DNA of 63,845 nucleotides from Elusimicrobia bacterium ADurb.Bin231 (GTDB taxonomy: Bacteria; Elusimicrobiota; UBA8919; MWCF01), in NCBI GenBank assembly GCA_002069855.1, contig MWCF01000114.1:1-63845 (forward strand), read 5' to 3'. This document shows, piece by piece, positions 1 through 63,845 of the stretch. The notes beneath the pieces are model-generated. The model was not told where the DNA came from and did not search any database. It saw only the letters and a program-made list of their open reading frames with translations. The translations under genes and the position numbers were made by a program. How positions within the stretch are numbered: position 1 is the stretch's first letter; each line of letters opens with the position of its first letter.

Positions 1-1
1 T

Positions 2-367
2 CGACTCGCGCATTTTATAGAAGTTGACGGCAATCCCGTAGGAGCCACATTGTGCGTACCCGACTATAATTTTGTTCTTAAACGATTGAACGGCAGTTTG
101 GGCCCGATAGGGATTATCAAATTTCTTTACCTGAAACAAAAAATTAAAAAAGTCCGTCTCATGACGCTTGGCGTAATAAAGGAATACAGGAATCGCGGTC
201 TGGAAGCGGTACTTTATTATGAAATATTAAAGGCAACCGGCGCTGCCGGGTATGATTGCGGCGAACTTTCATGGACGCTTGAAGACAATGATCTGATAAA
301 TAAGGGTATAGAAGCCATGGGTTGTCGGCTTTATAAAAAATATAGAATTTTCGAGTCTGCTTTATAA
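2..367 (+). CDS. GNAT-family N-acetyltransferase, C-terminal part (5' end lies outside the window)
   Basis: The frame is open from nt 2 to the TAA at 365-367; the ORF track starts it only at TTG 50. 'LMTLGVIKEYRNRGLEAVLYYEILK' looks like the acetyl-CoA-binding core of GNAT enzymes. Confidence 0.6.
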   Translation, partial: RLAHFIEVDGNPVGATLCVPDYNFVLKRLNGSLGPIGIIKFLYLKQKIKKVRLMTLGVIKEYRNRGLEAVLYYEILKATGAAGYDCGELSWTLEDNDLINKGIEAMGCRLYKKYRIFESAL

Positions 368-492
368 AATATGTTTTTTAACAGCATGGATATTGATTCT
401 GAATTTTATAGTTTTGCAATTTTCTGTTGCAGATGACAATAATGGCGCCTTGAATAGAAAATTCATCCTTTGCCTGCGGAGGATAGAAAAAA

Positions 493-1071
493 GTGCTCCT
501 TAAACTTACCGAAGAGAATCTCGAGCTTATAGAAAATCTTGCTGTTACACAAACAAAAAAATACGGCCATGATACAGGCCATTTTCGGCTTGGCAGGTCG
601 GAATCCTCTCATAAAATAGGTTTTATCGGAGAAATTGCTCTGATTCAGTATTTGAGGACATTGGGTTTCACCGCTCCGAAATCAGGATTATGTCCTATGG
701 GCGCGCGTTATGACGTGTTTATTAAAATCTCAGAAAAAGAATTTAAGGTGCATGTGAAAACTGGGAAATGGAAAACATGGCCGAATGTAAGTTCTTCTTT
801 CGGGGTTCATTGGGACCAGAAGATAGAAAATTCGTTTGCTCCTGTTGTGCTTGTGAGTTTTACAGAGACAAGTTTGCCGGAAGTTCGGATTGAAGGATTC
901 GTAACTCCCGAATATATCGGAAGGTGCAGAATCATTGAAAAAGGAGACATCTTTCCCGGACAGAGATATCCGTCCAGATGCCGCAACTGGCTGACATATA
1001 TTATGGATTTTAGAAGACATCCAATTTCCGGTCTCATAAAATATTTTGAAAACAGCCGTCTGTGGATGTAA
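493..1071 (+). CDS. hypothetical protein with a possible PD-(D/E)XK-like nuclease core
   Basis: 192 codons with a GTG start 9 nt after GGAGGA (478-483). 'GFIGEIALIQYL...YDVFI...KVHVKTG' parallels the helix + D...xK core seen in YraN/RecB-like nucleases. No family recognised with confidence. Confidence 0.4.
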   Translation: MLLKLTEENLELIENLAVTQTKKYGHDTGHFRLGRSESSHKIGFIGEIALIQYLRTLGFTAPKSGLCPMGARYDVFIKISEKEFKVHVKTGKWKTWPNVSSSFGVHWDQKIENSFAPVVLVSFTETSLPEVRIEGFVTPEYIGRCRIIEKGDIFPGQRYPSRCRNWLTYIMDFRRHPISGLIKYFENSRLWM

Positions 1072-1099
1072 AACCCTCTTTTTGTTTGCCTGAAAGAAT

Positions 1100-2212
1100 A
1101 TGAAATATAGATTATCGTTTATACTCTGTTTTTGCCTTGTTATTTTTTTTCAAAGCGTGCGCTTGCGTGCAGATATATATTCTAAGGCGCGGATAATAAA
1201 AATCGAGGATATTGTCTCAGGTTCCAACGGCTCTTCTCAAAATATCAGGTTGAAAATAACAGGCGGCAAATATAAAAACAGAGTTGTGGATGTAAAGAAT
1301 TATCTCTGGGATGACAAGCATTATAATACCTTCCCCAAAGAAAACAACATCGTTGTTGTAAGAATCCATGAAACAGACGGGATGAAACTTGAGTATGTGT
1401 CTATTAGCGGATATCCAAGAGATAAAATTCTTTTTTCATTTTTTGTTGTTTTTCTGGTTGTTGTATTTTTGATCTGCGGGAAGAAAGGTTTCCGGCTTGC
1501 TTTTTCCCTTCTAATCAATATCGCCATTCTTTGGCGTATCATGGTTCCTATGCTCAAAGCCGGATTCAATCCTCTTTTTGTGTGCGTTGTATCAGCCTTA
1601 GCCGCCGCCGCGATTATTCTTCTTCTAATACTCGGGTTCAATAAAAAATATTTTTCCGCGCTATCCTGCGTAACCGCGGGAGTGCTTTTTTCCGGATTTA
1701 CCACTATTCTTTTTATAAGATGGTCTGATGTTTCAGGCAACTTTATAGACGGTTCAAGAATGCTGCTGGTGGCCGCAAGAATGATAAGCGATTGGCATAT
1801 AACAGAGCTTAGATCTTTGGTTGCCGGCGGCGTGATAATAGCGTCATTAGGCACTGTTACGGATATTGTAGTTGATGTAATTACCGGCATTTATTCAGTC
1901 TCTGAGGCAATTCCCGGGATTACAAGAAGGGAATTATTTTCTTCCGGTATGAACATAGGCAGGGATGTGCTCGGCGGCATGCTTGGCAGTTTATTATTGG
2001 TGTTCACGGCAATGTCTCTTGTTTCGTCAATACTTTATTCTGCGCTTGGCATCCCGTTTTTACGGATTGTGAATTGGGAGTTTTTTGCCGTTACTGTGCT
2101 TCAGGCATTTATATCAAGCATGTCTTTTGTGGTATCTGTGCCGATAACTGTAACATTGACGAGTTTTATTTTATCCAAAAGGGGCGGAGTAAAGCATTCA
2201 TGTATAGAATAA
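1100..2212 (+). CDS. YibE/F family membrane protein
   Basis: Signal anchor, a ~100-aa soluble domain, then a polytopic region ending in 'GRDVLGGMLGSLLLVFTAMSL', typical of YibE/F proteins. Confidence 0.7.
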   Translation: MKYRLSFILCFCLVIFFQSVRLRADIYSKARIIKIEDIVSGSNGSSQNIRLKITGGKYKNRVVDVKNYLWDDKHYNTFPKENNIVVVRIHETDGMKLEYVSISGYPRDKILFSFFVVFLVVVFLICGKKGFRLAFSLLINIAILWRIMVPMLKAGFNPLFVCVVSALAAAAIILLLILGFNKKYFSALSCVTAGVLFSGFTTILFIRWSDVSGNFIDGSRMLLVAARMISDWHITELRSLVAGGVIIASLGTVTDIVVDVITGIYSVSEAIPGITRRELFSSGMNIGRDVLGGMLGSLLLVFTAMSLVSSILYSALGIPFLRIVNWEFFAVTVLQAFISSMSFVVSVPITVTLTSFILSKRGGVKHSCIE

Positions 2213-3342
2213 AATTATTTTTTATAGCGTTTGTTTTTGCGGGGGTTTTTTCAAGTTATTTTCTTTCCGCGGATTCTTGGTATGAATCTCCGGAGGCAGA
2301 TATGTATGCTCATCCTCTTTTGGAATTATATCATGAAAAAGAAAATTATATTTTCGGGAAAATAGTCGCTTCTACGAAGAATAAAGATGAAAAGAGTTTT
2401 GTAACTGTAAAAGTTGGTTCCCTGATAGGCAAAGACAAAATTATAGAAGCGGCAATCTTTGAAGACGGGTATGTTTCTGATAAGGCGGTCAATAAAAGGG
2501 TTCTTATGTCATATACCGGGGATATAGCATCTGCGGTCGTGGTGGATAGCGACAGAAGATTGCCTTTGACGATTTCCGGAGTGTTGTTTGTGATACTGGT
2601 ATTGCTGGTCGGAGGGTTTGACAAAATAAAAGGGCTTATTGCTCTTTTCATCAGCGCATTATTTATTGTTTTTGTTTTTATTCCTTTAGTTATTAAAGGC
2701 TGGAATCCGCTGGCTTTGGCGGTAGCATCGGTATTTATAATTACTCTTTTCACTGTGGTTGCCATAGGCAGATTCAGCAGGAAATCTATTTCCGCGGTAA
2801 TAGGAACTCTTTCAAGTGTGGCGGTTGTGCTTTTATTGGGGGTGGCATATTATTCGATAGCGCATATAGACGGTTTTTCACTTGAATCAATACAATTGAT
2901 AAATTATTTTTCCAAAAATTATCTCGGCTCTTCAATCACCGGATTCCGTCAGATAATGCTCGGTGTCTTAATAATAGGATCTACCGGAATGATAATAGAT
3001 GTTTCAGTTTGCGTCGCTTCCACTCTTGAACAGATTGCGGCCAAAGATCCTAATATACCTGTCAAAGATTTAAGTAGAATTGGAATACTGGCTGGCAGAG
3101 ATATGGCAAGTTCGACAATAACTTCTTTGATATTTGCGTATTTTGGCGCTGAATTGATACCTTTAATTGCCAATACACTTTTTATTGATTCTGTCGTGCA
3201 TCTGTTTAATAATGAATGGTTTTTTATAGCGGTTTTTCAGGCTTTTGCCGGCGCAATAGGAATTTTGTTGGCTGTTCCGTTTACATCCGCGGTAAGCGCA
3301 CGGTTATTAAAGCATTCTTTTCGCGCAAAATCCGGGCATTAG
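2200..3342 (+). CDS. YibE/F family membrane protein (second paralog)
   Basis: The ORF track starts at 2074, inside the upstream gene. ATG 2200 (MYRIKLFFIAF..., preceded by AAAGGGGCGGAG) gives a signal anchor and the same architecture. 'GRDMASSTITSLIFAYFGAEL' motif present. Overlaps the upstream gene by 13 nt. Confidence 0.7.
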   Translation: MYRIKLFFIAFVFAGVFSSYFLSADSWYESPEADMYAHPLLELYHEKENYIFGKIVASTKNKDEKSFVTVKVGSLIGKDKIIEAAIFEDGYVSDKAVNKRVLMSYTGDIASAVVVDSDRRLPLTISGVLFVILVLLVGGFDKIKGLIALFISALFIVFVFIPLVIKGWNPLALAVASVFIITLFTVVAIGRFSRKSISAVIGTLSSVAVVLLLGVAYYSIAHIDGFSLESIQLINYFSKNYLGSSITGFRQIMLGVLIIGSTGMIIDVSVCVASTLEQIAAKDPNIPVKDLSRIGILAGRDMASSTITSLIFAYFGAELIPLIANTLFIDSVVHLFNNEWFFIAVFQAFAGAIGILLAVPFTSAVSARLLKHSFRAKSGH

Positions 3343-3368
3343 ATAATTATTAAAAGGGATAAAGTATT

Positions 3369-3863
3369 ATGATGAGTAAAATCAACCGGCATTTTAACGG
3401 ATATTGGGAACGCGGTTCTTGGGATTTTTGCTGGAGAATAGGTATGGAATCCTTAGTTGTAAGTTTACCTGTAGCCGTGGTGCTCGCGCTGATTTTTGGT
3501 CCTGGTAAGAGAACCTCTCTTGATATGTCATTGTCTCTGGCATTTTTTCTGATGATAATTATAGCTCCTCCCATCGAAACGCTGATATTTCAGGCATTCC
3601 CGATTTTTATTGTTCGTTCCCTAAAAGGTATTTTAAGAATACAGATTATTGCTTCTGCGGTATTGTTTTCATTAGCGCATTTTTCCGAAGGAATAACTAC
3701 AGGCATTTCCGCGGGCCTTATCGGGGGCTTATATTTTGGTTTCGCGTACGCCCGTTGGCGCGCAGTTTCTTCTTGGCGCGCATTTTGGGTAACCACAGTA
3801 TGCCATATAATTCATAACGGCATAGCTTTTATTTTTCTGGCCGCCGCCGGAGCATTGAGCTGA
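3369..3863 (+). CDS. CPBP (CAAX/Abi-type) intramembrane metalloprotease family protein
   Basis: Polytopic protein with 'FSLAHF' (FxxxH) and 'HIIHNG' (HxxxN) motifs. The N-terminal EExxxR motif is degenerate ('PIETLIF'). Confidence 0.6.
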   Translation: MMSKINRHFNGYWERGSWDFCWRIGMESLVVSLPVAVVLALIFGPGKRTSLDMSLSLAFFLMIIIAPPIETLIFQAFPIFIVRSLKGILRIQIIASAVLFSLAHFSEGITTGISAGLIGGLYFGFAYARWRAVSSWRAFWVTTVCHIIHNGIAFIFLAAAGALS

Positions 3864-3890
3864 TAATCGCGTATCATTGCGACAATATGC

Positions 3891-3918
3891 TTGACAATCT
3901 AATAATTCGTTTTATAAT
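3891..3918 (+). promoter_or_regulatory. sigma70-like promoter upstream of the phosphohexomutase gene
   Basis: TTGACA (3891-3896), 16 nt spacer, TATAAT (3913-3918). Confidence 0.45.
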
Positions 3919-4058
3919 ATTAATTTGCGGTTATTTGTAAAACTAATATTTTCATTACAGATCCTCTTGAAGTATAATCAATTATATTTTTAATATAGGG
4001 CGTGAATTTGATATAAAAGTCTGATTGTGTAAATAAATTTTTTTTGACAGGAGGTTTT

Positions 4059-5513
4059 ATGATTAAATTCGGGACATCCGGGTGGCGCGGAATTATTGCG
4101 GATGATTTTACTTTTGACAATGTGAGAATTGTAACTCAGGCTATTGCAGATTATGTAAAGGAAACTTCCCGTAAATCCGCGGTACGCGGCAAGAAACAAT
4201 ACCGGCAGTCAGTGGTAGTGGGTTACGACACAAGATTTCATTCGGAAAATTTTGCCAGAATTTCAGCTGAAGTACTGGCTGGCAACGGCATTGAAGTGCT
4301 TTTTACTAAAAGAGATTGTCCTACTCCGGTTATAGCATTCGAAATCCTTCGCGTCAAGTCTGCAGGCGGAATAAATTTTACTGCCAGTCATAATCCTCCT
4401 GAATATAACGGATTGAAATTCTCTCCGTCATGGGGCGGCCCGGCTCTGCCGGAAACAACAACTGCTATTGAAAAAAAATGCATTATGCTTCAAACCTCTC
4501 CGGCAAAAAATAAAATCAAAATGATGCCGTACGAACAAGCGGTGAATAAAGGTCTGATTTCTGAAATAGAGCCGGAAAAGAGATACCTTAAAAGAATAAG
4601 AGAACTTGTTGATTTAAAAGCGATAAAAAAAGCGAAATTAAAAATAGTGTGCGATGTCCTTTACGGCACAGGGAAGGGGTATCTGGACGCTCTTCTCGAG
4701 GAGTCCGGATGTGAAACACGCATTTTGCATAATTATAGAAATGTTCTTTTCGGCGGGCATTCTCCTGAGCCAAATAAAGCGAATCTATCTGAACTGCTTT
4801 CAATTTTGAAAAAAGAAAAATATAATCTCGGATTAGGCACGGACGGCGATGCGGACAGATTCGGGATAATAGACGCAGACGGAAGTTTTATAACTCCCAA
4901 TGATACAATAGCGCTTCTTTTTGACCATCTTGTTCGCACAAGGAAGTGGAAAGGCGTTGTCGCAAGGTCCGTAATGACAACGCATCTTATAGATGCTGTC
5001 GCCAAAATGCATGGCGTACAGGTAAGAGAAACTCCCGTAGGTTTCAAGTATATCGGAGAAGTTATGACTAAAGAAAATATGATTATCGGCGGAGAGGAAT
5101 CCGGCGGGCTTACTATTATGGGGCATGTGCCGGAGAAAGACGGGATATTGGCATGCTTGCTTGTGGCTGAACTTGTTGCTGCAAACGGGAAACCCATCAA
5201 AGAAATTCTAAAAGATTTGTATAACAGGGTCGGTGGGGCGATTATGTCAACGCGGCTGAATTTTCATATGCCTATGGAAAAGATGAATAAGATTAAAGAA
5301 AAACTTTCAAAAAATCCGCCTTCCTCAATAGCGTCATTGAAAGTGAAAGAGATAGTAACTATTGACGGCTATAAATTTCTGCTGGAAAATGGTTCTTGGG
5401 TGGGGTTGCGGCTTTCAGGCACTGAACCTGTAATTAGAATTTATGTGGAAGCGTCAAGCAAAAAGAGGATTGACGTACTTGCGCAGGCGAGCAAGAAATT
5501 TCTTGCGAGTTGA
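4059..5513 (+). CDS. phosphoglucomutase/phosphomannomutase (alpha-D-phosphohexomutase family)
   Basis: 'FGTSGWRG', active-site 'TASHNPPEYNGLK', Mg loop 'GTDGDADR' and sugar loop 'GGEESGG'. ATG 4059 follows AGGAGG; the ORF track starts at 4044. Confidence 0.9.
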   Translation: MIKFGTSGWRGIIADDFTFDNVRIVTQAIADYVKETSRKSAVRGKKQYRQSVVVGYDTRFHSENFARISAEVLAGNGIEVLFTKRDCPTPVIAFEILRVKSAGGINFTASHNPPEYNGLKFSPSWGGPALPETTTAIEKKCIMLQTSPAKNKIKMMPYEQAVNKGLISEIEPEKRYLKRIRELVDLKAIKKAKLKIVCDVLYGTGKGYLDALLEESGCETRILHNYRNVLFGGHSPEPNKANLSELLSILKKEKYNLGLGTDGDADRFGIIDADGSFITPNDTIALLFDHLVRTRKWKGVVARSVMTTHLIDAVAKMHGVQVRETPVGFKYIGEVMTKENMIIGGEESGGLTIMGHVPEKDGILACLLVAELVAANGKPIKEILKDLYNRVGGAIMSTRLNFHMPMEKMNKIKEKLSKNPPSSIASLKVKEIVTIDGYKFLLENGSWVGLRLSGTEPVIRIYVEASSKKRIDVLAQASKKFLAS

Positions 5514-5657
5514 TTAAAGCCGGATATCATAAAATTTTTTTTCTTTGCGACAGGCATAATAGAAGCGACAATAATGATAGTTAGACGAAAATTTGTCTAA
5601 TATTATAGCTTTTTTGTCATTTCCGCGTATATCCCATTCTCATTAAACAAAAAATTA

Positions 5658-5687
5658 TTGGAAAATTGTCATTATTTATTATATAAT
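5658..5687 (+). promoter_or_regulatory. sigma70-like promoter placed for a leaderless or near-leaderless LPS-operon transcript
   Basis: TTGGAA (5658-5663), 18 nt spacer, TATAAT (5682-5687). Only 8 nt (AACAAGTT, no SD) separate it from ATG 5696. Confidence 0.4.
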
Positions 5688-5695
5688 AACAAGTT

Positions 5696-6235
5696 ATGAA
5701 AAAGATAAAAAACTTTCGTTTGGAACTTCGCAGGGGCTATATAGAAAGGGAATTACGTAAAAACAAACAGGAGGTTCCTGCTGAAGAATTGAAAACTCGA
5801 ATTCAAGAGATCCAATCTGTCGCGCTGCCGGCCACTGTATATGCGACTTTTTCCGCGGATATTTTTAAAACCGGCGAATGTGTGAAAAAGGCGGAATATG
5901 TTTCCATAGTTGCATTGGTTTTAAACGGTATTTCCGACGAATTGCCGAAAGATGATATTTACAGAGCGATTATTAAAGACGCTTTTGATTTTTCAATAGA
6001 TCTTATAATTAAACTTATTGAGATAGAAGCGTCCAAAGAAGAATGCGATCTGTCTTCTCCTGAAGAGGTTTCTCCGGAAAATCTTTTTTCTGTAAAGGAA
6101 GTTTGCGATAATATAAAATTTTCAAAGATAGGAATTTCTTATTCGGAAGGTGTTCTGAGTCCCGCAATGACAAAATTTTTTAAAGTTTACTGGTTATCTA
6201 AAAGAAAAAGTATTAAATCGCGCGCTTCAAAATAA
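5696..6235 (+). CDS. hypothetical protein (first gene of the LPS-core operon)
   Basis: 179-codon ORF with protein-like composition. Its stop abuts the DUF374 ATG (TAA-ATG). No family recognised. Confidence 0.5.
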   Translation: MKKIKNFRLELRRGYIERELRKNKQEVPAEELKTRIQEIQSVALPATVYATFSADIFKTGECVKKAEYVSIVALVLNGISDELPKDDIYRAIIKDAFDFSIDLIIKLIEIEASKEECDLSSPEEVSPENLFSVKEVCDNIKFSKIGISYSEGVLSPAMTKFFKVYWLSKRKSIKSRASK

Positions 6236-6898
6236 ATGAAAATATTAGATAACTTTCTTGTCCGGCTGGGTTTTTTTTATATATGCGCGGTAGGTAAAAC
6301 CACAAGCGTTTGTTTTGATAGTTCCGTGGAATACAAGGCTATTAAAGAGAAAAAACTTCCTGTTATTTACGCCTGCTGGCACGGGAAACAGATCTTTCTT
6401 ATTTGGGTTCACAGAAATGAAAACGTGCACGCGTTAGTCAGCAAATCCAAAGACGGCGAATATATAGCCGCGATTATACGGAAATTGGGGTTTAACAGCG
6501 TACGCGGTTCATCGTCTCGCGGCGGATATGAGGCCCTCTCCGGAATGATTGAAATGGCAAAATCAGGGGTTTCAATAGTGTTTACTCCGGACGGGCCCAG
6601 AGGTCCTTTGCATACTGTTCATCCCGGGGTTATAATAACTGCGCAAAAAAGCGGATTGCCTGTTATACCTGTAGGATGCGCTTTGAAAAAGAGGTATGTT
6701 GTAAGAAACTGGGATGAATTTGATATTCCGTTTTTGTTTAATAAGGCTGCGGTGTGTTACGGGAAACCGTTATATGTTAATTCCGGAGATGCTATAGAAT
6801 TAAAAACCAAAGAGTTGGAAAAAGCCATAAATCTCGCGACTGCGCGCGCAGAAGGACTTTTATCAAGAAAAAAATCGGTTTGTTCGGGGGAGATCTGA
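6236..6898 (+). CDS. DUF374 domain protein (lysophospholipid-acyltransferase-like, usually Kdo-transferase associated)
   Basis: 'YACWHGKQ', 'SKSKDGEYIAAIIRKLGFNSVRGSSSRGG' and 'FTPDGPRGP' are the hallmark DUF374 motifs. Confidence 0.8.
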   Translation: MKILDNFLVRLGFFYICAVGKTTSVCFDSSVEYKAIKEKKLPVIYACWHGKQIFLIWVHRNENVHALVSKSKDGEYIAAIIRKLGFNSVRGSSSRGGYEALSGMIEMAKSGVSIVFTPDGPRGPLHTVHPGVIITAQKSGLPVIPVGCALKKRYVVRNWDEFDIPFLFNKAAVCYGKPLYVNSGDAIELKTKELEKAINLATARAEGLLSRKKSVCSGEI

Positions 6899-7917
6899 AA
6901 ACACTTGTCATCCAGACTGCGTATTTGGGGGATCTTGTCCTTACTTTGCCTTTGATAGGAGCAGTAAAAAGGATTCTTGGGTCGGAATTGCATGTTTTGT
7001 CCATACCGTCTAACAGGGATATAATTACAGGACATCCTTCTGTGGATAAAATTATTGTTTATGATAAGAAAAAGTCGGAAAAAGGATGGTTGTCTTTTAT
7101 TCGGCTTGTTTTATGTTTAAGAAAAGAAAAATATGATATTGTATTTGTTCCGCATCCGTCTTTCCGGTCTGCGCTTTTGGCATTTTTGACAGGAGCAAGC
7201 CAAAGAGTAGGTTTTTCAAACAGTGCAGGCAGGATATTTTTCAGTTCAGTCGTAAAATTTGACGCTGATAAACATCAGTGCGAGAGATACCTTGATCTTC
7301 TGAAAAATTTCAGCGCGGGATATACAGGAACAACTGATTTTCAATTTTTTATAAAAACAGACGAGGAATCTGAAAAACGCGCCGCGGAAATCATTGGGAA
7401 AAATAAATTGTATGTGGGTTTAAACCCGGGTAGTGTTTGGGCTACTAAAAGATGGCTGCCGGAATATTACGCGGAATTAGGGGATGCGGTTTATAGGGAG
7501 TTGCGCTGCGATGTAATTATCTTCGGCGGTCCCGAGGATATAAATATAGCGGAAGATGTGTCTAATATGATTAAATGCCCGCATATTAATTTAGCGGGGA
7601 AGACAGGTTTAAAACTTCTTTCCGCTCTGATCAAACGCTGCGCGGTTTTTGTGACGAATGATTCCGGACCTATGCATATTGCCGCATCTTTCGGAGTTCC
7701 TACAGTGGCTATATTCGGGCCCACGATAAAAGAATTCGGTTTTTCCCCGTATTCAAAAAATTCGGTTGTAGTGGAAAAGTGTTTATACTGCAGGCCATGC
7801 GGTAATCACGGGCCCGCGATATGTCCGGAAGGCCATTTCAAATGTATGAGAGATATTCTTGTGCAGGATGTGTTCGCAGAGGTCAAGAAGATGATTGTTC
7901 CGCTGGAGAACCAATAA
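6880..7917 (+). CDS. ADP-heptose:LPS heptosyltransferase (GT9)
   Basis: 'LVIQTAYLGDLVLTLPLI' N-terminus and 'TNDSGPMHIAASFGVPTVAIFGPT' C-terminal motif. TTG start overlaps DUF374 by 19 nt. Confidence 0.8.
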   Translation: MFGGDLKTLVIQTAYLGDLVLTLPLIGAVKRILGSELHVLSIPSNRDIITGHPSVDKIIVYDKKKSEKGWLSFIRLVLCLRKEKYDIVFVPHPSFRSALLAFLTGASQRVGFSNSAGRIFFSSVVKFDADKHQCERYLDLLKNFSAGYTGTTDFQFFIKTDEESEKRAAEIIGKNKLYVGLNPGSVWATKRWLPEYYAELGDAVYRELRCDVIIFGGPEDINIAEDVSNMIKCPHINLAGKTGLKLLSALIKRCAVFVTNDSGPMHIAASFGVPTVAIFGPTIKEFGFSPYSKNSVVVEKCLYCRPCGNHGPAICPEGHFKCMRDILVQDVFAEVKKMIVPLENQ

Positions 7918-7935
7918 GATATTCGGAGAAAAGAT

Positions 7936-8991
7936 TTGAAAATATTAAATGTTATAGACATACCGTGGTTTAGCGGTGTAACTTCATACGCGCTGGAATC
8001 ATCCGCAGGTCTTGCTGGTCTGGGGCATAAAATATTTTTTGCCGGAGTCAGGGATGGTTTACCGTTGAAAATCGCTTTGGAAAAAGGTTTTAATGTGTTT
8101 GAAATAGCGTCCAGAAAAAATCCGTTAATATACAAATCCTTTGCAGTTCTCAAGAAAGTTATTGACGAAGAAGAGATTGATATAGTTAATGCTCACACAG
8201 GCAGTTCGCATTTTATAGCGTATCTTGCCTCTCTTTTTACAAAGAGAAAGTTTTGCCTTGTAAGAACGAAATCAGACGCAGGCCTCCCCAAGAAAAGTTT
8301 TTTATATAAACATACTCATAAGGTTATTGCCGTATCGGAATCAGTAAGAAAATCATATATGAATATCGGTGTCTTGCCTGGCCATGTGGCTACCATTTAC
8401 CAAGGAATAAAAATTCCCGCGCATTCAATCAAGATTCCAGCCGCTAATTATATAGGAATAATAGGCCGGCTGGATCCTGTAAAAGGGCATAACGTATTTT
8501 TAGAGGCCGCGTCTCTTGCGCTAAAAAGGTATCCTGATGCGAAATTTCTGATTGCCGGGAAAGAGGAAAATATTAAATATTCCGATTTGAGACGTCTTGC
8601 CGAAGAAAGACATATTGAAACTTCAATTCAATTTTGCGGTTTCGTGGAAAACGCCCGTGATTTTATGGAGAGGTGTTCTCTCGGCATAATTGCTTCGCTC
8701 GGCAGCGAGGCTGTCAGCAGAGTGCTTCTTGAATGGATGTCTTTAGGAAAACCGGTCGTTTCCACATCTGTGGGTTGCATACCTGAAATACTTGAGAAGG
8801 ATTATTTAGTGCCTCCGAATGATCCTGCGGCTCTGTCGAAAAAGATGACTGATATGATCGCCGATAAAAACAAACTTGCGGCTGCCGGCAGTCGAAATTT
8901 TGAAATTGTTAATGATAGATTCAGATTTGAGAATTTTATTTCCAAAACAGAAAATATTTTTTATGAAACGATTAAGAGTAATACATATTGA
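7936..8991 (+). CDS. glycosyltransferase family 4 (GT-B)
   Basis: GT4 pattern with 'GRLDPVKGH' and C-terminal 'EWMSLGKPVVSTSVGCIPE'. TTG start after GGAGAA. Confidence 0.8.
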   Translation: MKILNVIDIPWFSGVTSYALESSAGLAGLGHKIFFAGVRDGLPLKIALEKGFNVFEIASRKNPLIYKSFAVLKKVIDEEEIDIVNAHTGSSHFIAYLASLFTKRKFCLVRTKSDAGLPKKSFLYKHTHKVIAVSESVRKSYMNIGVLPGHVATIYQGIKIPAHSIKIPAANYIGIIGRLDPVKGHNVFLEAASLALKRYPDAKFLIAGKEENIKYSDLRRLAEERHIETSIQFCGFVENARDFMERCSLGIIASLGSEAVSRVLLEWMSLGKPVVSTSVGCIPEILEKDYLVPPNDPAALSKKMTDMIADKNKLAAAGSRNFEIVNDRFRFENFISKTENIFYETIKSNTY

Positions 8992-10039
8992 TTTTGAAAA
9001 AACATGGCGCGGCGGACAGCAGCAGCTTTATTGGCTTGTTGAGGGTCTTGATAAGAAAGGGCACGAAAATTTTGTCGTGTGCGCTCCGGCCGGCAGGTTG
9101 AGCCAAAAACTTTCCTCCGCCAACTTGAAGTTTTTCGAAGTAGGCATGCTGTTTGAACTGGATCCTTTGGCAATCTTTAAAACCAGGGCAATAATAGACA
9201 AAGTAAAACCGGATATACTTCATCTCCATTCGGCGCATGCTCATTTTATCGGGCTTGCCGCTGCGATGTTTTCCAGACACAAACCCAAACTGGTTTCTTC
9301 AAGGCGTGTGGATTTTCATATAAAAAGTTTGTGGAAATATAAAAATGCGGATAGAATAATCGCTATATCTTTAGGAGTGAAAAGAGTTTTATTGTCGGAC
9401 GGCATACCGGATGATAAAATATCCGTGGTTTATTCTGGCGTGGATCTGTCAAGATTTTCAAACACACAAGGGGAATACCTGTATAACGAATTTGGCATAG
9501 ACAGAAACAGTCGCGTTGTTGGGATAGTGGCGTCTTTGGCTCCTCATAAGGATCATAAAACCTTTCTTCGCGCAGCCGCAATAATTTCTAAAAAACTTCC
9601 GGGTACCAGATTTTTGATTGTTGGAGATGGCAATCTAAAGAGCGATTTGATAAAATATGCTGCGTCTCTGGGAATATCCGATTCCGTTATTTTTACCGGG
9701 TTCAGGCAGGATGTTCCGCAGATTCTTAGGATATTCGATGTTTTTATTTTATCTTCGTATCTTGAAGGACTTTGTACGTCTGTAATTGATGCTATGACTT
9801 CCGGCGTGCCTGTAGTCGCTACGGATGTCGGCGGAGTCGGGGAATTGGTAAAGAACGGATTTAACGGTTTTCTTGTTCCTCCAGGCAAACCCGAACTTCT
9901 CGCGGAAAGGGCATGCGAGATATTAAAGGATGAAGATATGCGTTTGAAATTTTCTCAAAACGCTAAAATTCATTCGGCTGATTTTTCAAAAGAAAAAATG
10001 ATAGAAGGAACTGAAAAAGTTTATACAAATTTATTATGA
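8963..10039 (+). CDS. glycosyltransferase family 4 (GT-B)
   Basis: ATG 8963 (MKRLRVIHID...) rather than the ORF-track 8876. 'SLAPHKDHKTFL' and 'EGLCTSVIDAMTSGVPVVATDVGGVGELV' present. Confidence 0.8.
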   Translation: MKRLRVIHIDFEKTWRGGQQQLYWLVEGLDKKGHENFVVCAPAGRLSQKLSSANLKFFEVGMLFELDPLAIFKTRAIIDKVKPDILHLHSAHAHFIGLAAAMFSRHKPKLVSSRRVDFHIKSLWKYKNADRIIAISLGVKRVLLSDGIPDDKISVVYSGVDLSRFSNTQGEYLYNEFGIDRNSRVVGIVASLAPHKDHKTFLRAAAIISKKLPGTRFLIVGDGNLKSDLIKYAASLGISDSVIFTGFRQDVPQILRIFDVFILSSYLEGLCTSVIDAMTSGVPVVATDVGGVGELVKNGFNGFLVPPGKPELLAERACEILKDEDMRLKFSQNAKIHSADFSKEKMIEGTEKVYTNLL

Positions 10040-10797
10040 TTTCAATTTCAATAATAGGATATAATGAGGAAAGAAATATCGGGAGATGTCTTGAAAGCTG
10101 CTCTTGGGCGGACGAGATAGTGTTCTCTGATTGCGGCTCCATTGATAAAACAGTGGAAATAGCGTCGAAATTCGCGGACAAAATTTTGTACAGGCCGAAT
10201 AATCCCAATCTGAACGTGAACAAACAGTTTAGCATAGATAATTGTTCCGGAGATTGGATTTTATATATTGATCCCGATGAAGTTATAACTGAAGAACTCA
10301 AGAATGAAATACTGTCTGTTATCAAATCCGATAACCGTCTTGCTTCCGGATACCTTATCCCGAGGAAAAATTATTATTTTGACAAATTCTTGCGTTTCGG
10401 AGGAAAATATCCGGATTACCAACTGCGGCTTTTTAGGAAAGGTGCCGGCAGATTTCAATGCAAAAGCGTTCATGAGCGCATAGCCATATCCGGAATAATA
10501 AAAAAACTTAAATCTCCGATATCGCATTATCCTTATATAAATGTCGCGGATATGATGAATAAATCTGATTTTTATACTTTCATGAAGGCGGAAAAAATGT
10601 TCATCGAGCGGCGTTCCCCGCGTTTTATTCTTTTGCGTCCGGCATTCAAATTCATCAAAAACTATATATTAAAAATGGGATTTTTAGACGGTTATACTGG
10701 GTTGGTGACCTGTCTTATGGACGCACATAACGAATTTATCACTATGTTGAAATTAAAGGAGATGTATAATGAAAAAAAGTTCCTCTTCAAAAATTAA
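10036..10797 (+). CDS. glycosyltransferase family 2
   Basis: 'ISISIIGYNEERNIGRCLES' and 'WILYIDPDE' (DxD-type) motifs. ATGA overlap with the upstream GT4 gene. Confidence 0.8.
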   Translation: MISISIIGYNEERNIGRCLESCSWADEIVFSDCGSIDKTVEIASKFADKILYRPNNPNLNVNKQFSIDNCSGDWILYIDPDEVITEELKNEILSVIKSDNRLASGYLIPRKNYYFDKFLRFGGKYPDYQLRLFRKGAGRFQCKSVHERIAISGIIKKLKSPISHYPYINVADMMNKSDFYTFMKAEKMFIERRSPRFILLRPAFKFIKNYILKMGFLDGYTGLVTCLMDAHNEFITMLKLKEMYNEKKFLFKN

Positions 10798-11041
10798 ACG
10801 GCGTGTAAAAATTGAGGCAAAGAAAGATTTAGGCAGATTGGTTTGCGAGCTGTCGGGTGTTAATATAACTTTATGGCATGAGGAAGATAAAGCCCGCCTT
10901 CCGGATAAGGATATTGTTTTTCAAGCGAAGAGAAATATAGACAAACTGAATCAGAAACGGAATGATTTGATAGAATTAATCGATGAAACTGTGCTGGAGG
11001 CGCTTAGATATGGCAGAAACAGTAGGAAGCATAATAGATAA
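10769..11041 (+). CDS. DUF4254-like protein, N-terminal half (split or frameshifted gene)
   Basis: 'NITLWHEEDKAR...KRNIDKLNQKRNDLIELID' matches my recollection of the DUF4254 N-terminal region. The frame ends at TAA 11039-11041. Confidence 0.5.
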   Translation: MKKSSSSKIKRRVKIEAKKDLGRLVCELSGVNITLWHEEDKARLPDKDIVFQAKRNIDKLNQKRNDLIELIDETVLEALRYGRNSRKHNR

Positions 11042-11291
11042 GATAAGCATTATTGAACTTAAGATCTTTCATATGTCGGAACAAACTCAAAGGCAAGACG
11101 CCTCGTCCGCGCATATAAAGGAATCTTTAGGAAAAATAAAAATAATGGAGATTCAGAAAAAGGATCTTGCCTGCGAACTTTCTTTGTTGATGAAGAACCT
11201 TGCAGCAGGAAAAGCGAAACTGAAATTGTACAGGCAGTTTAAGATGTATAATGACCCGAAGTACAGGGTTCGCGCCGGTAAAAAAAGATAA
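11010..11291 (+). CDS. DUF4254-like protein, C-terminal half (split or frameshifted gene)
   Basis: 'AETVGSIIDKISIIELKIFHM' carries the LKI motif, and 'YRQFKMYND' is present. ATG 11010 lies 10 nt after GGAGG (10995-10999). The ORF track starts it at 10983. Confidence 0.5.
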   Translation: MAETVGSIIDKISIIELKIFHMSEQTQRQDASSAHIKESLGKIKIMEIQKKDLACELSLLMKNLAAGKAKLKLYRQFKMYNDPKYRVRAGKKR

Positions 11292-11336
11292 TTTCATAGC
11301 CGGCTGCCTAGGTAAATCTTTCAAGCGAAACGATAA

Positions 11337-12284
11337 ATGGAAAAAAATATTTTGATTATTGTTTTGAAATCTGTGGGGGATGTTTTGGTGACTACCCCGC
11401 TTGCGCGTGCGTTTAAGAAAAATCTTTCAGGAAGCAGAGTGTATTTTTTAACTGGTCATGCCTCGGAAAAGATATTGAGGCATAATCCGTATCTTGATGG
11501 CGTGATTGTTGCGGGTCCGGGAGCCATATCCAAGCTCAAACGAATTAAATTTGAGATTTCAGTGGATTTTATGAATTCAGCAGTTTCGGGTTATTATTCT
11601 CTTTTTTCAGGCGCTAAAAAACGCATTGCTTTTTATAGGCCCTGGGGATTTTGGTGTTATAATTCTATGATTCCAAGATCGGATTGCGGTTATTCCGCCA
11701 AAGACAGGTTGCAGGTTTTGAATGCTCTCAATATTGATGCGGACGGCATAGGATTGGATCTCTGTTTCTCCTATAAGGAACAAAAAGCTGCGGAAAATTT
11801 TTTTATCAAAAACAATATTGCGCGGGATGATTTGACAATTACTTTGGACATTACCAATAAAAGGAAATACAGACAGTGGGACGGAGAAAAATTTTGCAGA
11901 TTCGCAGATTTGTGCGCCGAAAAATTGAAGGCAAAAGTAATTTTTCTCTGGGGGCCAGGAGAATACGATTATGTTAATGGATGTATGACAAAATGTTCTC
12001 ACAGGCATTTTTTATGTGATAATTTTGATTTACTTGAACTTGCTGCTCTGATAAAAAATTGTAAGGCGCATGTCGGAACTTCCTCTGCTCCAGGACATAT
12101 AGCAGTTAGCCAGAATATTCCGTCATTTACGATTTATTGCCAGAGAACGAATCCGTGGAATTGGACTCCGCCGGATATTACGCAACACAGGTACATACAG
12201 GGGGATTTTAACAGGTTATCCGCAGACGAGGTGTTTTCCAAGTTTCGCGTTTTTCTGGCGGATATTGAAAGATGCCATTTGTAA
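11337..12284 (+). CDS. glycosyltransferase family 9 (heptosyltransferase-like)
   Basis: 'ILIIVLKSVGDVLVTTPLARAFK' N-terminus and C-terminal 'HVGTSSAPGHIA' in place of the TxDSGxxH motif. Confidence 0.75.
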   Translation: MEKNILIIVLKSVGDVLVTTPLARAFKKNLSGSRVYFLTGHASEKILRHNPYLDGVIVAGPGAISKLKRIKFEISVDFMNSAVSGYYSLFSGAKKRIAFYRPWGFWCYNSMIPRSDCGYSAKDRLQVLNALNIDADGIGLDLCFSYKEQKAAENFFIKNNIARDDLTITLDITNKRKYRQWDGEKFCRFADLCAEKLKAKVIFLWGPGEYDYVNGCMTKCSHRHFLCDNFDLLELAALIKNCKAHVGTSSAPGHIAVSQNIPSFTIYCQRTNPWNWTPPDITQHRYIQGDFNRLSADEVFSKFRVFLADIERCHL

Positions 12285-12391
12285 AATTAACGATGCCTGA
12301 TTATTAAGTTATATCTGTTGCGATGCGCAAATGTCTGTTTTAAATTCCGGAAAAATTTAGTGTATAAAAAAGTATTAGAAAGAAGATAATT

Positions 12392-13405
12392 ATGAAACCC
12401 AATAAGATTTTATATCCGTTTACTCTTTTTTATTTTATTTTATTTTCGATTTCGCAGAAGCTACGGCTTTTCAAGCGAAAGAAAATGCCTTGCAGAGTAA
12501 TATCTATAGGCAATATTACTGCGGGTGGCACTGGGAAGACTCCCCTTGTCATTTATATATCCAGGTTTTTAAAAGATGCAGGCAGAAATGTATGTGTGCT
12601 TTCGCGCGGCTATAAAAGAAAAAGATCCAGTTCCACTCTGGTGGTTGTTAACAACGGAGAGCGACTTGTTGCCGGCAGGAAAATTTCAGGGGACGAACCG
12701 TATCTTGTAGCGCGAACATTACGAAATGTTCCGGTCGTTGTATGCGGGAACCGCAAAAATGCAGGGTATTACGCAATAAACAAGTTCAGCGCAGATACTT
12801 TGCTTTTAGACGACGGATTCCAATATGTTGGTTTACAAAGGGATTTGGATATTGTATGCGTAAATGCGTTAAATCCGTTCGGCTGCGGGATGCTTATTCC
12901 CGCCGGATACCTGAGAGAACCGCTTAAAAATCTCTCCAGAGCGGATATTTTCATTATAACAAGAACGGATAGAGTTCCCAAAGAAAAAATCAAAGAAATA
13001 GAAACCGTTATATCGAAGTATAAAAAAGATCCCAAAATCTTTCATTCGTATTTTTCAAAAAAGGTGTTTTGCCGCGAAACTGAAATAGATCTCGCTTCTC
13101 TGAAGAATCAAAGAATTATTGCCATTTCCGGGATTGCAATGCCCGAGGATTTTGAAGCTATTATTGCGGATTTGGGAATAAACTTATTGTCTCATATAAA
13201 ATATCCGGATCATTATTTCTTTAAAGACAGAGATATAAAAAAGTTTCTTCACGATGCTGCTGAATTTCAGGCAACTGTTCTTACTACTTCCAAGGACGCG
13301 AGCCGGCTGCCCGAGGAATTCCCGTGTTATGTGTTGGATGTAAAATCTGAAATAATTGAGAAAAAAGAATTTGAATATATGTTGCTGAAGGAGGGGGCTT
13401 GTTAA
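12392..13405 (+). CDS. lpxK: tetraacyldisaccharide 4'-kinase
   Basis: 'ISIGNITAGGTGKTPLV' P-loop, 'LSRGYKRK' and 'LLDDGFQ'. Confidence 0.85.
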   Translation: MKPNKILYPFTLFYFILFSISQKLRLFKRKKMPCRVISIGNITAGGTGKTPLVIYISRFLKDAGRNVCVLSRGYKRKRSSSTLVVVNNGERLVAGRKISGDEPYLVARTLRNVPVVVCGNRKNAGYYAINKFSADTLLLDDGFQYVGLQRDLDIVCVNALNPFGCGMLIPAGYLREPLKNLSRADIFIITRTDRVPKEKIKEIETVISKYKKDPKIFHSYFSKKVFCRETEIDLASLKNQRIIAISGIAMPEDFEAIIADLGINLLSHIKYPDHYFFKDRDIKKFLHDAAEFQATVLTTSKDASRLPEEFPCYVLDVKSEIIEKKEFEYMLLKEGAC

Positions 13406-15087
13406 GAATAATAAATGACGTTTTATATTACGGTCTTTTTGTGCTGGCTGCCGCGATGCCTATTTCAATAGCGGCTACAAATATAGTTTGGATTCTTTTG
13501 TTTCTTGTATGGATTGCAAAATTGTTGTTGATTAAGGATAGACGCGCGTTCGTTTCGCCTGTAACTTTGCCGCTTGCGGTTTTTTTCTGTTCCACTTTAT
13601 TTTCTGCGCTTTTGGGCTTGAATGTATCAAGAAGTTTTTCGTCGTTGAACAGCGAACTTCTGTTTTTAATATTTTTTTTGGTATCAGCCAATATAAGAGA
13701 TATTAATCATGCGAAGCAAATTCTGTTTGTGTTTATCGCTTCCAGCGCCTTAATGGGAGTGCTCGCGATATTGCAGTTTTCTTTCAATATATCATCTTAC
13801 GGCTGGCTTTCTCTTATAGACGGCCGCGCACATGGTACGCGTTCTTGGTCGCAGACATACGCCGAAGGTCTGCTTATCGCATTGCCTGTATGTTTGTACG
13901 CATTTCTTTTTTGTAAGACAAAAAGGATATTTCTTTATATCTTTTCTTCATTGATATTTGCAGGAATAATACTAAGTTATGTGAGGATGGTCTGGATAAC
14001 ATGTATATTTCTTATATCCGTTATTTTAATTTCGGAAGCCAGGCAGCTGAAAAAGGTTTTATTGACTTTTGCCGGAATTTTGATCGTTTTTGTGGCTGTT
14101 ACCGCTTTCTTGCTGCCGAATCGCATCAATATCCTCAAAAGGGCAAGGAATATGACGGAACCGGTCAGGATAAATATGTGGAAAGCATCCGTTGAAATTT
14201 TTAAGGATTATCCGATTTTCGGCGTAGGCAAAAAAAATATAAAAGGCATATTTTCTTATAAGTATAAAAAGTTGAATCTTCCTTCTCAATATTTTATGCT
14301 TTCCCATCTGCATAATAATTTTATCCACCTGCTTGTGGAGAGGGGCATTGTCGGCTTGCTTTCTTTTTTGTATCTCGTTTTTGCGATATTTTATTTTGCG
14401 ATTAAACGTATTCGTAAATCTACCAGGGACGAAAAATTTATTATAACTGGCTGCCTGTTTGCGTTTTTCGGATTTTTGATTTCAGGGTTGACTGAATATT
14501 CATACGGGGATTCCGAGATCCAAATGATAATTTGGCTTATTGCGGGGATTATGTTTCATAAGAAGAAGGCTGTGTTCCTTGACAGAGACGGGACTATAAA
14601 TGACGACATGCATTATTCCGCGGATATAGATAAACTCAAGATATTCCCCACCTCCGCCTCCGCGATACGTATGTTAAATGATTCCGGGTTCAGAGTAATT
14701 ATAACTACAAATCAGTCGGGTATAGCGCGCGGCAGGTTTAGCCGCGAATCCCTGGATAAACTTAACGAAGAAGTCATTCGTCGTTTAAAAGAAGAGCATG
14801 CGGTTATCGACGGTGTTTATGTTTGTCCGCATCATCCGGATGAACATTGTAAATGTCGCAAGCCGGGTATCGGGATGTTATTAAAGGCGGAAAAAGAATT
14901 TGACATCAATATTAGCGCTTCGTTTGTTGTGGGAGATATGAAAACGGATATACAATTGGCGAAAAATGCCGGATGCCGCGGAGTGTTTGTGCTTTCCGGC
15001 GCGGAAAAAACTCCTCCTGTCGTGGCGGATTATGTGGCATCGGATATATTGGAAGCGGCAAAATGGATAGCCGCGCAAAAGGGGTAA
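13399..15087 (+). CDS. fusion protein: O-antigen ligase/polymerase-like membrane domain + D,D-heptose 1,7-bisphosphate phosphatase (GmhB) domain
   Basis: About 385 aa of polytopic Wzy_C-like sequence ('SYVRMVWI', 'HLHNNFIHLLVERG'). From about nt 14563 come 'AVFLDRDGTINDD', 'TTNQSGIARG', 'CPHHPDEHCKCRKP' and 'VGDMKTDIQLAKNAG', which are the HAD motifs I-III plus the GmhB zinc loop. TTG start follows GGAGGGGG. Confidence 0.8.
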   Translation: MLRIINDVLYYGLFVLAAAMPISIAATNIVWILLFLVWIAKLLLIKDRRAFVSPVTLPLAVFFCSTLFSALLGLNVSRSFSSLNSELLFLIFFLVSANIRDINHAKQILFVFIASSALMGVLAILQFSFNISSYGWLSLIDGRAHGTRSWSQTYAEGLLIALPVCLYAFLFCKTKRIFLYIFSSLIFAGIILSYVRMVWITCIFLISVILISEARQLKKVLLTFAGILIVFVAVTAFLLPNRINILKRARNMTEPVRINMWKASVEIFKDYPIFGVGKKNIKGIFSYKYKKLNLPSQYFMLSHLHNNFIHLLVERGIVGLLSFLYLVFAIFYFAIKRIRKSTRDEKFIITGCLFAFFGFLISGLTEYSYGDSEIQMIIWLIAGIMFHKKKAVFLDRDGTINDDMHYSADIDKLKIFPTSASAIRMLNDSGFRVIITTNQSGIARGRFSRESLDKLNEEVIRRLKEEHAVIDGVYVCPHHPDEHCKCRKPGIGMLLKAEKEFDINISASFVVGDMKTDIQLAKNAGCRGVFVLSGAEKTPPVVADYVASDILEAAKWIAAQKG

Positions 15088-15091
15088 TTTT

Positions 15092-15829
15092 ATGTTAGAT
15101 AAGTTAAGAAACCGTGCAGTGTCAGCGTTAATATTTCTTTTTCTCGGCTCTGTGCCGTATTTGTTTTGCTGCCCGAAAAAACTTGATGTGCCGGAAAGAT
15201 TGGTGTACAATGTTTCGTGGAAATTTCTCAAGGTCGGTTACGGGACTTTAGAGGTAATTGGCTTAACTGAATTTAACGCGACAAAAGCCTATCATATACA
15301 TTCGACTGCCCGTTCGAGTTCTTTTTTTGACAATTTTTTCAAGGTAAGGGATAGTAATGATTCGTATATAGATGCGGAATATTTTCGTTCTCTGTGTTTC
15401 AAACAGCAGATACGGGAAGGCCGTTATAAAAGGGACAAAAACATCGTTTTTGATCATTCGAACATGACTGCGACAAACCATAAAAACGAGATTTTTCCAA
15501 TTCCGGAAAACGCACTGGATGTGCTCGCTGCGCTTTACTGGATAAGAGAACAAAATCTAACGACAGGGGTTTCTTTTCATATTCCGGTCAATTCCGGTAA
15601 AAAAAGTTTTAATATGGAAGTGCGCATCACAGGAAAGGAAAAGATTAAAATCAGCGGGAAAAAATATTCCACTATTATAGTAGAACCCATGCTGGAAGAT
15701 GCAGGCATATTTTTAAGTAAAGGTTATTTGAAGATATGGATGACCGACGACGACGCACATATACCGGTTAAAATGCAATCCGAAATCGCTGTGGGATCCA
15801 TAGTGGCTGAACTGGATACTGAAAAATGA
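15092..15829 (+). CDS. DUF3108 domain protein
   Basis: 'LVYNVSWKFLKVGYGTLEV' and 'DVLAALYWIR' resemble DUF3108 family signatures. N-terminal signal anchor present. Confidence 0.6.
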   Translation: MLDKLRNRAVSALIFLFLGSVPYLFCCPKKLDVPERLVYNVSWKFLKVGYGTLEVIGLTEFNATKAYHIHSTARSSSFFDNFFKVRDSNDSYIDAEYFRSLCFKQQIREGRYKRDKNIVFDHSNMTATNHKNEIFPIPENALDVLAALYWIREQNLTTGVSFHIPVNSGKKSFNMEVRITGKEKIKISGKKYSTIIVEPMLEDAGIFLSKGYLKIWMTDDDAHIPVKMQSEIAVGSIVAELDTEK

Positions 15830-16791
15830 AAAAAAGAATAATTATAGGTGTAGGAATAAGCGTATTTTTTATTTATTTCGTGGTAAGAAACACCGATTGC
15901 CGAAATATTGTTTCAATAATTTCCACAGGCAGTTATTGGTGGGTAATGCCGGCAATAATCGGATATACCTTGTCTTTTGTGTTTCGCGCATTCCGGTGGA
16001 AATATCTCTTCGCCCCTGTTAAAACATTTTCTCCCAAAAATTTGTTTCCGTCTCTTATAATGGGTTTTGCCGCGAACAGTATATTTCCTATGAGATTCGG
16101 TGAAATCATGCGGGCATATATTGTTGGCAAGAAATACGGCATATCCAAAAGCTCCGCATTCGCAACGATAGTGCTTGAAAGAATTATGGACGGTATAAGC
16201 GTTATACTTTTATTTCTCCTTATAATGCCCTTTCTGCCTGCTTTACCTTCGTGGACAAGAACGCTTCTTTCGATTGCCATAATATTTTTTATCGGAGCCC
16301 TTATCTCTGCCTCCGTGATGATATTAAAAAAAGATTATGTCAAGTTTCTGCGCAGGATACCTTTTATTAAAGATACATGGAAAGAAAAGATAGTGTCGAA
16401 GGCTTCGTCTTTTATTATCGGTTTGGGCACAATAGCAGATAAAAAGAATTTTTCCATGGCGATTTTTTATTCATTTATCGTATGGATTTTTGAGACATTA
16501 AACTTATTTTTTCTCATAAAAGTGGTCGGTATAAACGTTTCTTTACCTGTGGCTGTTTTTATTCTTTTTGTTGTAGCCATAGGAGTAAGCATACCGGCAG
16601 CGCCGAGTTCTATAGGCACTTTCGAGTTTTTTCTTGTGGGCGGAATGGTTTTCTTCGGAATAGCGAAAGAGCAGGCCTTGGCAGCCGGTCTTATAGTGCA
16701 TGTTATAGGAGTGGTATATATATTATTGCTCGGACTTTACTATTTTTTGAAAGAGGGAATATCATACAAAGAAATTACCGCCGGACAATAG
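15826..16791 (+). CDS. UPF0104 / lysyl-phosphatidylglycerol-synthase-TM-like flippase-type membrane protein
   Basis: Polytopic protein. 'LSFVFRAFRWKYLF' and 'FAANSIFPMRFGEIMRAY' match the LPG_synthase_TM pattern. ATGA overlap with the DUF3108 gene. Confidence 0.7.
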   Translation: MKKRIIIGVGISVFFIYFVVRNTDCRNIVSIISTGSYWWVMPAIIGYTLSFVFRAFRWKYLFAPVKTFSPKNLFPSLIMGFAANSIFPMRFGEIMRAYIVGKKYGISKSSAFATIVLERIMDGISVILLFLLIMPFLPALPSWTRTLLSIAIIFFIGALISASVMILKKDYVKFLRRIPFIKDTWKEKIVSKASSFIIGLGTIADKKNFSMAIFYSFIVWIFETLNLFFLIKVVGINVSLPVAVFILFVVAIGVSIPAAPSSIGTFEFFLVGGMVFFGIAKEQALAAGLIVHVIGVVYILLLGLYYFLKEGISYKEITAGQ

Positions 16792-16886
16792 ACGCTGTCT
16801 CATTTGACGGCGCCGCTGAATTTTCCGGCGCGGGCAGTATTCATTCTGTTTTCAAAAATGCAGCTAACATTAAAACCCCGCGCGGA

Positions 16887-17567
16887 TTGGTTGTGCTCGC
16901 TGATAAAAAATATTGCAACGGCCCGCACAGAATTCTTACGGATTCGATTGGTTTTACAGATTTTTTTCTCCCGGGTGAAAAGGCGGTATTAAGCAATAAA
17001 AAAATATATTTTTCTTCGGGTGCGGAAATAAATCTGAAGAATGCGTATTCATGGCGGCTGAAAATTCCCAAGGTATTTAAAAAAAAGGTTGATTTAACCT
17101 GTATAAGTAATGCCTTGAAAGGGTATTCGTTCGTGAAACCTGAATTAGCGGAGAATCTTAAACTTGCTTTCATCAGAAAAGACATACCTGCGTTTTCCAG
17201 AATCACGGATTCTATTATCGGTCTCGGGCCAGGTCTTACACCGTCAGGTGATGATATTCTTTGCGGGTTTATATCCGTTTTCCATTTTTTGAAATATGAA
17301 AGATTATTTGATTTTTTTTTGAAAAAAGTTAAAATAAAATATAATAAGACAAATTTTATCAGCGCCCAATACTTGAAATGGGCTGTTGACGGCAAAATCT
17401 GCGAAAATGTCGCGAACGCAATATATTGCACGGCAGCCGGATGTGAAGATGCGAAGTATTGGATTAATCATGTTTCCGGCATAGGTGCCACTTCCGGCAA
17501 AGACACTCTTTTCGGCATATTGACTGCTATGGAGGTATACAATGTTATCAAATCTGGTGAAAAATAA
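16887..17567 (+). CDS. DUF2877 protein (AllH / YlbF-like); the true 5' end is probably further upstream
   Basis: 'GLGPGLTPSGDDILCGF' and C-terminal 'IGATSGKDTLFG' motifs. The same frame is open upstream and encodes 'GSIHSVFKNAANIKTPRGL', but has no ATG/GTG/TTG between 16791 and 16887. Confidence 0.7.
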   Translation: MVVLADKKYCNGPHRILTDSIGFTDFFLPGEKAVLSNKKIYFSSGAEINLKNAYSWRLKIPKVFKKKVDLTCISNALKGYSFVKPELAENLKLAFIRKDIPAFSRITDSIIGLGPGLTPSGDDILCGFISVFHFLKYERLFDFFLKKVKIKYNKTNFISAQYLKWAVDGKICENVANAIYCTAAGCEDAKYWINHVSGIGATSGKDTLFGILTAMEVYNVIKSGEK

Positions 17568-19089
17568 TTTTTATCGTGATTCTGTTTTTTTGATGTCTCT
17601 TTCAAACAAGATAAATATAATAGACGGAGTTAACGATTCTTCGGTGATGATGGGCACAGATGCCAACAAAAAGCTTCTGTCTGAAACAGGTTTCCTTACG
17701 AAAGAAGGAGAAAAGGCATCTTCCGGTGATATGCTGATATGTATAAATCATAAGGAAAATGCCGGCGTTAAGGAGATATTGTCAAAAATCGAGGAATTAC
17801 TGGATGCGCCTGTGGATCTGGGTGGTTCTTCAGCCGCCGAAATTAATATGCCCGAGGATGTCGATGCTGCGCTGGAGATTCAGCCTCTTTCCAATATCGC
17901 TGTTATTTCTCTGCCTGGCGGATATGTTGAATATCAAGCGAAAAAACTTTTGGCACGCGGAATAAATGTTATGATTTTTTCCGACAATGTGTCTGTGGAA
18001 ACGGAAATTAACCTTAAGAAAATCGGCGCTTCCAAAGAGCTTCTTGTTATGGGACCTGATTGCGGTACCGCGATAATAAACGGAGTATCTCTTGGTTTTG
18101 CCAATGTAATACGCAGGGGGAAAATAGGCATAGTCGGAGCAAGCGGCACAGGCATACAGGAAGTAACCACTATAATACATAAAAACGGCGAGGGAATAAC
18201 CCAGGCAATCGGTCTTGGCGGCAGGGATCTTTCCGTAGATGTCGGCGGAATAATGATGCTCGAAGGCATTAAAATGCTTCTTAAAGATGAAAATACTAAG
18301 GTTATATGCCTTATTTCCAAACCTCCGGCTTCGTCGGTTGAAAACAAGATAATCGAATTTTTGCGGAATTCAAAGAAGCCGTTTGTGGTAAATTTCCTTG
18401 GCAGGGCGCCGCAAAAAATAAAACTTAAAAATGTTTATTTTGAATCTACTTTGGAATCCGCTGCTCTTAAAGCAGTTTCAATAATTAAAAAAACAAATCT
18501 CTGCCGTACAGGTGTCTTGAACAAACAATTAAAAGAAATTGTCAAGAGAGAAAAATCGCTTTTTTCAAACCGGCAAAAATATGTCAGAGGACTTTTTTCC
18601 GGAGGGACATTATGCGACGAGGCTTTGTTTATACTTAAGAAATCCGTCTGCGAGTTGTATTCCAATATCGCGCATGATCCTGTTATGAAACTCAAAAACA
18701 GCAAAGTGTCTTATAAAAACTCTCTTATAGATCTTGGAGACGACGAATTTACCCGGGGCGTTCCCCATCCTATGATAGATTTTACGGTACGGAATAAACG
18801 GTTGATTCAAGAAGCGAAAGATCCGGAAACTGCCGTTATTTTGTTTGATATAGTTCTTGGGTACGGTTCTCATCCCGATCCGGCGTCGGCTATTCTTCCG
18901 TCTGTAGAGTCTGCCGGAAAATTGGCGAAAAAATCCGGCAGGCATATTTCTTTTGTAACTTCGATATGCGGCACGGAACAGGATCCCCAGAATCTGGAAA
19001 AACAGAAAAAAGATTTGGAAAACGCCGGTGTCATTGTGTTACCCTCCAATGCGTTATCGGCTAAATTTACGGAGGAAATATTGAACTAA
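17542..19089 (+). CDS. fdrA: FdrA family protein (acyl-CoA synthetase / succinyl-CoA-synthetase-alpha-like, AllF-like)
   Basis: 'FYRDSVFLMSLS...DSSVMMGTDANKKLL', 'VMGPDCGTAIINGV', 'GIVGASGTGIQE', 'GLGGRDLS' and 'GVPHPMID' closely parallel E. coli FdrA. Confidence 0.85.
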   Translation: MLSNLVKNNFYRDSVFLMSLSNKINIIDGVNDSSVMMGTDANKKLLSETGFLTKEGEKASSGDMLICINHKENAGVKEILSKIEELLDAPVDLGGSSAAEINMPEDVDAALEIQPLSNIAVISLPGGYVEYQAKKLLARGINVMIFSDNVSVETEINLKKIGASKELLVMGPDCGTAIINGVSLGFANVIRRGKIGIVGASGTGIQEVTTIIHKNGEGITQAIGLGGRDLSVDVGGIMMLEGIKMLLKDENTKVICLISKPPASSVENKIIEFLRNSKKPFVVNFLGRAPQKIKLKNVYFESTLESAALKAVSIIKKTNLCRTGVLNKQLKEIVKREKSLFSNRQKYVRGLFSGGTLCDEALFILKKSVCELYSNIAHDPVMKLKNSKVSYKNSLIDLGDDEFTRGVPHPMIDFTVRNKRLIQEAKDPETAVILFDIVLGYGSHPDPASAILPSVESAGKLAKKSGRHISFVTSICGTEQDPQNLEKQKKDLENAGVIVLPSNALSAKFTEEILN

Positions 19090-19090
19090 A

Positions 19091-20062
19091 ATGGAAAAAT
19101 TGGAAAAATTTCGATTTGCGTCTCACGCTGCGGTTTATAAAATAGTACCTGAAAAAAAGATAAAAAGGTTTGTTATTACGACTCCGCATACAAGGGTTTT
19201 ATTGAATAAACCCGAGATAATAGGTTTTGATTTCATAGAGCAGCTTAGAAACGGAGTCTATGAGATATTAAAAATTTTCGGCGAGTTTGAAAAATACGGC
19301 AGTAAAAATGTCGCTGTTGTTCATTTTTTGCGCGGAGGGCTTAATTTCGGGATTGTAAATATGCTGCATGCCGCTTACGGATTTAACAGAACATCTGCGT
19401 CTTTTATTACATCGCAAAGGTATAAAAAACAGGGCCACTGGTTTATAAAGGACGACCAATATAGAAAATTTTCTCTGCCTGAAGACGCGAATGTGTTTAT
19501 CGGAGACGTGATAGCTACAGGCACTACTCTTGACAACGGACTTGAAATACTCAGGAAACAGGCGATTAGCGAAGGAAAAAATATTAAACGTCTTATTATG
19601 TTTGCAGTCGCTTGCGCGCGCGCCGAGGAAATATTAAGTAAGTATCACGCTCTTTTCAAAAAGAATTTTGATTACATTGAAACAATATTGGTATATTTTG
19701 AAGGCAGGTTTGTGGTTCCTAATACAAAGGATGCTTTCCATATCTGCATTCCTGGCACGGATCTTGTTAAACGTGACGCGCTTCTTGCTCCGGAATTTAT
19801 CAAGTCGCAAAGTGACAAATTGACTTATCCGTTGGAAAGATGCGCGGTGTACGACGTGGGCGCCCGTGCTTATGAATATGCGGTTCATATAGACGATGTT
19901 ATAAATTATTGGAAAAAATTGTCCCAGTCTGGAATGACTCTTGCGGAGGCGTACAGGGAAAGATGGCCGTTGGGCCCTAAAATCAAAGGGACAAATACCG
20001 CTTTGAAAAAACTTTGCAACACAAGAATAAATTTTTTGAGAGGTCTAAAAAATGGCAAATAA
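19091..20062 (+). CDS. phosphoribosyltransferase-like protein (uracil-PRTase-type fold)
   Basis: 'VAVVHFLRGGLNFG' is like the UPRT 'ilRAG' region. 'VFIGDVIATGTTLDNG' is a PRPP-binding-loop-like motif. Confidence 0.5.
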   Translation: MEKLEKFRFASHAAVYKIVPEKKIKRFVITTPHTRVLLNKPEIIGFDFIEQLRNGVYEILKIFGEFEKYGSKNVAVVHFLRGGLNFGIVNMLHAAYGFNRTSASFITSQRYKKQGHWFIKDDQYRKFSLPEDANVFIGDVIATGTTLDNGLEILRKQAISEGKNIKRLIMFAVACARAEEILSKYHALFKKNFDYIETILVYFEGRFVVPNTKDAFHICIPGTDLVKRDALLAPEFIKSQSDKLTYPLERCAVYDVGARAYEYAVHIDDVINYWKKLSQSGMTLAEAYRERWPLGPKIKGTNTALKKLCNTRINFLRGLKNGK

Positions 20063-21464
20063 ACTTTTTTCGCAAAAATTAAAAGTTGTTAATCTCGGTC
20101 TTCAGTCGTTTGCAGACACTGTGAAAAGTTGCGGTGCGGATGTGGTGCATGTTAATTTCAAGCCGCCTGCTTCCGGCGATGAAAAAATTATTTCCGCTTT
20201 AACTTTGCTGTCGAATCCGTCGGTTGAAGAAGCAAATAAAAAGGCCTTTGAAAAGATTGTTTCAGCGCAGCCCGTGCTTGTGGATATACTGCCAGCGGGC
20301 AAGGTGGTGCCAGGCATGACAAAGGGCACAGTGCTTCATGCTGGACCTCCTGTAACATGGGATAGAATGTGCGGCCCCGTAAGAGGCGCTATAACAGGCG
20401 CGCTGATTTATGAAGGTCTTGCAAAGGATAATAAATCCGCTGAAAAACTGGCTGCGTCAGGGAAAATACGTTTTGCTCCGTGTCACCATCATTCTTCGGT
20501 AGGTCCTATGGCTGGAATACTTTCTTATTCTATGTATGTTTTTGTGATAAAAAATGAAACTTCTGGCAATTACGCGTACTGTTCTATGAACGAAGGATTG
20601 GGGAAGGTATTAAGATTCGGCGCAAATTCCGCGGATGTAATACAACGTCTCAAATGGATGCAAAACATTCTCGGGCCGGCGCTCGGCAAAGGCGTAAGGA
20701 AATCCGGAGGCATAAATATAAAAAACATTACTGCTCAGGCCTTGATGATGGGCGACGAATGCCATAATAGAAATGTGGCCGCAACCAATCTTTTTATAAA
20801 GGAAATGATTCCGCATCTTCTCACATCTGGTTTAAAGGCATCAATTGTAAAAGATATTATAACTTTCATATCAGGTAATCCGCATTTCTATTTAAACATT
20901 TCGATGGCTTCCTGCAAGGCCACATGCGACACAATAGCGGGCATAAAAAATTCCACAGTTGTTTATACAATGGCGCGCAACGGAACTGATATAGGGATAC
21001 GCGTGGCCGGTATGCCGGATGTCTGGTTTACCGCTCCGTCAGGAAATCCCAAAGGACTTTATTTTTCGGGATTTTCCGAAAAGGACGCGAATCCTGATCT
21101 CGGAGATTCGACGATTTCCGAAACAGCCGGAATAGGAGCGAACGCCATGGCAGCAGCGCCGGCTATAGTTAAATTTGTCGGCGGATCCCCGATTGACAGT
21201 ATCAATTACACTAAAAAGATGTACAAGATCACAGTCGGGCGACATTCTTCTTTTCAAATACCCCAACTGGATTTCGCAGGCTCGCCTGTATGTTTTGATA
21301 TAAGAAAAATTATGGAAAAGGGCATTACACCGGTTATAAATACTGGCATAGCCCATAAACTTCCAGGTGTGGGACAGGTCGGCGCCGGCATACTTGACGC
21401 TCCGATAAAATGTTTTAGAGACGCAGTCTTAAAATTTGCCGAAATTTTTGGCGGCCGAAAATGA
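20052..21464 (+). CDS. DUF1116 protein (AllG / YlbE-like)
   Basis: Size and position next to FdrA and DUF2877. 'LKVVNLGLQSFAD' N-terminus, 'CHHHSSVGPMAGI' and 'ETAGIGANAMAAAPA'. Confidence 0.7.
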   Translation: MANKLFSQKLKVVNLGLQSFADTVKSCGADVVHVNFKPPASGDEKIISALTLLSNPSVEEANKKAFEKIVSAQPVLVDILPAGKVVPGMTKGTVLHAGPPVTWDRMCGPVRGAITGALIYEGLAKDNKSAEKLAASGKIRFAPCHHHSSVGPMAGILSYSMYVFVIKNETSGNYAYCSMNEGLGKVLRFGANSADVIQRLKWMQNILGPALGKGVRKSGGINIKNITAQALMMGDECHNRNVAATNLFIKEMIPHLLTSGLKASIVKDIITFISGNPHFYLNISMASCKATCDTIAGIKNSTVVYTMARNGTDIGIRVAGMPDVWFTAPSGNPKGLYFSGFSEKDANPDLGDSTISETAGIGANAMAAAPAIVKFVGGSPIDSINYTKKMYKITVGRHSSFQIPQLDFAGSPVCFDIRKIMEKGITPVINTGIAHKLPGVGQVGAGILDAPIKCFRDAVLKFAEIFGGRK

Positions 21465-21652
21465 AAAAATTGTATCGTTCCTCATCCGATAAAAAGATAG
21501 CAGGCATTTGCGGCGGTTTAGGAGAAATGTTTCAGGTGGATCCCACTTTTATCCGTCTCGCCTTTGTCTTTTTTGCGGTCATAACCGGAATATTCCCTTG
21601 TTTGGCTGTTTACGCGGCAGGTTGGTTGATAATACCTGTCCGGGGTAAATAA
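21461..21652 (+). CDS. PspC domain-containing small membrane protein
   Basis: 'LYRSSSDKKIAGICGGLGEMFQVDPTFIRLAFV' is the canonical PspC N-terminal domain. Confidence 0.75.
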   Translation: MKKLYRSSSDKKIAGICGGLGEMFQVDPTFIRLAFVFFAVITGIFPCLAVYAAGWLIIPVRGK

Positions 21653-21658
21653 TCGCGT

Positions 21659-22492
21659 ATGAAACCGAAACCGGAATGTTATGACTGTATGAGACGTCAG
21701 GCCGTAAGATCACTTGGGTTGATTTCTCGCGACCGGAATTTACTTGAAAAGGTGAAGTCTGAAACGGAAAAAATAATAGCAGGATCAGATATTAATGGAA
21801 ATCCCCCGCTGATAGCCAGTGATATATTTTTATATGTCAATAAAATAACAGGGAACTCAGATCCGTATCTGGAGTTAAAAAAGAAATATAATCGTATAGT
21901 CAAAGATGTCTTGCGAAACATGGCAATAAAGGATATATTTTCAGCATTTAAATATGCGATAAACGGAAATATTATTGATTTCGGGATGCAGGACAAAGTG
22001 GCGTTTAATGCGGATGAGAATGTATCTCTTACAATCGATGATTCCGTGTCTCTTGTGGAGCGAATTTGTCAAGCAGACAGTATTCTTTATCTGTGCGATA
22101 ATGCGGGAGAAATCGGTTTTGACGCCTCTGTAATCAGTAAAATAAAAGAGTTGAACCCACGCGCGAAATTGACAGCCAGCGTAAAAGCAGGACCTGTTAT
22201 AAATGATGCCTTATTGGAAGACGCTTTATATTTTGGCATGGATAAAATGTGCGATATAATAGCGCCAGCACCGCTTTATGTGGGCACTCAAATCGATCGT
22301 TTGGATGCCGGGTTTGGAAAATTGTTTAATGATTCAGATGTCATAATATCCAAAGGTCAGGCGAACTGGGAATCTCTTGAAGGCATCAGGCATAAAGGAT
22401 TATTTTTTCTGCTGAGGGCGAAATGCAAAGTGGTAGCGTTATCTTTGGATGTTCCTCTCGGCAGCGCCGTGCTTACAAAAGGAAAAGAATGA
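21659..22492 (+). CDS. DUF89 / ARMT1-like damage-control phosphatase family protein
   Basis: 'PECYDCMRRQ', 'CDNAGEIGFD' and 'SKGQANWESL' motifs. Confidence 0.75.
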   Translation: MKPKPECYDCMRRQAVRSLGLISRDRNLLEKVKSETEKIIAGSDINGNPPLIASDIFLYVNKITGNSDPYLELKKKYNRIVKDVLRNMAIKDIFSAFKYAINGNIIDFGMQDKVAFNADENVSLTIDDSVSLVERICQADSILYLCDNAGEIGFDASVISKIKELNPRAKLTASVKAGPVINDALLEDALYFGMDKMCDIIAPAPLYVGTQIDRLDAGFGKLFNDSDVIISKGQANWESLEGIRHKGLFFLLRAKCKVVALSLDVPLGSAVLTKGKE

Positions 22493-24636
22493 ATACATTT
22501 GAAGGATGTCTTAATCATGAGCAGCTTGAGGCAGTCAATTGCCTTAATGGTCCGTTACTTATACTTGCCGGCGCCGGCAGCGGGAAAACCCGTGTTATAG
22601 TGTACAGGATAGCAAATCTTATAGCAAACAAAATCAATCCGTGGAATATTTTAGCTATGACTTTTACCAACAAGGCTGCCTGTCAGATGAGAGAGCGCAT
22701 TTCTAATCTTGTTGATCCGCGATTGGCAGGGGATGTATGGATCTCCACGTATCACTCTTTCGGGGCGAGGATTTTAAGGGCGGAGCACGTAGCTGCCGGA
22801 CTTAAAAGAGATTTTAATATATTCGACGATTCAGATTCGAAAAAACTTGTTGAAATATGTCTCAAAGAAATGAATCTGGATTCCGACCGGTACAAACCGT
22901 CTGTTATGTGCGATATGATTTCAATTGCCAAGGATAAACTGCTTGACCCTGAATCGTATTCTCTCCATGCCGCCGCGAGTCCCGAATCAAGCCGCAGAGT
23001 GGCTGCGGAAGTTTACGAACTGTATCAGGAAAAACTTAAATCCATGGGGGGAGTTGATTTCGGGGATATATTGAGATATACAGTTGATCTGTTCAAGAAT
23101 AATCCTGATGTCCTGGAAAAATATCGCGAAAGATTTCGGTATATTTTGATAGACGAGTACCAGGATACAAACTATGCGCAGTATGTGCTTACAAAACTTC
23201 TTGCTGCTAAATACAAAAATATATGCGTTGTGGGAGACGATGATCAGTCGATTTATTCTTGGCGCGGCGCCGACATAAGAAATATATTGGAATTTGAAAG
23301 AGATTATCCTGAAACGCGCGTGGTGTATCTTGAACAAAATTACAGATCCACAAAAAATATTTTGGATACTGCGCAAAAACTTATACATTATAATCATCAC
23401 AGAAAACCTAAAGATCTAAAGGCAGTAAAACCTGCCGGCGACAAAATAGAATACGTGGAGTTCCAGAATGAATTTGCCGAAGCTTCCGGCGTTGCCGACA
23501 GAATAATTTCAGGAGTGCGGCATTATAACAGGAAATATTCGGATTTTGCGATTTTTTACAGAACTAACGCGCAGTCGCGAATATTTGAGGAAAATTTTGT
23601 AAGGGCAGGTATTCCTTACGTCGTTGTCGGCGGTTGTAAATTCTACGACAGGGCAGAAGTGCGCGATATACTTGCCTATTTGCGGCTGATAAATAATCCG
23701 TCTGATGATGTAAGTTTCAGAAGAATTATAAATATGCCCCCCAGGGGAATAGGGAAAAGCACAGCCGCAATAATAATAAACAAAGCCCATGAAATGCGTA
23801 TTCCCTTATTTGAGGCCTTGAAAGTTCTTTCAACTGAAGGAACTGTCAAAAAAGCGGAAAATTTTCTAAAGAGTATAAGCGGTTTGCACGCTGAAAAAGA
23901 TAATATGGACGCATCGGAAATCGTTAAAATAATAATAGAAGAAAGCGGTTATATGGAATACCTTGAAGGGCATAAAGACATAGAATCCCAATCGCGAATG
24001 GACAATGTAAAGGAATTGGTATCCGCGGTTGTGGATTTTGAGCAGCACATAGGCAATAAAACTCTTGCGGCATTTCTTGAAAATATTTCTCTTGTGTCCG
24101 ATATAGATTCTTTTGACGAAAAAAAGGATTATGTCACTCTTATTACTTTGCATCTCGCTAAAGGGTTGGAATTTCCGTGCGTTTTTATTACGGGTATGGA
24201 GGAAGGTTTGTTCCCTCTAACCGATTCTTCCATGTCTCTTGAAGAGCGCGAAGAAGAACGCCGTCTTTGTTATGTCGGCATTACCCGCGCTAAAGAAGAA
24301 CTTTTTTTGTCCGGCGCCTCATGCCGCCGTATATACGGGCAGATGAGATACTGCATCCCTTCAGTTTTTTTGAAAGAGATGGAGATTTGCAAGTTGCTTT
24401 CCGATGTGGGAATGACGGACAGGGATATAGTGTCTATGCCGAGGGGCCTTGAGTTTTCCGGAATTAATTCTTCTTCGCCGTACACCAGAGGTAAAATGAT
24501 AAAGCATCCCGACTTCGGGCTTGGAAAGATAATAGATGTCAGCGGTACCGGAGACGATGTAAAAGTTATAGTCAAGTTCGATTCCGGGTTTTGGAAAAAA
24601 CTCATGGTAAAATACGCTAAATTAGAGGTGATTTAA
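22489..24636 (+). CDS. pcrA: ATP-dependent DNA helicase PcrA/UvrD
   Basis: 'AGAGSGKT', 'IDEYQDTN', 'VVGDDDQSIYSWRGA', 'NYRST', 'TLHLAKGLEF' and 'CYVGITRAKE'. ATG 22489 overlaps the DUF89 stop (ATGA); the ORF track starts at 22423. Confidence 0.9.
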   Translation: MNTFEGCLNHEQLEAVNCLNGPLLILAGAGSGKTRVIVYRIANLIANKINPWNILAMTFTNKAACQMRERISNLVDPRLAGDVWISTYHSFGARILRAEHVAAGLKRDFNIFDDSDSKKLVEICLKEMNLDSDRYKPSVMCDMISIAKDKLLDPESYSLHAAASPESSRRVAAEVYELYQEKLKSMGGVDFGDILRYTVDLFKNNPDVLEKYRERFRYILIDEYQDTNYAQYVLTKLLAAKYKNICVVGDDDQSIYSWRGADIRNILEFERDYPETRVVYLEQNYRSTKNILDTAQKLIHYNHHRKPKDLKAVKPAGDKIEYVEFQNEFAEASGVADRIISGVRHYNRKYSDFAIFYRTNAQSRIFEENFVRAGIPYVVVGGCKFYDRAEVRDILAYLRLINNPSDDVSFRRIINMPPRGIGKSTAAIIINKAHEMRIPLFEALKVLSTEGTVKKAENFLKSISGLHAEKDNMDASEIVKIIIEESGYMEYLEGHKDIESQSRMDNVKELVSAVVDFEQHIGNKTLAAFLENISLVSDIDSFDEKKDYVTLITLHLAKGLEFPCVFITGMEEGLFPLTDSSMSLEEREEERRLCYVGITRAKEELFLSGASCRRIYGQMRYCIPSVFLKEMEICKLLSDVGMTDRDIVSMPRGLEFSGINSSSPYTRGKMIKHPDFGLGKIIDVSGTGDDVKVIVKFDSGFWKKLMVKYAKLEVI

Positions 24637-24639
24637 GTT

Positions 24640-24927
24640 ATGAAAATATCTGTAAAAGAAGTGGAATATGCGGCGCAGCTCGCTAAACTATCGTTAACGG
24701 AAGAAGAAAAACGTAAATACGCGGAACAATTGGATAAGATACTGGGTTATATGGAACAGCTGGACAGAGCGGATGTTTCCGGAGTCAGGCCTCTTTCTCA
24801 CGCTGCGGATTTAAAAAATGTTTTTAGAGAAGACGTGTCTATGCCGTCGGAATCAGCTGATGAAATAATCAAAAACGCGCCGGACAAAGAGGGAAGATTT
24901 TTCAAGGTAAAAAAAGTAATAGAATAA
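24640..24927 (+). CDS. gatC: Asp/Glu-tRNA(Asn/Gln) amidotransferase subunit C
   Basis: 'VEYAAQLAKLSLTEEEKRKYAEQLDKILGYMEQL' is typical GatC, and it sits immediately upstream of gatA. Confidence 0.85.
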   Translation: MKISVKEVEYAAQLAKLSLTEEEKRKYAEQLDKILGYMEQLDRADVSGVRPLSHAADLKNVFREDVSMPSESADEIIKNAPDKEGRFFKVKKVIE

Positions 24928-24964
24928 TGCAATAATTTTAAAATCTGCAAAGAGGAAATATATT

Positions 24965-26419
24965 ATGGAAATATGCGATTTGACAGGTAAAGAAATAGTT
25001 CAAAAAATAAAAAAGAAAGAATTGTCCGCGTCTGAAACCGTTAGGCATTATCTCGCGCGAATTGAAAAGATAGAGCCCTCTATTGCAGCGTTTAACGAAA
25101 TTTTTGCGGATGACGCTGCTGCCCGTGCTGAACTGCTCGATGCGAGAATAAACCGTGGAGAAGAAACAGGCCTGCTCGCGGGTTTGCCCATAGCGATAAA
25201 AGATAATATCTGCATTAATGGCCGAAAAACAACCTGTTCTTCCAGAATTCTTGCTGATTATGTCTCTCCGTATGACGCCACAGTCATAGAAAAACTGCTT
25301 ACTGCGGGCGCAGTTATAGTAGGGAAGACGAATATGGATGAATTTGCTATGGGTTCTTCGACGGAAAATTCCGCGTTCCATATCACAAAAAATCCGTGGG
25401 ATACAAGCAGAGTGCCAGGCGGTTCCTCCGGCGGAAGCGCTGCAGCAGTATCTTCAAGAATGGTTCCGGTATCGCTTGGTTCAGACACTGGCGGTTCAAT
25501 ACGTCAGCCTGCTTCTTTTTGCGGAATTTGCGGTTTAAAACCCACATACGGCAGAGTTTCAAGATATGGGTTAATGGCATTTGCTTCCTCTTTGGACCAG
25601 ATAGGTCCTTTTGCGTATAATGCCGAGGATGTCGCGCTTGTGTTAGAATCAATTTCAGGTCATGATCCCAAGGACTCCACGTCGGTTAATATTTCTGCGG
25701 AAGGCATGGGCGAAGGAATGGAAAAAAGCATAAAAGGGTTGCGAGTCGGATTACCAAAAGAATACTTTATATCCGGTTTGGAACCTGCAACAGAAAAATA
25801 TATAAGGTCGGCTATTGAAACATTTAAGGATTTAGGCGCTGAGATACATGAGATAACATTGCCCAATACCGAATACGCCGTCAGCGTATATTATATCGTG
25901 GCTCCTTCCGAAGCGTCTGCGAATCTTGCCAGATACGACGGCGTTAAGTACGGCTACAGAAGCGATTCTGACAACCTTGCGGATATGTATGAAAAAACGC
26001 GGTCTAACGGATTTGGAAATGAGGTAAAAAGGCGAATTATGCTCGGCACATACGCTCTTTCAAGCGGATACTATGACGCATATTACCTCAAAGCGCAAAA
26101 AGTCCGGGCATTGATAAAAAATGATTTTGACAGGGCATTTGCCGAAGTGGATGTAATACTTACGCCTACCTGTCCGAGTTCCGCGTTCAAGGCAGGAGAA
26201 AAAACAGACGATCCGCTTCAGATGTATCTTTCCGATATTTTTACAATCTCCTGCAATCTTGCCGGTATATGCGGGATAAGTATTCCGTGCGGGTTTTCCG
26301 AATCTAATCTGCCTGTGGGCTTACAGCTGCTGGGCAAGCCGTTTGATGAAAAAACAGTTCTGCGGGCAGTATATAATTTTCAGTCTGTTACGGATTTTCA
26401 CAGAAAAAAACCTTTGTAA
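24965..26419 (+). CDS. gatA: Asp/Glu-tRNA(Asn/Gln) amidotransferase subunit A
   Basis: Amidase signature 'GGSSGGSAAAV...GSDTGGSIRQPA', 'PIAIKDNI' and 'GLPVGLQLLG'. Confidence 0.95.
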   Translation: MEICDLTGKEIVQKIKKKELSASETVRHYLARIEKIEPSIAAFNEIFADDAAARAELLDARINRGEETGLLAGLPIAIKDNICINGRKTTCSSRILADYVSPYDATVIEKLLTAGAVIVGKTNMDEFAMGSSTENSAFHITKNPWDTSRVPGGSSGGSAAAVSSRMVPVSLGSDTGGSIRQPASFCGICGLKPTYGRVSRYGLMAFASSLDQIGPFAYNAEDVALVLESISGHDPKDSTSVNISAEGMGEGMEKSIKGLRVGLPKEYFISGLEPATEKYIRSAIETFKDLGAEIHEITLPNTEYAVSVYYIVAPSEASANLARYDGVKYGYRSDSDNLADMYEKTRSNGFGNEVKRRIMLGTYALSSGYYDAYYLKAQKVRALIKNDFDRAFAEVDVILTPTCPSSAFKAGEKTDDPLQMYLSDIFTISCNLAGICGISIPCGFSESNLPVGLQLLGKPFDEKTVLRAVYNFQSVTDFHRKKPL

Positions 26420-26569
26420 AGATACATCTGCAGGTATTCAAATACGCAAGGTGGTAAAATCATTTTTTCAAGTTCACAGCTAAAATGTTTTTAATAGTTT
26501 AATAAATGTAAAATAATCCGTAGAACTGTTTGTTTTGGAATCGCAGAACCGAATCCGGAGGAATAGAAT

Positions 26570-26791
26570 ATGAAAAAGAAAGTTGAAGAAGTATTGAAAA
26601 AGATAAGGCCGTATCTTCAAGCTGATGGCGGAGACATAGAGCTTGTCGAAGTTACTGAGGATGGAGCAGTCAAAGTCAGGCTTCTTATGGCATGTGCTGG
26701 TTGCCCGATGGCATCTATCACGTTTCAAAGCGTAGTGGAAAAAACGCTTAGGGATGAGGTGCCTGGAATAAAATCAGTGGAACTTGTTTAG
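26570..26791 (+). CDS. NifU-like Fe-S cluster assembly domain protein
   Basis: 'VLKKIRPYLQADGGDIELVEV' and 'CAGCPMASITF' (CxxC) match the NifU C-terminal domain. Confidence 0.8.
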   Translation: MKKKVEEVLKKIRPYLQADGGDIELVEVTEDGAVKVRLLMACAGCPMASITFQSVVEKTLRDEVPGIKSVELV

Positions 26792-27048
26792 TAAAGTCTG
26801 TTTCTAAAAATACTAATTGTTTTCAGCGCGGGTTTAATGGATGTAAGATATTCATGGCAATAATTTATCCCCGCCCGGTATGACGAATAAAAAAGTAAGA
26901 TGCTTCTTTAAAACATCCGGCATAAGAAAAAACTGCTATTATTCTGGACGGAACATAGCCAAGTGAAGAATCTCGTTGTGCCGTCGTCGCAGTTTTTAGG
27001 CAGGCCAGATATATATATGACTAAGATACTTCTTCTTTTCCACTTGTC

Positions 27049-27077
27049 TTGACAAACCGCGGTAAATCTAATAAAAT
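27049..27077 (+). promoter_or_regulatory. sigma70-like promoter upstream of htpX
   Basis: TTGACA (27049-27054), 17 nt spacer, TAAAAT (27072-27077), 37 nt before ATG 27115. Confidence 0.45.
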
Positions 27078-27114
27078 AGTAAAATAAATAAATATGAGGA
27101 GGAGGTTTTATTTT

Positions 27115-27987
27115 ATGAATACATTCAAAACATTTCTGCTTATGTTGGCGATGATGCTTTTATTCGTCTTTGTCGGCGGTGCGATAGGCGGAAGACAGGG
27201 GATGATTTTTGCCTTTATATTTGCTTCTTTTTCCAATTTTTTGATGTATTGGTTTTCCGATAAGATAGTGCTTGCTATGTACGGTGCCAAACCTGTTTCG
27301 GAGCAGGAATTCCCTGAAATTTATAAAATAGTAAGGAATCTTACTGTTTGTTCGCAATTACCTATGCCTAAAATTTATATACTTTCTTTGGACACTCCAA
27401 ACGCTTTTGCCACTGGAAGAAATCCTTCTCATGCAGCGGTGGCAGTTACAAGGGGAATTCTTGAGATTCTCGATGAAAAAGAATTGACAGGTGTTATAGC
27501 GCATGAACTTTCACATATAAAACATAGGGATATACTCATAAGTACGCTTGTGGCTACTATGGCGGGCGCTGTGTATATGCTCTCGCGAATGGCGCAGGCC
27601 GCGGCTATTTTCGGTACGGGTTCTCGCGGAGACAGGGAGGGCAGAAACGGCAACGCTATAGGGTTATTGGCTACTGCTATAATCGCTCCCATTGCCGCTC
27701 TTTTGATTCAGATGGCTATTTCTCGTTCACGTGAATACGCAGCTGATGAAGGAGCCGCGAATATGTGCGGACATGCTCAATCTCTTGCTTCAGCTTTAAG
27801 AAAACTTGAAAATTACTCAAAACGAATTCGTTCGAATGTGTCGCCGGCCACGGCACATATGTTTATAGTAAATCCGTTAAGCGGTTCATCTATGCTTAAA
27901 TTGTTTTCTACTCATCCTCCTGTTGAGGAACGCATTAAACGGCTTGACGCTATTGCCGCGAAAACATATCCGAAAGTAATTTATTGA
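27115..27987 (+). CDS. htpX: zinc metalloprotease HtpX (M48)
   Basis: '[10 protein letters not shown]' (HExxH) and 'EYAADEGAA'. ATG 27115 follows GAGGAGGAGG; the ORF track starts at 27094. Confidence 0.9.
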
Positions 27988-28745
27988 AAAATGGGAAGTT
28001 AGATATTCGGAGTTTTATTTTGAAAAAAATATTTGAATGGCTGTTATGGTTTGTCATATTAAGTATATTCGGATTTTTAGGATTTAATCGTTTAATAAAT
28101 GCTCTTGTGCATCATAAAAAAGAGGTGCAAGTGCCGAATTTAACAGGTAAAAGCATAGTTGACGCTTTGCACATTAGTTCAACGATGAATCTGTATATAC
28201 AAAAAGCAGGCGAGGATTTTAATCCTTTGATACCTGCCGGAATGATAATATCCCAGATGCCGCTTCCGGGAAGTGTTGTGAAAGAAGGCAAAGTTATAAA
28301 AGTTGTAATATCCGCAGGCGGAGAGGTTGTTTATGTTCCGAAAGTTATCGGAGAAACAGTGCGTTCAGCGCAGCTGATATTGAGAAAAGAAGGGCTTGAT
28401 TTGGGCGAACAAACTCAAAAATATTCTTCGGATTTCGGCAAAGGTAGAGTAATCGCCCAGTACCCGGTTCCCAACAGGTCGTTTCCGAGAGGCGGTATGG
28501 TCAATATAATAGTTTCGCTCGGCAATGTGCCACAGGATAAGATTTTGGTGCCGGATTTTACCGGGAGAAGCATAGTTGAAGCCGAGGAATGGGCTTTTAC
28601 ATACGGTATAAGCATTAGCAGTGTAGGCAAAGTAAACGATTCCCATCTGTCTGTCAATAGTATTGTAAGGCAGGTTCCTGATTGGGGTTCTGCGATAGAT
28701 AAAACCGGTTGCGTGGAATTATGGATTTCCGCGCCTGAGGAGTAA
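27984..28745 (+). CDS. membrane-anchored PASTA-domain protein (three PASTA repeats, no kinase or PBP domain)
   Basis: One N-terminal TM segment followed by three repeats starting '[13 protein letters not shown]', '[16 protein letters not shown]' and '[16 protein letters not shown]'. TTG start overlaps the htpX stop; TTG 28020 is an alternative. Confidence 0.75.
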
Positions 28746-28748
28746 AGT

Positions 28749-29393
28749 ATGGAGATAGCGCCGTCTATTCTTTCCGCGGATTTCGCTAATCTGGCAAAAG
28801 ATATAAAGCAATGCGAACTCGCGAAAGTTAAAATATTGCATATAGATGTTATGGACGGGAATTTTGTGCCTAACATTACCATAGGACCGGTTGTGATAAG
28901 TGCTATAAGACGGCAAAGCAAACTGATTTTCGATACGCATCTTATGATAAATTCTCCGGATAAATATGTAGAGGCATTCGTTAAAGCCGGCAGCGACTGG
29001 ATAACTTTTCACATAGAGGCGGTTAAGAATCCGTTTTCCCTGATAAAAAAAATAAGAAGTTTGGGCGCTAAACCGGGAATATCCATAAATCCGTTTACTT
29101 CGCTTCGTAAGATCAGCAGATATCTTGATATGGTTGATCTTGTGCTTGTTATGTCTGTGAATCCCGGATTCGGCGGACAAAAGTTCATATCAGATGTTTT
29201 GCCGAAAATTGAAACATTGAAAAAAGAAAAAAGAAATTTTAAGATTAGTGTTGACGGAGGAATAAATTTTGATACAATATCTGCTGTGGCCGCAGCTGGC
29301 GCTGATATCGCAGTGGCTGGCAATGCTGTTTTCGGGAATTGCGGGAACATAGTAAAAAATATTAAAAAGTTGTATGAATTTTCAAAAATATAG
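28749..29393 (+). CDS. rpe: ribulose-phosphate 3-epimerase
   Basis: 'IAPSILSADFANL', 'HIDVMDGNFVPN', 'MSVNPGFGGQKF' and 'VDGGIN'. Confidence 0.9.
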   Translation: MEIAPSILSADFANLAKDIKQCELAKVKILHIDVMDGNFVPNITIGPVVISAIRRQSKLIFDTHLMINSPDKYVEAFVKAGSDWITFHIEAVKNPFSLIKKIRSLGAKPGISINPFTSLRKISRYLDMVDLVLVMSVNPGFGGQKFISDVLPKIETLKKEKRNFKISVDGGINFDTISAVAAAGADIAVAGNAVFGNCGNIVKNIKKLYEFSKI

Positions 29394-29406
29394 GTAAGGA
29401 GGAGTA

Positions 29407-29658
29407 ATGGCTGTAGCAATAAGATTGAGAAGAATGGGAAAAAAACTTAATCCGTTTTACAGGATAGTTGCTATTGATTCGTCAAGGCGTTCCAAAGGCA
29501 AACCTCTGGAAGAATTGGGTTATTATAATCCAAAGATAAAAAAGCAGCTTTCAATTAACAAAGAACGCGTTGATTACTGGATTAAAAACGGCGCGCTTGT
29601 TTCCGAAACAGTTAACGGTTTGCTGAAAAAAGAAAAACATTCAGTTGAAAGTGTGTAA
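29407..29658 (+). CDS. rpsP: 30S ribosomal protein S16
   Basis: 'MAVAIRLRRMGKKLNPFYRIVAIDSSRRSKGKPLEELGYYNP'. Confidence 0.95.
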   Translation: MAVAIRLRRMGKKLNPFYRIVAIDSSRRSKGKPLEELGYYNPKIKKQLSINKERVDYWIKNGALVSETVNGLLKKEKHSVESV

Positions 29659-29688
29659 CGATTGCGACTTAATCTGGGGATTTAACAG

Positions 29689-29919
29689 ATGAAAGATATG
29701 ATTGAATTTGTTGTAAAATCGCTTGTTGATAAGCCCGAGTGTGTAAATGTGCTTCCTGTTGAAACCGGTTCTGTAAAAGTTTTCAAGATAGAAGTGGATA
29801 TTTCAGATAAAGGAAGAGTTATCGGCAAACAAGGCAGGATTATAAAGGCCCTGCGCCAACTCGTATCCGCCTCTTCGGTGAAAAAAGGCGAAAGGTGCCG
29901 TGTGGAAGTTGTATCTTAA
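29689..29919 (+). CDS. KH domain RNA-binding protein (YlqC/UPF0109-like)
   Basis: 'IEFVVKSLVDKPE...DKGRVIGKQGRIIKALR' with a GxxG KH motif, between rpsP and trmD. Confidence 0.8.
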   Translation: MKDMIEFVVKSLVDKPECVNVLPVETGSVKVFKIEVDISDKGRVIGKQGRIIKALRQLVSASSVKKGERCRVEVVS

Positions 29920-29921
29920 CA

Positions 29922-30614
29922 ATGCGAATAGACATCCTGACACTTTTTCCGAAACTTTTTGAATCTGTGTTTTCGGAAAGTATGATGAAACGCGCAGCGG
30001 AGCGCGATAGTGTTAAAATCAATATACTGAATATAAGGAATTTCGCAGCCGGAAAACATAAAATAACAGATGATAAGCCGTACGGCGGCGGTGCCGGAAT
30101 GATAATGATGGCGCAGCCTTTGGTTGCCGCGATTAAATCGGCAAAATCTGCGTGTAGAACAAAGAAAAAGCGCGTAATTTTGCTTTCTCCGCAAGGAAAT
30201 TTGTTCAATCAGGAAAAGGCGAAAGAACTTTCAGGACTTAAACAGATTGTTCTAATCTGCGGTCATTACGGCGGTGTGGACGAACGGGTATTGAAATACG
30301 TTGATGAAGAGATATCAATAGGGGATTATGTGCTTACCGGCGGAGAGATTCCCGCCATGGTTGTCAGCGACACTGTTGTTCGTCTTATTCCGGGCGTGGT
30401 TGGTAAAACGGATTCAATAACGCAGGATTCATTGTGGGACGGAATGTTGACTTTTCCGGCGTACACGCGTCCGAGAAATTTCAAGGGCATGCGCGTTCCC
30501 AAAGTGTTGTTGTCGGGCAATCATGCTGAGATAGAAAAATGGCGAAGAAAAAAACAATTGGATAATACATTAAAAAAAAGACCTGATCTTATTAGGAAGG
30601 GAGAAAAACAATGA
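29922..30614 (+). CDS. trmD: tRNA (guanine37-N1)-methyltransferase
   Basis: 'MRIDILTLFP', 'DDKPYGGGAGM', 'CGHYGGVDERV' and 'SIGDYVLTGGE'. The ORF track starts at 29895. Confidence 0.9.
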   Translation: MRIDILTLFPKLFESVFSESMMKRAAERDSVKINILNIRNFAAGKHKITDDKPYGGGAGMIMMAQPLVAAIKSAKSACRTKKKRVILLSPQGNLFNQEKAKELSGLKQIVLICGHYGGVDERVLKYVDEEISIGDYVLTGGEIPAMVVSDTVVRLIPGVVGKTDSITQDSLWDGMLTFPAYTRPRNFKGMRVPKVLLSGNHAEIEKWRRKKQLDNTLKKRPDLIRKGEKQ

Positions 30615-31000
30615 GTAATTTAATCGACTTGGTAGAAGAAGGACAGCTGAAGAAAAACAAAACTGAATTAAAACCCGGCGATCTTGTTAAAGTATTTTAC
30701 AAGATTATAGAAGGAGATTCGGAAAGATTACAGGCATTTGAAGGGCATGTTCTTAGGATAAAAGGCAGAGGCGTAGGCGAAACCATTACAGTAAGAAAAA
30801 TATCCTTCGGAGTCGGAGTTGAAAGGATATTCCTCTCTAATTCTCCGAGAATAGAAAGAATAGAAATTCTGAAACACGCCAGAGTGAGAAGAAGCCGTCT
30901 GTATTATTTAAGGAATCTTTCAGGGAAATCCGCCAGATTAAAAGAAATCGGCGCAAATGTTAAATCTTCTTCTGGCACGGCGCAGACTTCAGCGTCATAA
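30611..31000 (+). CDS. rplS: 50S ribosomal protein L19
   Basis: 'KPGDLVKVFYKIIEGDSERLQAFEGHVL...ITVRK' with ATGA coupling to trmD. Confidence 0.9.
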   Translation: MSNLIDLVEEGQLKKNKTELKPGDLVKVFYKIIEGDSERLQAFEGHVLRIKGRGVGETITVRKISFGVGVERIFLSNSPRIERIEILKHARVRRSRLYYLRNLSGKSARLKEIGANVKSSSGTAQTSAS

Positions 31001-31030
31001 AGTTAGTTATCGATTTTTCGCGTAGGAGTT

Positions 31031-31654
31031 ATGAAAACATCGGATGCATTGTATCGCTTTGACGAGAACATCTGTCCGACAGGATATATCGCAGGCGTGG
31101 ACGAGGCTGGTCGCGGCCCTCTTGCAGGGCCCGTGGTTTCCGCTGCTGTTATTCTTCGTCCCGGGACGAGAATACGCGGATTGAACGATTCCAAAAAACT
31201 CAGTCCATCTATCAGGAAAAAGATTTACGATACAATAGTCTCTTCCGCCCTTGATGTAAAATTCGATATAGTGGAGAATTCAGTAATAGACAGCATTAAC
31301 ATTCTCCGCGCCACTCTGCTTTCTATGAAGAATGCCGTTGAGCAATTGGTTGTGAAACCCTCTATTGTGCTTATTGACGGCAACAAATCCATAAAAACAA
31401 ATTTCAAACAAAAAATTGTGATCAAAGGAGACGGGCTGAGCGCCGCTATAGCCGCGGCATCTGTAATAGCCAAGGTTACACGTGATATCATAATGGAAAA
31501 ATATGACAAGGAATTTCCGCAGTACGGGTTTGCCTGTCATAAAGGTTACGGAACAGCCAAACATATAGAATCTCTTTCTATTTACGGGCCGTGCAGGATA
31601 CATAGAATGAGTTTCAGGCCTGTTATGGATTACCGTTCTGCCGCAGATTCCTGA
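31031..31654 (+). CDS. rnhB: ribonuclease HII
   Basis: 'GVDEAGRGPLAGPVV', 'DSKKLS', 'LIDGN' and 'KGDGLSAAIAAASVIAKVTRD'. Confidence 0.9.
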   Translation: MKTSDALYRFDENICPTGYIAGVDEAGRGPLAGPVVSAAVILRPGTRIRGLNDSKKLSPSIRKKIYDTIVSSALDVKFDIVENSVIDSINILRATLLSMKNAVEQLVVKPSIVLIDGNKSIKTNFKQKIVIKGDGLSAAIAAASVIAKVTRDIIMEKYDKEFPQYGFACHKGYGTAKHIESLSIYGPCRIHRMSFRPVMDYRSAADS

Positions 31655-31666
31655 GAAAAAATTTGA

Positions 31667-32029
31667 ATGAAAAAATCTTGCAATCTTGGAAGCGCCGGCG
31701 AATCTTTGGCTGCGGATTATCTTAGAAAAAACGGATACGAAATTCTTGAAAAGAATTTTAGAACCAGATTCGGGGAGATTGATATAATTGCCAAATACGG
31801 CGATACATATGTTTTTGTCGAAGTGAAAACAAGAAAAGGGAATGACTGTTACGGTGTCCCTCAACTCGCCGTGAATTTCAGCAAACAAAAACATCTTACT
31901 CTTGCGGCGCTGACGTATATAAAAAAAGAAGCGCTTAAATCCGATTATAGATTTGACGTCATAGCAATACTGAATAATAAGATAGAACATATACAAAACG
32001 CCTTTTCTCCGGAAGGATATACTTTATAA
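31667..32029 (+). CDS. YraN family endonuclease (UPF0102)
   Basis: '[46 protein letters not shown]'. Confidence 0.8.
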
Positions 32030-32045
32030 GAGAGGTGTCTGGGTT

Positions 32046-33575
32046 ATGCTTGCTAAAGTTTATTCCGCCCTTGTTTACGGTATTCACGGCCATATAGTTA
32101 CTGTAGAAGTCGATGTCTCAAGCGGGTTCCCTTCTTTTTCCATTGTAGGCCTTCCTGACACAGCGATAAAAGAATCCAGAGACAGAGTTGTGGCAGCCAT
32201 AAAGAATTCCGGATTTGATTTCCCAACCAAAAAGGTTACAGTTAATCTTGCTCCTGCGGGACTGAAAAAAGAAGGAGCGATTTTCGACCTCCCGATTGCC
32301 GTTGGGATTTTGCTTGCCACAGAACAGATAAAACGCCTGACGAATTCCAAATATTGTCTTGTCGGAGAACTTTCTCTCGACGGCTCGATAAAAAAGGTCA
32401 AAGGCGTGTTGCCTATATCAATTAAATTATGCAAAGAACACTTTGACGGGATAATAGTTCCGGAAGAGAATAAACAGGAAGCCGCTATAGTTGACAGGTT
32501 GAATGTGTATCCAGCCGCAGATTTGAAATTCGCTATACAAAGGTTTACAGACGAAGTTTCCTGTGAACCTTTCAAGATAGATTTGATGAAATTATTTACG
32601 AATTCCTCAAATTATGATATGGATTTCAAAGATGTGAAGGGCCAGGCATTTGTAAAAAGAGCAGTTGAAATCGCCTGCGCTGGTTCGCACAACATACTTC
32701 TTATAGGATCCCCAGGCAGCGGCAAAACCATGCTGGCAAAAAGAATATCCACAGTTTTGCCGAATATGTCTTTAGACGAGGCAATAGAAACAACAAAGAT
32801 ACATTCCATAGCCGGATTAACTTCTTCAGATACCGCTTTAATAGCAACAAGGCCTTTTAGAAATCCGCATCATACTATTTCTGATGTCGCTCTTATCGGC
32901 GGCGGAGCGTATCCCCGTCCCGGAGAGGTGTCTCTTTCTCATAACGGCGTATTATTTCTCGACGAACTTCCCGAATTCCATAGAAACGTTCTTGAGGTTT
33001 TAAGGCAGCCTCTTGAAGACGGAGTTGTTACTATTTCTCGCGCAGCTTTATCTCTTACATATCCCGCAAGATTTATGCTTGTGGCTGCTATGAACCCGTG
33101 TCCGTGCGGATATTACGGGCATCCCACACGGGAGTGCAGTTGTACTCCTTTTGAAATTCAAAAATATATTTCCAAAATTTCAGGTCCTCTTATGGACAGG
33201 ATAGATTTGCATATAAATGTTCCTGCTGTTAAATTCGAGGAACTTACTTCAGGCGTGTCTCCAGAATCTTCTTTAGACATTAGAAAAAGGGTTTCCCGTG
33301 CCCGTGAGATTCAAAAAAACAGATTCTGCGGAGAAAAACATATTTATGCCAACGCGCATATGGGTTCCAGGCACATAAAAAAATACTGCGATATAAACCC
33401 CGCCGGCAAAATGCTGTTAAAACACGCGATGGAAAAACTGGGGTTTTCGGCACGCGCTCACGACAGAATTCTTAAAGTCGCGCGCACTATCGCGGATATT
33501 TCCGGCGAAGGGGATATTCAAACAAGTCATATCGCCGAAGCGATACAGTATCGTTCTTTAGACCGGAATATTTAA
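32046..33575 (+). CDS. YifB/ComM family Mg-chelatase-like AAA+ ATPase
   Basis: Lon-protease-like N-terminal domain, '[14 protein letters not shown]', '[11 protein letters not shown]' and '[15 protein letters not shown]'. Confidence 0.9.
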
Positions 33576-33597
33576 TTAAGTAGGGAGGAGGTAATAC

Positions 33598-33966
33598 ATG
33601 AATTTATTTAAAAATGCTTCTGCATTTGCTGCCGCGTTAATATTCTTGTGTTCCGTTTCTTTTGTCGGCTGCGGCAAAAGCGAGTTTAAAAAATGGAAGC
33701 AGCAGGGGATGTCTGCAGAAACATCTGAAGAGCAAATAGAATGTTTTACCAATGCCTTGGACAGCTGGACGGAAAAGGATGGCAACAGAGATAAGGCGAT
33801 AGTTTATACCAAAAGGGGCAATGCTTATGCTGATATGGGGCATTTCGGAATGGCTTTGGGAGATTATACCACTGCTATCGCGATAGATCCTCGTTGCTCG
33901 GAAGCGTATAGCAAAAAAGCAAGTCTCGACGGCACCATAAGTAATCTTTCCACGAGCCAAGACTAA
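33598..33966 (+). CDS. short TPR-repeat lipoprotein (possibly a truncated remnant)
   Basis: Lipobox 'SFVGC'. One to two TPR units ('YTKRGNAYADMGHFGMALGDYTTAIAIDP'). The ORF ends soon after a TPR start. Confidence 0.55.
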   Translation: MNLFKNASAFAAALIFLCSVSFVGCGKSEFKKWKQQGMSAETSEEQIECFTNALDSWTEKDGNRDKAIVYTKRGNAYADMGHFGMALGDYTTAIAIDPRCSEAYSKKASLDGTISNLSTSQD

Positions 33967-34191
33967 TATGTTGTTAATCTTTAGCTAAGAGTCTGTCTTT
34001 TACCAGCCTACGCTTTGAAAGCCACGAGCTTCATTCCTTGCAGTAGATTGCTACGGATACCGGGCATGCGGGCAGAGTTTCACTGCTTGCCATCTTACTA
34101 AAACTATAAATTGGTACCGTGCGCATAAGCGCGGCAGGATTTTTGATTTGTTAAAATAATCTTAATAAACTCAAACAATATAAATTTAGAT

Positions 34192-34219
34192 TTGAAGTTT
34201 TTGAAAAAGTTTATATAAT
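34192..34219 (+). promoter_or_regulatory. sigma70-like promoter upstream of pal
   Basis: TTGAAG (34192-34197), 16 nt spacer, TATAAT (34214-34219). The pal ATG at 34283 has an AGGAGG SD. Confidence 0.4.
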
Positions 34220-34282
34220 ATAAATAATAAATGTTTGTTTTTCGCAAAATTTCTGCATTTTATAAATTAGGAGGTCTTAAAT

Positions 34283-34852
34283 ATGGTTTACAATAAAAAT
34301 ATAAATTTGGTTTTTGTTGCTATTATGATTTTTCTTGTTGCTGGTTGCGCGAAGAAACCTGTTGTCAAACCCGAACCTGTGCAGGAACCTGTTGCAGTCG
34401 CTCCTCAGGTAGAGATAAGCACATCTGTGCCTGCGCTGACTGAACAGGAGCCGGAAGATTCTCTTATGGTTGAAGAACCGACTTTAAGAGGCAAGGAATA
34501 TTTGCCGGTGCCGGAGCTTAAAACGATTTATTTCGGTTATGACGACGACAAACTTAGTAAATCCGAACGTAGTTCTTTATCGCAAAATGCCGAGTGGCTT
34601 AAGAATAATCCGGATATGGAGATTATTATAGAAGGGCACTGCGACGAGCGAGGCACTGTGGAATATAATCTCGCCCTGGGGGATCGCCGCGCTAAAGCAG
34701 TTAGAAAATATCTTATGTATTTGGGGATAAGCGGTTCCCGTATAGCGACTATTTCGTATGGGGAAGAAAAACCTGTGGAATTCGGGCATGACGAAACCGC
34801 ATGGTCAAAAAACCGCCGCGCTGAAATTTTAGCAAGACAGACAGAAGAATAG
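34283..34852 (+). CDS. pal: peptidoglycan-associated lipoprotein Pal (OmpA-C family)
   Basis: Lipobox 'LVAGC'. 'IYFGYDDDKLS', 'IEGHCDERGTVEYNLALGDRRA' and 'SYGEEKP' are OmpA-like peptidoglycan-binding motifs. Confidence 0.85.
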   Translation: MVYNKNINLVFVAIMIFLVAGCAKKPVVKPEPVQEPVAVAPQVEISTSVPALTEQEPEDSLMVEEPTLRGKEYLPVPELKTIYFGYDDDKLSKSERSSLSQNAEWLKNNPDMEIIIEGHCDERGTVEYNLALGDRRAKAVRKYLMYLGISGSRIATISYGEEKPVEFGHDETAWSKNRRAEILARQTEE

Positions 34853-34865
34853 GAATATAATAACT

Positions 34866-35729
34866 ATGACAGGGATTAAAAATTATTTATATTTTATCTT
34901 TTTGCTGTGTATATCTATTAATCTGACCGGATGCCTTGCGACAAAAAAGGATATGATTGCCCTGCAAGAAGAAATAGCGAAGCTTAATTTATCCATACTT
35001 AACATCAAAGGTCAACTTGAAAATGTCGAAAAACAATTTTTTACGAAACAGGCGGGACTTGCCGCGGAAATCAGCAGTGTTCAACGAAATCAGGCGGATC
35101 TGTCCGTAGGTATGGAAGAACTTAACTGGAATATACGTTCTTTAAATTTACGGGTTGACGCTACCAATGAAAAATTTCAGGTTTTTGGAAGAAAATTAGA
35201 CGACAACAGCGCGGATTTTACCAATAAACTTTCCATATTTTCCGAAAAGTTTACCAGAAAAATGGAGGAAATGAAACCTACGCCCACACAATTGTATGGC
35301 GCTGCGTACACGGATTATACCACCAAAAATTATGATCTTGCGATTGAAGGTTTTAAAGAATACCTTGCGGAATATTCTACCGGCATGCTGGCTCCGAATG
35401 CGCAATACTGGATGAGTATTTGTTATTATGAAAAGGGGGATATGAAATCCGCTTTGGAACAATTAGATGAATTTATGCATAAGTTTCTGGAATCTCCTTT
35501 AATGAAATCCGTAATGTTTAAAAAAGCAGGGATACTTGTTGAAACAGGAGAAAAAGAACTTGCTTTGCCCATATATGAAAATATTGTAAAAGATTATCCG
35601 GGAACCCCGGAAGCAAGCCAGGCAGCCGAATTTCTGCCCAAACCGGAACCGGCAGCCGAACCTGAACCTAAAAAGGTTTCACCGCAAGCGCAACCCAAAC
35701 AGCCCAAACGGCAGGCTCCACAAAAATGA
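34866..35729 (+). CDS. cpoB: Tol-Pal system protein CpoB/YbgF-like (coiled coil + TPR)
   Basis: Lipobox-like 'LTGC', a long heptad-rich N-terminal region, and C-terminal 'YTDYTTKNYDLAIEGFKEYLAEY...APNAQYWMSICYY' YbgF-type TPRs. Pro/Glu-rich tail. Confidence 0.7.
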   Translation: MTGIKNYLYFIFLLCISINLTGCLATKKDMIALQEEIAKLNLSILNIKGQLENVEKQFFTKQAGLAAEISSVQRNQADLSVGMEELNWNIRSLNLRVDATNEKFQVFGRKLDDNSADFTNKLSIFSEKFTRKMEEMKPTPTQLYGAAYTDYTTKNYDLAIEGFKEYLAEYSTGMLAPNAQYWMSICYYEKGDMKSALEQLDEFMHKFLESPLMKSVMFKKAGILVETGEKELALPIYENIVKDYPGTPEASQAAEFLPKPEPAAEPEPKKVSPQAQPKQPKRQAPQK

Positions 35730-36406
35730 CGGATTTGAAAACAGGATTTTTATTATCTTTTTGTCTGCATTTTCTTCTTGCTTTTATCTTTTCAATAAAT
35801 TATTATCCGGCAAAAAAAATACATTATATCCCGATACAGTTGATAAGTTATAAAGCGCCAGAGCCGGCGTCTAAGGATATTATTTCTCCTTCTCAATCCG
35901 CAAAAAAGGTTGTAAAAAAAGAGAGCGTAGAGCCGCAGCAGAAACCTGCGAAACAGGAAAAGAAAATCCCCGCGGTTTCCCGTCCGGAAACTTCTCCTCA
36001 AAAGTTGGTAAAAAAAATAGAACCTGAAAAGGTAACAGGCCATACTGAACCTATAACGAAAAAAAAAGAGATCGTGTCTTCATGCCCTTCCGGTATGGGC
36101 ATCTCTTTGGAAAATCAGGATTTCCCGTATTCCGGATATGTCAATATGCTTAGAAACAAGGTAGCGGATAAGTGGTCGCCGGCTGCCAACGCTTATGCCG
36201 GAAGCAGAAAAGTGCTTGTTTATTTCAGGATATTAAGAGACGGGTCCGTGCGGGAGATATTAGTTAAAGAAACATCCGGTGTATCCTATATAGACAGATC
36301 CGCTGTAAGAGCGATAAAAAATTCTTCTCCGTTTCCGCCGTTGCCAGCCGGTTTTGTAGAAGATAAATTAGGCGTATATTTTATGTTTGAACTTGCTGGA
36401 GGATAA
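35726..36406 (+). CDS. TolA/TonB-family protein (TonB_C-type C-terminal domain)
   Basis: N-terminal TM segment, a Lys/Pro/Glu-rich linker, and C-terminal 'VLVYFRILRDGSVREILVKETSGVSYIDRSAVRAIKNSSPFPPLP'. ATGA overlap with cpoB. Confidence 0.65.
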   Translation: MTDLKTGFLLSFCLHFLLAFIFSINYYPAKKIHYIPIQLISYKAPEPASKDIISPSQSAKKVVKKESVEPQQKPAKQEKKIPAVSRPETSPQKLVKKIEPEKVTGHTEPITKKKEIVSSCPSGMGISLENQDFPYSGYVNMLRNKVADKWSPAANAYAGSRKVLVYFRILRDGSVREILVKETSGVSYIDRSAVRAIKNSSPFPPLPAGFVEDKLGVYFMFELAGG

Positions 36407-36407
36407 A

Positions 36408-37673
36408 TTGAAATCTTTTACCACTGTTTTATTTATTTTGATTTTTTGTCCGTTATTTTTTCTCGGAGGAGTGGATGTCTACGTTGAATTAAAATCCGTA
36501 GGCAAAAAAATGAGCATCGCAATTGAGGATATAACGGCAGGTAAAACTGAATACGGTGTTGTTGATATAATTTCCAACGACTTGGAATTTTCCGGATTGT
36601 TTGATGTGTTTCCCGATTCTTTTACGCCCTGTATTTCCAAAGAATTTGATTTTACACGACAGGATAAAGTTACTGCGGAGATGAACGGCATAGAAACAGT
36701 GGTTAAGGTATCTATTTCAGTGAAGGAAAATCAGATGACTGCTGTGTGCTATTGCTGGGATGTGATTTCAGCGAAAAAGATATTTGATAAAACGTATAAA
36801 GCAAAAATTTCAGGGCAAAGAAATCTTGCGCATTCGATATCTGAAGACATTATCCAATACCTGACAGGCAGGAAGGTGGCTATGAATTCGAAAATAGCTT
36901 TTGCGGTGCAGTCCCGTTCAGGAAAGGAGATATGGTGTTCAGATTATGACGGAGGGAATCCGCGCAGGATAATTTCGCAGGGTTCAATTTCGATGTTGCC
37001 GAAATTTTCCGTTTCCGGAGAATCCGTTTATTATACAACGTATAAGGACGGGAATCCAGATTTATTTAAGTATGATTTTAAAACTTCAAAATCCGTTCCA
37101 GTGCTCATATACCAGGGCATTAATATAGCCTGTTCTTTTTCCCAGGACGGCAAACATTTTATCGCAGCGCTTTCTAAAACAGGGGATACGGAACTTTATC
37201 TTTGCTCGGTATCCGGAAAGATTATTAAAAGGCTTACATTTTCTACCGGGATAGACGTAGGCGCATCTTTTGCTCCGAATTCGCGGGAGTTCGTTTTTGT
37301 TTCAAACAGATCCGGCAATCCCAATTTGTTTATAATGGATATAGACGGGGGGAATCTTCGCCGTATTACATCCGGAGGATACAATGATTCTCCCTGCTGG
37401 TCGCCGGTAGGAGATAAGATAGTTTATTCCAAAAAAACCGGAAATATTTTTGATATATATGTGTTTGATGTGACAACTTTCGAAGAGAAACGTCTTACCT
37501 ATTCCGCGGGATCAAATGAAAACCCCTATTATTCTCCGGACGGCAGACATATTGTGTTTTCAAGCAATCGCAGAGGCGTATGGGAAATATATGTTATGCC
37601 TCAAGACGGTTCGGAACAAATCCCTGTAAAGGGTTTGCCTAAGAATTCAACAACTCCGGTCTGGTCCCGTTAA
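36408..37673 (+). CDS. tolB: Tol-Pal system beta-propeller protein TolB
   Basis: Repeated 'PxFSxDGxxI(A/V)F...G..DL(Y/F)' blades ('SFSQDGKHFIAAL', 'SFAPNSREFVFVSNRSGNPNLFIMD', 'CWSPVGDKIVY', 'YYSPDGRHIVFSSNR'). TTG 36408 lies 7 nt after GGAGG; the ORF track starts at 36387. Confidence 0.8.
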   Translation: MKSFTTVLFILIFCPLFFLGGVDVYVELKSVGKKMSIAIEDITAGKTEYGVVDIISNDLEFSGLFDVFPDSFTPCISKEFDFTRQDKVTAEMNGIETVVKVSISVKENQMTAVCYCWDVISAKKIFDKTYKAKISGQRNLAHSISEDIIQYLTGRKVAMNSKIAFAVQSRSGKEIWCSDYDGGNPRRIISQGSISMLPKFSVSGESVYYTTYKDGNPDLFKYDFKTSKSVPVLIYQGINIACSFSQDGKHFIAALSKTGDTELYLCSVSGKIIKRLTFSTGIDVGASFAPNSREFVFVSNRSGNPNLFIMDIDGGNLRRITSGGYNDSPCWSPVGDKIVYSKKTGNIFDIYVFDVTTFEEKRLTYSAGSNENPYYSPDGRHIVFSSNRRGVWEIYVMPQDGSEQIPVKGLPKNSTTPVWSR

Positions 37674-37847
37674 TTCCTGTTTGTCCGGATATGTTGTCGT
37701 CAGGCAACGGATTATTATTAAACCTTATGTTCCGTATTTTCCATATACTGGAGATAAACATAAGAAATCTTTCCAGCAGTTATTAATTTCCTTAATGGAT
37801 AATTTCAAGGAATTATGAATAAACCGTAGTTCTCATATATCAATCTG

Positions 37848-37877
37848 TTGACAGAATTTATCTTTTTTTGATATAAT
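37848..37877 (+). promoter_or_regulatory. sigma70-like (extended -10) promoter placed for a leaderless TPR-protein mRNA
   Basis: TTGACA (37848-37853), 18 nt spacer, TGaTATAAT (37869-37877). Only 7 nt and no SD before ATG 37885. Confidence 0.45.
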
Positions 37878-37884
37878 ATAAAAA

Positions 37885-39507
37885 ATGAAACTATTGATAA
37901 TAAAAAAAATATTCGTTATTATTCTGCTGAGTTCCGTAGTTGCGATTTCTTCCGGCAATACACTGAAAGATATTTACCAGTCAGGAGTAGAACAATTCCA
38001 ACAAGGCCGGTTCCGCGAAGCTGCCGACTCGTTTACAGTTGTTTTGTCTTCATCTCCGAAAGTCAAACCCGGGAAAGACATCGTTATAGGTGCTCGCATT
38101 TACAGGGCTGATGCTATGCTTGAACTTCTGGAACTTGATGGCGCACTTAAGGAATATAGATACATACTGAATAATTATCCGAAATCCTCAGAGACAATGC
38201 GTGCCAGATTCGGCATAGGGCTTGTGTATTACAAAAAGAATTTATATCAACAAACAAGAGAATATTTGCTTAATTTCATAAAAATGTATCCTAATTCAAA
38301 ATACGCGGATGATGCTCAGTATTGGGTGGGGATGCTGCATTTCAAAAACAAAAATTATAAGAAATCCGTAATCGCGTTTAACGCTGCGGTCAATAATTAT
38401 CCCAAATCTGTATTAAGGCCCGAAAGTCTTTTGCGTTTGGGAGATTCTTATTTCAATCTAAAAAAATATTCTTCTGCGAGAACGCAATATCGCAAAGTCG
38501 TTTCTCAATATCCCAAAAATAAAAATGCGGAATTTGCGCTTTATAACATAGGACGCACATATGATGCCGAAGGAGCAGTTGCTTCCGCAGTGTCAATATA
38601 CACAAAATTTTCCGAGCAATATCCTTCTTCGTTTTTGTCCCCTGAGATTATGTATAAGATAGCGAAACATTTTTCGGAACAAAAAAATTATTCGCGCGCT
38701 GGAGAGTATTACAAAAAAATCTATACTGATTTTCCGGACAATGATCTTGCGGAAATCTCTTCTTTTCTTTATGCGAAAACCGTTTATGACGCTGGCAATA
38801 AAAAAGAAGCAGCGGATTTATTTAAAAATTTTGTTACTATATATTCCAACGAAAGCAAATATTATTATCACGCGGTTTTTTATACGGGAAATTGTTTTAT
38901 GGACATCGGAGAATATAAGAACGCGGCTGTTATTTACGAAGAGGTATTGAAGGATGACGCCATAGACGGAGAATTGCTCGCGGTCATGTTGTATAATTGC
39001 GGGTATTGTTATGAACGTTCCGGTCAGGCGCTAAAATCTGAAAAGTTATATAATGAAATTCTTTACAGGTATCCAAAATCTATCGGAGCGGGAAAGATTT
39101 ATTTAAAACGGGGGCTTGTGTTTGAAAAAGAGGGCGATATAAAAGCTGCGATAGAAAATTATGATATGGCAGCCACAATTTCAAAAAATCGCACCATATA
39201 TAAAGACGATCTTTTGTTTCAAAATATAGAAAACGGAATAGGTGCGGAGGCTCAAAAACGCGTTGCTGATTGCTATTTTAAACAGAAGATGTATAAAGAA
39301 GCCGCGCGGGAATATCTTAAGGTAGTATATCTTTTCAGCGATTCGACTTTTGTGGCTGAGGCATATTATATGGCAGGTATTTCAGCGGAAGAGATTGGAT
39401 TATCTAAAGAAGCCAAAGGCCATTATGAAGTTGTCAAGAAAAGATATCCAGGCACAACTTGGGCAGAACAAAGCATAGAAAAACTTAAAAATTATTCCAA
39501 ACGTTAG
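37885..39507 (+). CDS. multi-TPR protein (YbgF/BamD-like TPR_6 repeats), secreted or periplasmic
   Basis: Signal peptide followed by more than 8 repeats of the type 'YP.S..A..A.Y..G..Y....Y..A'. Confidence 0.7.
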   Translation: MKLLIIKKIFVIILLSSVVAISSGNTLKDIYQSGVEQFQQGRFREAADSFTVVLSSSPKVKPGKDIVIGARIYRADAMLELLELDGALKEYRYILNNYPKSSETMRARFGIGLVYYKKNLYQQTREYLLNFIKMYPNSKYADDAQYWVGMLHFKNKNYKKSVIAFNAAVNNYPKSVLRPESLLRLGDSYFNLKKYSSARTQYRKVVSQYPKNKNAEFALYNIGRTYDAEGAVASAVSIYTKFSEQYPSSFLSPEIMYKIAKHFSEQKNYSRAGEYYKKIYTDFPDNDLAEISSFLYAKTVYDAGNKKEAADLFKNFVTIYSNESKYYYHAVFYTGNCFMDIGEYKNAAVIYEEVLKDDAIDGELLAVMLYNCGYCYERSGQALKSEKLYNEILYRYPKSIGAGKIYLKRGLVFEKEGDIKAAIENYDMAATISKNRTIYKDDLLFQNIENGIGAEAQKRVADCYFKQKMYKEAAREYLKVVYLFSDSTFVAEAYYMAGISAEEIGLSKEAKGHYEVVKKRYPGTTWAEQSIEKLKNYSKR

Positions 39508-39518
39508 GGGGAAAGCAA

Positions 39519-40898
39519 ATGAAAAATATTCTTATTAAAAATGCCAGGCTTGTAGTTCAAATGGATAACAAAAGAAATAAAATTGCCGGAGGAAACATCT
39601 ACATAGAAAACGGCGAAATAAAATTCGTCGGGACCGGTATGCCGGAAGAAATTAAAAAAAATAATAATAACTGCGAAATTATAGATGCGTCAAGATGTGT
39701 GGCATTACCGGGGTTCGTAAATACACATCATCATCTTTATCAGACGCTTTATAGAAACATACGGGAAGTTCAAGACGCGGAATTATTCGACTGGCTTACC
39801 TATTTATATACTGTCTGGAGAAATGTCAATCCTGAAGCGGTATACACATCTGCGTTGGTGGGACTCGGAGAACTTTTGCTTACTGGATGCACAACATCCA
39901 CAGATCAATTTTATGTGTTTCCTAAAAATCAGCCTGGGGATTTATTAGATTACGAAATAAAAGCAGCGGAAGAATTGGGCATACGGTTTCATCCGACGCG
40001 CGGTTCTATGTCTCGGGGCAAGTCAAAGGGAGGGTTGCCTCCGGATGATGTGGTTCAAACTGAAGAGGAAATTTTAAAGGACTGCGAAAGAGTTATAAAA
40101 AAGTATCATAATCCGGACAAATTTTCAATGTGCCGCATAGCCCTTTCTCCGTGTTCTCCGTTTTCAGTTACCACAGGGTTGTTGAAAGATACTGTGGCAA
40201 TGGCGCGCAAACACAGGATAAGATGCCATACCCACATAGCGGAGACCCTCGACGAAGAAAAGTACTGTCTTGAATTGCACAATATGAGGCCTGTCGCGTA
40301 TATGGAAAAGGTGGGATGGCTGGGCGATGATATTTGGTTCGCGCATTGCATTCATCTTAATGATGACGAAATAAAACTTATGGGAATGTCTAAAACTGGA
40401 GTTGCGCACTGCCCTGTTTCCAATCTGCGTCTCGGAAGCGGTATCGCTCCCGTTAGAAAGATGATAGAAAACGGCGTACCTGTAAGTCTTGCGGTTGACG
40501 GCGCCGCCTCCAATGATTCTTCGAATATGATGAGAGAGTTAAAGACATGTCTTTTGGTTCATAGAATAAAATCCGGTATAAGTTCAATGCCAGCGGAGGA
40601 CGTTTTATGGATGGCTACGCGCGGTGGCGCATCTGTCCTTGGAAGAAATGACATAGGTTCCATAGAGCCTGGCAAAGCAGCAGATATAGTATTGTATGAT
40701 ATAGAAAAACTCGGATATGCCGGCAGTGTTCATGATATTTTAGCGTCAATTCTTTTTTGCGGCGATTCCGATATAGTTGAAACATCAATAGTAAACGGAA
40801 AGATAGTGGTAAAAAACGGAAGATTAAACGGATTGGATGAACATGAACTTTATATGAAGGCGAATAAGATTGCTGTTGAAATAGCAAAGTCTAAGTAA
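39519..40898 (+). CDS. amidohydrolase-superfamily deaminase (8-oxoguanine deaminase / SsnA / AtzB-like)
   Basis: 'LPGFVNTHHHLYQTLYR', 'CHTHIAET', 'AHCIHL' and 'VSLAVDGAASND' metal-ligand pattern. Confidence 0.8.
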   Translation: MKNILIKNARLVVQMDNKRNKIAGGNIYIENGEIKFVGTGMPEEIKKNNNNCEIIDASRCVALPGFVNTHHHLYQTLYRNIREVQDAELFDWLTYLYTVWRNVNPEAVYTSALVGLGELLLTGCTTSTDQFYVFPKNQPGDLLDYEIKAAEELGIRFHPTRGSMSRGKSKGGLPPDDVVQTEEEILKDCERVIKKYHNPDKFSMCRIALSPCSPFSVTTGLLKDTVAMARKHRIRCHTHIAETLDEEKYCLELHNMRPVAYMEKVGWLGDDIWFAHCIHLNDDEIKLMGMSKTGVAHCPVSNLRLGSGIAPVRKMIENGVPVSLAVDGAASNDSSNMMRELKTCLLVHRIKSGISSMPAEDVLWMATRGGASVLGRNDIGSIEPGKAADIVLYDIEKLGYAGSVHDILASILFCGDSDIVETSIVNGKIVVKNGRLNGLDEHELYMKANKIAVEIAKSK

Positions 40899-41193
40899 TG
40901 TATTAGAATGCCTTAAATGGCTGTTAAAAAAAGGACTCTGTAGCACAGCGGAGATACTTCGATTAGTGCGACAATAGGAAAGAGATGTCATAAGAAAACG
41001 CAGTCAATCTGGGTTTAAATGTTATAGATGGTTGTCAGTTCGGAAATCGGTGCTGTCATTCTGATCCCTATGACTTGAATCCTGGGAAGGATATCGCAGC
41101 TGTCGTTATTCTTATTTAGCAAAATAAGAAATTTCGTATTTTTTCGGGGAGACAAATATTATACTGTTTTCTCTCTGCCAACGCAATAGAGTA

Positions 41194-41221
41194 TTAACAA
41201 CTTTTTCAATACACGTAATAT
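41194..41221 (+). promoter_or_regulatory. possible promoter placed for a leaderless mRNA of the 41230 gene
   Basis: TTAACA (41194-41199), 16 nt spacer, TAATAT (41216-41221). 8 nt and no SD before ATG 41230. Confidence 0.35.
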
Positions 41222-41229
41222 ACAAAATA

Positions 41230-41895
41230 ATGAAAAAGGAAAATAAATATACGGAAGTTATAAATATTACAGAAGCAAGAGATAACCTGCCGAAACTTGT
41301 GTCTTCTCTGGGAACCGTCGGCGGCATTATTATTACGCGCGATTACAGCCCTGTCGCGGTATTAAAAAAGTATGATAAAAGTTTTCGTTCCACCGTCAGA
41401 AAAAGATTGCCGGCGCTTATGGTCCTCGGCGCAAGGCCATGTATCAGAGATGTGGCGTTGAAAACCATAAAAAATATTAACAATATTCCTGCCGGATTAT
41501 TTTCTAAAATAATATTTATTTATGGCGATAAAACCCGAAAATATCGCGGAAGTTTCACAGCGAAAGATGTAAGGACAGTTTATAGCAATAAATCGAAACT
41601 GCCTATTATCACTTCTGTAAAAAGCGCTTTGACTGCTTTGTCCGCGGATGATCCGTGTTTTATGGTCACTTTCCTTTCCGCCCCTATAGAAAGTAAAAAA
41701 ATAGTTCTTATGGCTGATTTTGCCGGGCGATTCAGAGGGAATATATTGATAGGTAAGATACTCGGGGAACCGGTTCATCCAGTGGTTTTCCCGGGAAAAT
41801 ATAAAAAGATTTTTATCGGGATTAGAAAAGAATTGGGTATTCCTTACATAATAAAAAAATTCAAAAACAATGTGAAGTATGTAGATATAGATTAA
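41230..41895 (+). CDS. fusion-like protein: Phd/YefM-antitoxin-like N-terminus + divergent MocA/NTP_transf_3-like domain
   Basis: 'VINITEARDNLPKLVSSL...IIITRDYSPVAVL' is Phd/YefM-like. The remainder aligns by eye with MocA ('IITSVKSALTAL', 'GEPVHPVVF'), but the GDMP catalytic motif reads 'FLSAP'. Confidence 0.5.
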   Translation: MKKENKYTEVINITEARDNLPKLVSSLGTVGGIIITRDYSPVAVLKKYDKSFRSTVRKRLPALMVLGARPCIRDVALKTIKNINNIPAGLFSKIIFIYGDKTRKYRGSFTAKDVRTVYSNKSKLPIITSVKSALTALSADDPCFMVTFLSAPIESKKIVLMADFAGRFRGNILIGKILGEPVHPVVFPGKYKKIFIGIRKELGIPYIIKKFKNNVKYVDID

Positions 41896-41951
41896 AAAAA
41901 TTATACAGTTCGGCAAATGCTGATGCCAAATCGCTTATAATTCACATCAAC

Positions 41952-42758
41952 CTAATATGTTTTTTCTGTGTCTTTATAATTCCAGTATAGACTTTTTATT
42001 TCGTTTAAACAGGTTATATTGCACTTTTGAAGCGCGGCATTTGGCGACGAGGAATTGGCTCCTCCTCTGATACAGTAAGGTAGCATCACGCGTATGTTTG
42101 GTATGGATGTGGAACCTACGACATGGATATCGTAGTTGAAAAATATCGGGCTTAGCGGCACTGATGCTCCAAGCAAAACTCGGATTTTTGCATTTGATGT
42201 TCGTTTTATAGCTTCAAAAAAAGTTCCGTTTAAAAGAGTTAATCCTGTTATAAAAACCAACTCGGATTTTTTAAGTATATTGATTGAATAATTCCAGTGT
42301 ATGTCGCCTTCCTGCGGAGAAAATTCGATTATATTTACAGGGTATCCTTTCGTGCGCCATTTTTCCGCTTCATAAAAATGGCCGATGAAAGAGGTTGTCA
42401 TGTTTTTTGCGAGAATCGCAAACGGCGCTATGGAATTTACAGGCAGTATTTCTCTCTTGTCGGGTTCAGGAAGCGCGCTGCTGAGACATGCCCATCCTGT
42501 AGCGAGTTCTACCGGATTTTCCGATGACAAAAGTTTCGGCAGTATATCAGTTACAGGCCGGTTCAACGAATGGTAAATATTGGTAAAAAAGAGGAGTTGT
42601 TCTTTCGATAGAAAATTCTGCATTCCGCGGATATAGTCGCACATGCCGTAATGTGTGGACTTCGCCACAATCCAATCTCTGAAAACATAAATATTTTCCA
42701 GTTTGGCATTGGACTTTTTTGCGCCGGTCAATAGTGCGTTGATAATTAAATTAATCAT
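41952..42758 (-). CDS. DUF364 (+DUF4213-like N-terminus) Rossmann-like protein
   Basis: 'SFIGHF...VNIIEFSPQEGDI...SELVFITGLTLLNGTF...VLLGASVPLSPIFF...HVVGSTSI' follows the DUF364 pattern. It is the only convincing minus-strand gene. Confidence 0.65.
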   Translation of the reverse strand: MINLIINALLTGAKKSNAKLENIYVFRDWIVAKSTHYGMCDYIRGMQNFLSKEQLLFFTNIYHSLNRPVTDILPKLLSSENPVELATGWACLSSALPEPDKREILPVNSIAPFAILAKNMTTSFIGHFYEAEKWRTKGYPVNIIEFSPQEGDIHWNYSINILKKSELVFITGLTLLNGTFFEAIKRTSNAKIRVLLGASVPLSPIFFNYDIHVVGSTSIPNIRVMLPYCIRGGANSSSPNAALQKCNITCLNEIKSLYWNYKDTEKTY

Positions 42759-43057
42759 TGTTTATGGAAATGTCTAATAAATTGCCGGAATGAAAATTAC
42801 AAGATGTTTCTTTCAATATAATTATACTATAAAAACAGAATTTGTCAATTTTTCGCGGAACTTAAGCTGATATGCGGCATACTTTGGAATTTATATTTTT
42901 TCTTTAATTATTGTTTTGAAGCGTTCTTTATAAATATATTTTAAGTATTGCATCATTGTTCTCCTGTCCATAATGTAGTCTTTATTTCCATAGTTACATT
43001 ATATATGATTTGACGATTGCCTAATTAGGCCGCATTTTAGATAATTTGATACGAAAC

Positions 43058-43085
43058 TTGCTTTTTTTGTATTATTTTATATAAT
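43058..43085 (+). promoter_or_regulatory. possible promoter giving a very short leader for the SDR epimerase gene
   Basis: TTGCTT (43058-43063), 16 nt spacer, TATAAT (43080-43085). The probable start ATG 43096 is 10 nt downstream with no SD. Confidence 0.35.
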
Positions 43086-43095
43086 GTCTCGCATT

Positions 43096-44085
43096 ATGAA
43101 AATTCTTGTTACCGGAGGGACCGGTTTTCTTGGCAGCCATCTTGTAGAATTACTTGTTAAAAAAGATATTCAGGTAAAATGTCTTGTGCGAGATACTATT
43201 AATTTGAAATGGCTGAAAGGAATGCCGGTTGAATTATTTAGAGGTGATTGTTCGGAATCTGATAGCCTTGGTCTTGCAGTTTCAGGTGTGGATTATGTTT
43301 TTCATCTTGCAGGTCTTGTAAGAGCCGTAAGGCAGGAGGATTTGTATAATGCAAATGTAATAGGGACAAGAAATCTATTGGAAGCCATTGTTTCGAAAAA
43401 CCCCAGTATCAAAAAATTTATATATGTTTCTTCCCAGGCTGCTTCCGGTCCAGCTCCGTTTGACGGAGTGTTAACTGAAAATTCCGATGCAGCGCCTGTG
43501 TCGAATTACGGTTATTCTAAACTTCTTGGAGAATACGAAGTAATGAAATTCAAAGACAAGTTTCCTGTAACTATTTTGCGGCCACCCGCCATTTACGGTC
43601 CAAGAGATAAAGATATTTTTATGTTTTTCAAAGCGGCCCATTCGGGGTTGTTGCCTGTTCCTGCTGTGGACAAAATATTGAATATCAGTTATGCCGGGGA
43701 TATCGCTAACGCAGTCTTTTCTGCGTCGGAAACCTCCGCTACAGACGGGAATACATATTTTATAGGTGATGATGCTCCTGTGCTCTTTTCCGGTTTCTGC
43801 CGGCTTCTTGCTCAAATCATCAATAAAAAGGCAAAAATCGTAAAAGTGCCTGAATGGGGTGTTTGGTTGTCGGCGTTACTCGGCGAATTTGTTCAAAATG
43901 CCACGCGAAAACCATCGCTAAGTTCACTGGATAAATATCGCGAGTTGAAACAAACCAGATGGCTTTTCAGCTCGGCAAAAGCGAAAAGCGATTTCGGATA
44001 TAAAACTGAAGTTTCGCTTGAAGCTGGCATAAAGAACACATATGAATGGTATGTGAAAAACGGCTGGCTTAAACGGAAACAATAA
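43096..44085 (+). CDS. NAD-dependent epimerase/dehydratase (extended SDR)
   Basis: 'MKILVTGGTGFLGSHL' Rossmann motif and 'YGYSKLLGE' (YxxxK). The ORF track starts at 43084. Confidence 0.85.
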   Translation: MKILVTGGTGFLGSHLVELLVKKDIQVKCLVRDTINLKWLKGMPVELFRGDCSESDSLGLAVSGVDYVFHLAGLVRAVRQEDLYNANVIGTRNLLEAIVSKNPSIKKFIYVSSQAASGPAPFDGVLTENSDAAPVSNYGYSKLLGEYEVMKFKDKFPVTILRPPAIYGPRDKDIFMFFKAAHSGLLPVPAVDKILNISYAGDIANAVFSASETSATDGNTYFIGDDAPVLFSGFCRLLAQIINKKAKIVKVPEWGVWLSALLGEFVQNATRKPSLSSLDKYRELKQTRWLFSSAKAKSDFGYKTEVSLEAGIKNTYEWYVKNGWLKRKQ

Positions 44086-44138
44086 AATATTTTTTAAAAT
44101 TTAATTGTCTAAACAGTAGAAAGAGACGGGAGTATCTA

Positions 44139-45176
44139 ATGAAAAAGTATAATGTGGCGATTGTCGGCGCTACCGGCGCCGTAGGTGTGGAAATGGTTAA
44201 GATGATTGAAATCAGGGATTTTCCTGTGGAAAATCTTTATCTATTTGCTTCAGGCCGCACCGCCGGCAAAAAAATAAAATTTAAGAATAAGGAAATAACT
44301 GTAGAAGATATAACCGCGATAAAGGATTTCTCTGTTTTAAAATCTAAGTACGGACTTGATATGGCGCTTTTTTCAGCAGGCGGTTCAGTGTCAAAAGATC
44401 TTGCTCCTAAATTTGCTGCGCAGGGCGTTTTTGTGATAGACAATTCATCCGCATTCAGAATGGAAAAAGATATTCCTCTTATCGTTCCTGAAGTCAATCC
44501 GGACGCTGTCCGCAAGGACACAAAAATAATCGCGAATCCTAATTGTTCCACCATACAAATGGTTGTCGCTTTAAAACCGCTTCATGACGCCGCGAAAATA
44601 AAAAGGGTTATTGTTTCTACTTATCAGGCTGTTTCCGGCGCCGGCGGCCGGGCATTGGATGAATTTGCGAATCAGGTTATGTCCTGGTCTAAAGGCGAGC
44701 CCATTCCGGAACCCGTAAAACTTCCTCACAGGATTGCTTTTAATGTTATACCGCAGATAGATGTTTTTGTCGACAATGGTTATACAAAAGAAGAAATGAA
44801 AATGGTAAATGAAACAAGAAAGATTTTTTCCGACGATACAATAAAGATATCTTCGTTTTGCGTGCGTGTTCCTGTTCTCAGAGGCCATTCAGAAGCAGTC
44901 TGGATAGAAACTCAGGAGAAACTGACTGTTCAGGATGCCAAAGATATTCTTGAAAATGCCGAAGGGATAGTTCTTATGGATGATCCCGCGTCCGGCAAAT
45001 ATCCTATGCCAATAAATACTTCCGAAAGTCAAACCACTTATGTCGGTCGTATCAGGGAAGATATTTCGACGGAAAACGGTATTGTAATGTGGATAGTGTC
45101 AGACAACCTTTTGAAAGGCGCTGCTCTTAATGCGGTTCAAATAGCAGAGCTCCTGATTTCAAAGAAAATTTTATAA
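44139..45176 (+). CDS. asd: aspartate-semialdehyde dehydrogenase
   Basis: 'VAIVGATGAVG', 'IANPNCSTIQMV', 'STYQAVSGAG' and 'RVPVLRGHSEAV'. Confidence 0.9.
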   Translation: MKKYNVAIVGATGAVGVEMVKMIEIRDFPVENLYLFASGRTAGKKIKFKNKEITVEDITAIKDFSVLKSKYGLDMALFSAGGSVSKDLAPKFAAQGVFVIDNSSAFRMEKDIPLIVPEVNPDAVRKDTKIIANPNCSTIQMVVALKPLHDAAKIKRVIVSTYQAVSGAGGRALDEFANQVMSWSKGEPIPEPVKLPHRIAFNVIPQIDVFVDNGYTKEEMKMVNETRKIFSDDTIKISSFCVRVPVLRGHSEAVWIETQEKLTVQDAKDILENAEGIVLMDDPASGKYPMPINTSESQTTYVGRIREDISTENGIVMWIVSDNLLKGAALNAVQIAELLISKKIL

Positions 45177-45205
45177 TTGACAAAAACTTTAAGGTTTTGT
45201 ATAAT
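45177..45205 (+). promoter_or_regulatory. consensus sigma70 promoter upstream of rplM-rpsI
   Basis: TTGACA (45177-45182), 17 nt spacer, TATAAT (45200-45205), immediately after the asd stop. Confidence 0.5.
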
Positions 45206-45273
45206 TAATATTTAAAATATAGAGTTAAAAGAAGTATATTATAAATCATCTGCTGGATGAAGGGGTTTACAAA

Positions 45274-45678
45274 ATGGTTACAAGAAATTTTTATCTTATA
45301 GACGGCAATGAAAAAGTTTTAGGCAGATTGGCGACATTTGCCGCGGGTTTGTTGCAGGGAAAAGGGAAAGCTGAATACGCTCCTCACAAGGATATCGGCG
45401 ATTTTATTATAGTAAAAAATGCGTCAAAAATAAGATTGACCGGTAAAAAACTGGATCAAAAGATTGATTTCAGGCATTCCGGTTATCCGAGAGGAGACAA
45501 ATATATGCTATATAAAGATCTTATTGTTGACAATCCTGAAAAAATGGTTAGATTGGCGATAAGCGGGATGTTACCCAAAAACCGTTTAAGAGCTGTTATG
45601 TTGAGACGGTTGAAAGTATTTAAAAACGACGCGCCGCAAATGGAGGCAAAATGTCAGAAAATAGAAATAAAGAAATAA
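45274..45678 (+). CDS. rplM: 50S ribosomal protein L13
   Basis: 'YLIDGNEKVLGRLAT..A..L.GK', 'FRHSGYPRG' and 'AISGMLPKNRL'. Confidence 0.9.
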   Translation: MVTRNFYLIDGNEKVLGRLATFAAGLLQGKGKAEYAPHKDIGDFIIVKNASKIRLTGKKLDQKIDFRHSGYPRGDKYMLYKDLIVDNPEKMVRLAISGMLPKNRLRAVMLRRLKVFKNDAPQMEAKCQKIEIKK

Positions 45679-46055
45679 CTTCGGTAGGCAGAAGAAAAAC
45701 GGCTACGGCAAGAATTATATTGTCTTCCGGCACCGGCAAAATGCTGATAAACGGCCGTTTGCCTGAAACGTATTTCTCCGGTGTTCCGAGATTTCAGGAA
45801 AATATTATAGCTCCCTTTCTTGCTATTAACGGATTGAAACAGTATGATATAAAAGCGATTGTTACGGGCGGCGGCATTATGGCCCAATCCGAAGCAATCA
45901 GACACGGCATATCGCGCGCGCTTTCTTCGCTTGATGTAGGTTTTAAATCCGCTTTAAAGAAAAAAGGTTATCTTACAAGAGATGCAAGAGCAGTAGAACG
46001 CAAAAAACCCGGTAAAGCGAAAGCAAGAAAAAGCTTCCAGTGGACCAAAAGATAA
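45651..46055 (+). CDS. rpsI: 30S ribosomal protein S9
   Basis: 'GRRKTATARI', 'GGGIMAQSEAIRHGISRAL', 'LTRDARAVERKKPG' and C-terminal 'QWTKR'. Confidence 0.9.
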   Translation: MSENRNKEITSVGRRKTATARIILSSGTGKMLINGRLPETYFSGVPRFQENIIAPFLAINGLKQYDIKAIVTGGGIMAQSEAIRHGISRALSSLDVGFKSALKKKGYLTRDARAVERKKPGKAKARKSFQWTKR

Positions 46056-46116
46056 TTCCATTGTCATTTTGTTGTGGTTTTTGAGCCCGAGCGGCTTTTC
46101 TTTTTCAAATTAAAAT

Positions 46117-47874
46117 ATGAAACAAAGAAAAGTAAGTTACTTTTTAGGGGCATTGGCAGTCATTGGTGTATTATATCTGAATTTTTTGCAGGATGCTTTC
46201 TTTGTATTGGAAAACAAGTCATACGATGTGCGGCTCAAACTGCGCGGAGTAAAAAAAAATTCGGGAATAAAAGATATAATAATTGTTTCCATTGACGAGG
46301 ACAGTTTAGATCATCTTGGCAGGTGGCCATGGGACCGTTCCATTCATGCTAAACTTGTCGATATACTTACCAAAGACGGCGCAAAAGTTATACTTTTCGA
46401 TATTTTGTTTCTTGAAAGAAGCAATCCGAACAGCGATAATAAATTAATTCTTGCAACCCAAAAATCAGGAAGAGTAATAAATGAAACGCTTTTTGAGTTT
46501 GAGGGTACTTCTGTTATAAAACAAAAAGCCCCTTTGCCTGGATTAGTGAAGCATTCATTAATGCTTGGCGCTCCAAATGTGTTTCCTGAATTGGATGGTG
46601 TTCTGCGTAGGGTTAAGCCCACATTTTTTTATGAGAACAAGTTTTATCCGCATGTTTCTCTTGCTGTGGCTTCCGCATATTTGAATAAGCCGTGGGAGGA
46701 AATGCTCGGCAACATTCCGGTTAATGATCTTGGCGAGATGATTGTTAATTATTGCGGGCCTTTCGGCACTTTCGAATATAAGCCCTATTATAAAATTCTT
46801 GCCGGAGATTTTGAAAAAAAATATTTTCGAGATAAAATAGTTTTGGTGGGTTACGCAGCTGCAGGACTTGGCGACAGACATGTTACCCCGCTTTCACATA
46901 TAACGCCAGGAATAGAAACCATAGCCAACAACATATACACAATCGTGCATTCCGATTACATATATTATTCTAAATGGTATGTAAGATTATTTTCTATATT
47001 AATCGTAGGCATTGCGATGCTCTTTTTCCTTCCTCGTCTTAACGCGTTGAAATCCACCTTGTTTGCCGCGAGTCTTCTTATTATATGGACCGGTGCGGCA
47101 TATTATTTCTTTGTTACCAGACAGGTATGGGTTGAATATGTTCCCACAACAACTCTAATAATTGTTTCTTACATTTCAATAACTTCATGGAGATTTGTTA
47201 CCGAAGAAAAAGAGAAACGTTGGCTTAAAAAAGCATTTGGCCAGTATTTGTCTCCTGCTGTTATCAATGAAATAATCAAAAATCCGCAGGCATTGTCTCT
47301 CGGAGGCAAAAGGCAGGAATTGACTGTTCTTTTTTCCGACATAAGAGGATTTACAACCATTTCAGAAGCATCTACTCCGGAAAACGTTGTTTCTCTTTTA
47401 AATGAATATCTTACAAAAATGACTGAAGTGGTTTTCCGTCAGGAAGGCACTTTGGACAAATTTATAGGGGATGCTGTAATGGCTTTTTGGAATGCCCCTA
47501 TTCCTCAGTCCGATCATGCTAAAAAAGCGGTTTTTTGCGCTATTGAAATGATGGAAGAATTGGAAAAATTAAAAAAGAAATGGACCAGTGAAGGCAAAGT
47601 GGTTATTGACATAGGAATCGGCGTTAATACCGGAGAAATGGTTGTCGGAAATCTCGGTTCCGTGGAAAGAATGGACTATACAGTTATAGGAGATAATGTC
47701 AATCTTGCGTCGCGGCTTGAAGGTTTGAATAAGGAATATAAAACTCATATCATTATTTCGGAATTCACATATAATTATGTCAAGGATTTTGTCGTTGCCA
47801 GATCCCTCGGTGCGGCAAAGGTTAAGGGCAAGGCAAAAGCAGTTGAAATCTATGCAGTGGAAGGAAGGAAATAA
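46117..47874 (+). CDS. CHASE2 sensor domain - class III adenylate/guanylate cyclase
   Basis: 'IVSIDEDSLDHLGRWPWDRSIHAKLVD' is CHASE2. TM segments follow. 'LTVLFSDIRGFT', 'KFIGDAVMAFWNAP', 'IGVNTGEMVVGNLGS..R.DYTVIGDNVNLASRLE' form the cyclase core. Confidence 0.85.
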   Translation: MKQRKVSYFLGALAVIGVLYLNFLQDAFFVLENKSYDVRLKLRGVKKNSGIKDIIIVSIDEDSLDHLGRWPWDRSIHAKLVDILTKDGAKVILFDILFLERSNPNSDNKLILATQKSGRVINETLFEFEGTSVIKQKAPLPGLVKHSLMLGAPNVFPELDGVLRRVKPTFFYENKFYPHVSLAVASAYLNKPWEEMLGNIPVNDLGEMIVNYCGPFGTFEYKPYYKILAGDFEKKYFRDKIVLVGYAAAGLGDRHVTPLSHITPGIETIANNIYTIVHSDYIYYSKWYVRLFSILIVGIAMLFFLPRLNALKSTLFAASLLIIWTGAAYYFFVTRQVWVEYVPTTTLIIVSYISITSWRFVTEEKEKRWLKKAFGQYLSPAVINEIIKNPQALSLGGKRQELTVLFSDIRGFTTISEASTPENVVSLLNEYLTKMTEVVFRQEGTLDKFIGDAVMAFWNAPIPQSDHAKKAVFCAIEMMEELEKLKKKWTSEGKVVIDIGIGVNTGEMVVGNLGSVERMDYTVIGDNVNLASRLEGLNKEYKTHIIISEFTYNYVKDFVVARSLGAAKVKGKAKAVEIYAVEGRK

Positions 47875-48561
47875 GTGTATTTTTTTTGGAATCTGTTGCT
47901 GGCTCATTTGCTTGCCGATTTTACTTTTCAAACCGACAGAATTGCCAAATGGAAAAGGGAAAATATTTCCGGAGTCTTTTTTCATGTGCTGATTTTTCTG
48001 TTTTTCGCTGTTGTCGTCAATTACCAATATCTTCCGCGCAGAGATTTTGCGTTGGCTTTATTATTGCTGGGAATAACACACGTGGTAGAAGACCAATGGA
48101 GAGTTATAAGCGTTACCAAATACCATTCTCACGATAATATATTTCTTTTCTTATATGACCAGTTGGTTCACATACTGCTTATTTTTATACTTGCGCCTGC
48201 TGATCCTCCATATGTTACCACGGAAAAATGGATTTATATTCTGCTGATCGGGATCATAGTAACTCATTTTGCGATGATTTTTATATATTTTCTTAAAAAA
48301 CTGTTTGATGAAAAAACATTATTTATAAGTAAAGAAAAATATCACGGGATAGTTGAACGGCTATTGATTTTCGGATGTTTTATCATACCAGGTAACTGGT
48401 TTTGGTTAGGTATTGTTACCATTGTTATGCTTGTAATAGTCGAACGCAGATTTATACGAAGATTTAAAAAAGACCTTGATTTTTCCGTGTTCAATATAGT
48501 CGCCTCAAATATTATTGCGGTACCTTGCGCAATTCTTGCAAGGCAAATCTGGCTGATGTAA
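47875..48561 (+). CDS. DUF3307 family membrane protein
   Basis: 'LLAHLLADFTFQTD' N-terminal signature. GTG start directly abuts the cyclase stop (TAA-GTG). Confidence 0.65.
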   Translation: MYFFWNLLLAHLLADFTFQTDRIAKWKRENISGVFFHVLIFLFFAVVVNYQYLPRRDFALALLLLGITHVVEDQWRVISVTKYHSHDNIFLFLYDQLVHILLIFILAPADPPYVTTEKWIYILLIGIIVTHFAMIFIYFLKKLFDEKTLFISKEKYHGIVERLLIFGCFIIPGNWFWLGIVTIVMLVIVERRFIRRFKKDLDFSVFNIVASNIIAVPCAILARQIWLM

Positions 48562-48796
48562 TATAAGGCGTATTTGATTTTCAGTTGATGTATTCTTTAT
48601 TCCGGCGGTTTCTTCCCCTTTGTTTCCAAAAAAAATAATATTCTTTTTTTTTATTCGTTTTTTTTACAATCGAAATTATATTTAAATCATTTATAAGCCA
48701 TTTTCCGTGTCAAATCAGGATATGTTTCGCAGGCATTATATCTCTTTTTTATTTTTTGCGGGCATATTTTCTTTGCGTGTTTTAATGAGTTTATGA

Positions 48797-48825
48797 TTGA
48801 CAACACAGGTAAAACTGTTTATAAT
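48797..48825 (+). promoter_or_regulatory. consensus sigma70 promoter of the pilin-like operon
   Basis: TTGACA (48797-48802), 17 nt spacer, TATAAT (48820-48825), 74 nt before ATG 48900. Confidence 0.5.
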
Positions 48826-48899
48826 TAATTATACAAAGACATAATTCATTTTGTTCTTAATAAAGGGAAAAAAAGCCATTCTTAATCCAACAATAATCT

Positions 48900-50153
48900 A
48901 TGAAAAAAAACCAAAGCGGATCAGCTATCACTATATTAATGATGATGTTTATTGTTATAAGTATTATTAGTTTTACCGGATACCAATTGATAACAACTGC
49001 TTACAAAGATGTAAAATACCAGCAAAACTGGGTTTTACAGGCGGGGAATGCTGCCCGCGCCGGTCTTGTTGACGCTATTTCATGGTTCAGACGCCAACCG
49101 AATCAACCTGTCAAAAGCGGTATTCCTCCTATTACATATTCATGGGTTGACGGTGCATTTGATCCTCATTTTTCAACGGATCCCGTTCATAGCGATACAA
49201 TAGATCAAAGCATAGGTATAGTGAAAGAGTATCAGTTGTCTGAAGACAATCTGATTTGGTGCAGATATGAGGTTAAAAGACAATCAGATACAGCGATATT
49301 CGCTTATGATCCTGAATCTGTTCACGATATTTCCGGAGAACGGCTGCACACTGGCGATCCAGAAGAGGGTAACGGTTCAGGAATAGTCTGGTATATATCC
49401 AGTACCGGTTATATATTCAGGAAACGCAGCGCTTTGTCGCCCTTTGATATTTCGCCTAATGAAATTGTCGCAAAAACACGGTGTTCTACGGAAATAAGAA
49501 GAATAAAACTTCAACCGCCAGGACAATGCGCGTACATAGTGGATAATGGAGGCACGAGCAGCAACAGAAAGGTAAGAATATACGCAAATGGTCGCATCTC
49601 AGGGTCCGGATATGTCGGTTGCGGAAGAAGAAGCGGTTCAGCTCCGCGAATCGAAACAGGCGCGTCTGTTACAGGCAATCCCGCGACTATTACCGGACTT
49701 AACAGTCCTACTGTGGAGTATGTTTTTGGAGTAACATCTGAAGAGTTGAAAACATTGTCGGACTATGCAGTGGATACTACCGCGACATTGCCTTTGTCTC
49801 TTCCTGATATGTCTCTTATTTATGTCAACGGGGATGCTGTTTTTGATTCTTCCAAACCTTTAAAAGCAAGCGGGATATTGTTCGTAAACGGCGATCTCAC
49901 GATAAGTAACGGCTCAAATAGTTATTACAGTGGGTTAATTTATGTTACAGGGAAAGCATACATATATCCTCCGTGTCTTATAAGCGGGTGTATTATTGCT
50001 TTTAACGGATTGACTCTTTCGCAAACAGGCGCCACAGATATAGCTGAGATCAATTATGATGTCGGGATATTAAATTCCGTGAAACAGCAGATATGTCAAT
50101 ACAGAGAAAATAAATCTTTATATCGTATTTATTCTGGTATTCCGGGAATGTGA
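48900..50153 (+). CDS. PilX_N-like pilus/pseudopilus assembly protein (no prepilin cleavage motif)
   Basis: 'SGSAITILMMMFIVISIISFTG...AGNAARAGLVDAISW' resembles the PilX N-terminal domain. The C-terminus has beta-helix-like 'IYVNGDAVF..SGILFVNGDLTISNG..GLIYVTGKAYI' repeats. Confidence 0.55.
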   Translation: MKKNQSGSAITILMMMFIVISIISFTGYQLITTAYKDVKYQQNWVLQAGNAARAGLVDAISWFRRQPNQPVKSGIPPITYSWVDGAFDPHFSTDPVHSDTIDQSIGIVKEYQLSEDNLIWCRYEVKRQSDTAIFAYDPESVHDISGERLHTGDPEEGNGSGIVWYISSTGYIFRKRSALSPFDISPNEIVAKTRCSTEIRRIKLQPPGQCAYIVDNGGTSSNRKVRIYANGRISGSGYVGCGRRSGSAPRIETGASVTGNPATITGLNSPTVEYVFGVTSEELKTLSDYAVDTTATLPLSLPDMSLIYVNGDAVFDSSKPLKASGILFVNGDLTISNGSNSYYSGLIYVTGKAYIYPPCLISGCIIAFNGLTLSQTGATDIAEINYDVGILNSVKQQICQYRENKSLYRIYSGIPGM

Positions 50154-50155
50154 TT

Positions 50156-53100
50156 ATGAAAACAAACAACAGGGGATTTACTTTAATAGAGGTAATAATA
50201 ACTGTAACCATATTGGCATTGCTGGTTATTCCGATTATTTCAATACATTCATATATGAGCCGTCATTCCGTTGTTATAAAAGAAAAAATCTTTACTACTC
50301 AAAAGGCACTGCAGATGATGGAAGAACTTCGCGGCTTGGTTGCAGGCACCGAAAAGAAACAAATAGATGTTCTTGACGATTATGACGATGGCGTGGTATT
50401 TAAAAATAATTTAACTACTGATAGAAATGTTGTTTCACCTGACGCTTCGCCAAGCGACAATGTTTTTACAGACGGCAAGTGGAAATATGTGAGAAGGATA
50501 TCGGTGATAAAGATGCCTGAAGAGCCATTTTCCAGAAAGGTTTATATAAGGGTGTATAAAAATACAGGGCAGAACCCGGAAAAACTTGCGGAAACTGTAA
50601 GCGTTCTCAAAACTATAGTTATGACTTATTCTCCGATACAGGTGGCGGATTTGTTCATTATAGCGATAGAGAATGTTCCCGGTTGGTGGTCGTCTTTATC
50701 TTTGATGCGGCCGATTATGGAAAGTATTCTGCAGGATCTTCAGACAAGATGTCCGAATCTTGAGATACGCGTCCATTGGATAACCCGGCTCGCGTTCGGA
50801 AGGGATTCGCAATATGTTCCGTATATAAACGATTCGTCTTATACCAATGATGTTTCTATGCCCTATGTGTATTTTTATCCCGGACGAATGAGGAAATCCG
50901 ACGGTGCTGATTTCCTTTTTTACGATTCCGATCTTTTTCAAAGCAGAATCAATCTGGATGATTCAATCAAGGAGAATAGCAGTTATCCGCTGGCGGATAT
51001 GTACAATCATGCAGTAAGATATCCGGACGAAGAACGGCTCTATAACGAGGCAGTGGCAGCTGCGAATTCCAAAGGTATGTCTCCGCCGGAAATAAGTTTG
51101 AGAATGCTTATTGAAAAGATGAATTCCTCGTCTCAGGTTTATAACAATATAATACTTATGAATCTTCACGGAGAATTGCTGCCTTTGCCTCCTATGAGAA
51201 ATTATTCTGACGCCGCAAAAGATCCTGAGAATTATCCATACGTAAGGGTTGTTTCTCATCCGGAAAGAATTCAGTATAATTCCGGCGATGCTGTTAAACT
51301 TCGCGTATATCCCTATGTTACGGAACCGTCTCTTTTTTCTTCTACTTCTGCTTTGCAGACTTTGTCGGTTTATTTACCTAATGATTATATTCTTCCGGGT
51401 CAAACTGTAGTTGAAAAGATAAATGGTAATGAAAACCATGATTATGAAAGAGTTACCGTGCTTGCCGGAACTGATACATATAATATTTCTTATCCTGCTG
51501 CAGGTGGAACTTTATTTACATTTTATGATAATCCTTTAAGACACGCTCCTAACGGGAATAAAGGTCTTCCGTTGGATAAATGGTTGTATGGTATGGAGTA
51601 TATTCCGTGCCCGGTTCATCCTGCTGGAACTCCGGAATTTACTTACGACCTGACCAATAATAATGCGAACAATCCAAAAAACACTGCCAGGTGGATAATA
51701 ACTTTTACCGCTGGAATTTTAGCGGACGGTATTCATACTATAGAGACAAGAATAGGAGAGGATATAACTGCTGGCGCTTTATCCAATAAACCGAGCAATC
51801 TTTCGCGCACATATACATGGGTGGGTGTTACTCCTCCGGTTACTGAGCAGTATCAGTTTATGGGTGATCCGCGGCATATGCCTTATAAAGATGTAAAGAA
51901 AACAGATCCGCCGAACCCTAAGGAACAGTATAATTGGTATTTTACTGATATAAATGAAGGAGATTATAAGGGATTTACTGAGGCGAGCAACGGTTGGGGC
52001 GATGACGGGGTTGATATTGATATACCAAGATTTTATCAAATGATTCGGCAGGGCTTGATGAATACTCAGGCAGTCTGGTCAGCTATGAATGGCTTTAGTT
52101 TTTATTATTACGGAATAGGCGGAGAATTCGGCTCAGATATGGAGCCTCTGCCTTACGGCATACCGTTTCGCAAGATGCCATGGAGCGCTACAGGAGAAAC
52201 GAGTTTTTTATATGTGGACGAAATACTTCCCTATTGCAACGGCAGTCCGAATGTGACTTACAATAAAGTAGTAGCGCGCACAGATAATTCCTGGTACGCG
52301 AAATACTGGCTTGGCGAATTGTATCCTGATTATGATTATTCCGTATGGAAAAGCACTGGCAATCTGCCAACCGGCGTTGGAAGATATTACAGAACAAATC
52401 ACGATACATTTACTTCATTCGGAAGAAACAGGACCAGAAGAACAGGTTCAAAGGGATGCTCCTCTTTCTTTAATGGAGGTTATTCCAGTAACAGGTGTTT
52501 TAAACATATATCTTCCGACTCCAGTTTCGGTGCCATAACTTCTCTCGGCAATAATATTGCTTCGATGTTTAATTTTCCTCTCTTATCGTCGATAAGTGCG
52601 CCCCGTCCGTTTTCATTAAATTATTCGGGAGATTATCCCACGGAATGGAACGAATCCGAATATAGTGCTCTTAGAACCGTATTGTCTATACCTCAAATAG
52701 ATTTGAATGAAAGAATATTTTACGATTCCAATTACAGTCCCTTTTCTTACGATGCGTGTTCAACTGTAAAAATGACAAAAGATACAGACACCGCGTATAT
52801 AGCGGTATCCGGCTTGGCTACACAAGCTAATTTCGGCACTGCGCAAATAGGCAAACTTGTGTTGGTAACATTGTTAAGGAGTTTTATGGACGGAGGGCTT
52901 TATTCCGGACAGGACAAAATATCTCAAATACCGTATGTGGATCTAAAAAAGCCGTTGATATCCGATACCTTTGATAATCCGTTAACGATTAATATTAATT
53001 GGGATGTCGTATGGAAGCGTTGGGATCTGGAAAAATATACTGAAGAGTATCCGGATGATTATGTTGAAACCACCCCGTTGGTGTATGCTGTTAAGTATTC

Positions 53101-53317
53101 CAACGATAACGGGAAGTCATGGTATTATTGTTTGGATGACACCCCTACATCAGCGGGAAAGAAAGATTATCCCATGTATACAACTACTTCTACGGATTAT
53201 TATTGGACCGTATCCTCAAAGCCTGCCGGCACTTATCTTATAAGAATAGAGTGCTACAGACGGGATATAGATCTCCATTACGGTTATGATCAGATTCAGG
53301 TCAATATAAGAAAATGA
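50156..53317 (+). CDS. giant (~1,053 aa) prepilin-type N-terminal cleavage/methylation domain protein
   Basis: 'MKTNNRG|FTLIEVIITVTILALLVIPII' is a class III signal peptide with Glu5. GTG 50150 is the alternative start and overlaps the upstream stop. Y/N/W/P-rich body. Asp-box-like 'YSNDNGKSW' near the C-terminus. Confidence 0.7.
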   Translation: MKTNNRGFTLIEVIITVTILALLVIPIISIHSYMSRHSVVIKEKIFTTQKALQMMEELRGLVAGTEKKQIDVLDDYDDGVVFKNNLTTDRNVVSPDASPSDNVFTDGKWKYVRRISVIKMPEEPFSRKVYIRVYKNTGQNPEKLAETVSVLKTIVMTYSPIQVADLFIIAIENVPGWWSSLSLMRPIMESILQDLQTRCPNLEIRVHWITRLAFGRDSQYVPYINDSSYTNDVSMPYVYFYPGRMRKSDGADFLFYDSDLFQSRINLDDSIKENSSYPLADMYNHAVRYPDEERLYNEAVAAANSKGMSPPEISLRMLIEKMNSSSQVYNNIILMNLHGELLPLPPMRNYSDAAKDPENYPYVRVVSHPERIQYNSGDAVKLRVYPYVTEPSLFSSTSALQTLSVYLPNDYILPGQTVVEKINGNENHDYERVTVLAGTDTYNISYPAAGGTLFTFYDNPLRHAPNGNKGLPLDKWLYGMEYIPCPVHPAGTPEFTYDLTNNNANNPKNTARWIITFTAGILADGIHTIETRIGEDITAGALSNKPSNLSRTYTWVGVTPPVTEQYQFMGDPRHMPYKDVKKTDPPNPKEQYNWYFTDINEGDYKGFTEASNGWGDDGVDIDIPRFYQMIRQGLMNTQAVWSAMNGFSFYYYGIGGEFGSDMEPLPYGIPFRKMPWSATGETSFLYVDEILPYCNGSPNVTYNKVVARTDNSWYAKYWLGELYPDYDYSVWKSTGNLPTGVGRYYRTNHDTFTSFGRNRTRRTGSKGCSSFFNGGYSSNRCFKHISSDSSFGAITSLGNNIASMFNFPLLSSISAPRPFSLNYSGDYPTEWNESEYSALRTVLSIPQIDLNERIFYDSNYSPFSYDACSTVKMTKDTDTAYIAVSGLATQANFGTAQIGKLVLVTLLRSFMDGGLYSGQDKISQIPYVDLKKPLISDTFDNPLTININWDVVWKRWDLEKYTEEYPDDYVETTPLVYAVKYSNDNGKSWYYCLDDTPTSAGKKDYPMYTTTSTDYYWTVSSKPAGTYLIRIECYRRDIDLHYGYDQIQVNIRK

Positions 53318-53322
53318 TAAAT

Positions 53323-54327
53323 ATGAAAAAAAGAACAAATGGTTTTACGCTTGTGGAATTGATAGTTGCCATTACTATAATGGCTATAATAACGCCTGTT
53401 ATGTCTATGGTTTTATTCTATGTGATTAAAGGTTTTTCTTCTTACGAGGCTATAAACAGCATAAATAAAAAAAATCAGGAAATGTTAAATAGAATATATA
53501 TGCGTATGAGCGTGAACAAAAGAATTTTTCAGAACACATCATCTGACAATCAATTCCTATCAAGGATTCAATTGACTAATTGTCCTTCGGTATTGGCTAA
53601 CAGCAAATTGGCAAAGATTGAGGAAGGCGGTTCCCTGTCTCCGGATACTACTACATTTATCGCGGCCAGCGCAGGGAACAGCTTGTTTTTTGGCAGTTAT
53701 GAGTTTGCATCTACTTTTAACAATGTCGCGGATTCAGACAGTTCCACTCATACAGTCAAAATCGATTTGTACAGATTTTATTATTATTACATCACAGCCG
53801 ACAATCCGCACAGCATTACTTCGAGACCGAGTTACAGGGGAATAGAGTGGAAGAGCATTCCTTATGTGGATTACAGGGAACTAATAAATATAACAAATTC
53901 AACCTTAAGGAGCAATACCGTAAAAAAAATATATGCTGCGGGCATTAGATACGGGTGGGATCCAGCTGCTACAGTCGCGTCCGGATCCTTTTATAGCTTG
54001 AATTCCAACGGCAATATAACATTGCAATCCGCTCATAATATCCAAAAAGACAAATATATTGATATAACAAAAATAGCTACAGGTATTATGGGCAGCGCTT
54101 ACAGATACGGAGTTTCTCCGAATACTGCGGGCTGGCCTCAAGCTCCGCTAAAAATACCTGAGTACGGAATAACAAATGGAAGTTTTCCCGGCGGATTTGA
54201 AACTGTTATTGTCGGTTCGTCGCGCGGCAGAAAAGTTCTTGTAAGATCCTCTATAGTTGCTCAGATAATGACCAGTTATGTTACAAGTCAATTGACAATA
54301 GTTTGTTCCGCAAGAGATGTCTGGTGA
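53323..54327 (+). CDS. prepilin-type N-terminal cleavage/methylation domain protein (PilW/GspK-sized minor pseudopilin)
   Basis: 'MKKRTNG|FTLVELIVAITIMAIITPVM'. The alternative ATG 53314 overlaps the upstream TGA (ATGA). Confidence 0.7.
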   Translation: MKKRTNGFTLVELIVAITIMAIITPVMSMVLFYVIKGFSSYEAINSINKKNQEMLNRIYMRMSVNKRIFQNTSSDNQFLSRIQLTNCPSVLANSKLAKIEEGGSLSPDTTTFIAASAGNSLFFGSYEFASTFNNVADSDSSTHTVKIDLYRFYYYYITADNPHSITSRPSYRGIEWKSIPYVDYRELINITNSTLRSNTVKKIYAAGIRYGWDPAATVASGSFYSLNSNGNITLQSAHNIQKDKYIDITKIATGIMGSAYRYGVSPNTAGWPQAPLKIPEYGITNGSFPGGFETVIVGSSRGRKVLVRSSIVAQIMTSYVTSQLTIVCSARDVW

Positions 54328-54412
54328 TATTTCGTAAATATGAAATCTGCGGAGATATTTTTCCGGCCGCGGGTTTTACTGCTTGGCCTTTTCTCTTCTT
54401 TTTTAAATTAAA

Positions 54413-54441
54413 TTGACAAGATTGTGATAATTTTGTATTAT
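54413..54441 (+). promoter_or_regulatory. sigma70-like promoter upstream of tRNA-Arg
   Basis: TTGACA (54413-54418), 17 nt spacer, TATTAT (54436-54441), about 95 nt before the tRNA 5' end. Confidence 0.4.
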
Positions 54442-54535
54442 TATAAAGTAAATTATATTATGTTTCTGGTTCTTCTTAAATTAACGTATCTGACAAATTT
54501 TTTTATACGAGAATTGCCTTGAACAAGATTGAACC

Positions 54536-54609
54536 GGGCTCGTAGCTCAACTGGATAGAGCGAACGGCTACGAACCGTTAGGTTAGGGGTTCAACTCCCC
54601 TCGAGCCCT
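54536..54609 (+). tRNA. tRNA-Arg (anticodon ACG), no encoded CCA
   Basis: Folded by hand. Acceptor GGGCTCG/CGAGCCC. D arm GCTC-AACTGGATA-GAGC. Anticodon arm AACGG-CTACGAA-CCGTT. T arm AGGGG-TTCAACT-CCCCT. Followed by a T-run. Confidence 0.9.
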
Positions 54610-54772
54610 ATTTATTTTTTGAAATGTATTTCAATACGTTTGCCGCGTGAAACTTAATCAGGGTTTATACTTGTGCCGCGAATGTTTGGCGAATGCATTC
54701 CATATGACCCAGGCATTAAATAAAAATAAGTTGTCGTTTCCATAATGCATTTCCCACTGCCTGCGTGAATAT

Positions 54773-55051
54773 ATGATATTTTTAATAACTTTATTGCTTA
54801 TAGCAGTAATTGCGATTATCGTTTCTCTTCAAAACGCGGAACCTGTAACAGTTGCTTTGCTTGCGTGGGAATTTGACGGTTCTCTTGCTCTGGTGATTGT
54901 TGTTGCGCTTCTTTTCGGATTTTTGTCTTGTTTTGTCGTAACCTTACCAGCGATTATTAAAAAAAACATTGAAATTTCCAGATATAAAAAGAAAGTTAAA
55001 GAGGCAGAAAATCAATCTGTCCGTTCAAATGCGGAAAATAAATCTGCGTAA
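54773..55051 (+). CDS. LapA-domain (DUF1049) small inner-membrane protein
   Basis: Two TM helices. 'IVSLQNAEPVTVALLAWEFDGSLALVIVVALLFGFL' is typical of the LapA_dom family. Confidence 0.65.
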   Translation: MIFLITLLLIAVIAIIVSLQNAEPVTVALLAWEFDGSLALVIVVALLFGFLSCFVVTLPAIIKKNIEISRYKKKVKEAENQSVRSNAENKSA

Positions 55052-55058
55052 TTCAGAT

Positions 55059-55532
55059 GTGGCCGATGAATTTTTTATGAATGCAGCTCTTCTGGAAGCG
55101 CGCAAAGCAGAGCTTAAAGGTGAAGTGCCCGTAGGATGTGTAGTCGTTTCAGAGGGCAGGATAATATCAAGAGGACATAATCTGTCGATATCTCTTAAAG
55201 ATCCGACGGCGCACGCAGAAATAATAGCAATAAAAAAAGCGGCAAAAGCTCTTAAAAATTACCGCTTGACAAATTGTTCCATATATGTTACAATTGAGCC
55301 GTGTCCGATGTGTGCCGGAGCTATTGTATGGGCGCGAATAAAAAAACTTTGTTTCGGCGCTTCAGATTCCAGAACCGGCTCTTGTGGAAGTATTTTGGAT
55401 ATAGTTCAAAACAATAGTTTTAATCACAATGTAGAAGTTAAAAAAGGCGTGCTTCGCTGCGAGAGCAAAAATATTATAACAAATTTTTTTAAAATAAAGA
55501 GAACTTTGAATTCCTCTCGACAGAAAAAGTAG
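55059..55532 (+). CDS. tadA: tRNA adenosine(34) deaminase
   Basis: 'EVPVGCVVV', 'HAEIIAI', 'VTIEPCPMCAGAI' (H-A-E / PCxxC zinc site). Start is GTG 55059 or ATG 55077; the ORF track starts at 54969, inside the lapA-like gene. Confidence 0.85.
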   Translation: MADEFFMNAALLEARKAELKGEVPVGCVVVSEGRIISRGHNLSISLKDPTAHAEIIAIKKAAKALKNYRLTNCSIYVTIEPCPMCAGAIVWARIKKLCFGASDSRTGSCGSILDIVQNNSFNHNVEVKKGVLRCESKNIITNFFKIKRTLNSSRQKK

Positions 55533-55696
55533 ATATTTAGGATACATTATATCCGTGTTCAATGGCTTTCAGCATTGGATGGGTTTTTCTCACGGTAAAA
55601 GGGGAGGTGAACTTTAGGAGAATAACTTAAGTATTTATTGTTTTTGGATTTATTGAGGGTTTGTAGGAAGTAAATTTTTTATAGGAGGAAGAATAG

Positions 55697-56239
55697 ATGA
55701 AGCGTTTTGTACTTGTATGTTTTAGTGTAGCATTGTTGTCAGTTTGTTTTGCGGTAACTGGATCCGCAGAAGGTAAAATGGGCATCGGTTATAATGGCGA
55801 TGTCGGCGGAATATCTCTCAAAAAATGGGTTTCCGATGACTGGGGATGGCAGGGAATTTTGGGATTGAATTTTGGGACAGCAGCTTCCAATGCAGTGGCC
55901 CCCAATGACGAAACTGATGTGGATTATGATCTTGCTTTTAGACTTTTCAAATCCAAAGATGTTGCTGAAAAGGTAAAACTTAATTGTTTTGCAGGTATTC
56001 ATCTTGAGCACAACGGCAGCAATACTAAGAATTTCAGACAGACAAATTTCCATATTGAAGCAGGTTTGAGTCCTGAAATATTCCTGTTCGAAAATCTTTC
56101 AGTTGAAACCAGCATGGGTGTGCGTTTGTCTATGAATGGCGAAACAGTAAAAGATCTTGACGACGGTTTTACTGAATTTGGCACATTCGGCGCAGGCGTA
56201 AGCATAGTTGACGGTTTATGTTTCAATTATTATTTCTAA
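55697..56239 (+). CDS. small outer-membrane beta-barrel protein
   Basis: Signal peptide, alternating-hydrophobicity strands and a C-terminal '...GLCFNYYF' aromatic terminus. Good SD (AGGAGGAAG). Confidence 0.6.
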   Translation: MKRFVLVCFSVALLSVCFAVTGSAEGKMGIGYNGDVGGISLKKWVSDDWGWQGILGLNFGTAASNAVAPNDETDVDYDLAFRLFKSKDVAEKVKLNCFAGIHLEHNGSNTKNFRQTNFHIEAGLSPEIFLFENLSVETSMGVRLSMNGETVKDLDDGFTEFGTFGAGVSIVDGLCFNYYF

Positions 56240-56283
56240 ACCTTTTTTTAACGGTTGAAATAATAAGACAGTTTATAAGAAAT

Positions 56284-56318
56284 GGACGATACTTTCATGT
56301 GTCGTCCTTTCTTTTTTT
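56284..56318 (+). terminator. rho-independent terminator after the OMP gene
   Basis: Stem GGACGAT (56284-56290) / GTCGTCC (56301-56307), 10-nt loop, then TTTCTTTTTTT. Confidence 0.6.
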
Positions 56319-56479
56319 ATGCTTGAAAATTATATATGATTTTGTTAAAATAACAGCAGATGATTCAATAAACACAATTTCTATCTGGATTTTCTTGAGG
56401 AATGGAGTTTTTTTATGCTTGGAATATTCTTGAAAATTCTGTGGCAATTAATATATTCGGGTTATAAGGCAGGTTAAAG

Positions 56480-57139
56480 TTGGTTTTTAGAATTTATAAA
56501 ATACTTCTCAAATCTTTTGGTCCTCAGGGGTGGTGGCCAATACGCGGTATTTACGATATAAAGAAAAAAAACTTTTCCAAATCGGAAAAATTTGAAATAG
56601 CCATAGGTGCGCTTCTTACGCAAAATACTTCTTGGAAAAATGCGGCATCCGCGCTTGAGAATTTACATTCTGAAAAGATTCTTTCATGCGATAAGATATT
56701 GCTCTGCGACCTCAACAGGATTAAACATTTGATAATATCTTCCGGATATTACAATCAAAAATCAGTTCGTCTGAAAACTTTTGCAGGATTCATAAAAAGC
56801 CATAAATCCGATTATAATGCGTTTTCCAGAGAAGATCTTTTAAGAGTAAACGGCATAGGCAAGGAAACTGCTGATTCCATTCTTTTGTATGCCTGCCAAA
56901 AACCTTTTTTTGTAGTAGATGCGTACACCAAAAGATTTATTCATAGAATAGGTATTTCTTGCGCTTCCGATTATGACGAGATACAGAATTTTTTTATGAA
57001 AAATCTGCCAAAAGACATAGAAGTTTATAAAGAATACCATGCTCTTATTGTAGAACTTTCCAAAAGACACTGCAGAAAAACACCTATATGTAAAGATTGC
57101 CCATTAGGGGATTTATGCGCTTCATTTAAAAAAGGGTAA
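56480..57139 (+). CDS. endonuclease III-related HhH-GPD base-excision repair protein with a 4Fe-4S cluster
   Basis: 'FGPQGWWP', 'LLTQNTSWKNA', 'LLRVNGIGKETADSILLY', 'VVDAYTKR' and 'CRKTPICKDCPLGDLC'. Confidence 0.8.
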   Translation: MVFRIYKILLKSFGPQGWWPIRGIYDIKKKNFSKSEKFEIAIGALLTQNTSWKNAASALENLHSEKILSCDKILLCDLNRIKHLIISSGYYNQKSVRLKTFAGFIKSHKSDYNAFSREDLLRVNGIGKETADSILLYACQKPFFVVDAYTKRFIHRIGISCASDYDEIQNFFMKNLPKDIEVYKEYHALIVELSKRHCRKTPICKDCPLGDLCASFKKG

Positions 57140-57189
57140 AGGAAGACGGAAAATATCATCCTTTGGTTAAGTATAAAGGAATTAGACAT

Positions 57190-57525
57190 ATGAAAACAAC
57201 TAAAAAATATGCCATTGCTTTGGTTACAGCAAAAAATAAAAGAGAAGGCAGAAAAATAGCAGAAGAAATATTGCGCGAAAACCTTGCCGCTTGCGTTACT
57301 ATAGTGAACGGGTGCGAGTCAGTTTATGTGTGGAAAGGTAAAACGGAAAAATCTTCGGAAGTGTTGCTTATAATAAAGACGAAAATGTATCTTTCAAAGA
57401 GGTTGATGATTAAAATAAAACAGATACATTCGTATGATGTGCCTGAAATAATTTTTGTTCCTATAATATCCGGATATGCGGATTACTTGTCATGGATTGA
57501 CGAGTCGGTAAGTTCTAAGAAATAG
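57190..57525 (+). CDS. cutA: divalent-cation tolerance protein CutA
   Basis: 'ALVTAKNKREGRKIAEEILRENLAACVTIV..CESVYVWKGK...EVLLIIKT' and 'HSYDVPEII'. Confidence 0.8.
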   Translation: MKTTKKYAIALVTAKNKREGRKIAEEILRENLAACVTIVNGCESVYVWKGKTEKSSEVLLIIKTKMYLSKRLMIKIKQIHSYDVPEIIFVPIISGYADYLSWIDESVSSKK

Positions 57526-57584
57526 TTCTAAAATAATATATAAACAATAAAGAACATTGCGTGCGCTTTTAGGAGGCTCGGATT

Positions 57585-58799
57585 ATGGCGTATAATTATA
57601 AAAATATTAGTCAAATTTTACAGGAATTGGACTTGAATAAAACACCTATGGTGGGCCCTGCGTTGTGCGATACAGCAGAAGGGGACGCGGAATATGACAT
57701 ACCTGTAAACCTCAATGATTATTACATACCGTTTTATAAAAAATATTTGGAAACATACGGATTGAAATCGAAAAAATTTTTTTGCGAGCTGCAGCCGAAT
57801 ACGGAATTTGTAAAATTTGACGGAAGTTTAAGTTCTGCCGACAAATGGACGGGTTATGATATCAAAGAGGACGGTTCTGTTGTTTGCGGGTTGCATCTGC
57901 CTTTAAACACAGCGTATCTGGGCTCTCTTTCGGAGCGAGAAATAAATTATACTCTGGAAAATAGAAAAAAGGTTATTGATTTCGGAGAAAAATCCGGTGT
58001 GAAATATTATACTGTTCATATCAGTCAAGACGGCTTTTTATTTACAGAAAAGAATTTTGTTTCTGTGAAAAATATTTTGCGTAAGACAATTGAATATTTT
58101 ATCCAAAAACGCACAAATGCTTATATACTGATAGAGAATCTTGAATATCCAAAGTATCCGTCCACTCCGCAGGAGCTTTTTTGGTGGTTCAACAAGGTTA
58201 AGGAATATGCTGGCAATAGCGGTTTGAAAATCGGGGTTGTAATCGACGTGGCGCATCTGTGGAAAACTCGCGGCGACATTATGAAAAATATGAGAGAAGG
58301 CAAGAATCTTCCGGAATGGATTATGGAGGAAAAAGACATAATTTCCCAGTCCTACAAAGATTTGCTGAATTATACTCTCAAAACAAAATTGGAAAATATT
58401 CCGGTTATAACTTTTCATTTGGGAGGAAGTTACGGTTATGAAACGCATCTTATACCAGGTATGCGGCCTGACGATGCCCCGGATTCCGCAGAAATAAAAA
58501 TAAACAGATTTTACGATGAAAATATAGAAATGAATCTCAAGAGTGTTATAAAAACAATAGCCAAATATTATTTTGATTCGTACAGAAAAGTGAAAGAATT
58601 GAATAAGGATTCCTTTCGTCCTCTTTATATAGTTACAGAATCTTTTGTGTCTTATAAGAATAATAAAAGACAATTTTTGAAGTATCCTGCGGTTTTAAAA
58701 GGCATCAAAGCCGTGCATGATTATATGCTTCAATATTTTGAAAAACTAAACGCAAAATCAACTAACAGGGTTAGATTTTACAATTTTTTAAGGAAATGA
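57585..58799 (+). CDS. hypothetical protein, probably a xylose-isomerase-like (AP_endonuc_2) TIM barrel
   Basis: The spaced motifs 'YYTVHIS', 'ILIENLE', 'VVIDVAHLW', 'ITFHLGG' and 'IVTES' fit the metal-ligand pattern of that fold. Otherwise unrecognised. Confidence 0.45.
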   Translation: MAYNYKNISQILQELDLNKTPMVGPALCDTAEGDAEYDIPVNLNDYYIPFYKKYLETYGLKSKKFFCELQPNTEFVKFDGSLSSADKWTGYDIKEDGSVVCGLHLPLNTAYLGSLSEREINYTLENRKKVIDFGEKSGVKYYTVHISQDGFLFTEKNFVSVKNILRKTIEYFIQKRTNAYILIENLEYPKYPSTPQELFWWFNKVKEYAGNSGLKIGVVIDVAHLWKTRGDIMKNMREGKNLPEWIMEEKDIISQSYKDLLNYTLKTKLENIPVITFHLGGSYGYETHLIPGMRPDDAPDSAEIKINRFYDENIEMNLKSVIKTIAKYYFDSYRKVKELNKDSFRPLYIVTESFVSYKNNKRQFLKYPAVLKGIKAVHDYMLQYFEKLNAKSTNRVRFYNFLRK

Positions 58800-58824
58800 T
58801 AAAAAATAACTGTATAATATAATT

Positions 58825-59253
58825 ATGAAATTTCTTAAACCATGGTTGCCGGTTTTTTTATGGTGTTTTCTTATCTTTTTTCTTTCTTCAATCCCCGGTC
58901 TAAAAACGTCTCTCGGATTCGGAGACTTAGTATTAAGAAAGATTGCTCATATGACAGAATATTTTGTGCTTACCCTGCTTTTATACAGAGCGTTAAAAAA
59001 ATCTTTTTATATGCCTGCCCAAAGGATTCTTTTCATAGCGATGTTGCTTTCTTTCGTTTATGCCTTGAGCGACGAATATCACCAGAGTTTTGTGCCTAAC
59101 AGGTCTGGAAATATAATAGATGTGCTGATAGATTCTACGGGTATTCTTTTCGCGTATATATTATACAGGGAATTCTCCGCAGTAAATGAGAAAGATGTTT
59201 TCCCGAGCGGAGAATACGAAATAAATAATATCAGGAACAAACAAAAGTTTTAA
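58825..59253 (+). CDS. VanZ family membrane protein
   Basis: 'RKIAHMTEYFVLTLLLYRAL' and 'DEYHQSFVPNRSGNIIDVLIDSTGILFAY'. Confidence 0.8.
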   Translation: MKFLKPWLPVFLWCFLIFFLSSIPGLKTSLGFGDLVLRKIAHMTEYFVLTLLLYRALKKSFYMPAQRILFIAMLLSFVYALSDEYHQSFVPNRSGNIIDVLIDSTGILFAYILYREFSAVNEKDVFPSGEYEINNIRNKQKF

Positions 59254-59261
59254 TAAATCCA

Positions 59262-62195
59262 ATGACTATAAAATCCGATAAACCGATTAACGAGATATTG
59301 AAGGGTCTTAATGAAGAGCAGAAATCAGCGGTAACACACAAAACCGGCCCGTTATTGATTGTCGCAGGCGCGGGTACCGGGAAAACCACCGTCATAGTAA
59401 ATAGAATAGCGTATCTTATCTCTTCAAAAGCCGCCCGTCCCGAAGAAATCCTCGCGCTTACTTTTACTGAAAAGGCGGCATCCGAAATGCAGGAACGCAT
59501 TGATATGCTTGTGCCTTACGGTTTTGCTGACGTATGGATTTCCACTTTTCACTCTTTCGGCAACAGGGTGCTTGAAGATGAAGCAATCTTTCTCGGGCTT
59601 GCCCCGAATTTCAAAGTTATGGAATTGCCTCAGCAAACTGTTTTTTTGAGAGACCATTTTTTTGATCTGCCCGTAGATATTTTGCGTCCTTTGGGAAATC
59701 CTTTGAAGCATATAGAAGAGATACTCAAATTCTTTTCGCGTCTTAAAGACGAGGATGTTTCTTCCGACGAGTACGACGAATATGTAAAAAAGCTCTCTGC
59801 AAACCGTCAAAATTCCGGAGCGAACTCGTCAGCTGAAGCCGAAGAAGAGTATATCATTCAGGAAGAACTTTCCCGGATTTACAGAAAATATGAAGAGCTG
59901 AAAATGAAATCCGGGGTGATAGATTTCAGCGACCAGGTATGGCTTGTTTTGAAGCTATTCAGGGAACATCCATCGATAATAGGAAAATACAGAAAAAGGT
60001 TCAGATACATACTTGTCGACGAGTTCCAGGACACGAATTATTCCCAGTTCCAGCTTCTTAAACTTCTTACAACCGGAGAAAACAACATAACTGTTGTCGG
60101 TGACGACGATCAATCAATATATAAATTCCGCGGCGCAGCCATATCCAATATTCTTGGTTTCAAGGAAACCTACCCGGATGCCAAAGAGGTGGTTCTCACA
60201 AAAAATTACAGATCCAACCAGAAGATATTGAATACAGCGTATGAATTAATAAAATTCAATAATCCTGACCGTCTGGAGGTCCGCAACCGGATAGACAAAA
60301 AACTTGTTTCAGCGCGCGATACCGTATCTTTGCCTGATACTGCGTCCTCCGTTATGCATCTTCATTTTGATACTGTTTCTCAGGAGTCAGATTTTGTAGC
60401 TGAAAAGATATCTTCTCTCGTGGCTGAGGGCAGAAAATATAATGATTTCGCGGTGCTGGTCAGGTCTAACAGCGATGCAGACCCTTTTATAAAATCATTG
60501 AATTACAGAGGGATACCGTGGCATTTTACCGGAGGCAGCGGACTTTACGGCCGCGCAGAGATACGCGTATTGCTTTCTTTTCTTAATGTGATTTCCAATT
60601 TGTCCGACGGTGTTTCGTTGTTTAATCTTGTTTGTTCTGAAATCTACAATATGCCGATGTCAGATCTGATAATATGCATGAATATGGCAGCGAGAAGCAA
60701 CAAAACACTTTATAACATATTTGAAACGATTCCTCCGGAAACTTTAAGCAGTGCCAGCATAGATGTTATAAAAAAAGTTCTCGATGACATAAAAAAATAT
60801 ATTGAATTATCCCGCAATCTTCCGACGGGGCAGCTGCTTTATAAATTTATAAATGAAACAGGATGGCTGAAAAATCTTTCCGACGAAACAGATCCGCGCT
60901 CCTCGGAAAAGGTTTCCAACATAGCGCTGTTTTTTGATATAATAAAAAATTATGCTAATATATCAAAGCAGGACAGAGCACAGTTTTTTATTCAGCACTT
61001 GAATCTTTTAATAGAGGCTGGCAGCGACCCGGCTACTGCTGAAGCGGATCCCGATATGGAAGCAGTTAATGTGCTTACAATACATAAAGCCAAAGGGCTG
61101 GAATTCCCTTATGTATTTATGGGGAGTCTTGTTCAAAATAAGTTTCCCAGCCGCAGCAGGAGCCAACGTCTTGAGGTGCCGGATGCATTAATAAAAGATG
61201 TTTTGCCAGCCGGAGATTTTCACAGGCAGGAAGAACGCAGATTGTTCTATGTGGGAATGACGCGCGCTAAGGATGTTCTGTATCTTACTTCAGCGAGAGA
61301 TTACGGTGGTAAAACCGAACGGAAAGTCAGTCAGTTCGTATGCGAGGCTATGAATATAGTTCAATCCAAAATATCCTCAAAAAAGCTTCATCCCGTTGAA
61401 GCCATAAAAAAGAATGAGGCAGTTCCGGAAAAAATGAATTCCTCCGCGTATCAAAAAGGCAGGCGTCTTACACTCAGTCATTTTCAAATAGATGATTATC
61501 TTACGTGCCCGTTGAAATATAAATATGTTCATATATTAAAAATACCGGTTCTCGCGCATCATTCCGTTATTTATGGCAATGCTATGCATGAAGTAATTCA
61601 ATTTTATTATAAGAAGAAAATAGAAGGTCTTGCTATCAATTCCGAAGATCTGCTGAAAAAATTTGAATCTGAGTGGGAGGCGTCGGGGTTTCTGACACGG
61701 GAACATGAAGAGCAAAGGTACGAAGCGGGCAGACAGGCAATAATAAGATTTTATAACCGCGCAGAAAATGAAAACGCGGTTCCAGCTTATATAGAAAAAA
61801 AATTCAGATTTAACTTTGAATCTGATACTATCATCGGCAGATTTGACAGAGTGGACATACTGCCGTCAGGCACAGCCATAATAGATTTTAAAACTTCTGA
61901 CATTTCAAGACAGGATGAGGCGGACAACCGCGCTAAAAAAAGCACCCAGCTTGAGGTGTATGCTCTCGCGTGGAAAACACTTACAGGCAAACTTCCAACA
62001 AGTTTGGAACTTCATTTTGTGGATTCCGGTATTATAGGCAGTGTAACGCCTACGGAAAAGATGATAGAAAAGATTCAGGATATAATTCGTATGGCTGCAT
62101 CCGGCATCAGGGAGGCCAGATTTGAGCCGAAACCGCAATATCTGTCGTGCGAATACTGTCCATTCGCGAATATATGTCCAGGGATAAAAAAATAG
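59262..62195 (+). CDS. UvrD/Rep-family helicase fused to a C-terminal Cas4/AddB-type PD-(D/E)XK nuclease with a 4-Cys cluster
   Basis: Helicase motifs 'AGAGTGKT', 'VDEFQDTN', 'VVGDDDQSIYKFRGA', 'NYRSN', 'TIHKAKGLEF' and 'FYVGMTRAKD'. Nuclease motifs 'YLTCP', 'GRFDRVD...IIDFKTS', 'QLEVYALAW' and 'CEYCPFANIC' (C...CxxCx5C). Confidence 0.85.
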   Translation: MTIKSDKPINEILKGLNEEQKSAVTHKTGPLLIVAGAGTGKTTVIVNRIAYLISSKAARPEEILALTFTEKAASEMQERIDMLVPYGFADVWISTFHSFGNRVLEDEAIFLGLAPNFKVMELPQQTVFLRDHFFDLPVDILRPLGNPLKHIEEILKFFSRLKDEDVSSDEYDEYVKKLSANRQNSGANSSAEAEEEYIIQEELSRIYRKYEELKMKSGVIDFSDQVWLVLKLFREHPSIIGKYRKRFRYILVDEFQDTNYSQFQLLKLLTTGENNITVVGDDDQSIYKFRGAAISNILGFKETYPDAKEVVLTKNYRSNQKILNTAYELIKFNNPDRLEVRNRIDKKLVSARDTVSLPDTASSVMHLHFDTVSQESDFVAEKISSLVAEGRKYNDFAVLVRSNSDADPFIKSLNYRGIPWHFTGGSGLYGRAEIRVLLSFLNVISNLSDGVSLFNLVCSEIYNMPMSDLIICMNMAARSNKTLYNIFETIPPETLSSASIDVIKKVLDDIKKYIELSRNLPTGQLLYKFINETGWLKNLSDETDPRSSEKVSNIALFFDIIKNYANISKQDRAQFFIQHLNLLIEAGSDPATAEADPDMEAVNVLTIHKAKGLEFPYVFMGSLVQNKFPSRSRSQRLEVPDALIKDVLPAGDFHRQEERRLFYVGMTRAKDVLYLTSARDYGGKTERKVSQFVCEAMNIVQSKISSKKLHPVEAIKKNEAVPEKMNSSAYQKGRRLTLSHFQIDDYLTCPLKYKYVHILKIPVLAHHSVIYGNAMHEVIQFYYKKKIEGLAINSEDLLKKFESEWEASGFLTREHEEQRYEAGRQAIIRFYNRAENENAVPAYIEKKFRFNFESDTIIGRFDRVDILPSGTAIIDFKTSDISRQDEADNRAKKSTQLEVYALAWKTLTGKLPTSLELHFVDSGIIGSVTPTEKMIEKIQDIIRMAASGIREARFEPKPQYLSCEYCPFANICPGIKK

Positions 62196-62198
62196 ATT

Positions 62199-63557
62199 AT
62201 GAAAATCAAAATCATTGAAAACTGGCAAAAGGCAGTACTGAAACAGGGAGAACTGTACCTGGTGGGAGGCGTTGTCCGCGATGGATTGATAAACCGGAAA
62301 ATAGAAGAAAAGGATATAGATTATCTTGCTTCAGGAATTTCTATGAAAGAACTGATTAAACTTCTTCGCTCTTACGGAAAAGTCAATCTTGTGGGCAGAT
62401 CTTTCGGCGTAATAAAATTTAAACCTAATAAAAAATGCATTTCAGTTGATATAGCGTTGCCGCGCAAAGAATATTCCACAGGTTTAGGCCATAGGGATTT
62501 CAAAGTAACTTACGATCACATGTTGGACATAGCATCGGATCTTGGAAGACGGGATTTTACGATAAACGCGATTGCTTATGATTTGCGTTCCCGCAGATAT
62601 GTAGATCCGTTCTGCGGCATAAAGGATATAAAAAAACGGACCATAAAAATGATGTCTGAAAAAAGTTTTTTAGATGATCCGTTGCGTATGCTGCGAGCGG
62701 TTCAATTTGCCGCTCGGTTCAATTTCAAAATTGATAAAAATACTTTTATGGCAATGAAAAAGCACAGGAAATTGATTTCCACAATAAGTTGCGAAAGGAT
62801 ACGAATAGAGATTGAAAAACTCCTTACAAAATCCGACAAACCGAGCATAGGTCTGGAAATAATGTCTGAATCCGGTATCCTTGGCATCATTCTGCCTGAG
62901 TTGGCTGCCGGTCGTGGTGTGGAGCAGAATATGTATCACAAATATGATGTAATGCGCCATAATTTTTATTCATGTGACGCCGCGCCTAAGGATAATCTTG
63001 CTGTAAGATTAGCTGCTCTTCTGCATGATATAGGCAAGGTTGAAAAAAAACGGGTTATTGTATCTGTAAAAGGTGCAAAAAAGGTTGTTTTTTATAATCA
63101 TGAAATGTCAAGTGCGCGATTAAGTGAAAATATACTGCGCCGTCTGCGTTTTCCAGATGATGTTGTTAAAAAAGTTGTCCATCTGGTATCTTTGCATATG
63201 TTTGAGTACAGTAGCGAATGGACGGATTCCGCAGTAAGACGGTTTATGCGAAGAACAGGCATTGAAAACATTCAAGAATTGCTTTTGCTAAGGAGAGCAG
63301 ACAGAATCTCGAATAAGAAACAGGGAATAGACAAAAATTTGAAGGAATTATCCTATCGGATTGAAAAAGAAATAAAAAGCCGCTCTGCATTGAATGAATC
63401 GGATTTAAAGATCAATGGAAAAGATATAATGCGGGTTCTAAAAATATCTTCTGGACCCAAAGTCGGCAGTACTCTTAAAAATGTTTTGGAGTTGGTTATA
63501 GAAAATCCGGAATTTAACAAAAGAAAATTGTTGCTTAAAAAAATAAAAGAGATATAG
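62199..63557 (+). CDS. cca: CCA-adding tRNA nucleotidyltransferase with an HD domain
   Basis: 'LVGGVVRDGL', 'GRSFGVIKF', 'RRDFTINA', 'DPLRMLRAVQFAARF' and 'LLHDIGK'. Confidence 0.85.
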   Translation: MKIKIIENWQKAVLKQGELYLVGGVVRDGLINRKIEEKDIDYLASGISMKELIKLLRSYGKVNLVGRSFGVIKFKPNKKCISVDIALPRKEYSTGLGHRDFKVTYDHMLDIASDLGRRDFTINAIAYDLRSRRYVDPFCGIKDIKKRTIKMMSEKSFLDDPLRMLRAVQFAARFNFKIDKNTFMAMKKHRKLISTISCERIRIEIEKLLTKSDKPSIGLEIMSESGILGIILPELAAGRGVEQNMYHKYDVMRHNFYSCDAAPKDNLAVRLAALLHDIGKVEKKRVIVSVKGAKKVVFYNHEMSSARLSENILRRLRFPDDVVKKVVHLVSLHMFEYSSEWTDSAVRRFMRRTGIENIQELLLLRRADRISNKKQGIDKNLKELSYRIEKEIKSRSALNESDLKINGKDIMRVLKISSGPKVGSTLKNVLELVIENPEFNKRKLLLKKIKEI

Positions 63558-63791
63558 ATAAAGATAAAGTTCAGCTTCGTTTAAGAACTATGGCGGATAA
63601 AAAAAGTGTTAGGTGCAAAGTGTAAGGTAGTTCACGGTCATTCTGTGGTGGAATTGAAGAATCCAGCGTGAAGCGGTATTCTACTGCCGTTATTCTTTGT
63701 AGTATAATAGTCCAAGGAAACCGTACCAGTTTATGGAATGAAATAAGGTAAAAAAAGAGGTATAATAGGGCCCGCAAAGGAGGCAGGAAAG

Positions 63792-63845
63792 ATGCGAAAG
63801 AAATTCGAGGCGGGTTTCAAGGCAAGAGTGGCGTTGGATGCGGTA
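63792..63845 (+). mobile_element. IS3-family transposase OrfA (HTH_Tnp_1-type), first 18 codons only; runs off the window
   Basis: 'MRKKFEAGFKARVALDAV' matches the common IS3-family OrfA N-terminus ('..RKFS.EFKA.VALEA..'). AAGGAGG SD upstream. Confidence 0.45.

Follow-up and report, generated by a model that had tools for sequence, protein, structure and literature searches.

Cap pilins of the GspK and PilX type are devoid of the glutamate at position 5 (Glu5), and the Verru_Chthon cassette of poorly studied phyla consists of four genes specifying prepilin-type proteins, which stand alone and occur in multiple copies. Pilins with large grafted modules are well known and are referred to as modular pilins (PMC8179133). 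ComZ has been proposed to cap its fibre jointly with a neighbouring minor pilin, and its own domains were related by the authors to pseudopilin-type and ice-binding-type structures (PMC6561018). The PilIJK licensing trimer (PMC13533445) is a precedent for the three genes described here, P1, P2, and P3, which form an operon on a 63,845-nt stretch of DNA from an Elusimicrobia bacterium; this whole stretch is referred to as the window. A preliminary description had regarded this operon as the best candidate for an undescribed surface system. Since modular pilins are already known, that view was overstated. More likely, the three proteins are accessory to a conventional filament, as its tip or as a priming set.

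Operon structure and boundaries

The three genes are tightly coupled and encode, on the forward strand, proteins of 417 aa (P1; 48900-50153), 1053 aa (P2; 50156-53317), and 337 aa (P3; 53314-54327), sizes on which the NCBI annotation of the contig agrees. The stop codon of P1 (TGA, 50151-50153) is located 2 nt ahead of the ATG of P2 at 50156, to which a GTG at 50150 is an alternative, and the stop codon of P2 (TGA, 53315-53317) is overlapped by the ATG of P3 at 53314. If P3 were started from the alternative ATG at 53323, it would comprise 334 aa.

P1 is separated from the stop codon of a DUF3307 gene (48561) by an AT-rich intergenic spacer of 338 nt (48562-48899), whose GC content is about 0.29-0.32 compared to 0.395 (39.5%) for the window. 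Searching this spacer against Rfam did not yield any family, even at E<=1. It contains a sequence on the forward strand matching the sigma-70-type consensus at 12/12 positions (48797-48825), TTGACA (48797-48802) and TATAAT (48820-48825) being separated by 17 nt, and it is positioned 74 nt upstream of the P1 start. The exact 29-nt pattern occurs twice in the window, while 0.03 occurrences are expected from shuffled sequences; the second copy is found ahead of rplM-rpsI. In one relative, L019, a 12/12 site is likewise present 5' of P1. Judged by sequence, the element ahead of P1 would act as the promoter of the operon.

Downstream of P3, RNA folding of the region 54328-54412 (-20.1 kcal/mol, z = -2.45) revealed a terminator-like hairpin (54365-54388) on the forward strand, followed by a U-rich tract (54389-54404). 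This last hairpin directly precedes UUUUCUCUUCUUUUUU. Although it (54365-54404) was not flagged by a simple terminator scan, transcription may terminate here. The next gene in 3' direction specifies tRNA-Arg(ACG) (54536-54609). Promoter, gene coupling, spacer, and tRNA boundary are all as given in the preliminary description.

Features of the three proteins

P2 (MKTNNRG/FTLIE) and P3 (MINMKKRTNG/FTLVE; predicted cleavage sites are marked by a slash) match PF07963 (N_methyl) with 29.4 and 30.1 bits, respectively, above the gathering score of 21.2, and TIGR02532 with 24.4 and 24.3 bits, above the cut-off of 16.3. Gly-1 is present in 97 sequences of the P2 family and in every aligned member of the P3 family, Glu+5 in 97/97 and 55/55, and 52 of 58 P3 family members show the N_methyl match. 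The leaders, with a median length of 9 residues in the P2 family and 13 in the P3 family, are short, like those of T4a and T2SS pilins. These signatures support P2 and P3 as genuine prepilins, and the proposal that the giant component is itself a prepilin holds. P3 appears conventional, composed of an N-terminal helix and a head of ~300 residues. Its matches to solved pilins are limited to the helix, which also matches P2 (hhalign prob 96%). P3 evolves faster than P1 and P2.

Around its predicted cleavage site, P1 reads QSG/SAITIL. Its family, 93 homologues nearly all named 'hypothetical', contains Gly-1 in 78/78 aligned sequences, mostly S-A-L at +1 to +3, and at +5 always a hydrophobic residue and in no case Glu. 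Searches of Pfam and NCBIfam with P1 itself gave no match and reached no pilin family threshold, and PilX_N was matched by only 6 of 86 relatives, all below threshold. A PilX_N-like N-terminus, as suggested previously, is therefore weakly supported, while the suggested beta-helix-like C-terminus is present in the AF2 model (pLDDT 93.8). In this model, a long helix (residues 6-65) is predicted to be followed by four long strands forming a sheet, a beta-solenoid of short regular strands (residues ~210-385, 49527-50054 on the forward strand; pLDDT above 94), and C-terminal strands. Residues 309-378 gave weak profile matches to left-handed beta-helix and ice-binding proteins. The top fold match in the PDB is ComZ (6qvi), but it is weak (E 1.1e-3, prob 0.47, TM about 0.17), and ice-binding beta-solenoids follow among the Foldseek matches (E 0.02-0.1). 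Because these are the structures tied to the domains of ComZ, they support P1 as a cap, and its sequence supports behaviour like a Glu5-less cap pilin. The ComZ resemblance noted earlier is thus a property of the 417-aa P1, to be read as a weak fold match, and not of the giant P2.

ComZ binds DNA and has been proposed to cap a competence pilus (PMC6561018). Accordingly, the trio could be the tip of a DNA-uptake pilus with P1 as DNA receptor partnered by P2 and P3, an arrangement like that of ComZ-PilA2-PilA3 in Thermus, and competence genes along with pilins are reported from Endomicrobium (PMC8809381). A ComM-type gene is located in the window (32046-33575), but ComM is widespread and the gene is 15 kb away from the operon. 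Considering also the weakness of the ComZ match, the lack of a counterpart to most of P2 in Thermus, and the lectin-type rather than nucleic-acid-binding modules of P2 relatives, a DNA-uptake tip is very unlikely. It is in any case a sub-case of the cap or priming explanation with a specific ligand.

P2 is the best conserved protein of the trio. The AF2 model (pLDDT 92.8, pTM 0.86) predicts a helix (residues 10-64) and strands (residues 111-169) within a pilin-like module of ~170 residues, joined to a conserved body of ~880 residues (~100 kDa). In the models of both P1 and P2, pilin-like structure appears to extend past the N-terminal helix into beta-strands, as would be expected of pilins. 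No convincing structural homologue of P2 was detected in the PDB or among viral structures, and this includes its ~880-residue body; PilB, a modular pilin from S. sanguinis, was matched weakly in fold (7ba2, E 1.1e-3). Across 106 sequences of the family, 42 columns are invariant, many of them Asp, His, Arg, Asn, and Glu, a pattern that fits an enzyme, or a machine part under structural constraint, better than an adhesin. Among the best 150 of 436 cluster representatives, complete proteins align from the N-terminal pilin positions of the profile, and the few starting late are short and look truncated.

The least conserved block of P2 is a hypervariable patch at residues ~400-450 (51353-51505, forward strand), with 12-26% identity among orthologues compared to about 55% elsewhere. 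Insertions of 116-141 residues after residue 399 are found in relatives carrying PF07691 (PA14), and single other long relatives contain a Laminin_G_3 module, a sub-threshold F5/8 type C match, or a Kelch motif. The hypervariable block and the PA14-carrying inserts suggest a binding role; P2 presumably is a conserved scaffold with a patch that accepts lectin modules, putatively for binding.

Distribution and genomic context of the trio

The trio is found as one block in Elusimicrobia, Acidobacteriota, Planctomycetota, and FCPU426, in at least 233 species genomes and at least 436 clusters at 50% identity, and is not an orphan peculiar to one genome. The order P1-P2-P3 is kept in every locus inspected. 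By crude ORF calling, P1 was detected directly 5' of P2 in 66 of 89 P2 copies and a match to the P3 profile directly 3' in 62 of 88; most of the missing neighbours are ORF-calling failures at high GC or contig ends. The cassette is duplicated in some genomes, and the order P1-P2-P1-P2-P3 in locus L088 indicates joint duplication of P1 and P2. Searches of Pfam, NCBIfam, structures, and the literature did not retrieve any model, structure, or publication for the trio, which is an unnamed but widely conserved family over several phyla. The neighbouring genes are almost always unrelated, and none of their families is kept from phylum to phylum. The trio stands alone in relatives as well, outside T4P and T2SS loci from which it might simply have been relocated.

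Domains of PilB/T, PilC, PilD, PilM-Q, or secretins were not present among the annotated window genes, a scan that covered the majority of ORFs with at least 180 aa but few of the small ones, and a six-frame pattern search of the whole window for class III signal peptides detected only P2 and P3. The absence of nearby machinery, as described before, was thus seen in the genes scanned, but it is less unusual than first claimed, because genes for T4aP are normally dispersed among separate loci (PMC6668835). In two loci, L015 and L086, PilB-type ATPases (MshEN+T2SSE) are encoded 5-6.5 kb from the trio. PilD is reported from Endomicrobium genomes in addition to the pilins and competence genes mentioned above, and a Tad pilus locus from Elusimicrobium minutum (PMC8809381). 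Pilus machinery therefore exists in lineages carrying the trio.

The constant autonomy of the trio, with only about 10 extra pilin-like ORFs across 79 loci and no major pilin gene consistently close, would also suit a static envelope complex without filament, for which class III signal peptides serve only export and anchoring, as in the 'bindosome' of archaea, whose sugar-binding proteins carry signals of the pilin type. P2 far exceeds most filament subunits in size (PMC8179133), and its body is strongly conserved, which is also seen in binding proteins or enzymes. However, given the scattering of T4aP genes, a missing neighbouring major pilin is uninformative. Moreover, Glu+5, needed for contacts between filament subunits, is kept by every P2 and P3 sequence aligned; the contrast with P1, which lacks it, is difficult to account for unless the helices stack in a defined order, and the ComZ/GspK-type cap architecture of P1 implies a fibre end. 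A static complex is accordingly quite unlikely.

The trio may instead cap a short T2SS-like pseudopilus that stays in the periplasm, with no display on a pilus outside the cell. The weak N-terminal NCBIfam matches of P2 and P3 are mostly to GspI, GspJ, GspG, ComGE, ComGF, and HpsC, relatives are named 'type II secretion system protein' or 'PulG' in several database sources, three proteins correspond to the number of GspI-J-K, and the strong conservation of P2 suits a machine part. Polysaccharide genes are found beside some loci, that of L002 being flanked by Wzy_C and glycosyltransferase genes, and LPS genes are present elsewhere in the window. Yet the T2SS and competence matches are confined to the N-terminal helix and far under the family cut-offs, and GspC, D, E, F, L, and M are absent beside the trio in all loci. 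The hypervariable patch with its PA14-containing inserts suggests varied external ligands, and a ComZ-like solenoid cap has a precedent in an external competence pilus (PMC6561018). The pseudopilus is rather unlikely, as is the corresponding role as piston or gate for protein or polysaccharide export, like cyanobacterial Hps pseudopilins or GspIJK.

A putative cap or priming set and known systems

The trio probably represents a self-sufficient set of minor pilins that caps or primes a type IV filament, and most likely forms the tip of a filament whose machinery is encoded elsewhere, which makes it a variant of a known design and not a novel kind of surface system. The filament would be either a pilus of the T4a type or a pseudopilus of the T2SS type, with major pilin, prepilin peptidase, ATPase, platform, and secretin encoded at other sites of the genome. 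P1, P2, and P3 would enter the inner membrane via their hydrophobic N-terminal helices, and a PilD-type peptidase would cleave after Gly-1, which P1 also possesses despite lacking Glu5, and methylate position +1 of P2 and P3. The helices may then bundle as in GspI-J-K, with P1 on top because a leading subunit requires no partner for Glu5, and the solenoid of P1 may point along the axis of the fibre, an orientation also proposed for ComZ. P2 would supply the conserved body, its patch facing outward to bind a ligand, most plausibly a glycan or other polymer. Polymerisation of major pilins below the trio would push the complex outward, and duplicated cassettes or P1-P2 pairs could provide alternative tips. 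Several points count against a cap: canonical tip sets have four minor pilins and the trio only three, the invariant residues of P2 suit an enzyme or machine part better, P1 reaches no pilin family threshold and matches ComZ weakly, and the body of P2 must cross the outer-membrane channel.

P2 and P3 show weak N-terminal matches to proteins C and D of the Verru_Chthon cassette (TIGR02596, TIGR02598, TIGR02599, TIGR02600). Membership was rejected, as scores of 10-15 bits compare to cut-offs of 70-256 bits and involve the helix only; four genes and different taxa also distinguish this cassette from the trio.

The ComZ-PilA2 tip of Thermus thermophilus resembles P1 in the hydrophobic N-terminal helix, the pseudopilin-like sheet, and the large ice-binding-type beta-solenoid followed by terminal strands, the latter two being predicted for P1. 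Homology at the sequence level is absent, however, and ComZ comprises 554 aa. The Thermus locus specifies the small partners PilA1-3 but no pilin of ~1,050 aa.

GspI-GspJ-GspK and PilI/J/K (PilV/W/X) likewise consist of three co-encoded pilin-like subunits with assembly priming and a tip position, the role proposed for the trio. GspK and PilX share with P1 the missing Glu5 and an extra domain, and they cap the fibre as suggested for P1, while the other two subunits keep Glu5 like P2 and P3. No trio protein reaches the thresholds of GspI, GspJ, GspK, PilV, or PilX_N, all matches covering the N-terminal helix only. In contrast to these complexes, the K-like gene comes first and all three heads are far larger; a fourth pilin of the GspH/FimU type is absent from the trio.

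Modular pilins such as PilB and PilC of S. sanguinis, CofB of ETEC, TcpB of V. cholerae, and CpaL/TadG of Caulobacter combine a pilin module with a bulky graft, as P2 does, and PA14 and Laminin_G_3 occur both in the survey of these proteins and in P2 relatives (PMC8179133). P2 differs by a body free of database signatures yet highly conserved across phyla, by two dedicated partner genes that are always present, and by its size, the most extreme modular pilin in the 2021 InterPro survey having 860 residues (PMC8179133).

PilY1/PilC and MshQ are comparable to P2 in length (~1,000-1,200 residues), in being encoded with minor pilins, and in presentation at the tip, which is proposed for P2; they also combine a conserved part with a variable one taking up modules such as vWA or lectins (PMC13533445, PMC8179133). 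The PilY1 beta-propeller was not detected in P2 with Pfam. PilY1/PilC are not pilins and attach by a C-terminal beta-strand donated to PilX/PilK (PMC13533445), whereas P2 is a prepilin with Glu5 and should be able to stack in the helix bundle itself.

Organization and surroundings of the operon

The three genes follow each other closely on the forward strand. P1 (48900-50153) specifies 417 aa, P2 (50156-53317) 1053 aa, and P3 (53314-54327) 337 aa, and the NCBI gene calls on the corresponding contig (GCA_022707085.1, JAKJBH010000006.1) are identical. Both junctions are tight: the stop codon of P1 (TGA, 50151-50153) has the ATG of P2 (50156) 2 nt further on, and that of P2 (TGA, 53315-53317) is overlapped by the ATG of P3 (53314). 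Upstream of P1, an AT-rich spacer of 338 nt (48562-48899, ~30% GC) holds the promoter, with TTGACA at 48797-48802 and TATAAT at 48820-48825 separated by 17 nt. A hairpin obtained by RNA folding (54365-54388) and a U-rich tract follow P3. Next on the same strand is the gene for tRNA-Arg(ACG) (54536-54609), whose own promoter-like site, matching at 11 of 12 positions (54413-54441, forward strand), is placed between hairpin and U-rich tract on one side and the tRNA on the other. In promoter, open reading frames, coupled junctions, spacer and tRNA-Arg boundary, the region is organized as stated in the preliminary description.

The exact 29-nt pattern TTGACA-17-TATAAT was detected twice in the 63,845 nt of the window, compared to 0.03 occurrences expected from shuffled sequences. 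The second copy (45177-45205, forward strand) is located 69 nt 5' of rplM (45274), which is followed by rpsI. Since the pattern is so rare in the window and its second copy precedes genes for ribosomal proteins, the sequence at 48797-48825 is a credible candidate for a strong promoter. The pilin operon and the ribosomal protein operon rplM-rpsI thus have this consensus promoter in common, and no third exact copy is present in the 64 kb. The possibility that the 338-nt spacer contains a riboswitch or a different RNA element was rejected: the Rfam search gave no match there and, in the whole window, no RNA family besides tRNA, and the 5' UTR starting from the promoter spans only 74 nt. The GC content of the trio, ~0.40, equals the average of the window; therefore, there is no sign of recent acquisition, and horizontal transfer of that kind was dismissed.

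Annotation of the window combined precomputed Pfam matches on the NCBI contig with our own scans. The NCBI contig (51,637 bp) stops ~156 nt past P3, at ~54483 and ahead of the tRNA gene; the window extends 9 kb further and so comes from a longer assembly of the same organism. The Pfam picture of the annotated genes is solely one of housekeeping functions. They include LPS, glycosyltransferase and LpxK genes, and those for envelope proteins of the OmpA, TonB, TolB and YfiO type, UvrD, GatA, TrmD, RNase HII, a ComM-type ATPase, the ribosomal proteins L13 and S9, a CHASE2-cyclase, DUF3307, TadA, an AddA-like helicase-nuclease and the CCA enzyme. Pfam domains of PilB/T, PilC, PilD, PilM-Q or secretins are not found among the annotated window genes, and a six-frame search revealed class III signal peptides in P2 and P3 and in no other product. 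The absence of assembly machinery from the 64 kb, as noted before, was thereby borne out for the genes annotated. The location, which had been regarded as unusual, is not surprising in itself, since T4aP genes are as a rule dispersed over several separate loci (PMC6668835).

Directly 5' of the trio, a CHASE2 protein with a guanylate/adenylate-cyclase domain and a DUF3307 membrane protein are encoded (46117-48561, forward strand). In an Elusimicrobiales relative (L004; 4401-6080, 18244-19520), a cyclase gene is located 4 kb upstream of the trio, and genes for a cNMP-binding protein and a pilin of 154 aa (N_methyl, ComP_DUS) 4-6 kb downstream. These arrangements may indicate a cyclic-nucleotide regulatory link, or just synteny. 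Within ~400 nt after tRNA-Arg(ACG), a TadA-type deaminase is encoded (54969-55532, forward strand; MafB19-deam and dCMP_cyt_deam_1); TadA is the enzyme editing A34 of this tRNA. At 10769-11291 (forward strand), two neighboring short open reading frames (90 and 93 aa) share a slight overlap, and each of them matches DUF4254; they could be parts of one gene that is split or frameshifted, or two genes in tandem.

Prepilin signatures of P2 and P3 and the candidate cap P1

Prepilins are recognized by a short basic leader ending in Gly at -1, a hydrophobic residue at +1, Glu at +5 and about 20 hydrophobic residues. P2 and P3, whose leaders had suggested prepilins, both exceeded the curated cut-offs of the methylation domain models PF07963 and TIGR02532. 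Gly-1 and Glu+5 are present in all 97 P2 and all 55 P3 sequences aligning at this site (alignments of 106 and 58 sequences, respectively), and the leaders are short in both families. The canonical motif is therefore found in P2 and P3, but not in P1, which lacks Glu5 and any model match. For P3, a word-indexed search detected only 13 homologues, the others being too divergent, and the family was rebuilt from neighboring open reading frames; the similarity of P3 to solved pilins and to P2 is confined to the N-terminal helix.

The remaining NCBIfam matches of P2 and P3 covered only this helix and were far under the cut-offs (GspI/J/G/H, ComGC-GF, PilV, HpsB/C, tapirin, Verru_Chthon C/D). The GspI/GspJ, PilV and ComG minor pilin families reached at best 12-22 bits with cut-offs of 44-80, over residues ~4-67 only, and the Verru_Chthon cassette (TIGR02596/TIGR02599) 10-15 bits with cut-offs of 70-256, again in the N-terminal helix only. 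Membership in the Hps pseudopilin, tapirin and GspI/J/K families was likewise rejected on score. A Tad-type system was rejected, since both the GFTLxE motif and the shortness of the leaders point to the T4a/T2SS type; the TadE/G model was touched by a single P1 relative (E = 0.08).

P1 itself matched no Pfam or NCBIfam model at E<=1, including those of PilX_N (PF14341) and GspK. Of the PilX_N-like N-terminus that had been ascribed to it, only weak traces were detected among relatives, with sub-threshold matches to PilX_N in 6 of 86 and to DUF7305 in 8 of 86. Throughout the P1 family the Gly is invariant, with mostly S-A-L and then a hydrophobic residue after it; P1 itself keeps Gly-1 and the hydrophobic stretch. 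In the 78 of 86 sequences that align at Gly-1, position +5 is occupied by I, F, L, V, T or Y, but never by E. Lack of Glu5 characterizes the cap pilins GspK and PilX.

The AF2 model of P1 (pLDDT 93.8) consists of a helix (6-65), long strands (106-201), a beta-solenoid (~210-385), a further helix and terminal strands (401-412); the solenoid is placed between the sheet strands and the two terminal ones. In Foldseek searches of the PDB, ComZ (6qvi) was the best match, although a weak one (E 1.1e-3, prob 0.47, TM ~0.17), followed by a series of ice-binding beta-solenoids. ComZ has been described as a GspK-like pilin domain with a solenoid superposing on the ice-binding protein FfIBP (PMC6561018). 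Because the best matches were ComZ and then ice-binding solenoids, the P1 model appears to recover both halves of this description, at weak scores.

By analogy with established systems, the three proteins probably form a cap or priming complex of a type IV filament that is autonomous. P1 would be topmost, P2 and P3 would be stacked below it via their Glu5-bearing helices, and major pilins would polymerize beneath the trio by machinery encoded elsewhere; all steps past translation are what we infer. The analogues are the GspI-J-K trimer, in which GspK has no Glu5 and caps the tip, the PilI/J/K licensing complex (PMC13533445) and ComZ-PilA2 (PMC6561018). PilD, pilins and Tad loci have been described in other Elusimicrobia (PMC8809381). 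This occurrence of PilD, and PilB-type ATPases encoded close to the trio in two relatives, are indirect evidence that the proteins may be cleaved and N-methylated by a PilD/GspO peptidase and built into a filament. An alternative, the tip of a T2SS-like periplasmic pseudopilus, is considered unlikely. A specifically DNA-binding competence tip, a sub-case of the cap or priming complex, appears very unlikely.

Distribution of the trio

More than 554 relatives of P2 are present in a database clustered at 90%, and 436 representatives were obtained at E <= 1e-30 among 1.84 billion clusters of 50% identity. In the best 150 of these 436, the match of complete proteins, which have lengths of 1027-1662 aa, begins at the N-terminal pilin part of the profile; a few representatives with a later start are short and seem to be truncated. 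Scanning one genome per GTDB species revealed 233 stretches encoding a P2 relative. The best 80 of them belong to Elusimicrobia, Acidobacteriota (mostly Thermoanaerobaculia), candidate division FCPU426, Planctomycetota and a few others. One relative (L037) is contained in the nearly complete genome CP011806, which is labelled 'Acidobacteria bacterium Mor1'.

The preliminary description had allowed for the trio being routinely embedded in standard T4P/T2SS loci of relatives. Instead, the three genes form a conserved unit. In all gene-called contexts, on contigs of 2.2 Mb, 346 kb, 3.5 Mb and 301 kb, P2 has a P1 relative (400-440 aa) on one side and a prepilin (320-360 aa) on the other, with unrelated flanks. 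Crude calling of open reading frames placed P1 directly upstream of P2 in 66 of 89 copies and a match to the P3 profile directly downstream in 62 of 88; misses occurred mostly at contig ends or in high-GC loci, where the longest-ORF rule fails and the counts are approximate. Some genomes harbor two or three copies, which are separate in several MAGs. Two complete trios are arranged in tandem in L041 (2323-14310), and in L088 (3682-14239) the order is P1-P2-P1-P2-P3, between groES/EL and dnaE; here, P1 and P2 are duplicated as a pair with one P3 for both.

Clustering of ~2,600 flanking open reading frames from 79 loci revealed clade-specific synteny only (DedA-like proteins, response regulators, ABC ATPases), and a functionally linked neighbor was rejected. 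Neither a family conserved across phyla nor recurrent T4P/T2SS machinery was detected in this set. PilB-type ATPases are encoded 5-6.5 kb from the trio in two loci, with unrelated genes in between, and about ten extra pilin-like open reading frames occur in the 79 loci. A static, pilin-anchored envelope complex, as another reading of the trio, is judged quite unlikely. Further pilin genes were seen in L009 (Elusimicrobia RIFOXYB2_FULL_48_7, 56% identity), first-ranked in the scan of genome contigs: a prepilin of 860 aa and a pilin of 162 aa are encoded 2-5 kb upstream of the trio (3751-6859), without an equivalent in the window. A protein of ~213 aa is encoded 2-6 kb from the trio in L058 (15638-16279, reverse strand) and five other Acidobacteriota loci; by eye, its N-terminus resembles MshEN or the T2SSE N-terminal domain, and it has no ATPase domain. 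Family members are named in databases 'hypothetical', 'prepilin-type ... domain-containing', or by generic T2SS or PilV terms, and our literature search found no published account of the P1-P2-P3 family.

The body of P2 and comparison with known systems

The AF2 model of P2 (pLDDT 92.8, pTM 0.86) shows a helix (10-64), four strands (111-169), and alpha/beta and beta-sandwich domains up to residue 1052. In the models of both P1 and P2, the succession of a long helix and strands fits the pilin fold, in which an N-terminal alpha-helix is packed on an antiparallel beta-sheet. P2 thus consists of N_methyl, a pilin-like module of ~170 residues and a body of ~880 residues, which corresponds to the definition of a modular pilin, a prepilin motif and pilin module at the N-terminus joined to a further module that has no part in pilus biogenesis (PMC8179133). 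For the body, no convincing relative was detected with a profile against PDB sequences, where P2 matched only through the N-terminal pilin helix, or with Foldseek against the PDB and viral models. Foldseek yielded weak matches to Ig-like, macroglobulin, cohesin and FN3-type pieces (TM <0.12 on the query). PilB of S. sanguinis, a modular pilin, was likewise matched weakly (7ba2, E 1.1e-3).

Conservation of P2 exceeds that of P3 and equals or exceeds that of P1: identities of P2 to the orthologues of L002 and L004 are ~56% and 48%, the corresponding values being 54% and 47% in P1 and 41% and 39% in P3. Residues ~400-450 of P2 are hypervariable, orthologues being 12-26% identical here vs ~55% elsewhere. 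At this block, relatives carrying PA14 (PF07691) have inserts of 116-141 residues; one long relative contains Laminin_G_3, one a sub-threshold F5/8 type C match and one a Kelch motif. A scaffold with a single variable patch accepting lectin modules is as expected of a ligand-binding head with changeable specificity. The strong conservation of the remaining P2 sequence could also reflect an enzymatic or mechanical role.

Among the 42 invariant columns of P2, many hold Asp, His, Arg, Asn, Glu, Trp or Tyr. Asp, His, Arg, Asn and Glu account for many of these residues, and the body might be catalytic or substrate-capturing rather than a passive adhesin, and the trio a 'working head' extended and reeled in by a retractile type IV filament. 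We regard this as improbable; if true, it would be a filament function not previously described and common to Elusimicrobia, Acidobacteriota, Planctomycetota and FCPU426. Motifs of the caspase/gingipain, metallophosphatase and vWA-MIDAS types do not fit by eye, the Cys of the LYGMEYIPC motif is replaced by S or A among relatives, and, for want of evidence, P2 was provisionally taken neither for an enzyme nor for a representative of any known fold family. The C-terminal beta-sandwich contains SNDNGKSW (residues 982-989, 53099-53122), which resembles an Asp-box/BNR motif (SxDxGxTW) and in which S982, G986 and W989 are kept across the family; it is probably behind marginal sialidase and GH61 sequence matches of P2.

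Minor-pilin tip complexes set what a type IV filament does, and to our knowledge descriptions of them are largely limited to a few cultured Proteobacteria, Firmicutes and Thermus. The trio likely represents a widely conserved, uncharacterized tip cassette of poorly studied phyla, with P1 and P2 confidently modelled. It would be a compact three-gene version, strongly conserved from phylum to phylum and carried by at least 233 genomes (species level) and 436 clusters (50% identity), mostly of uncultivated lineages, and a defined target for studies of their attachment to particles, polymers, DNA or partner cells. Unusual are an adhesin-sized component that is itself a pilin, a cap with a weak structural match to ComZ, and a predicted specificity region formed by a single hypervariable, module-accepting patch.

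The trio proteins do not belong to the GspI/J/K, PilX_N, PilY1 or Verru_Chthon families, as far as these were tested. P2 and P3 fall under the generic definition of prepilins, and P2 under that of modular pilins. The 'undescribed surface system' initially proposed is therefore not categorically new. ComZ is the closest known entity for P1, and GspIJK and PilVWX are closest for the logic of the trio. In size and role, PilY1/PilC and MshQ come closest. PilY1/PilC has a C-terminal beta-propeller domain and is not itself a pilin, whereas in P2 the propeller is absent (Pfam at E<=1 and fold searches) and a class III signal peptide is present. P2 itself is closest to the modular pilins PilB, PilC, CofB and CpaL. 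In a 2021 survey of modular pilins, the authors of which note that modules without signatures are missed, the most extreme multi-domain case had 860 residues (PMC8179133). P2, the body of which has no database signature, is a case such surveys miss, and it widens the size range and architecture of modular pilins.
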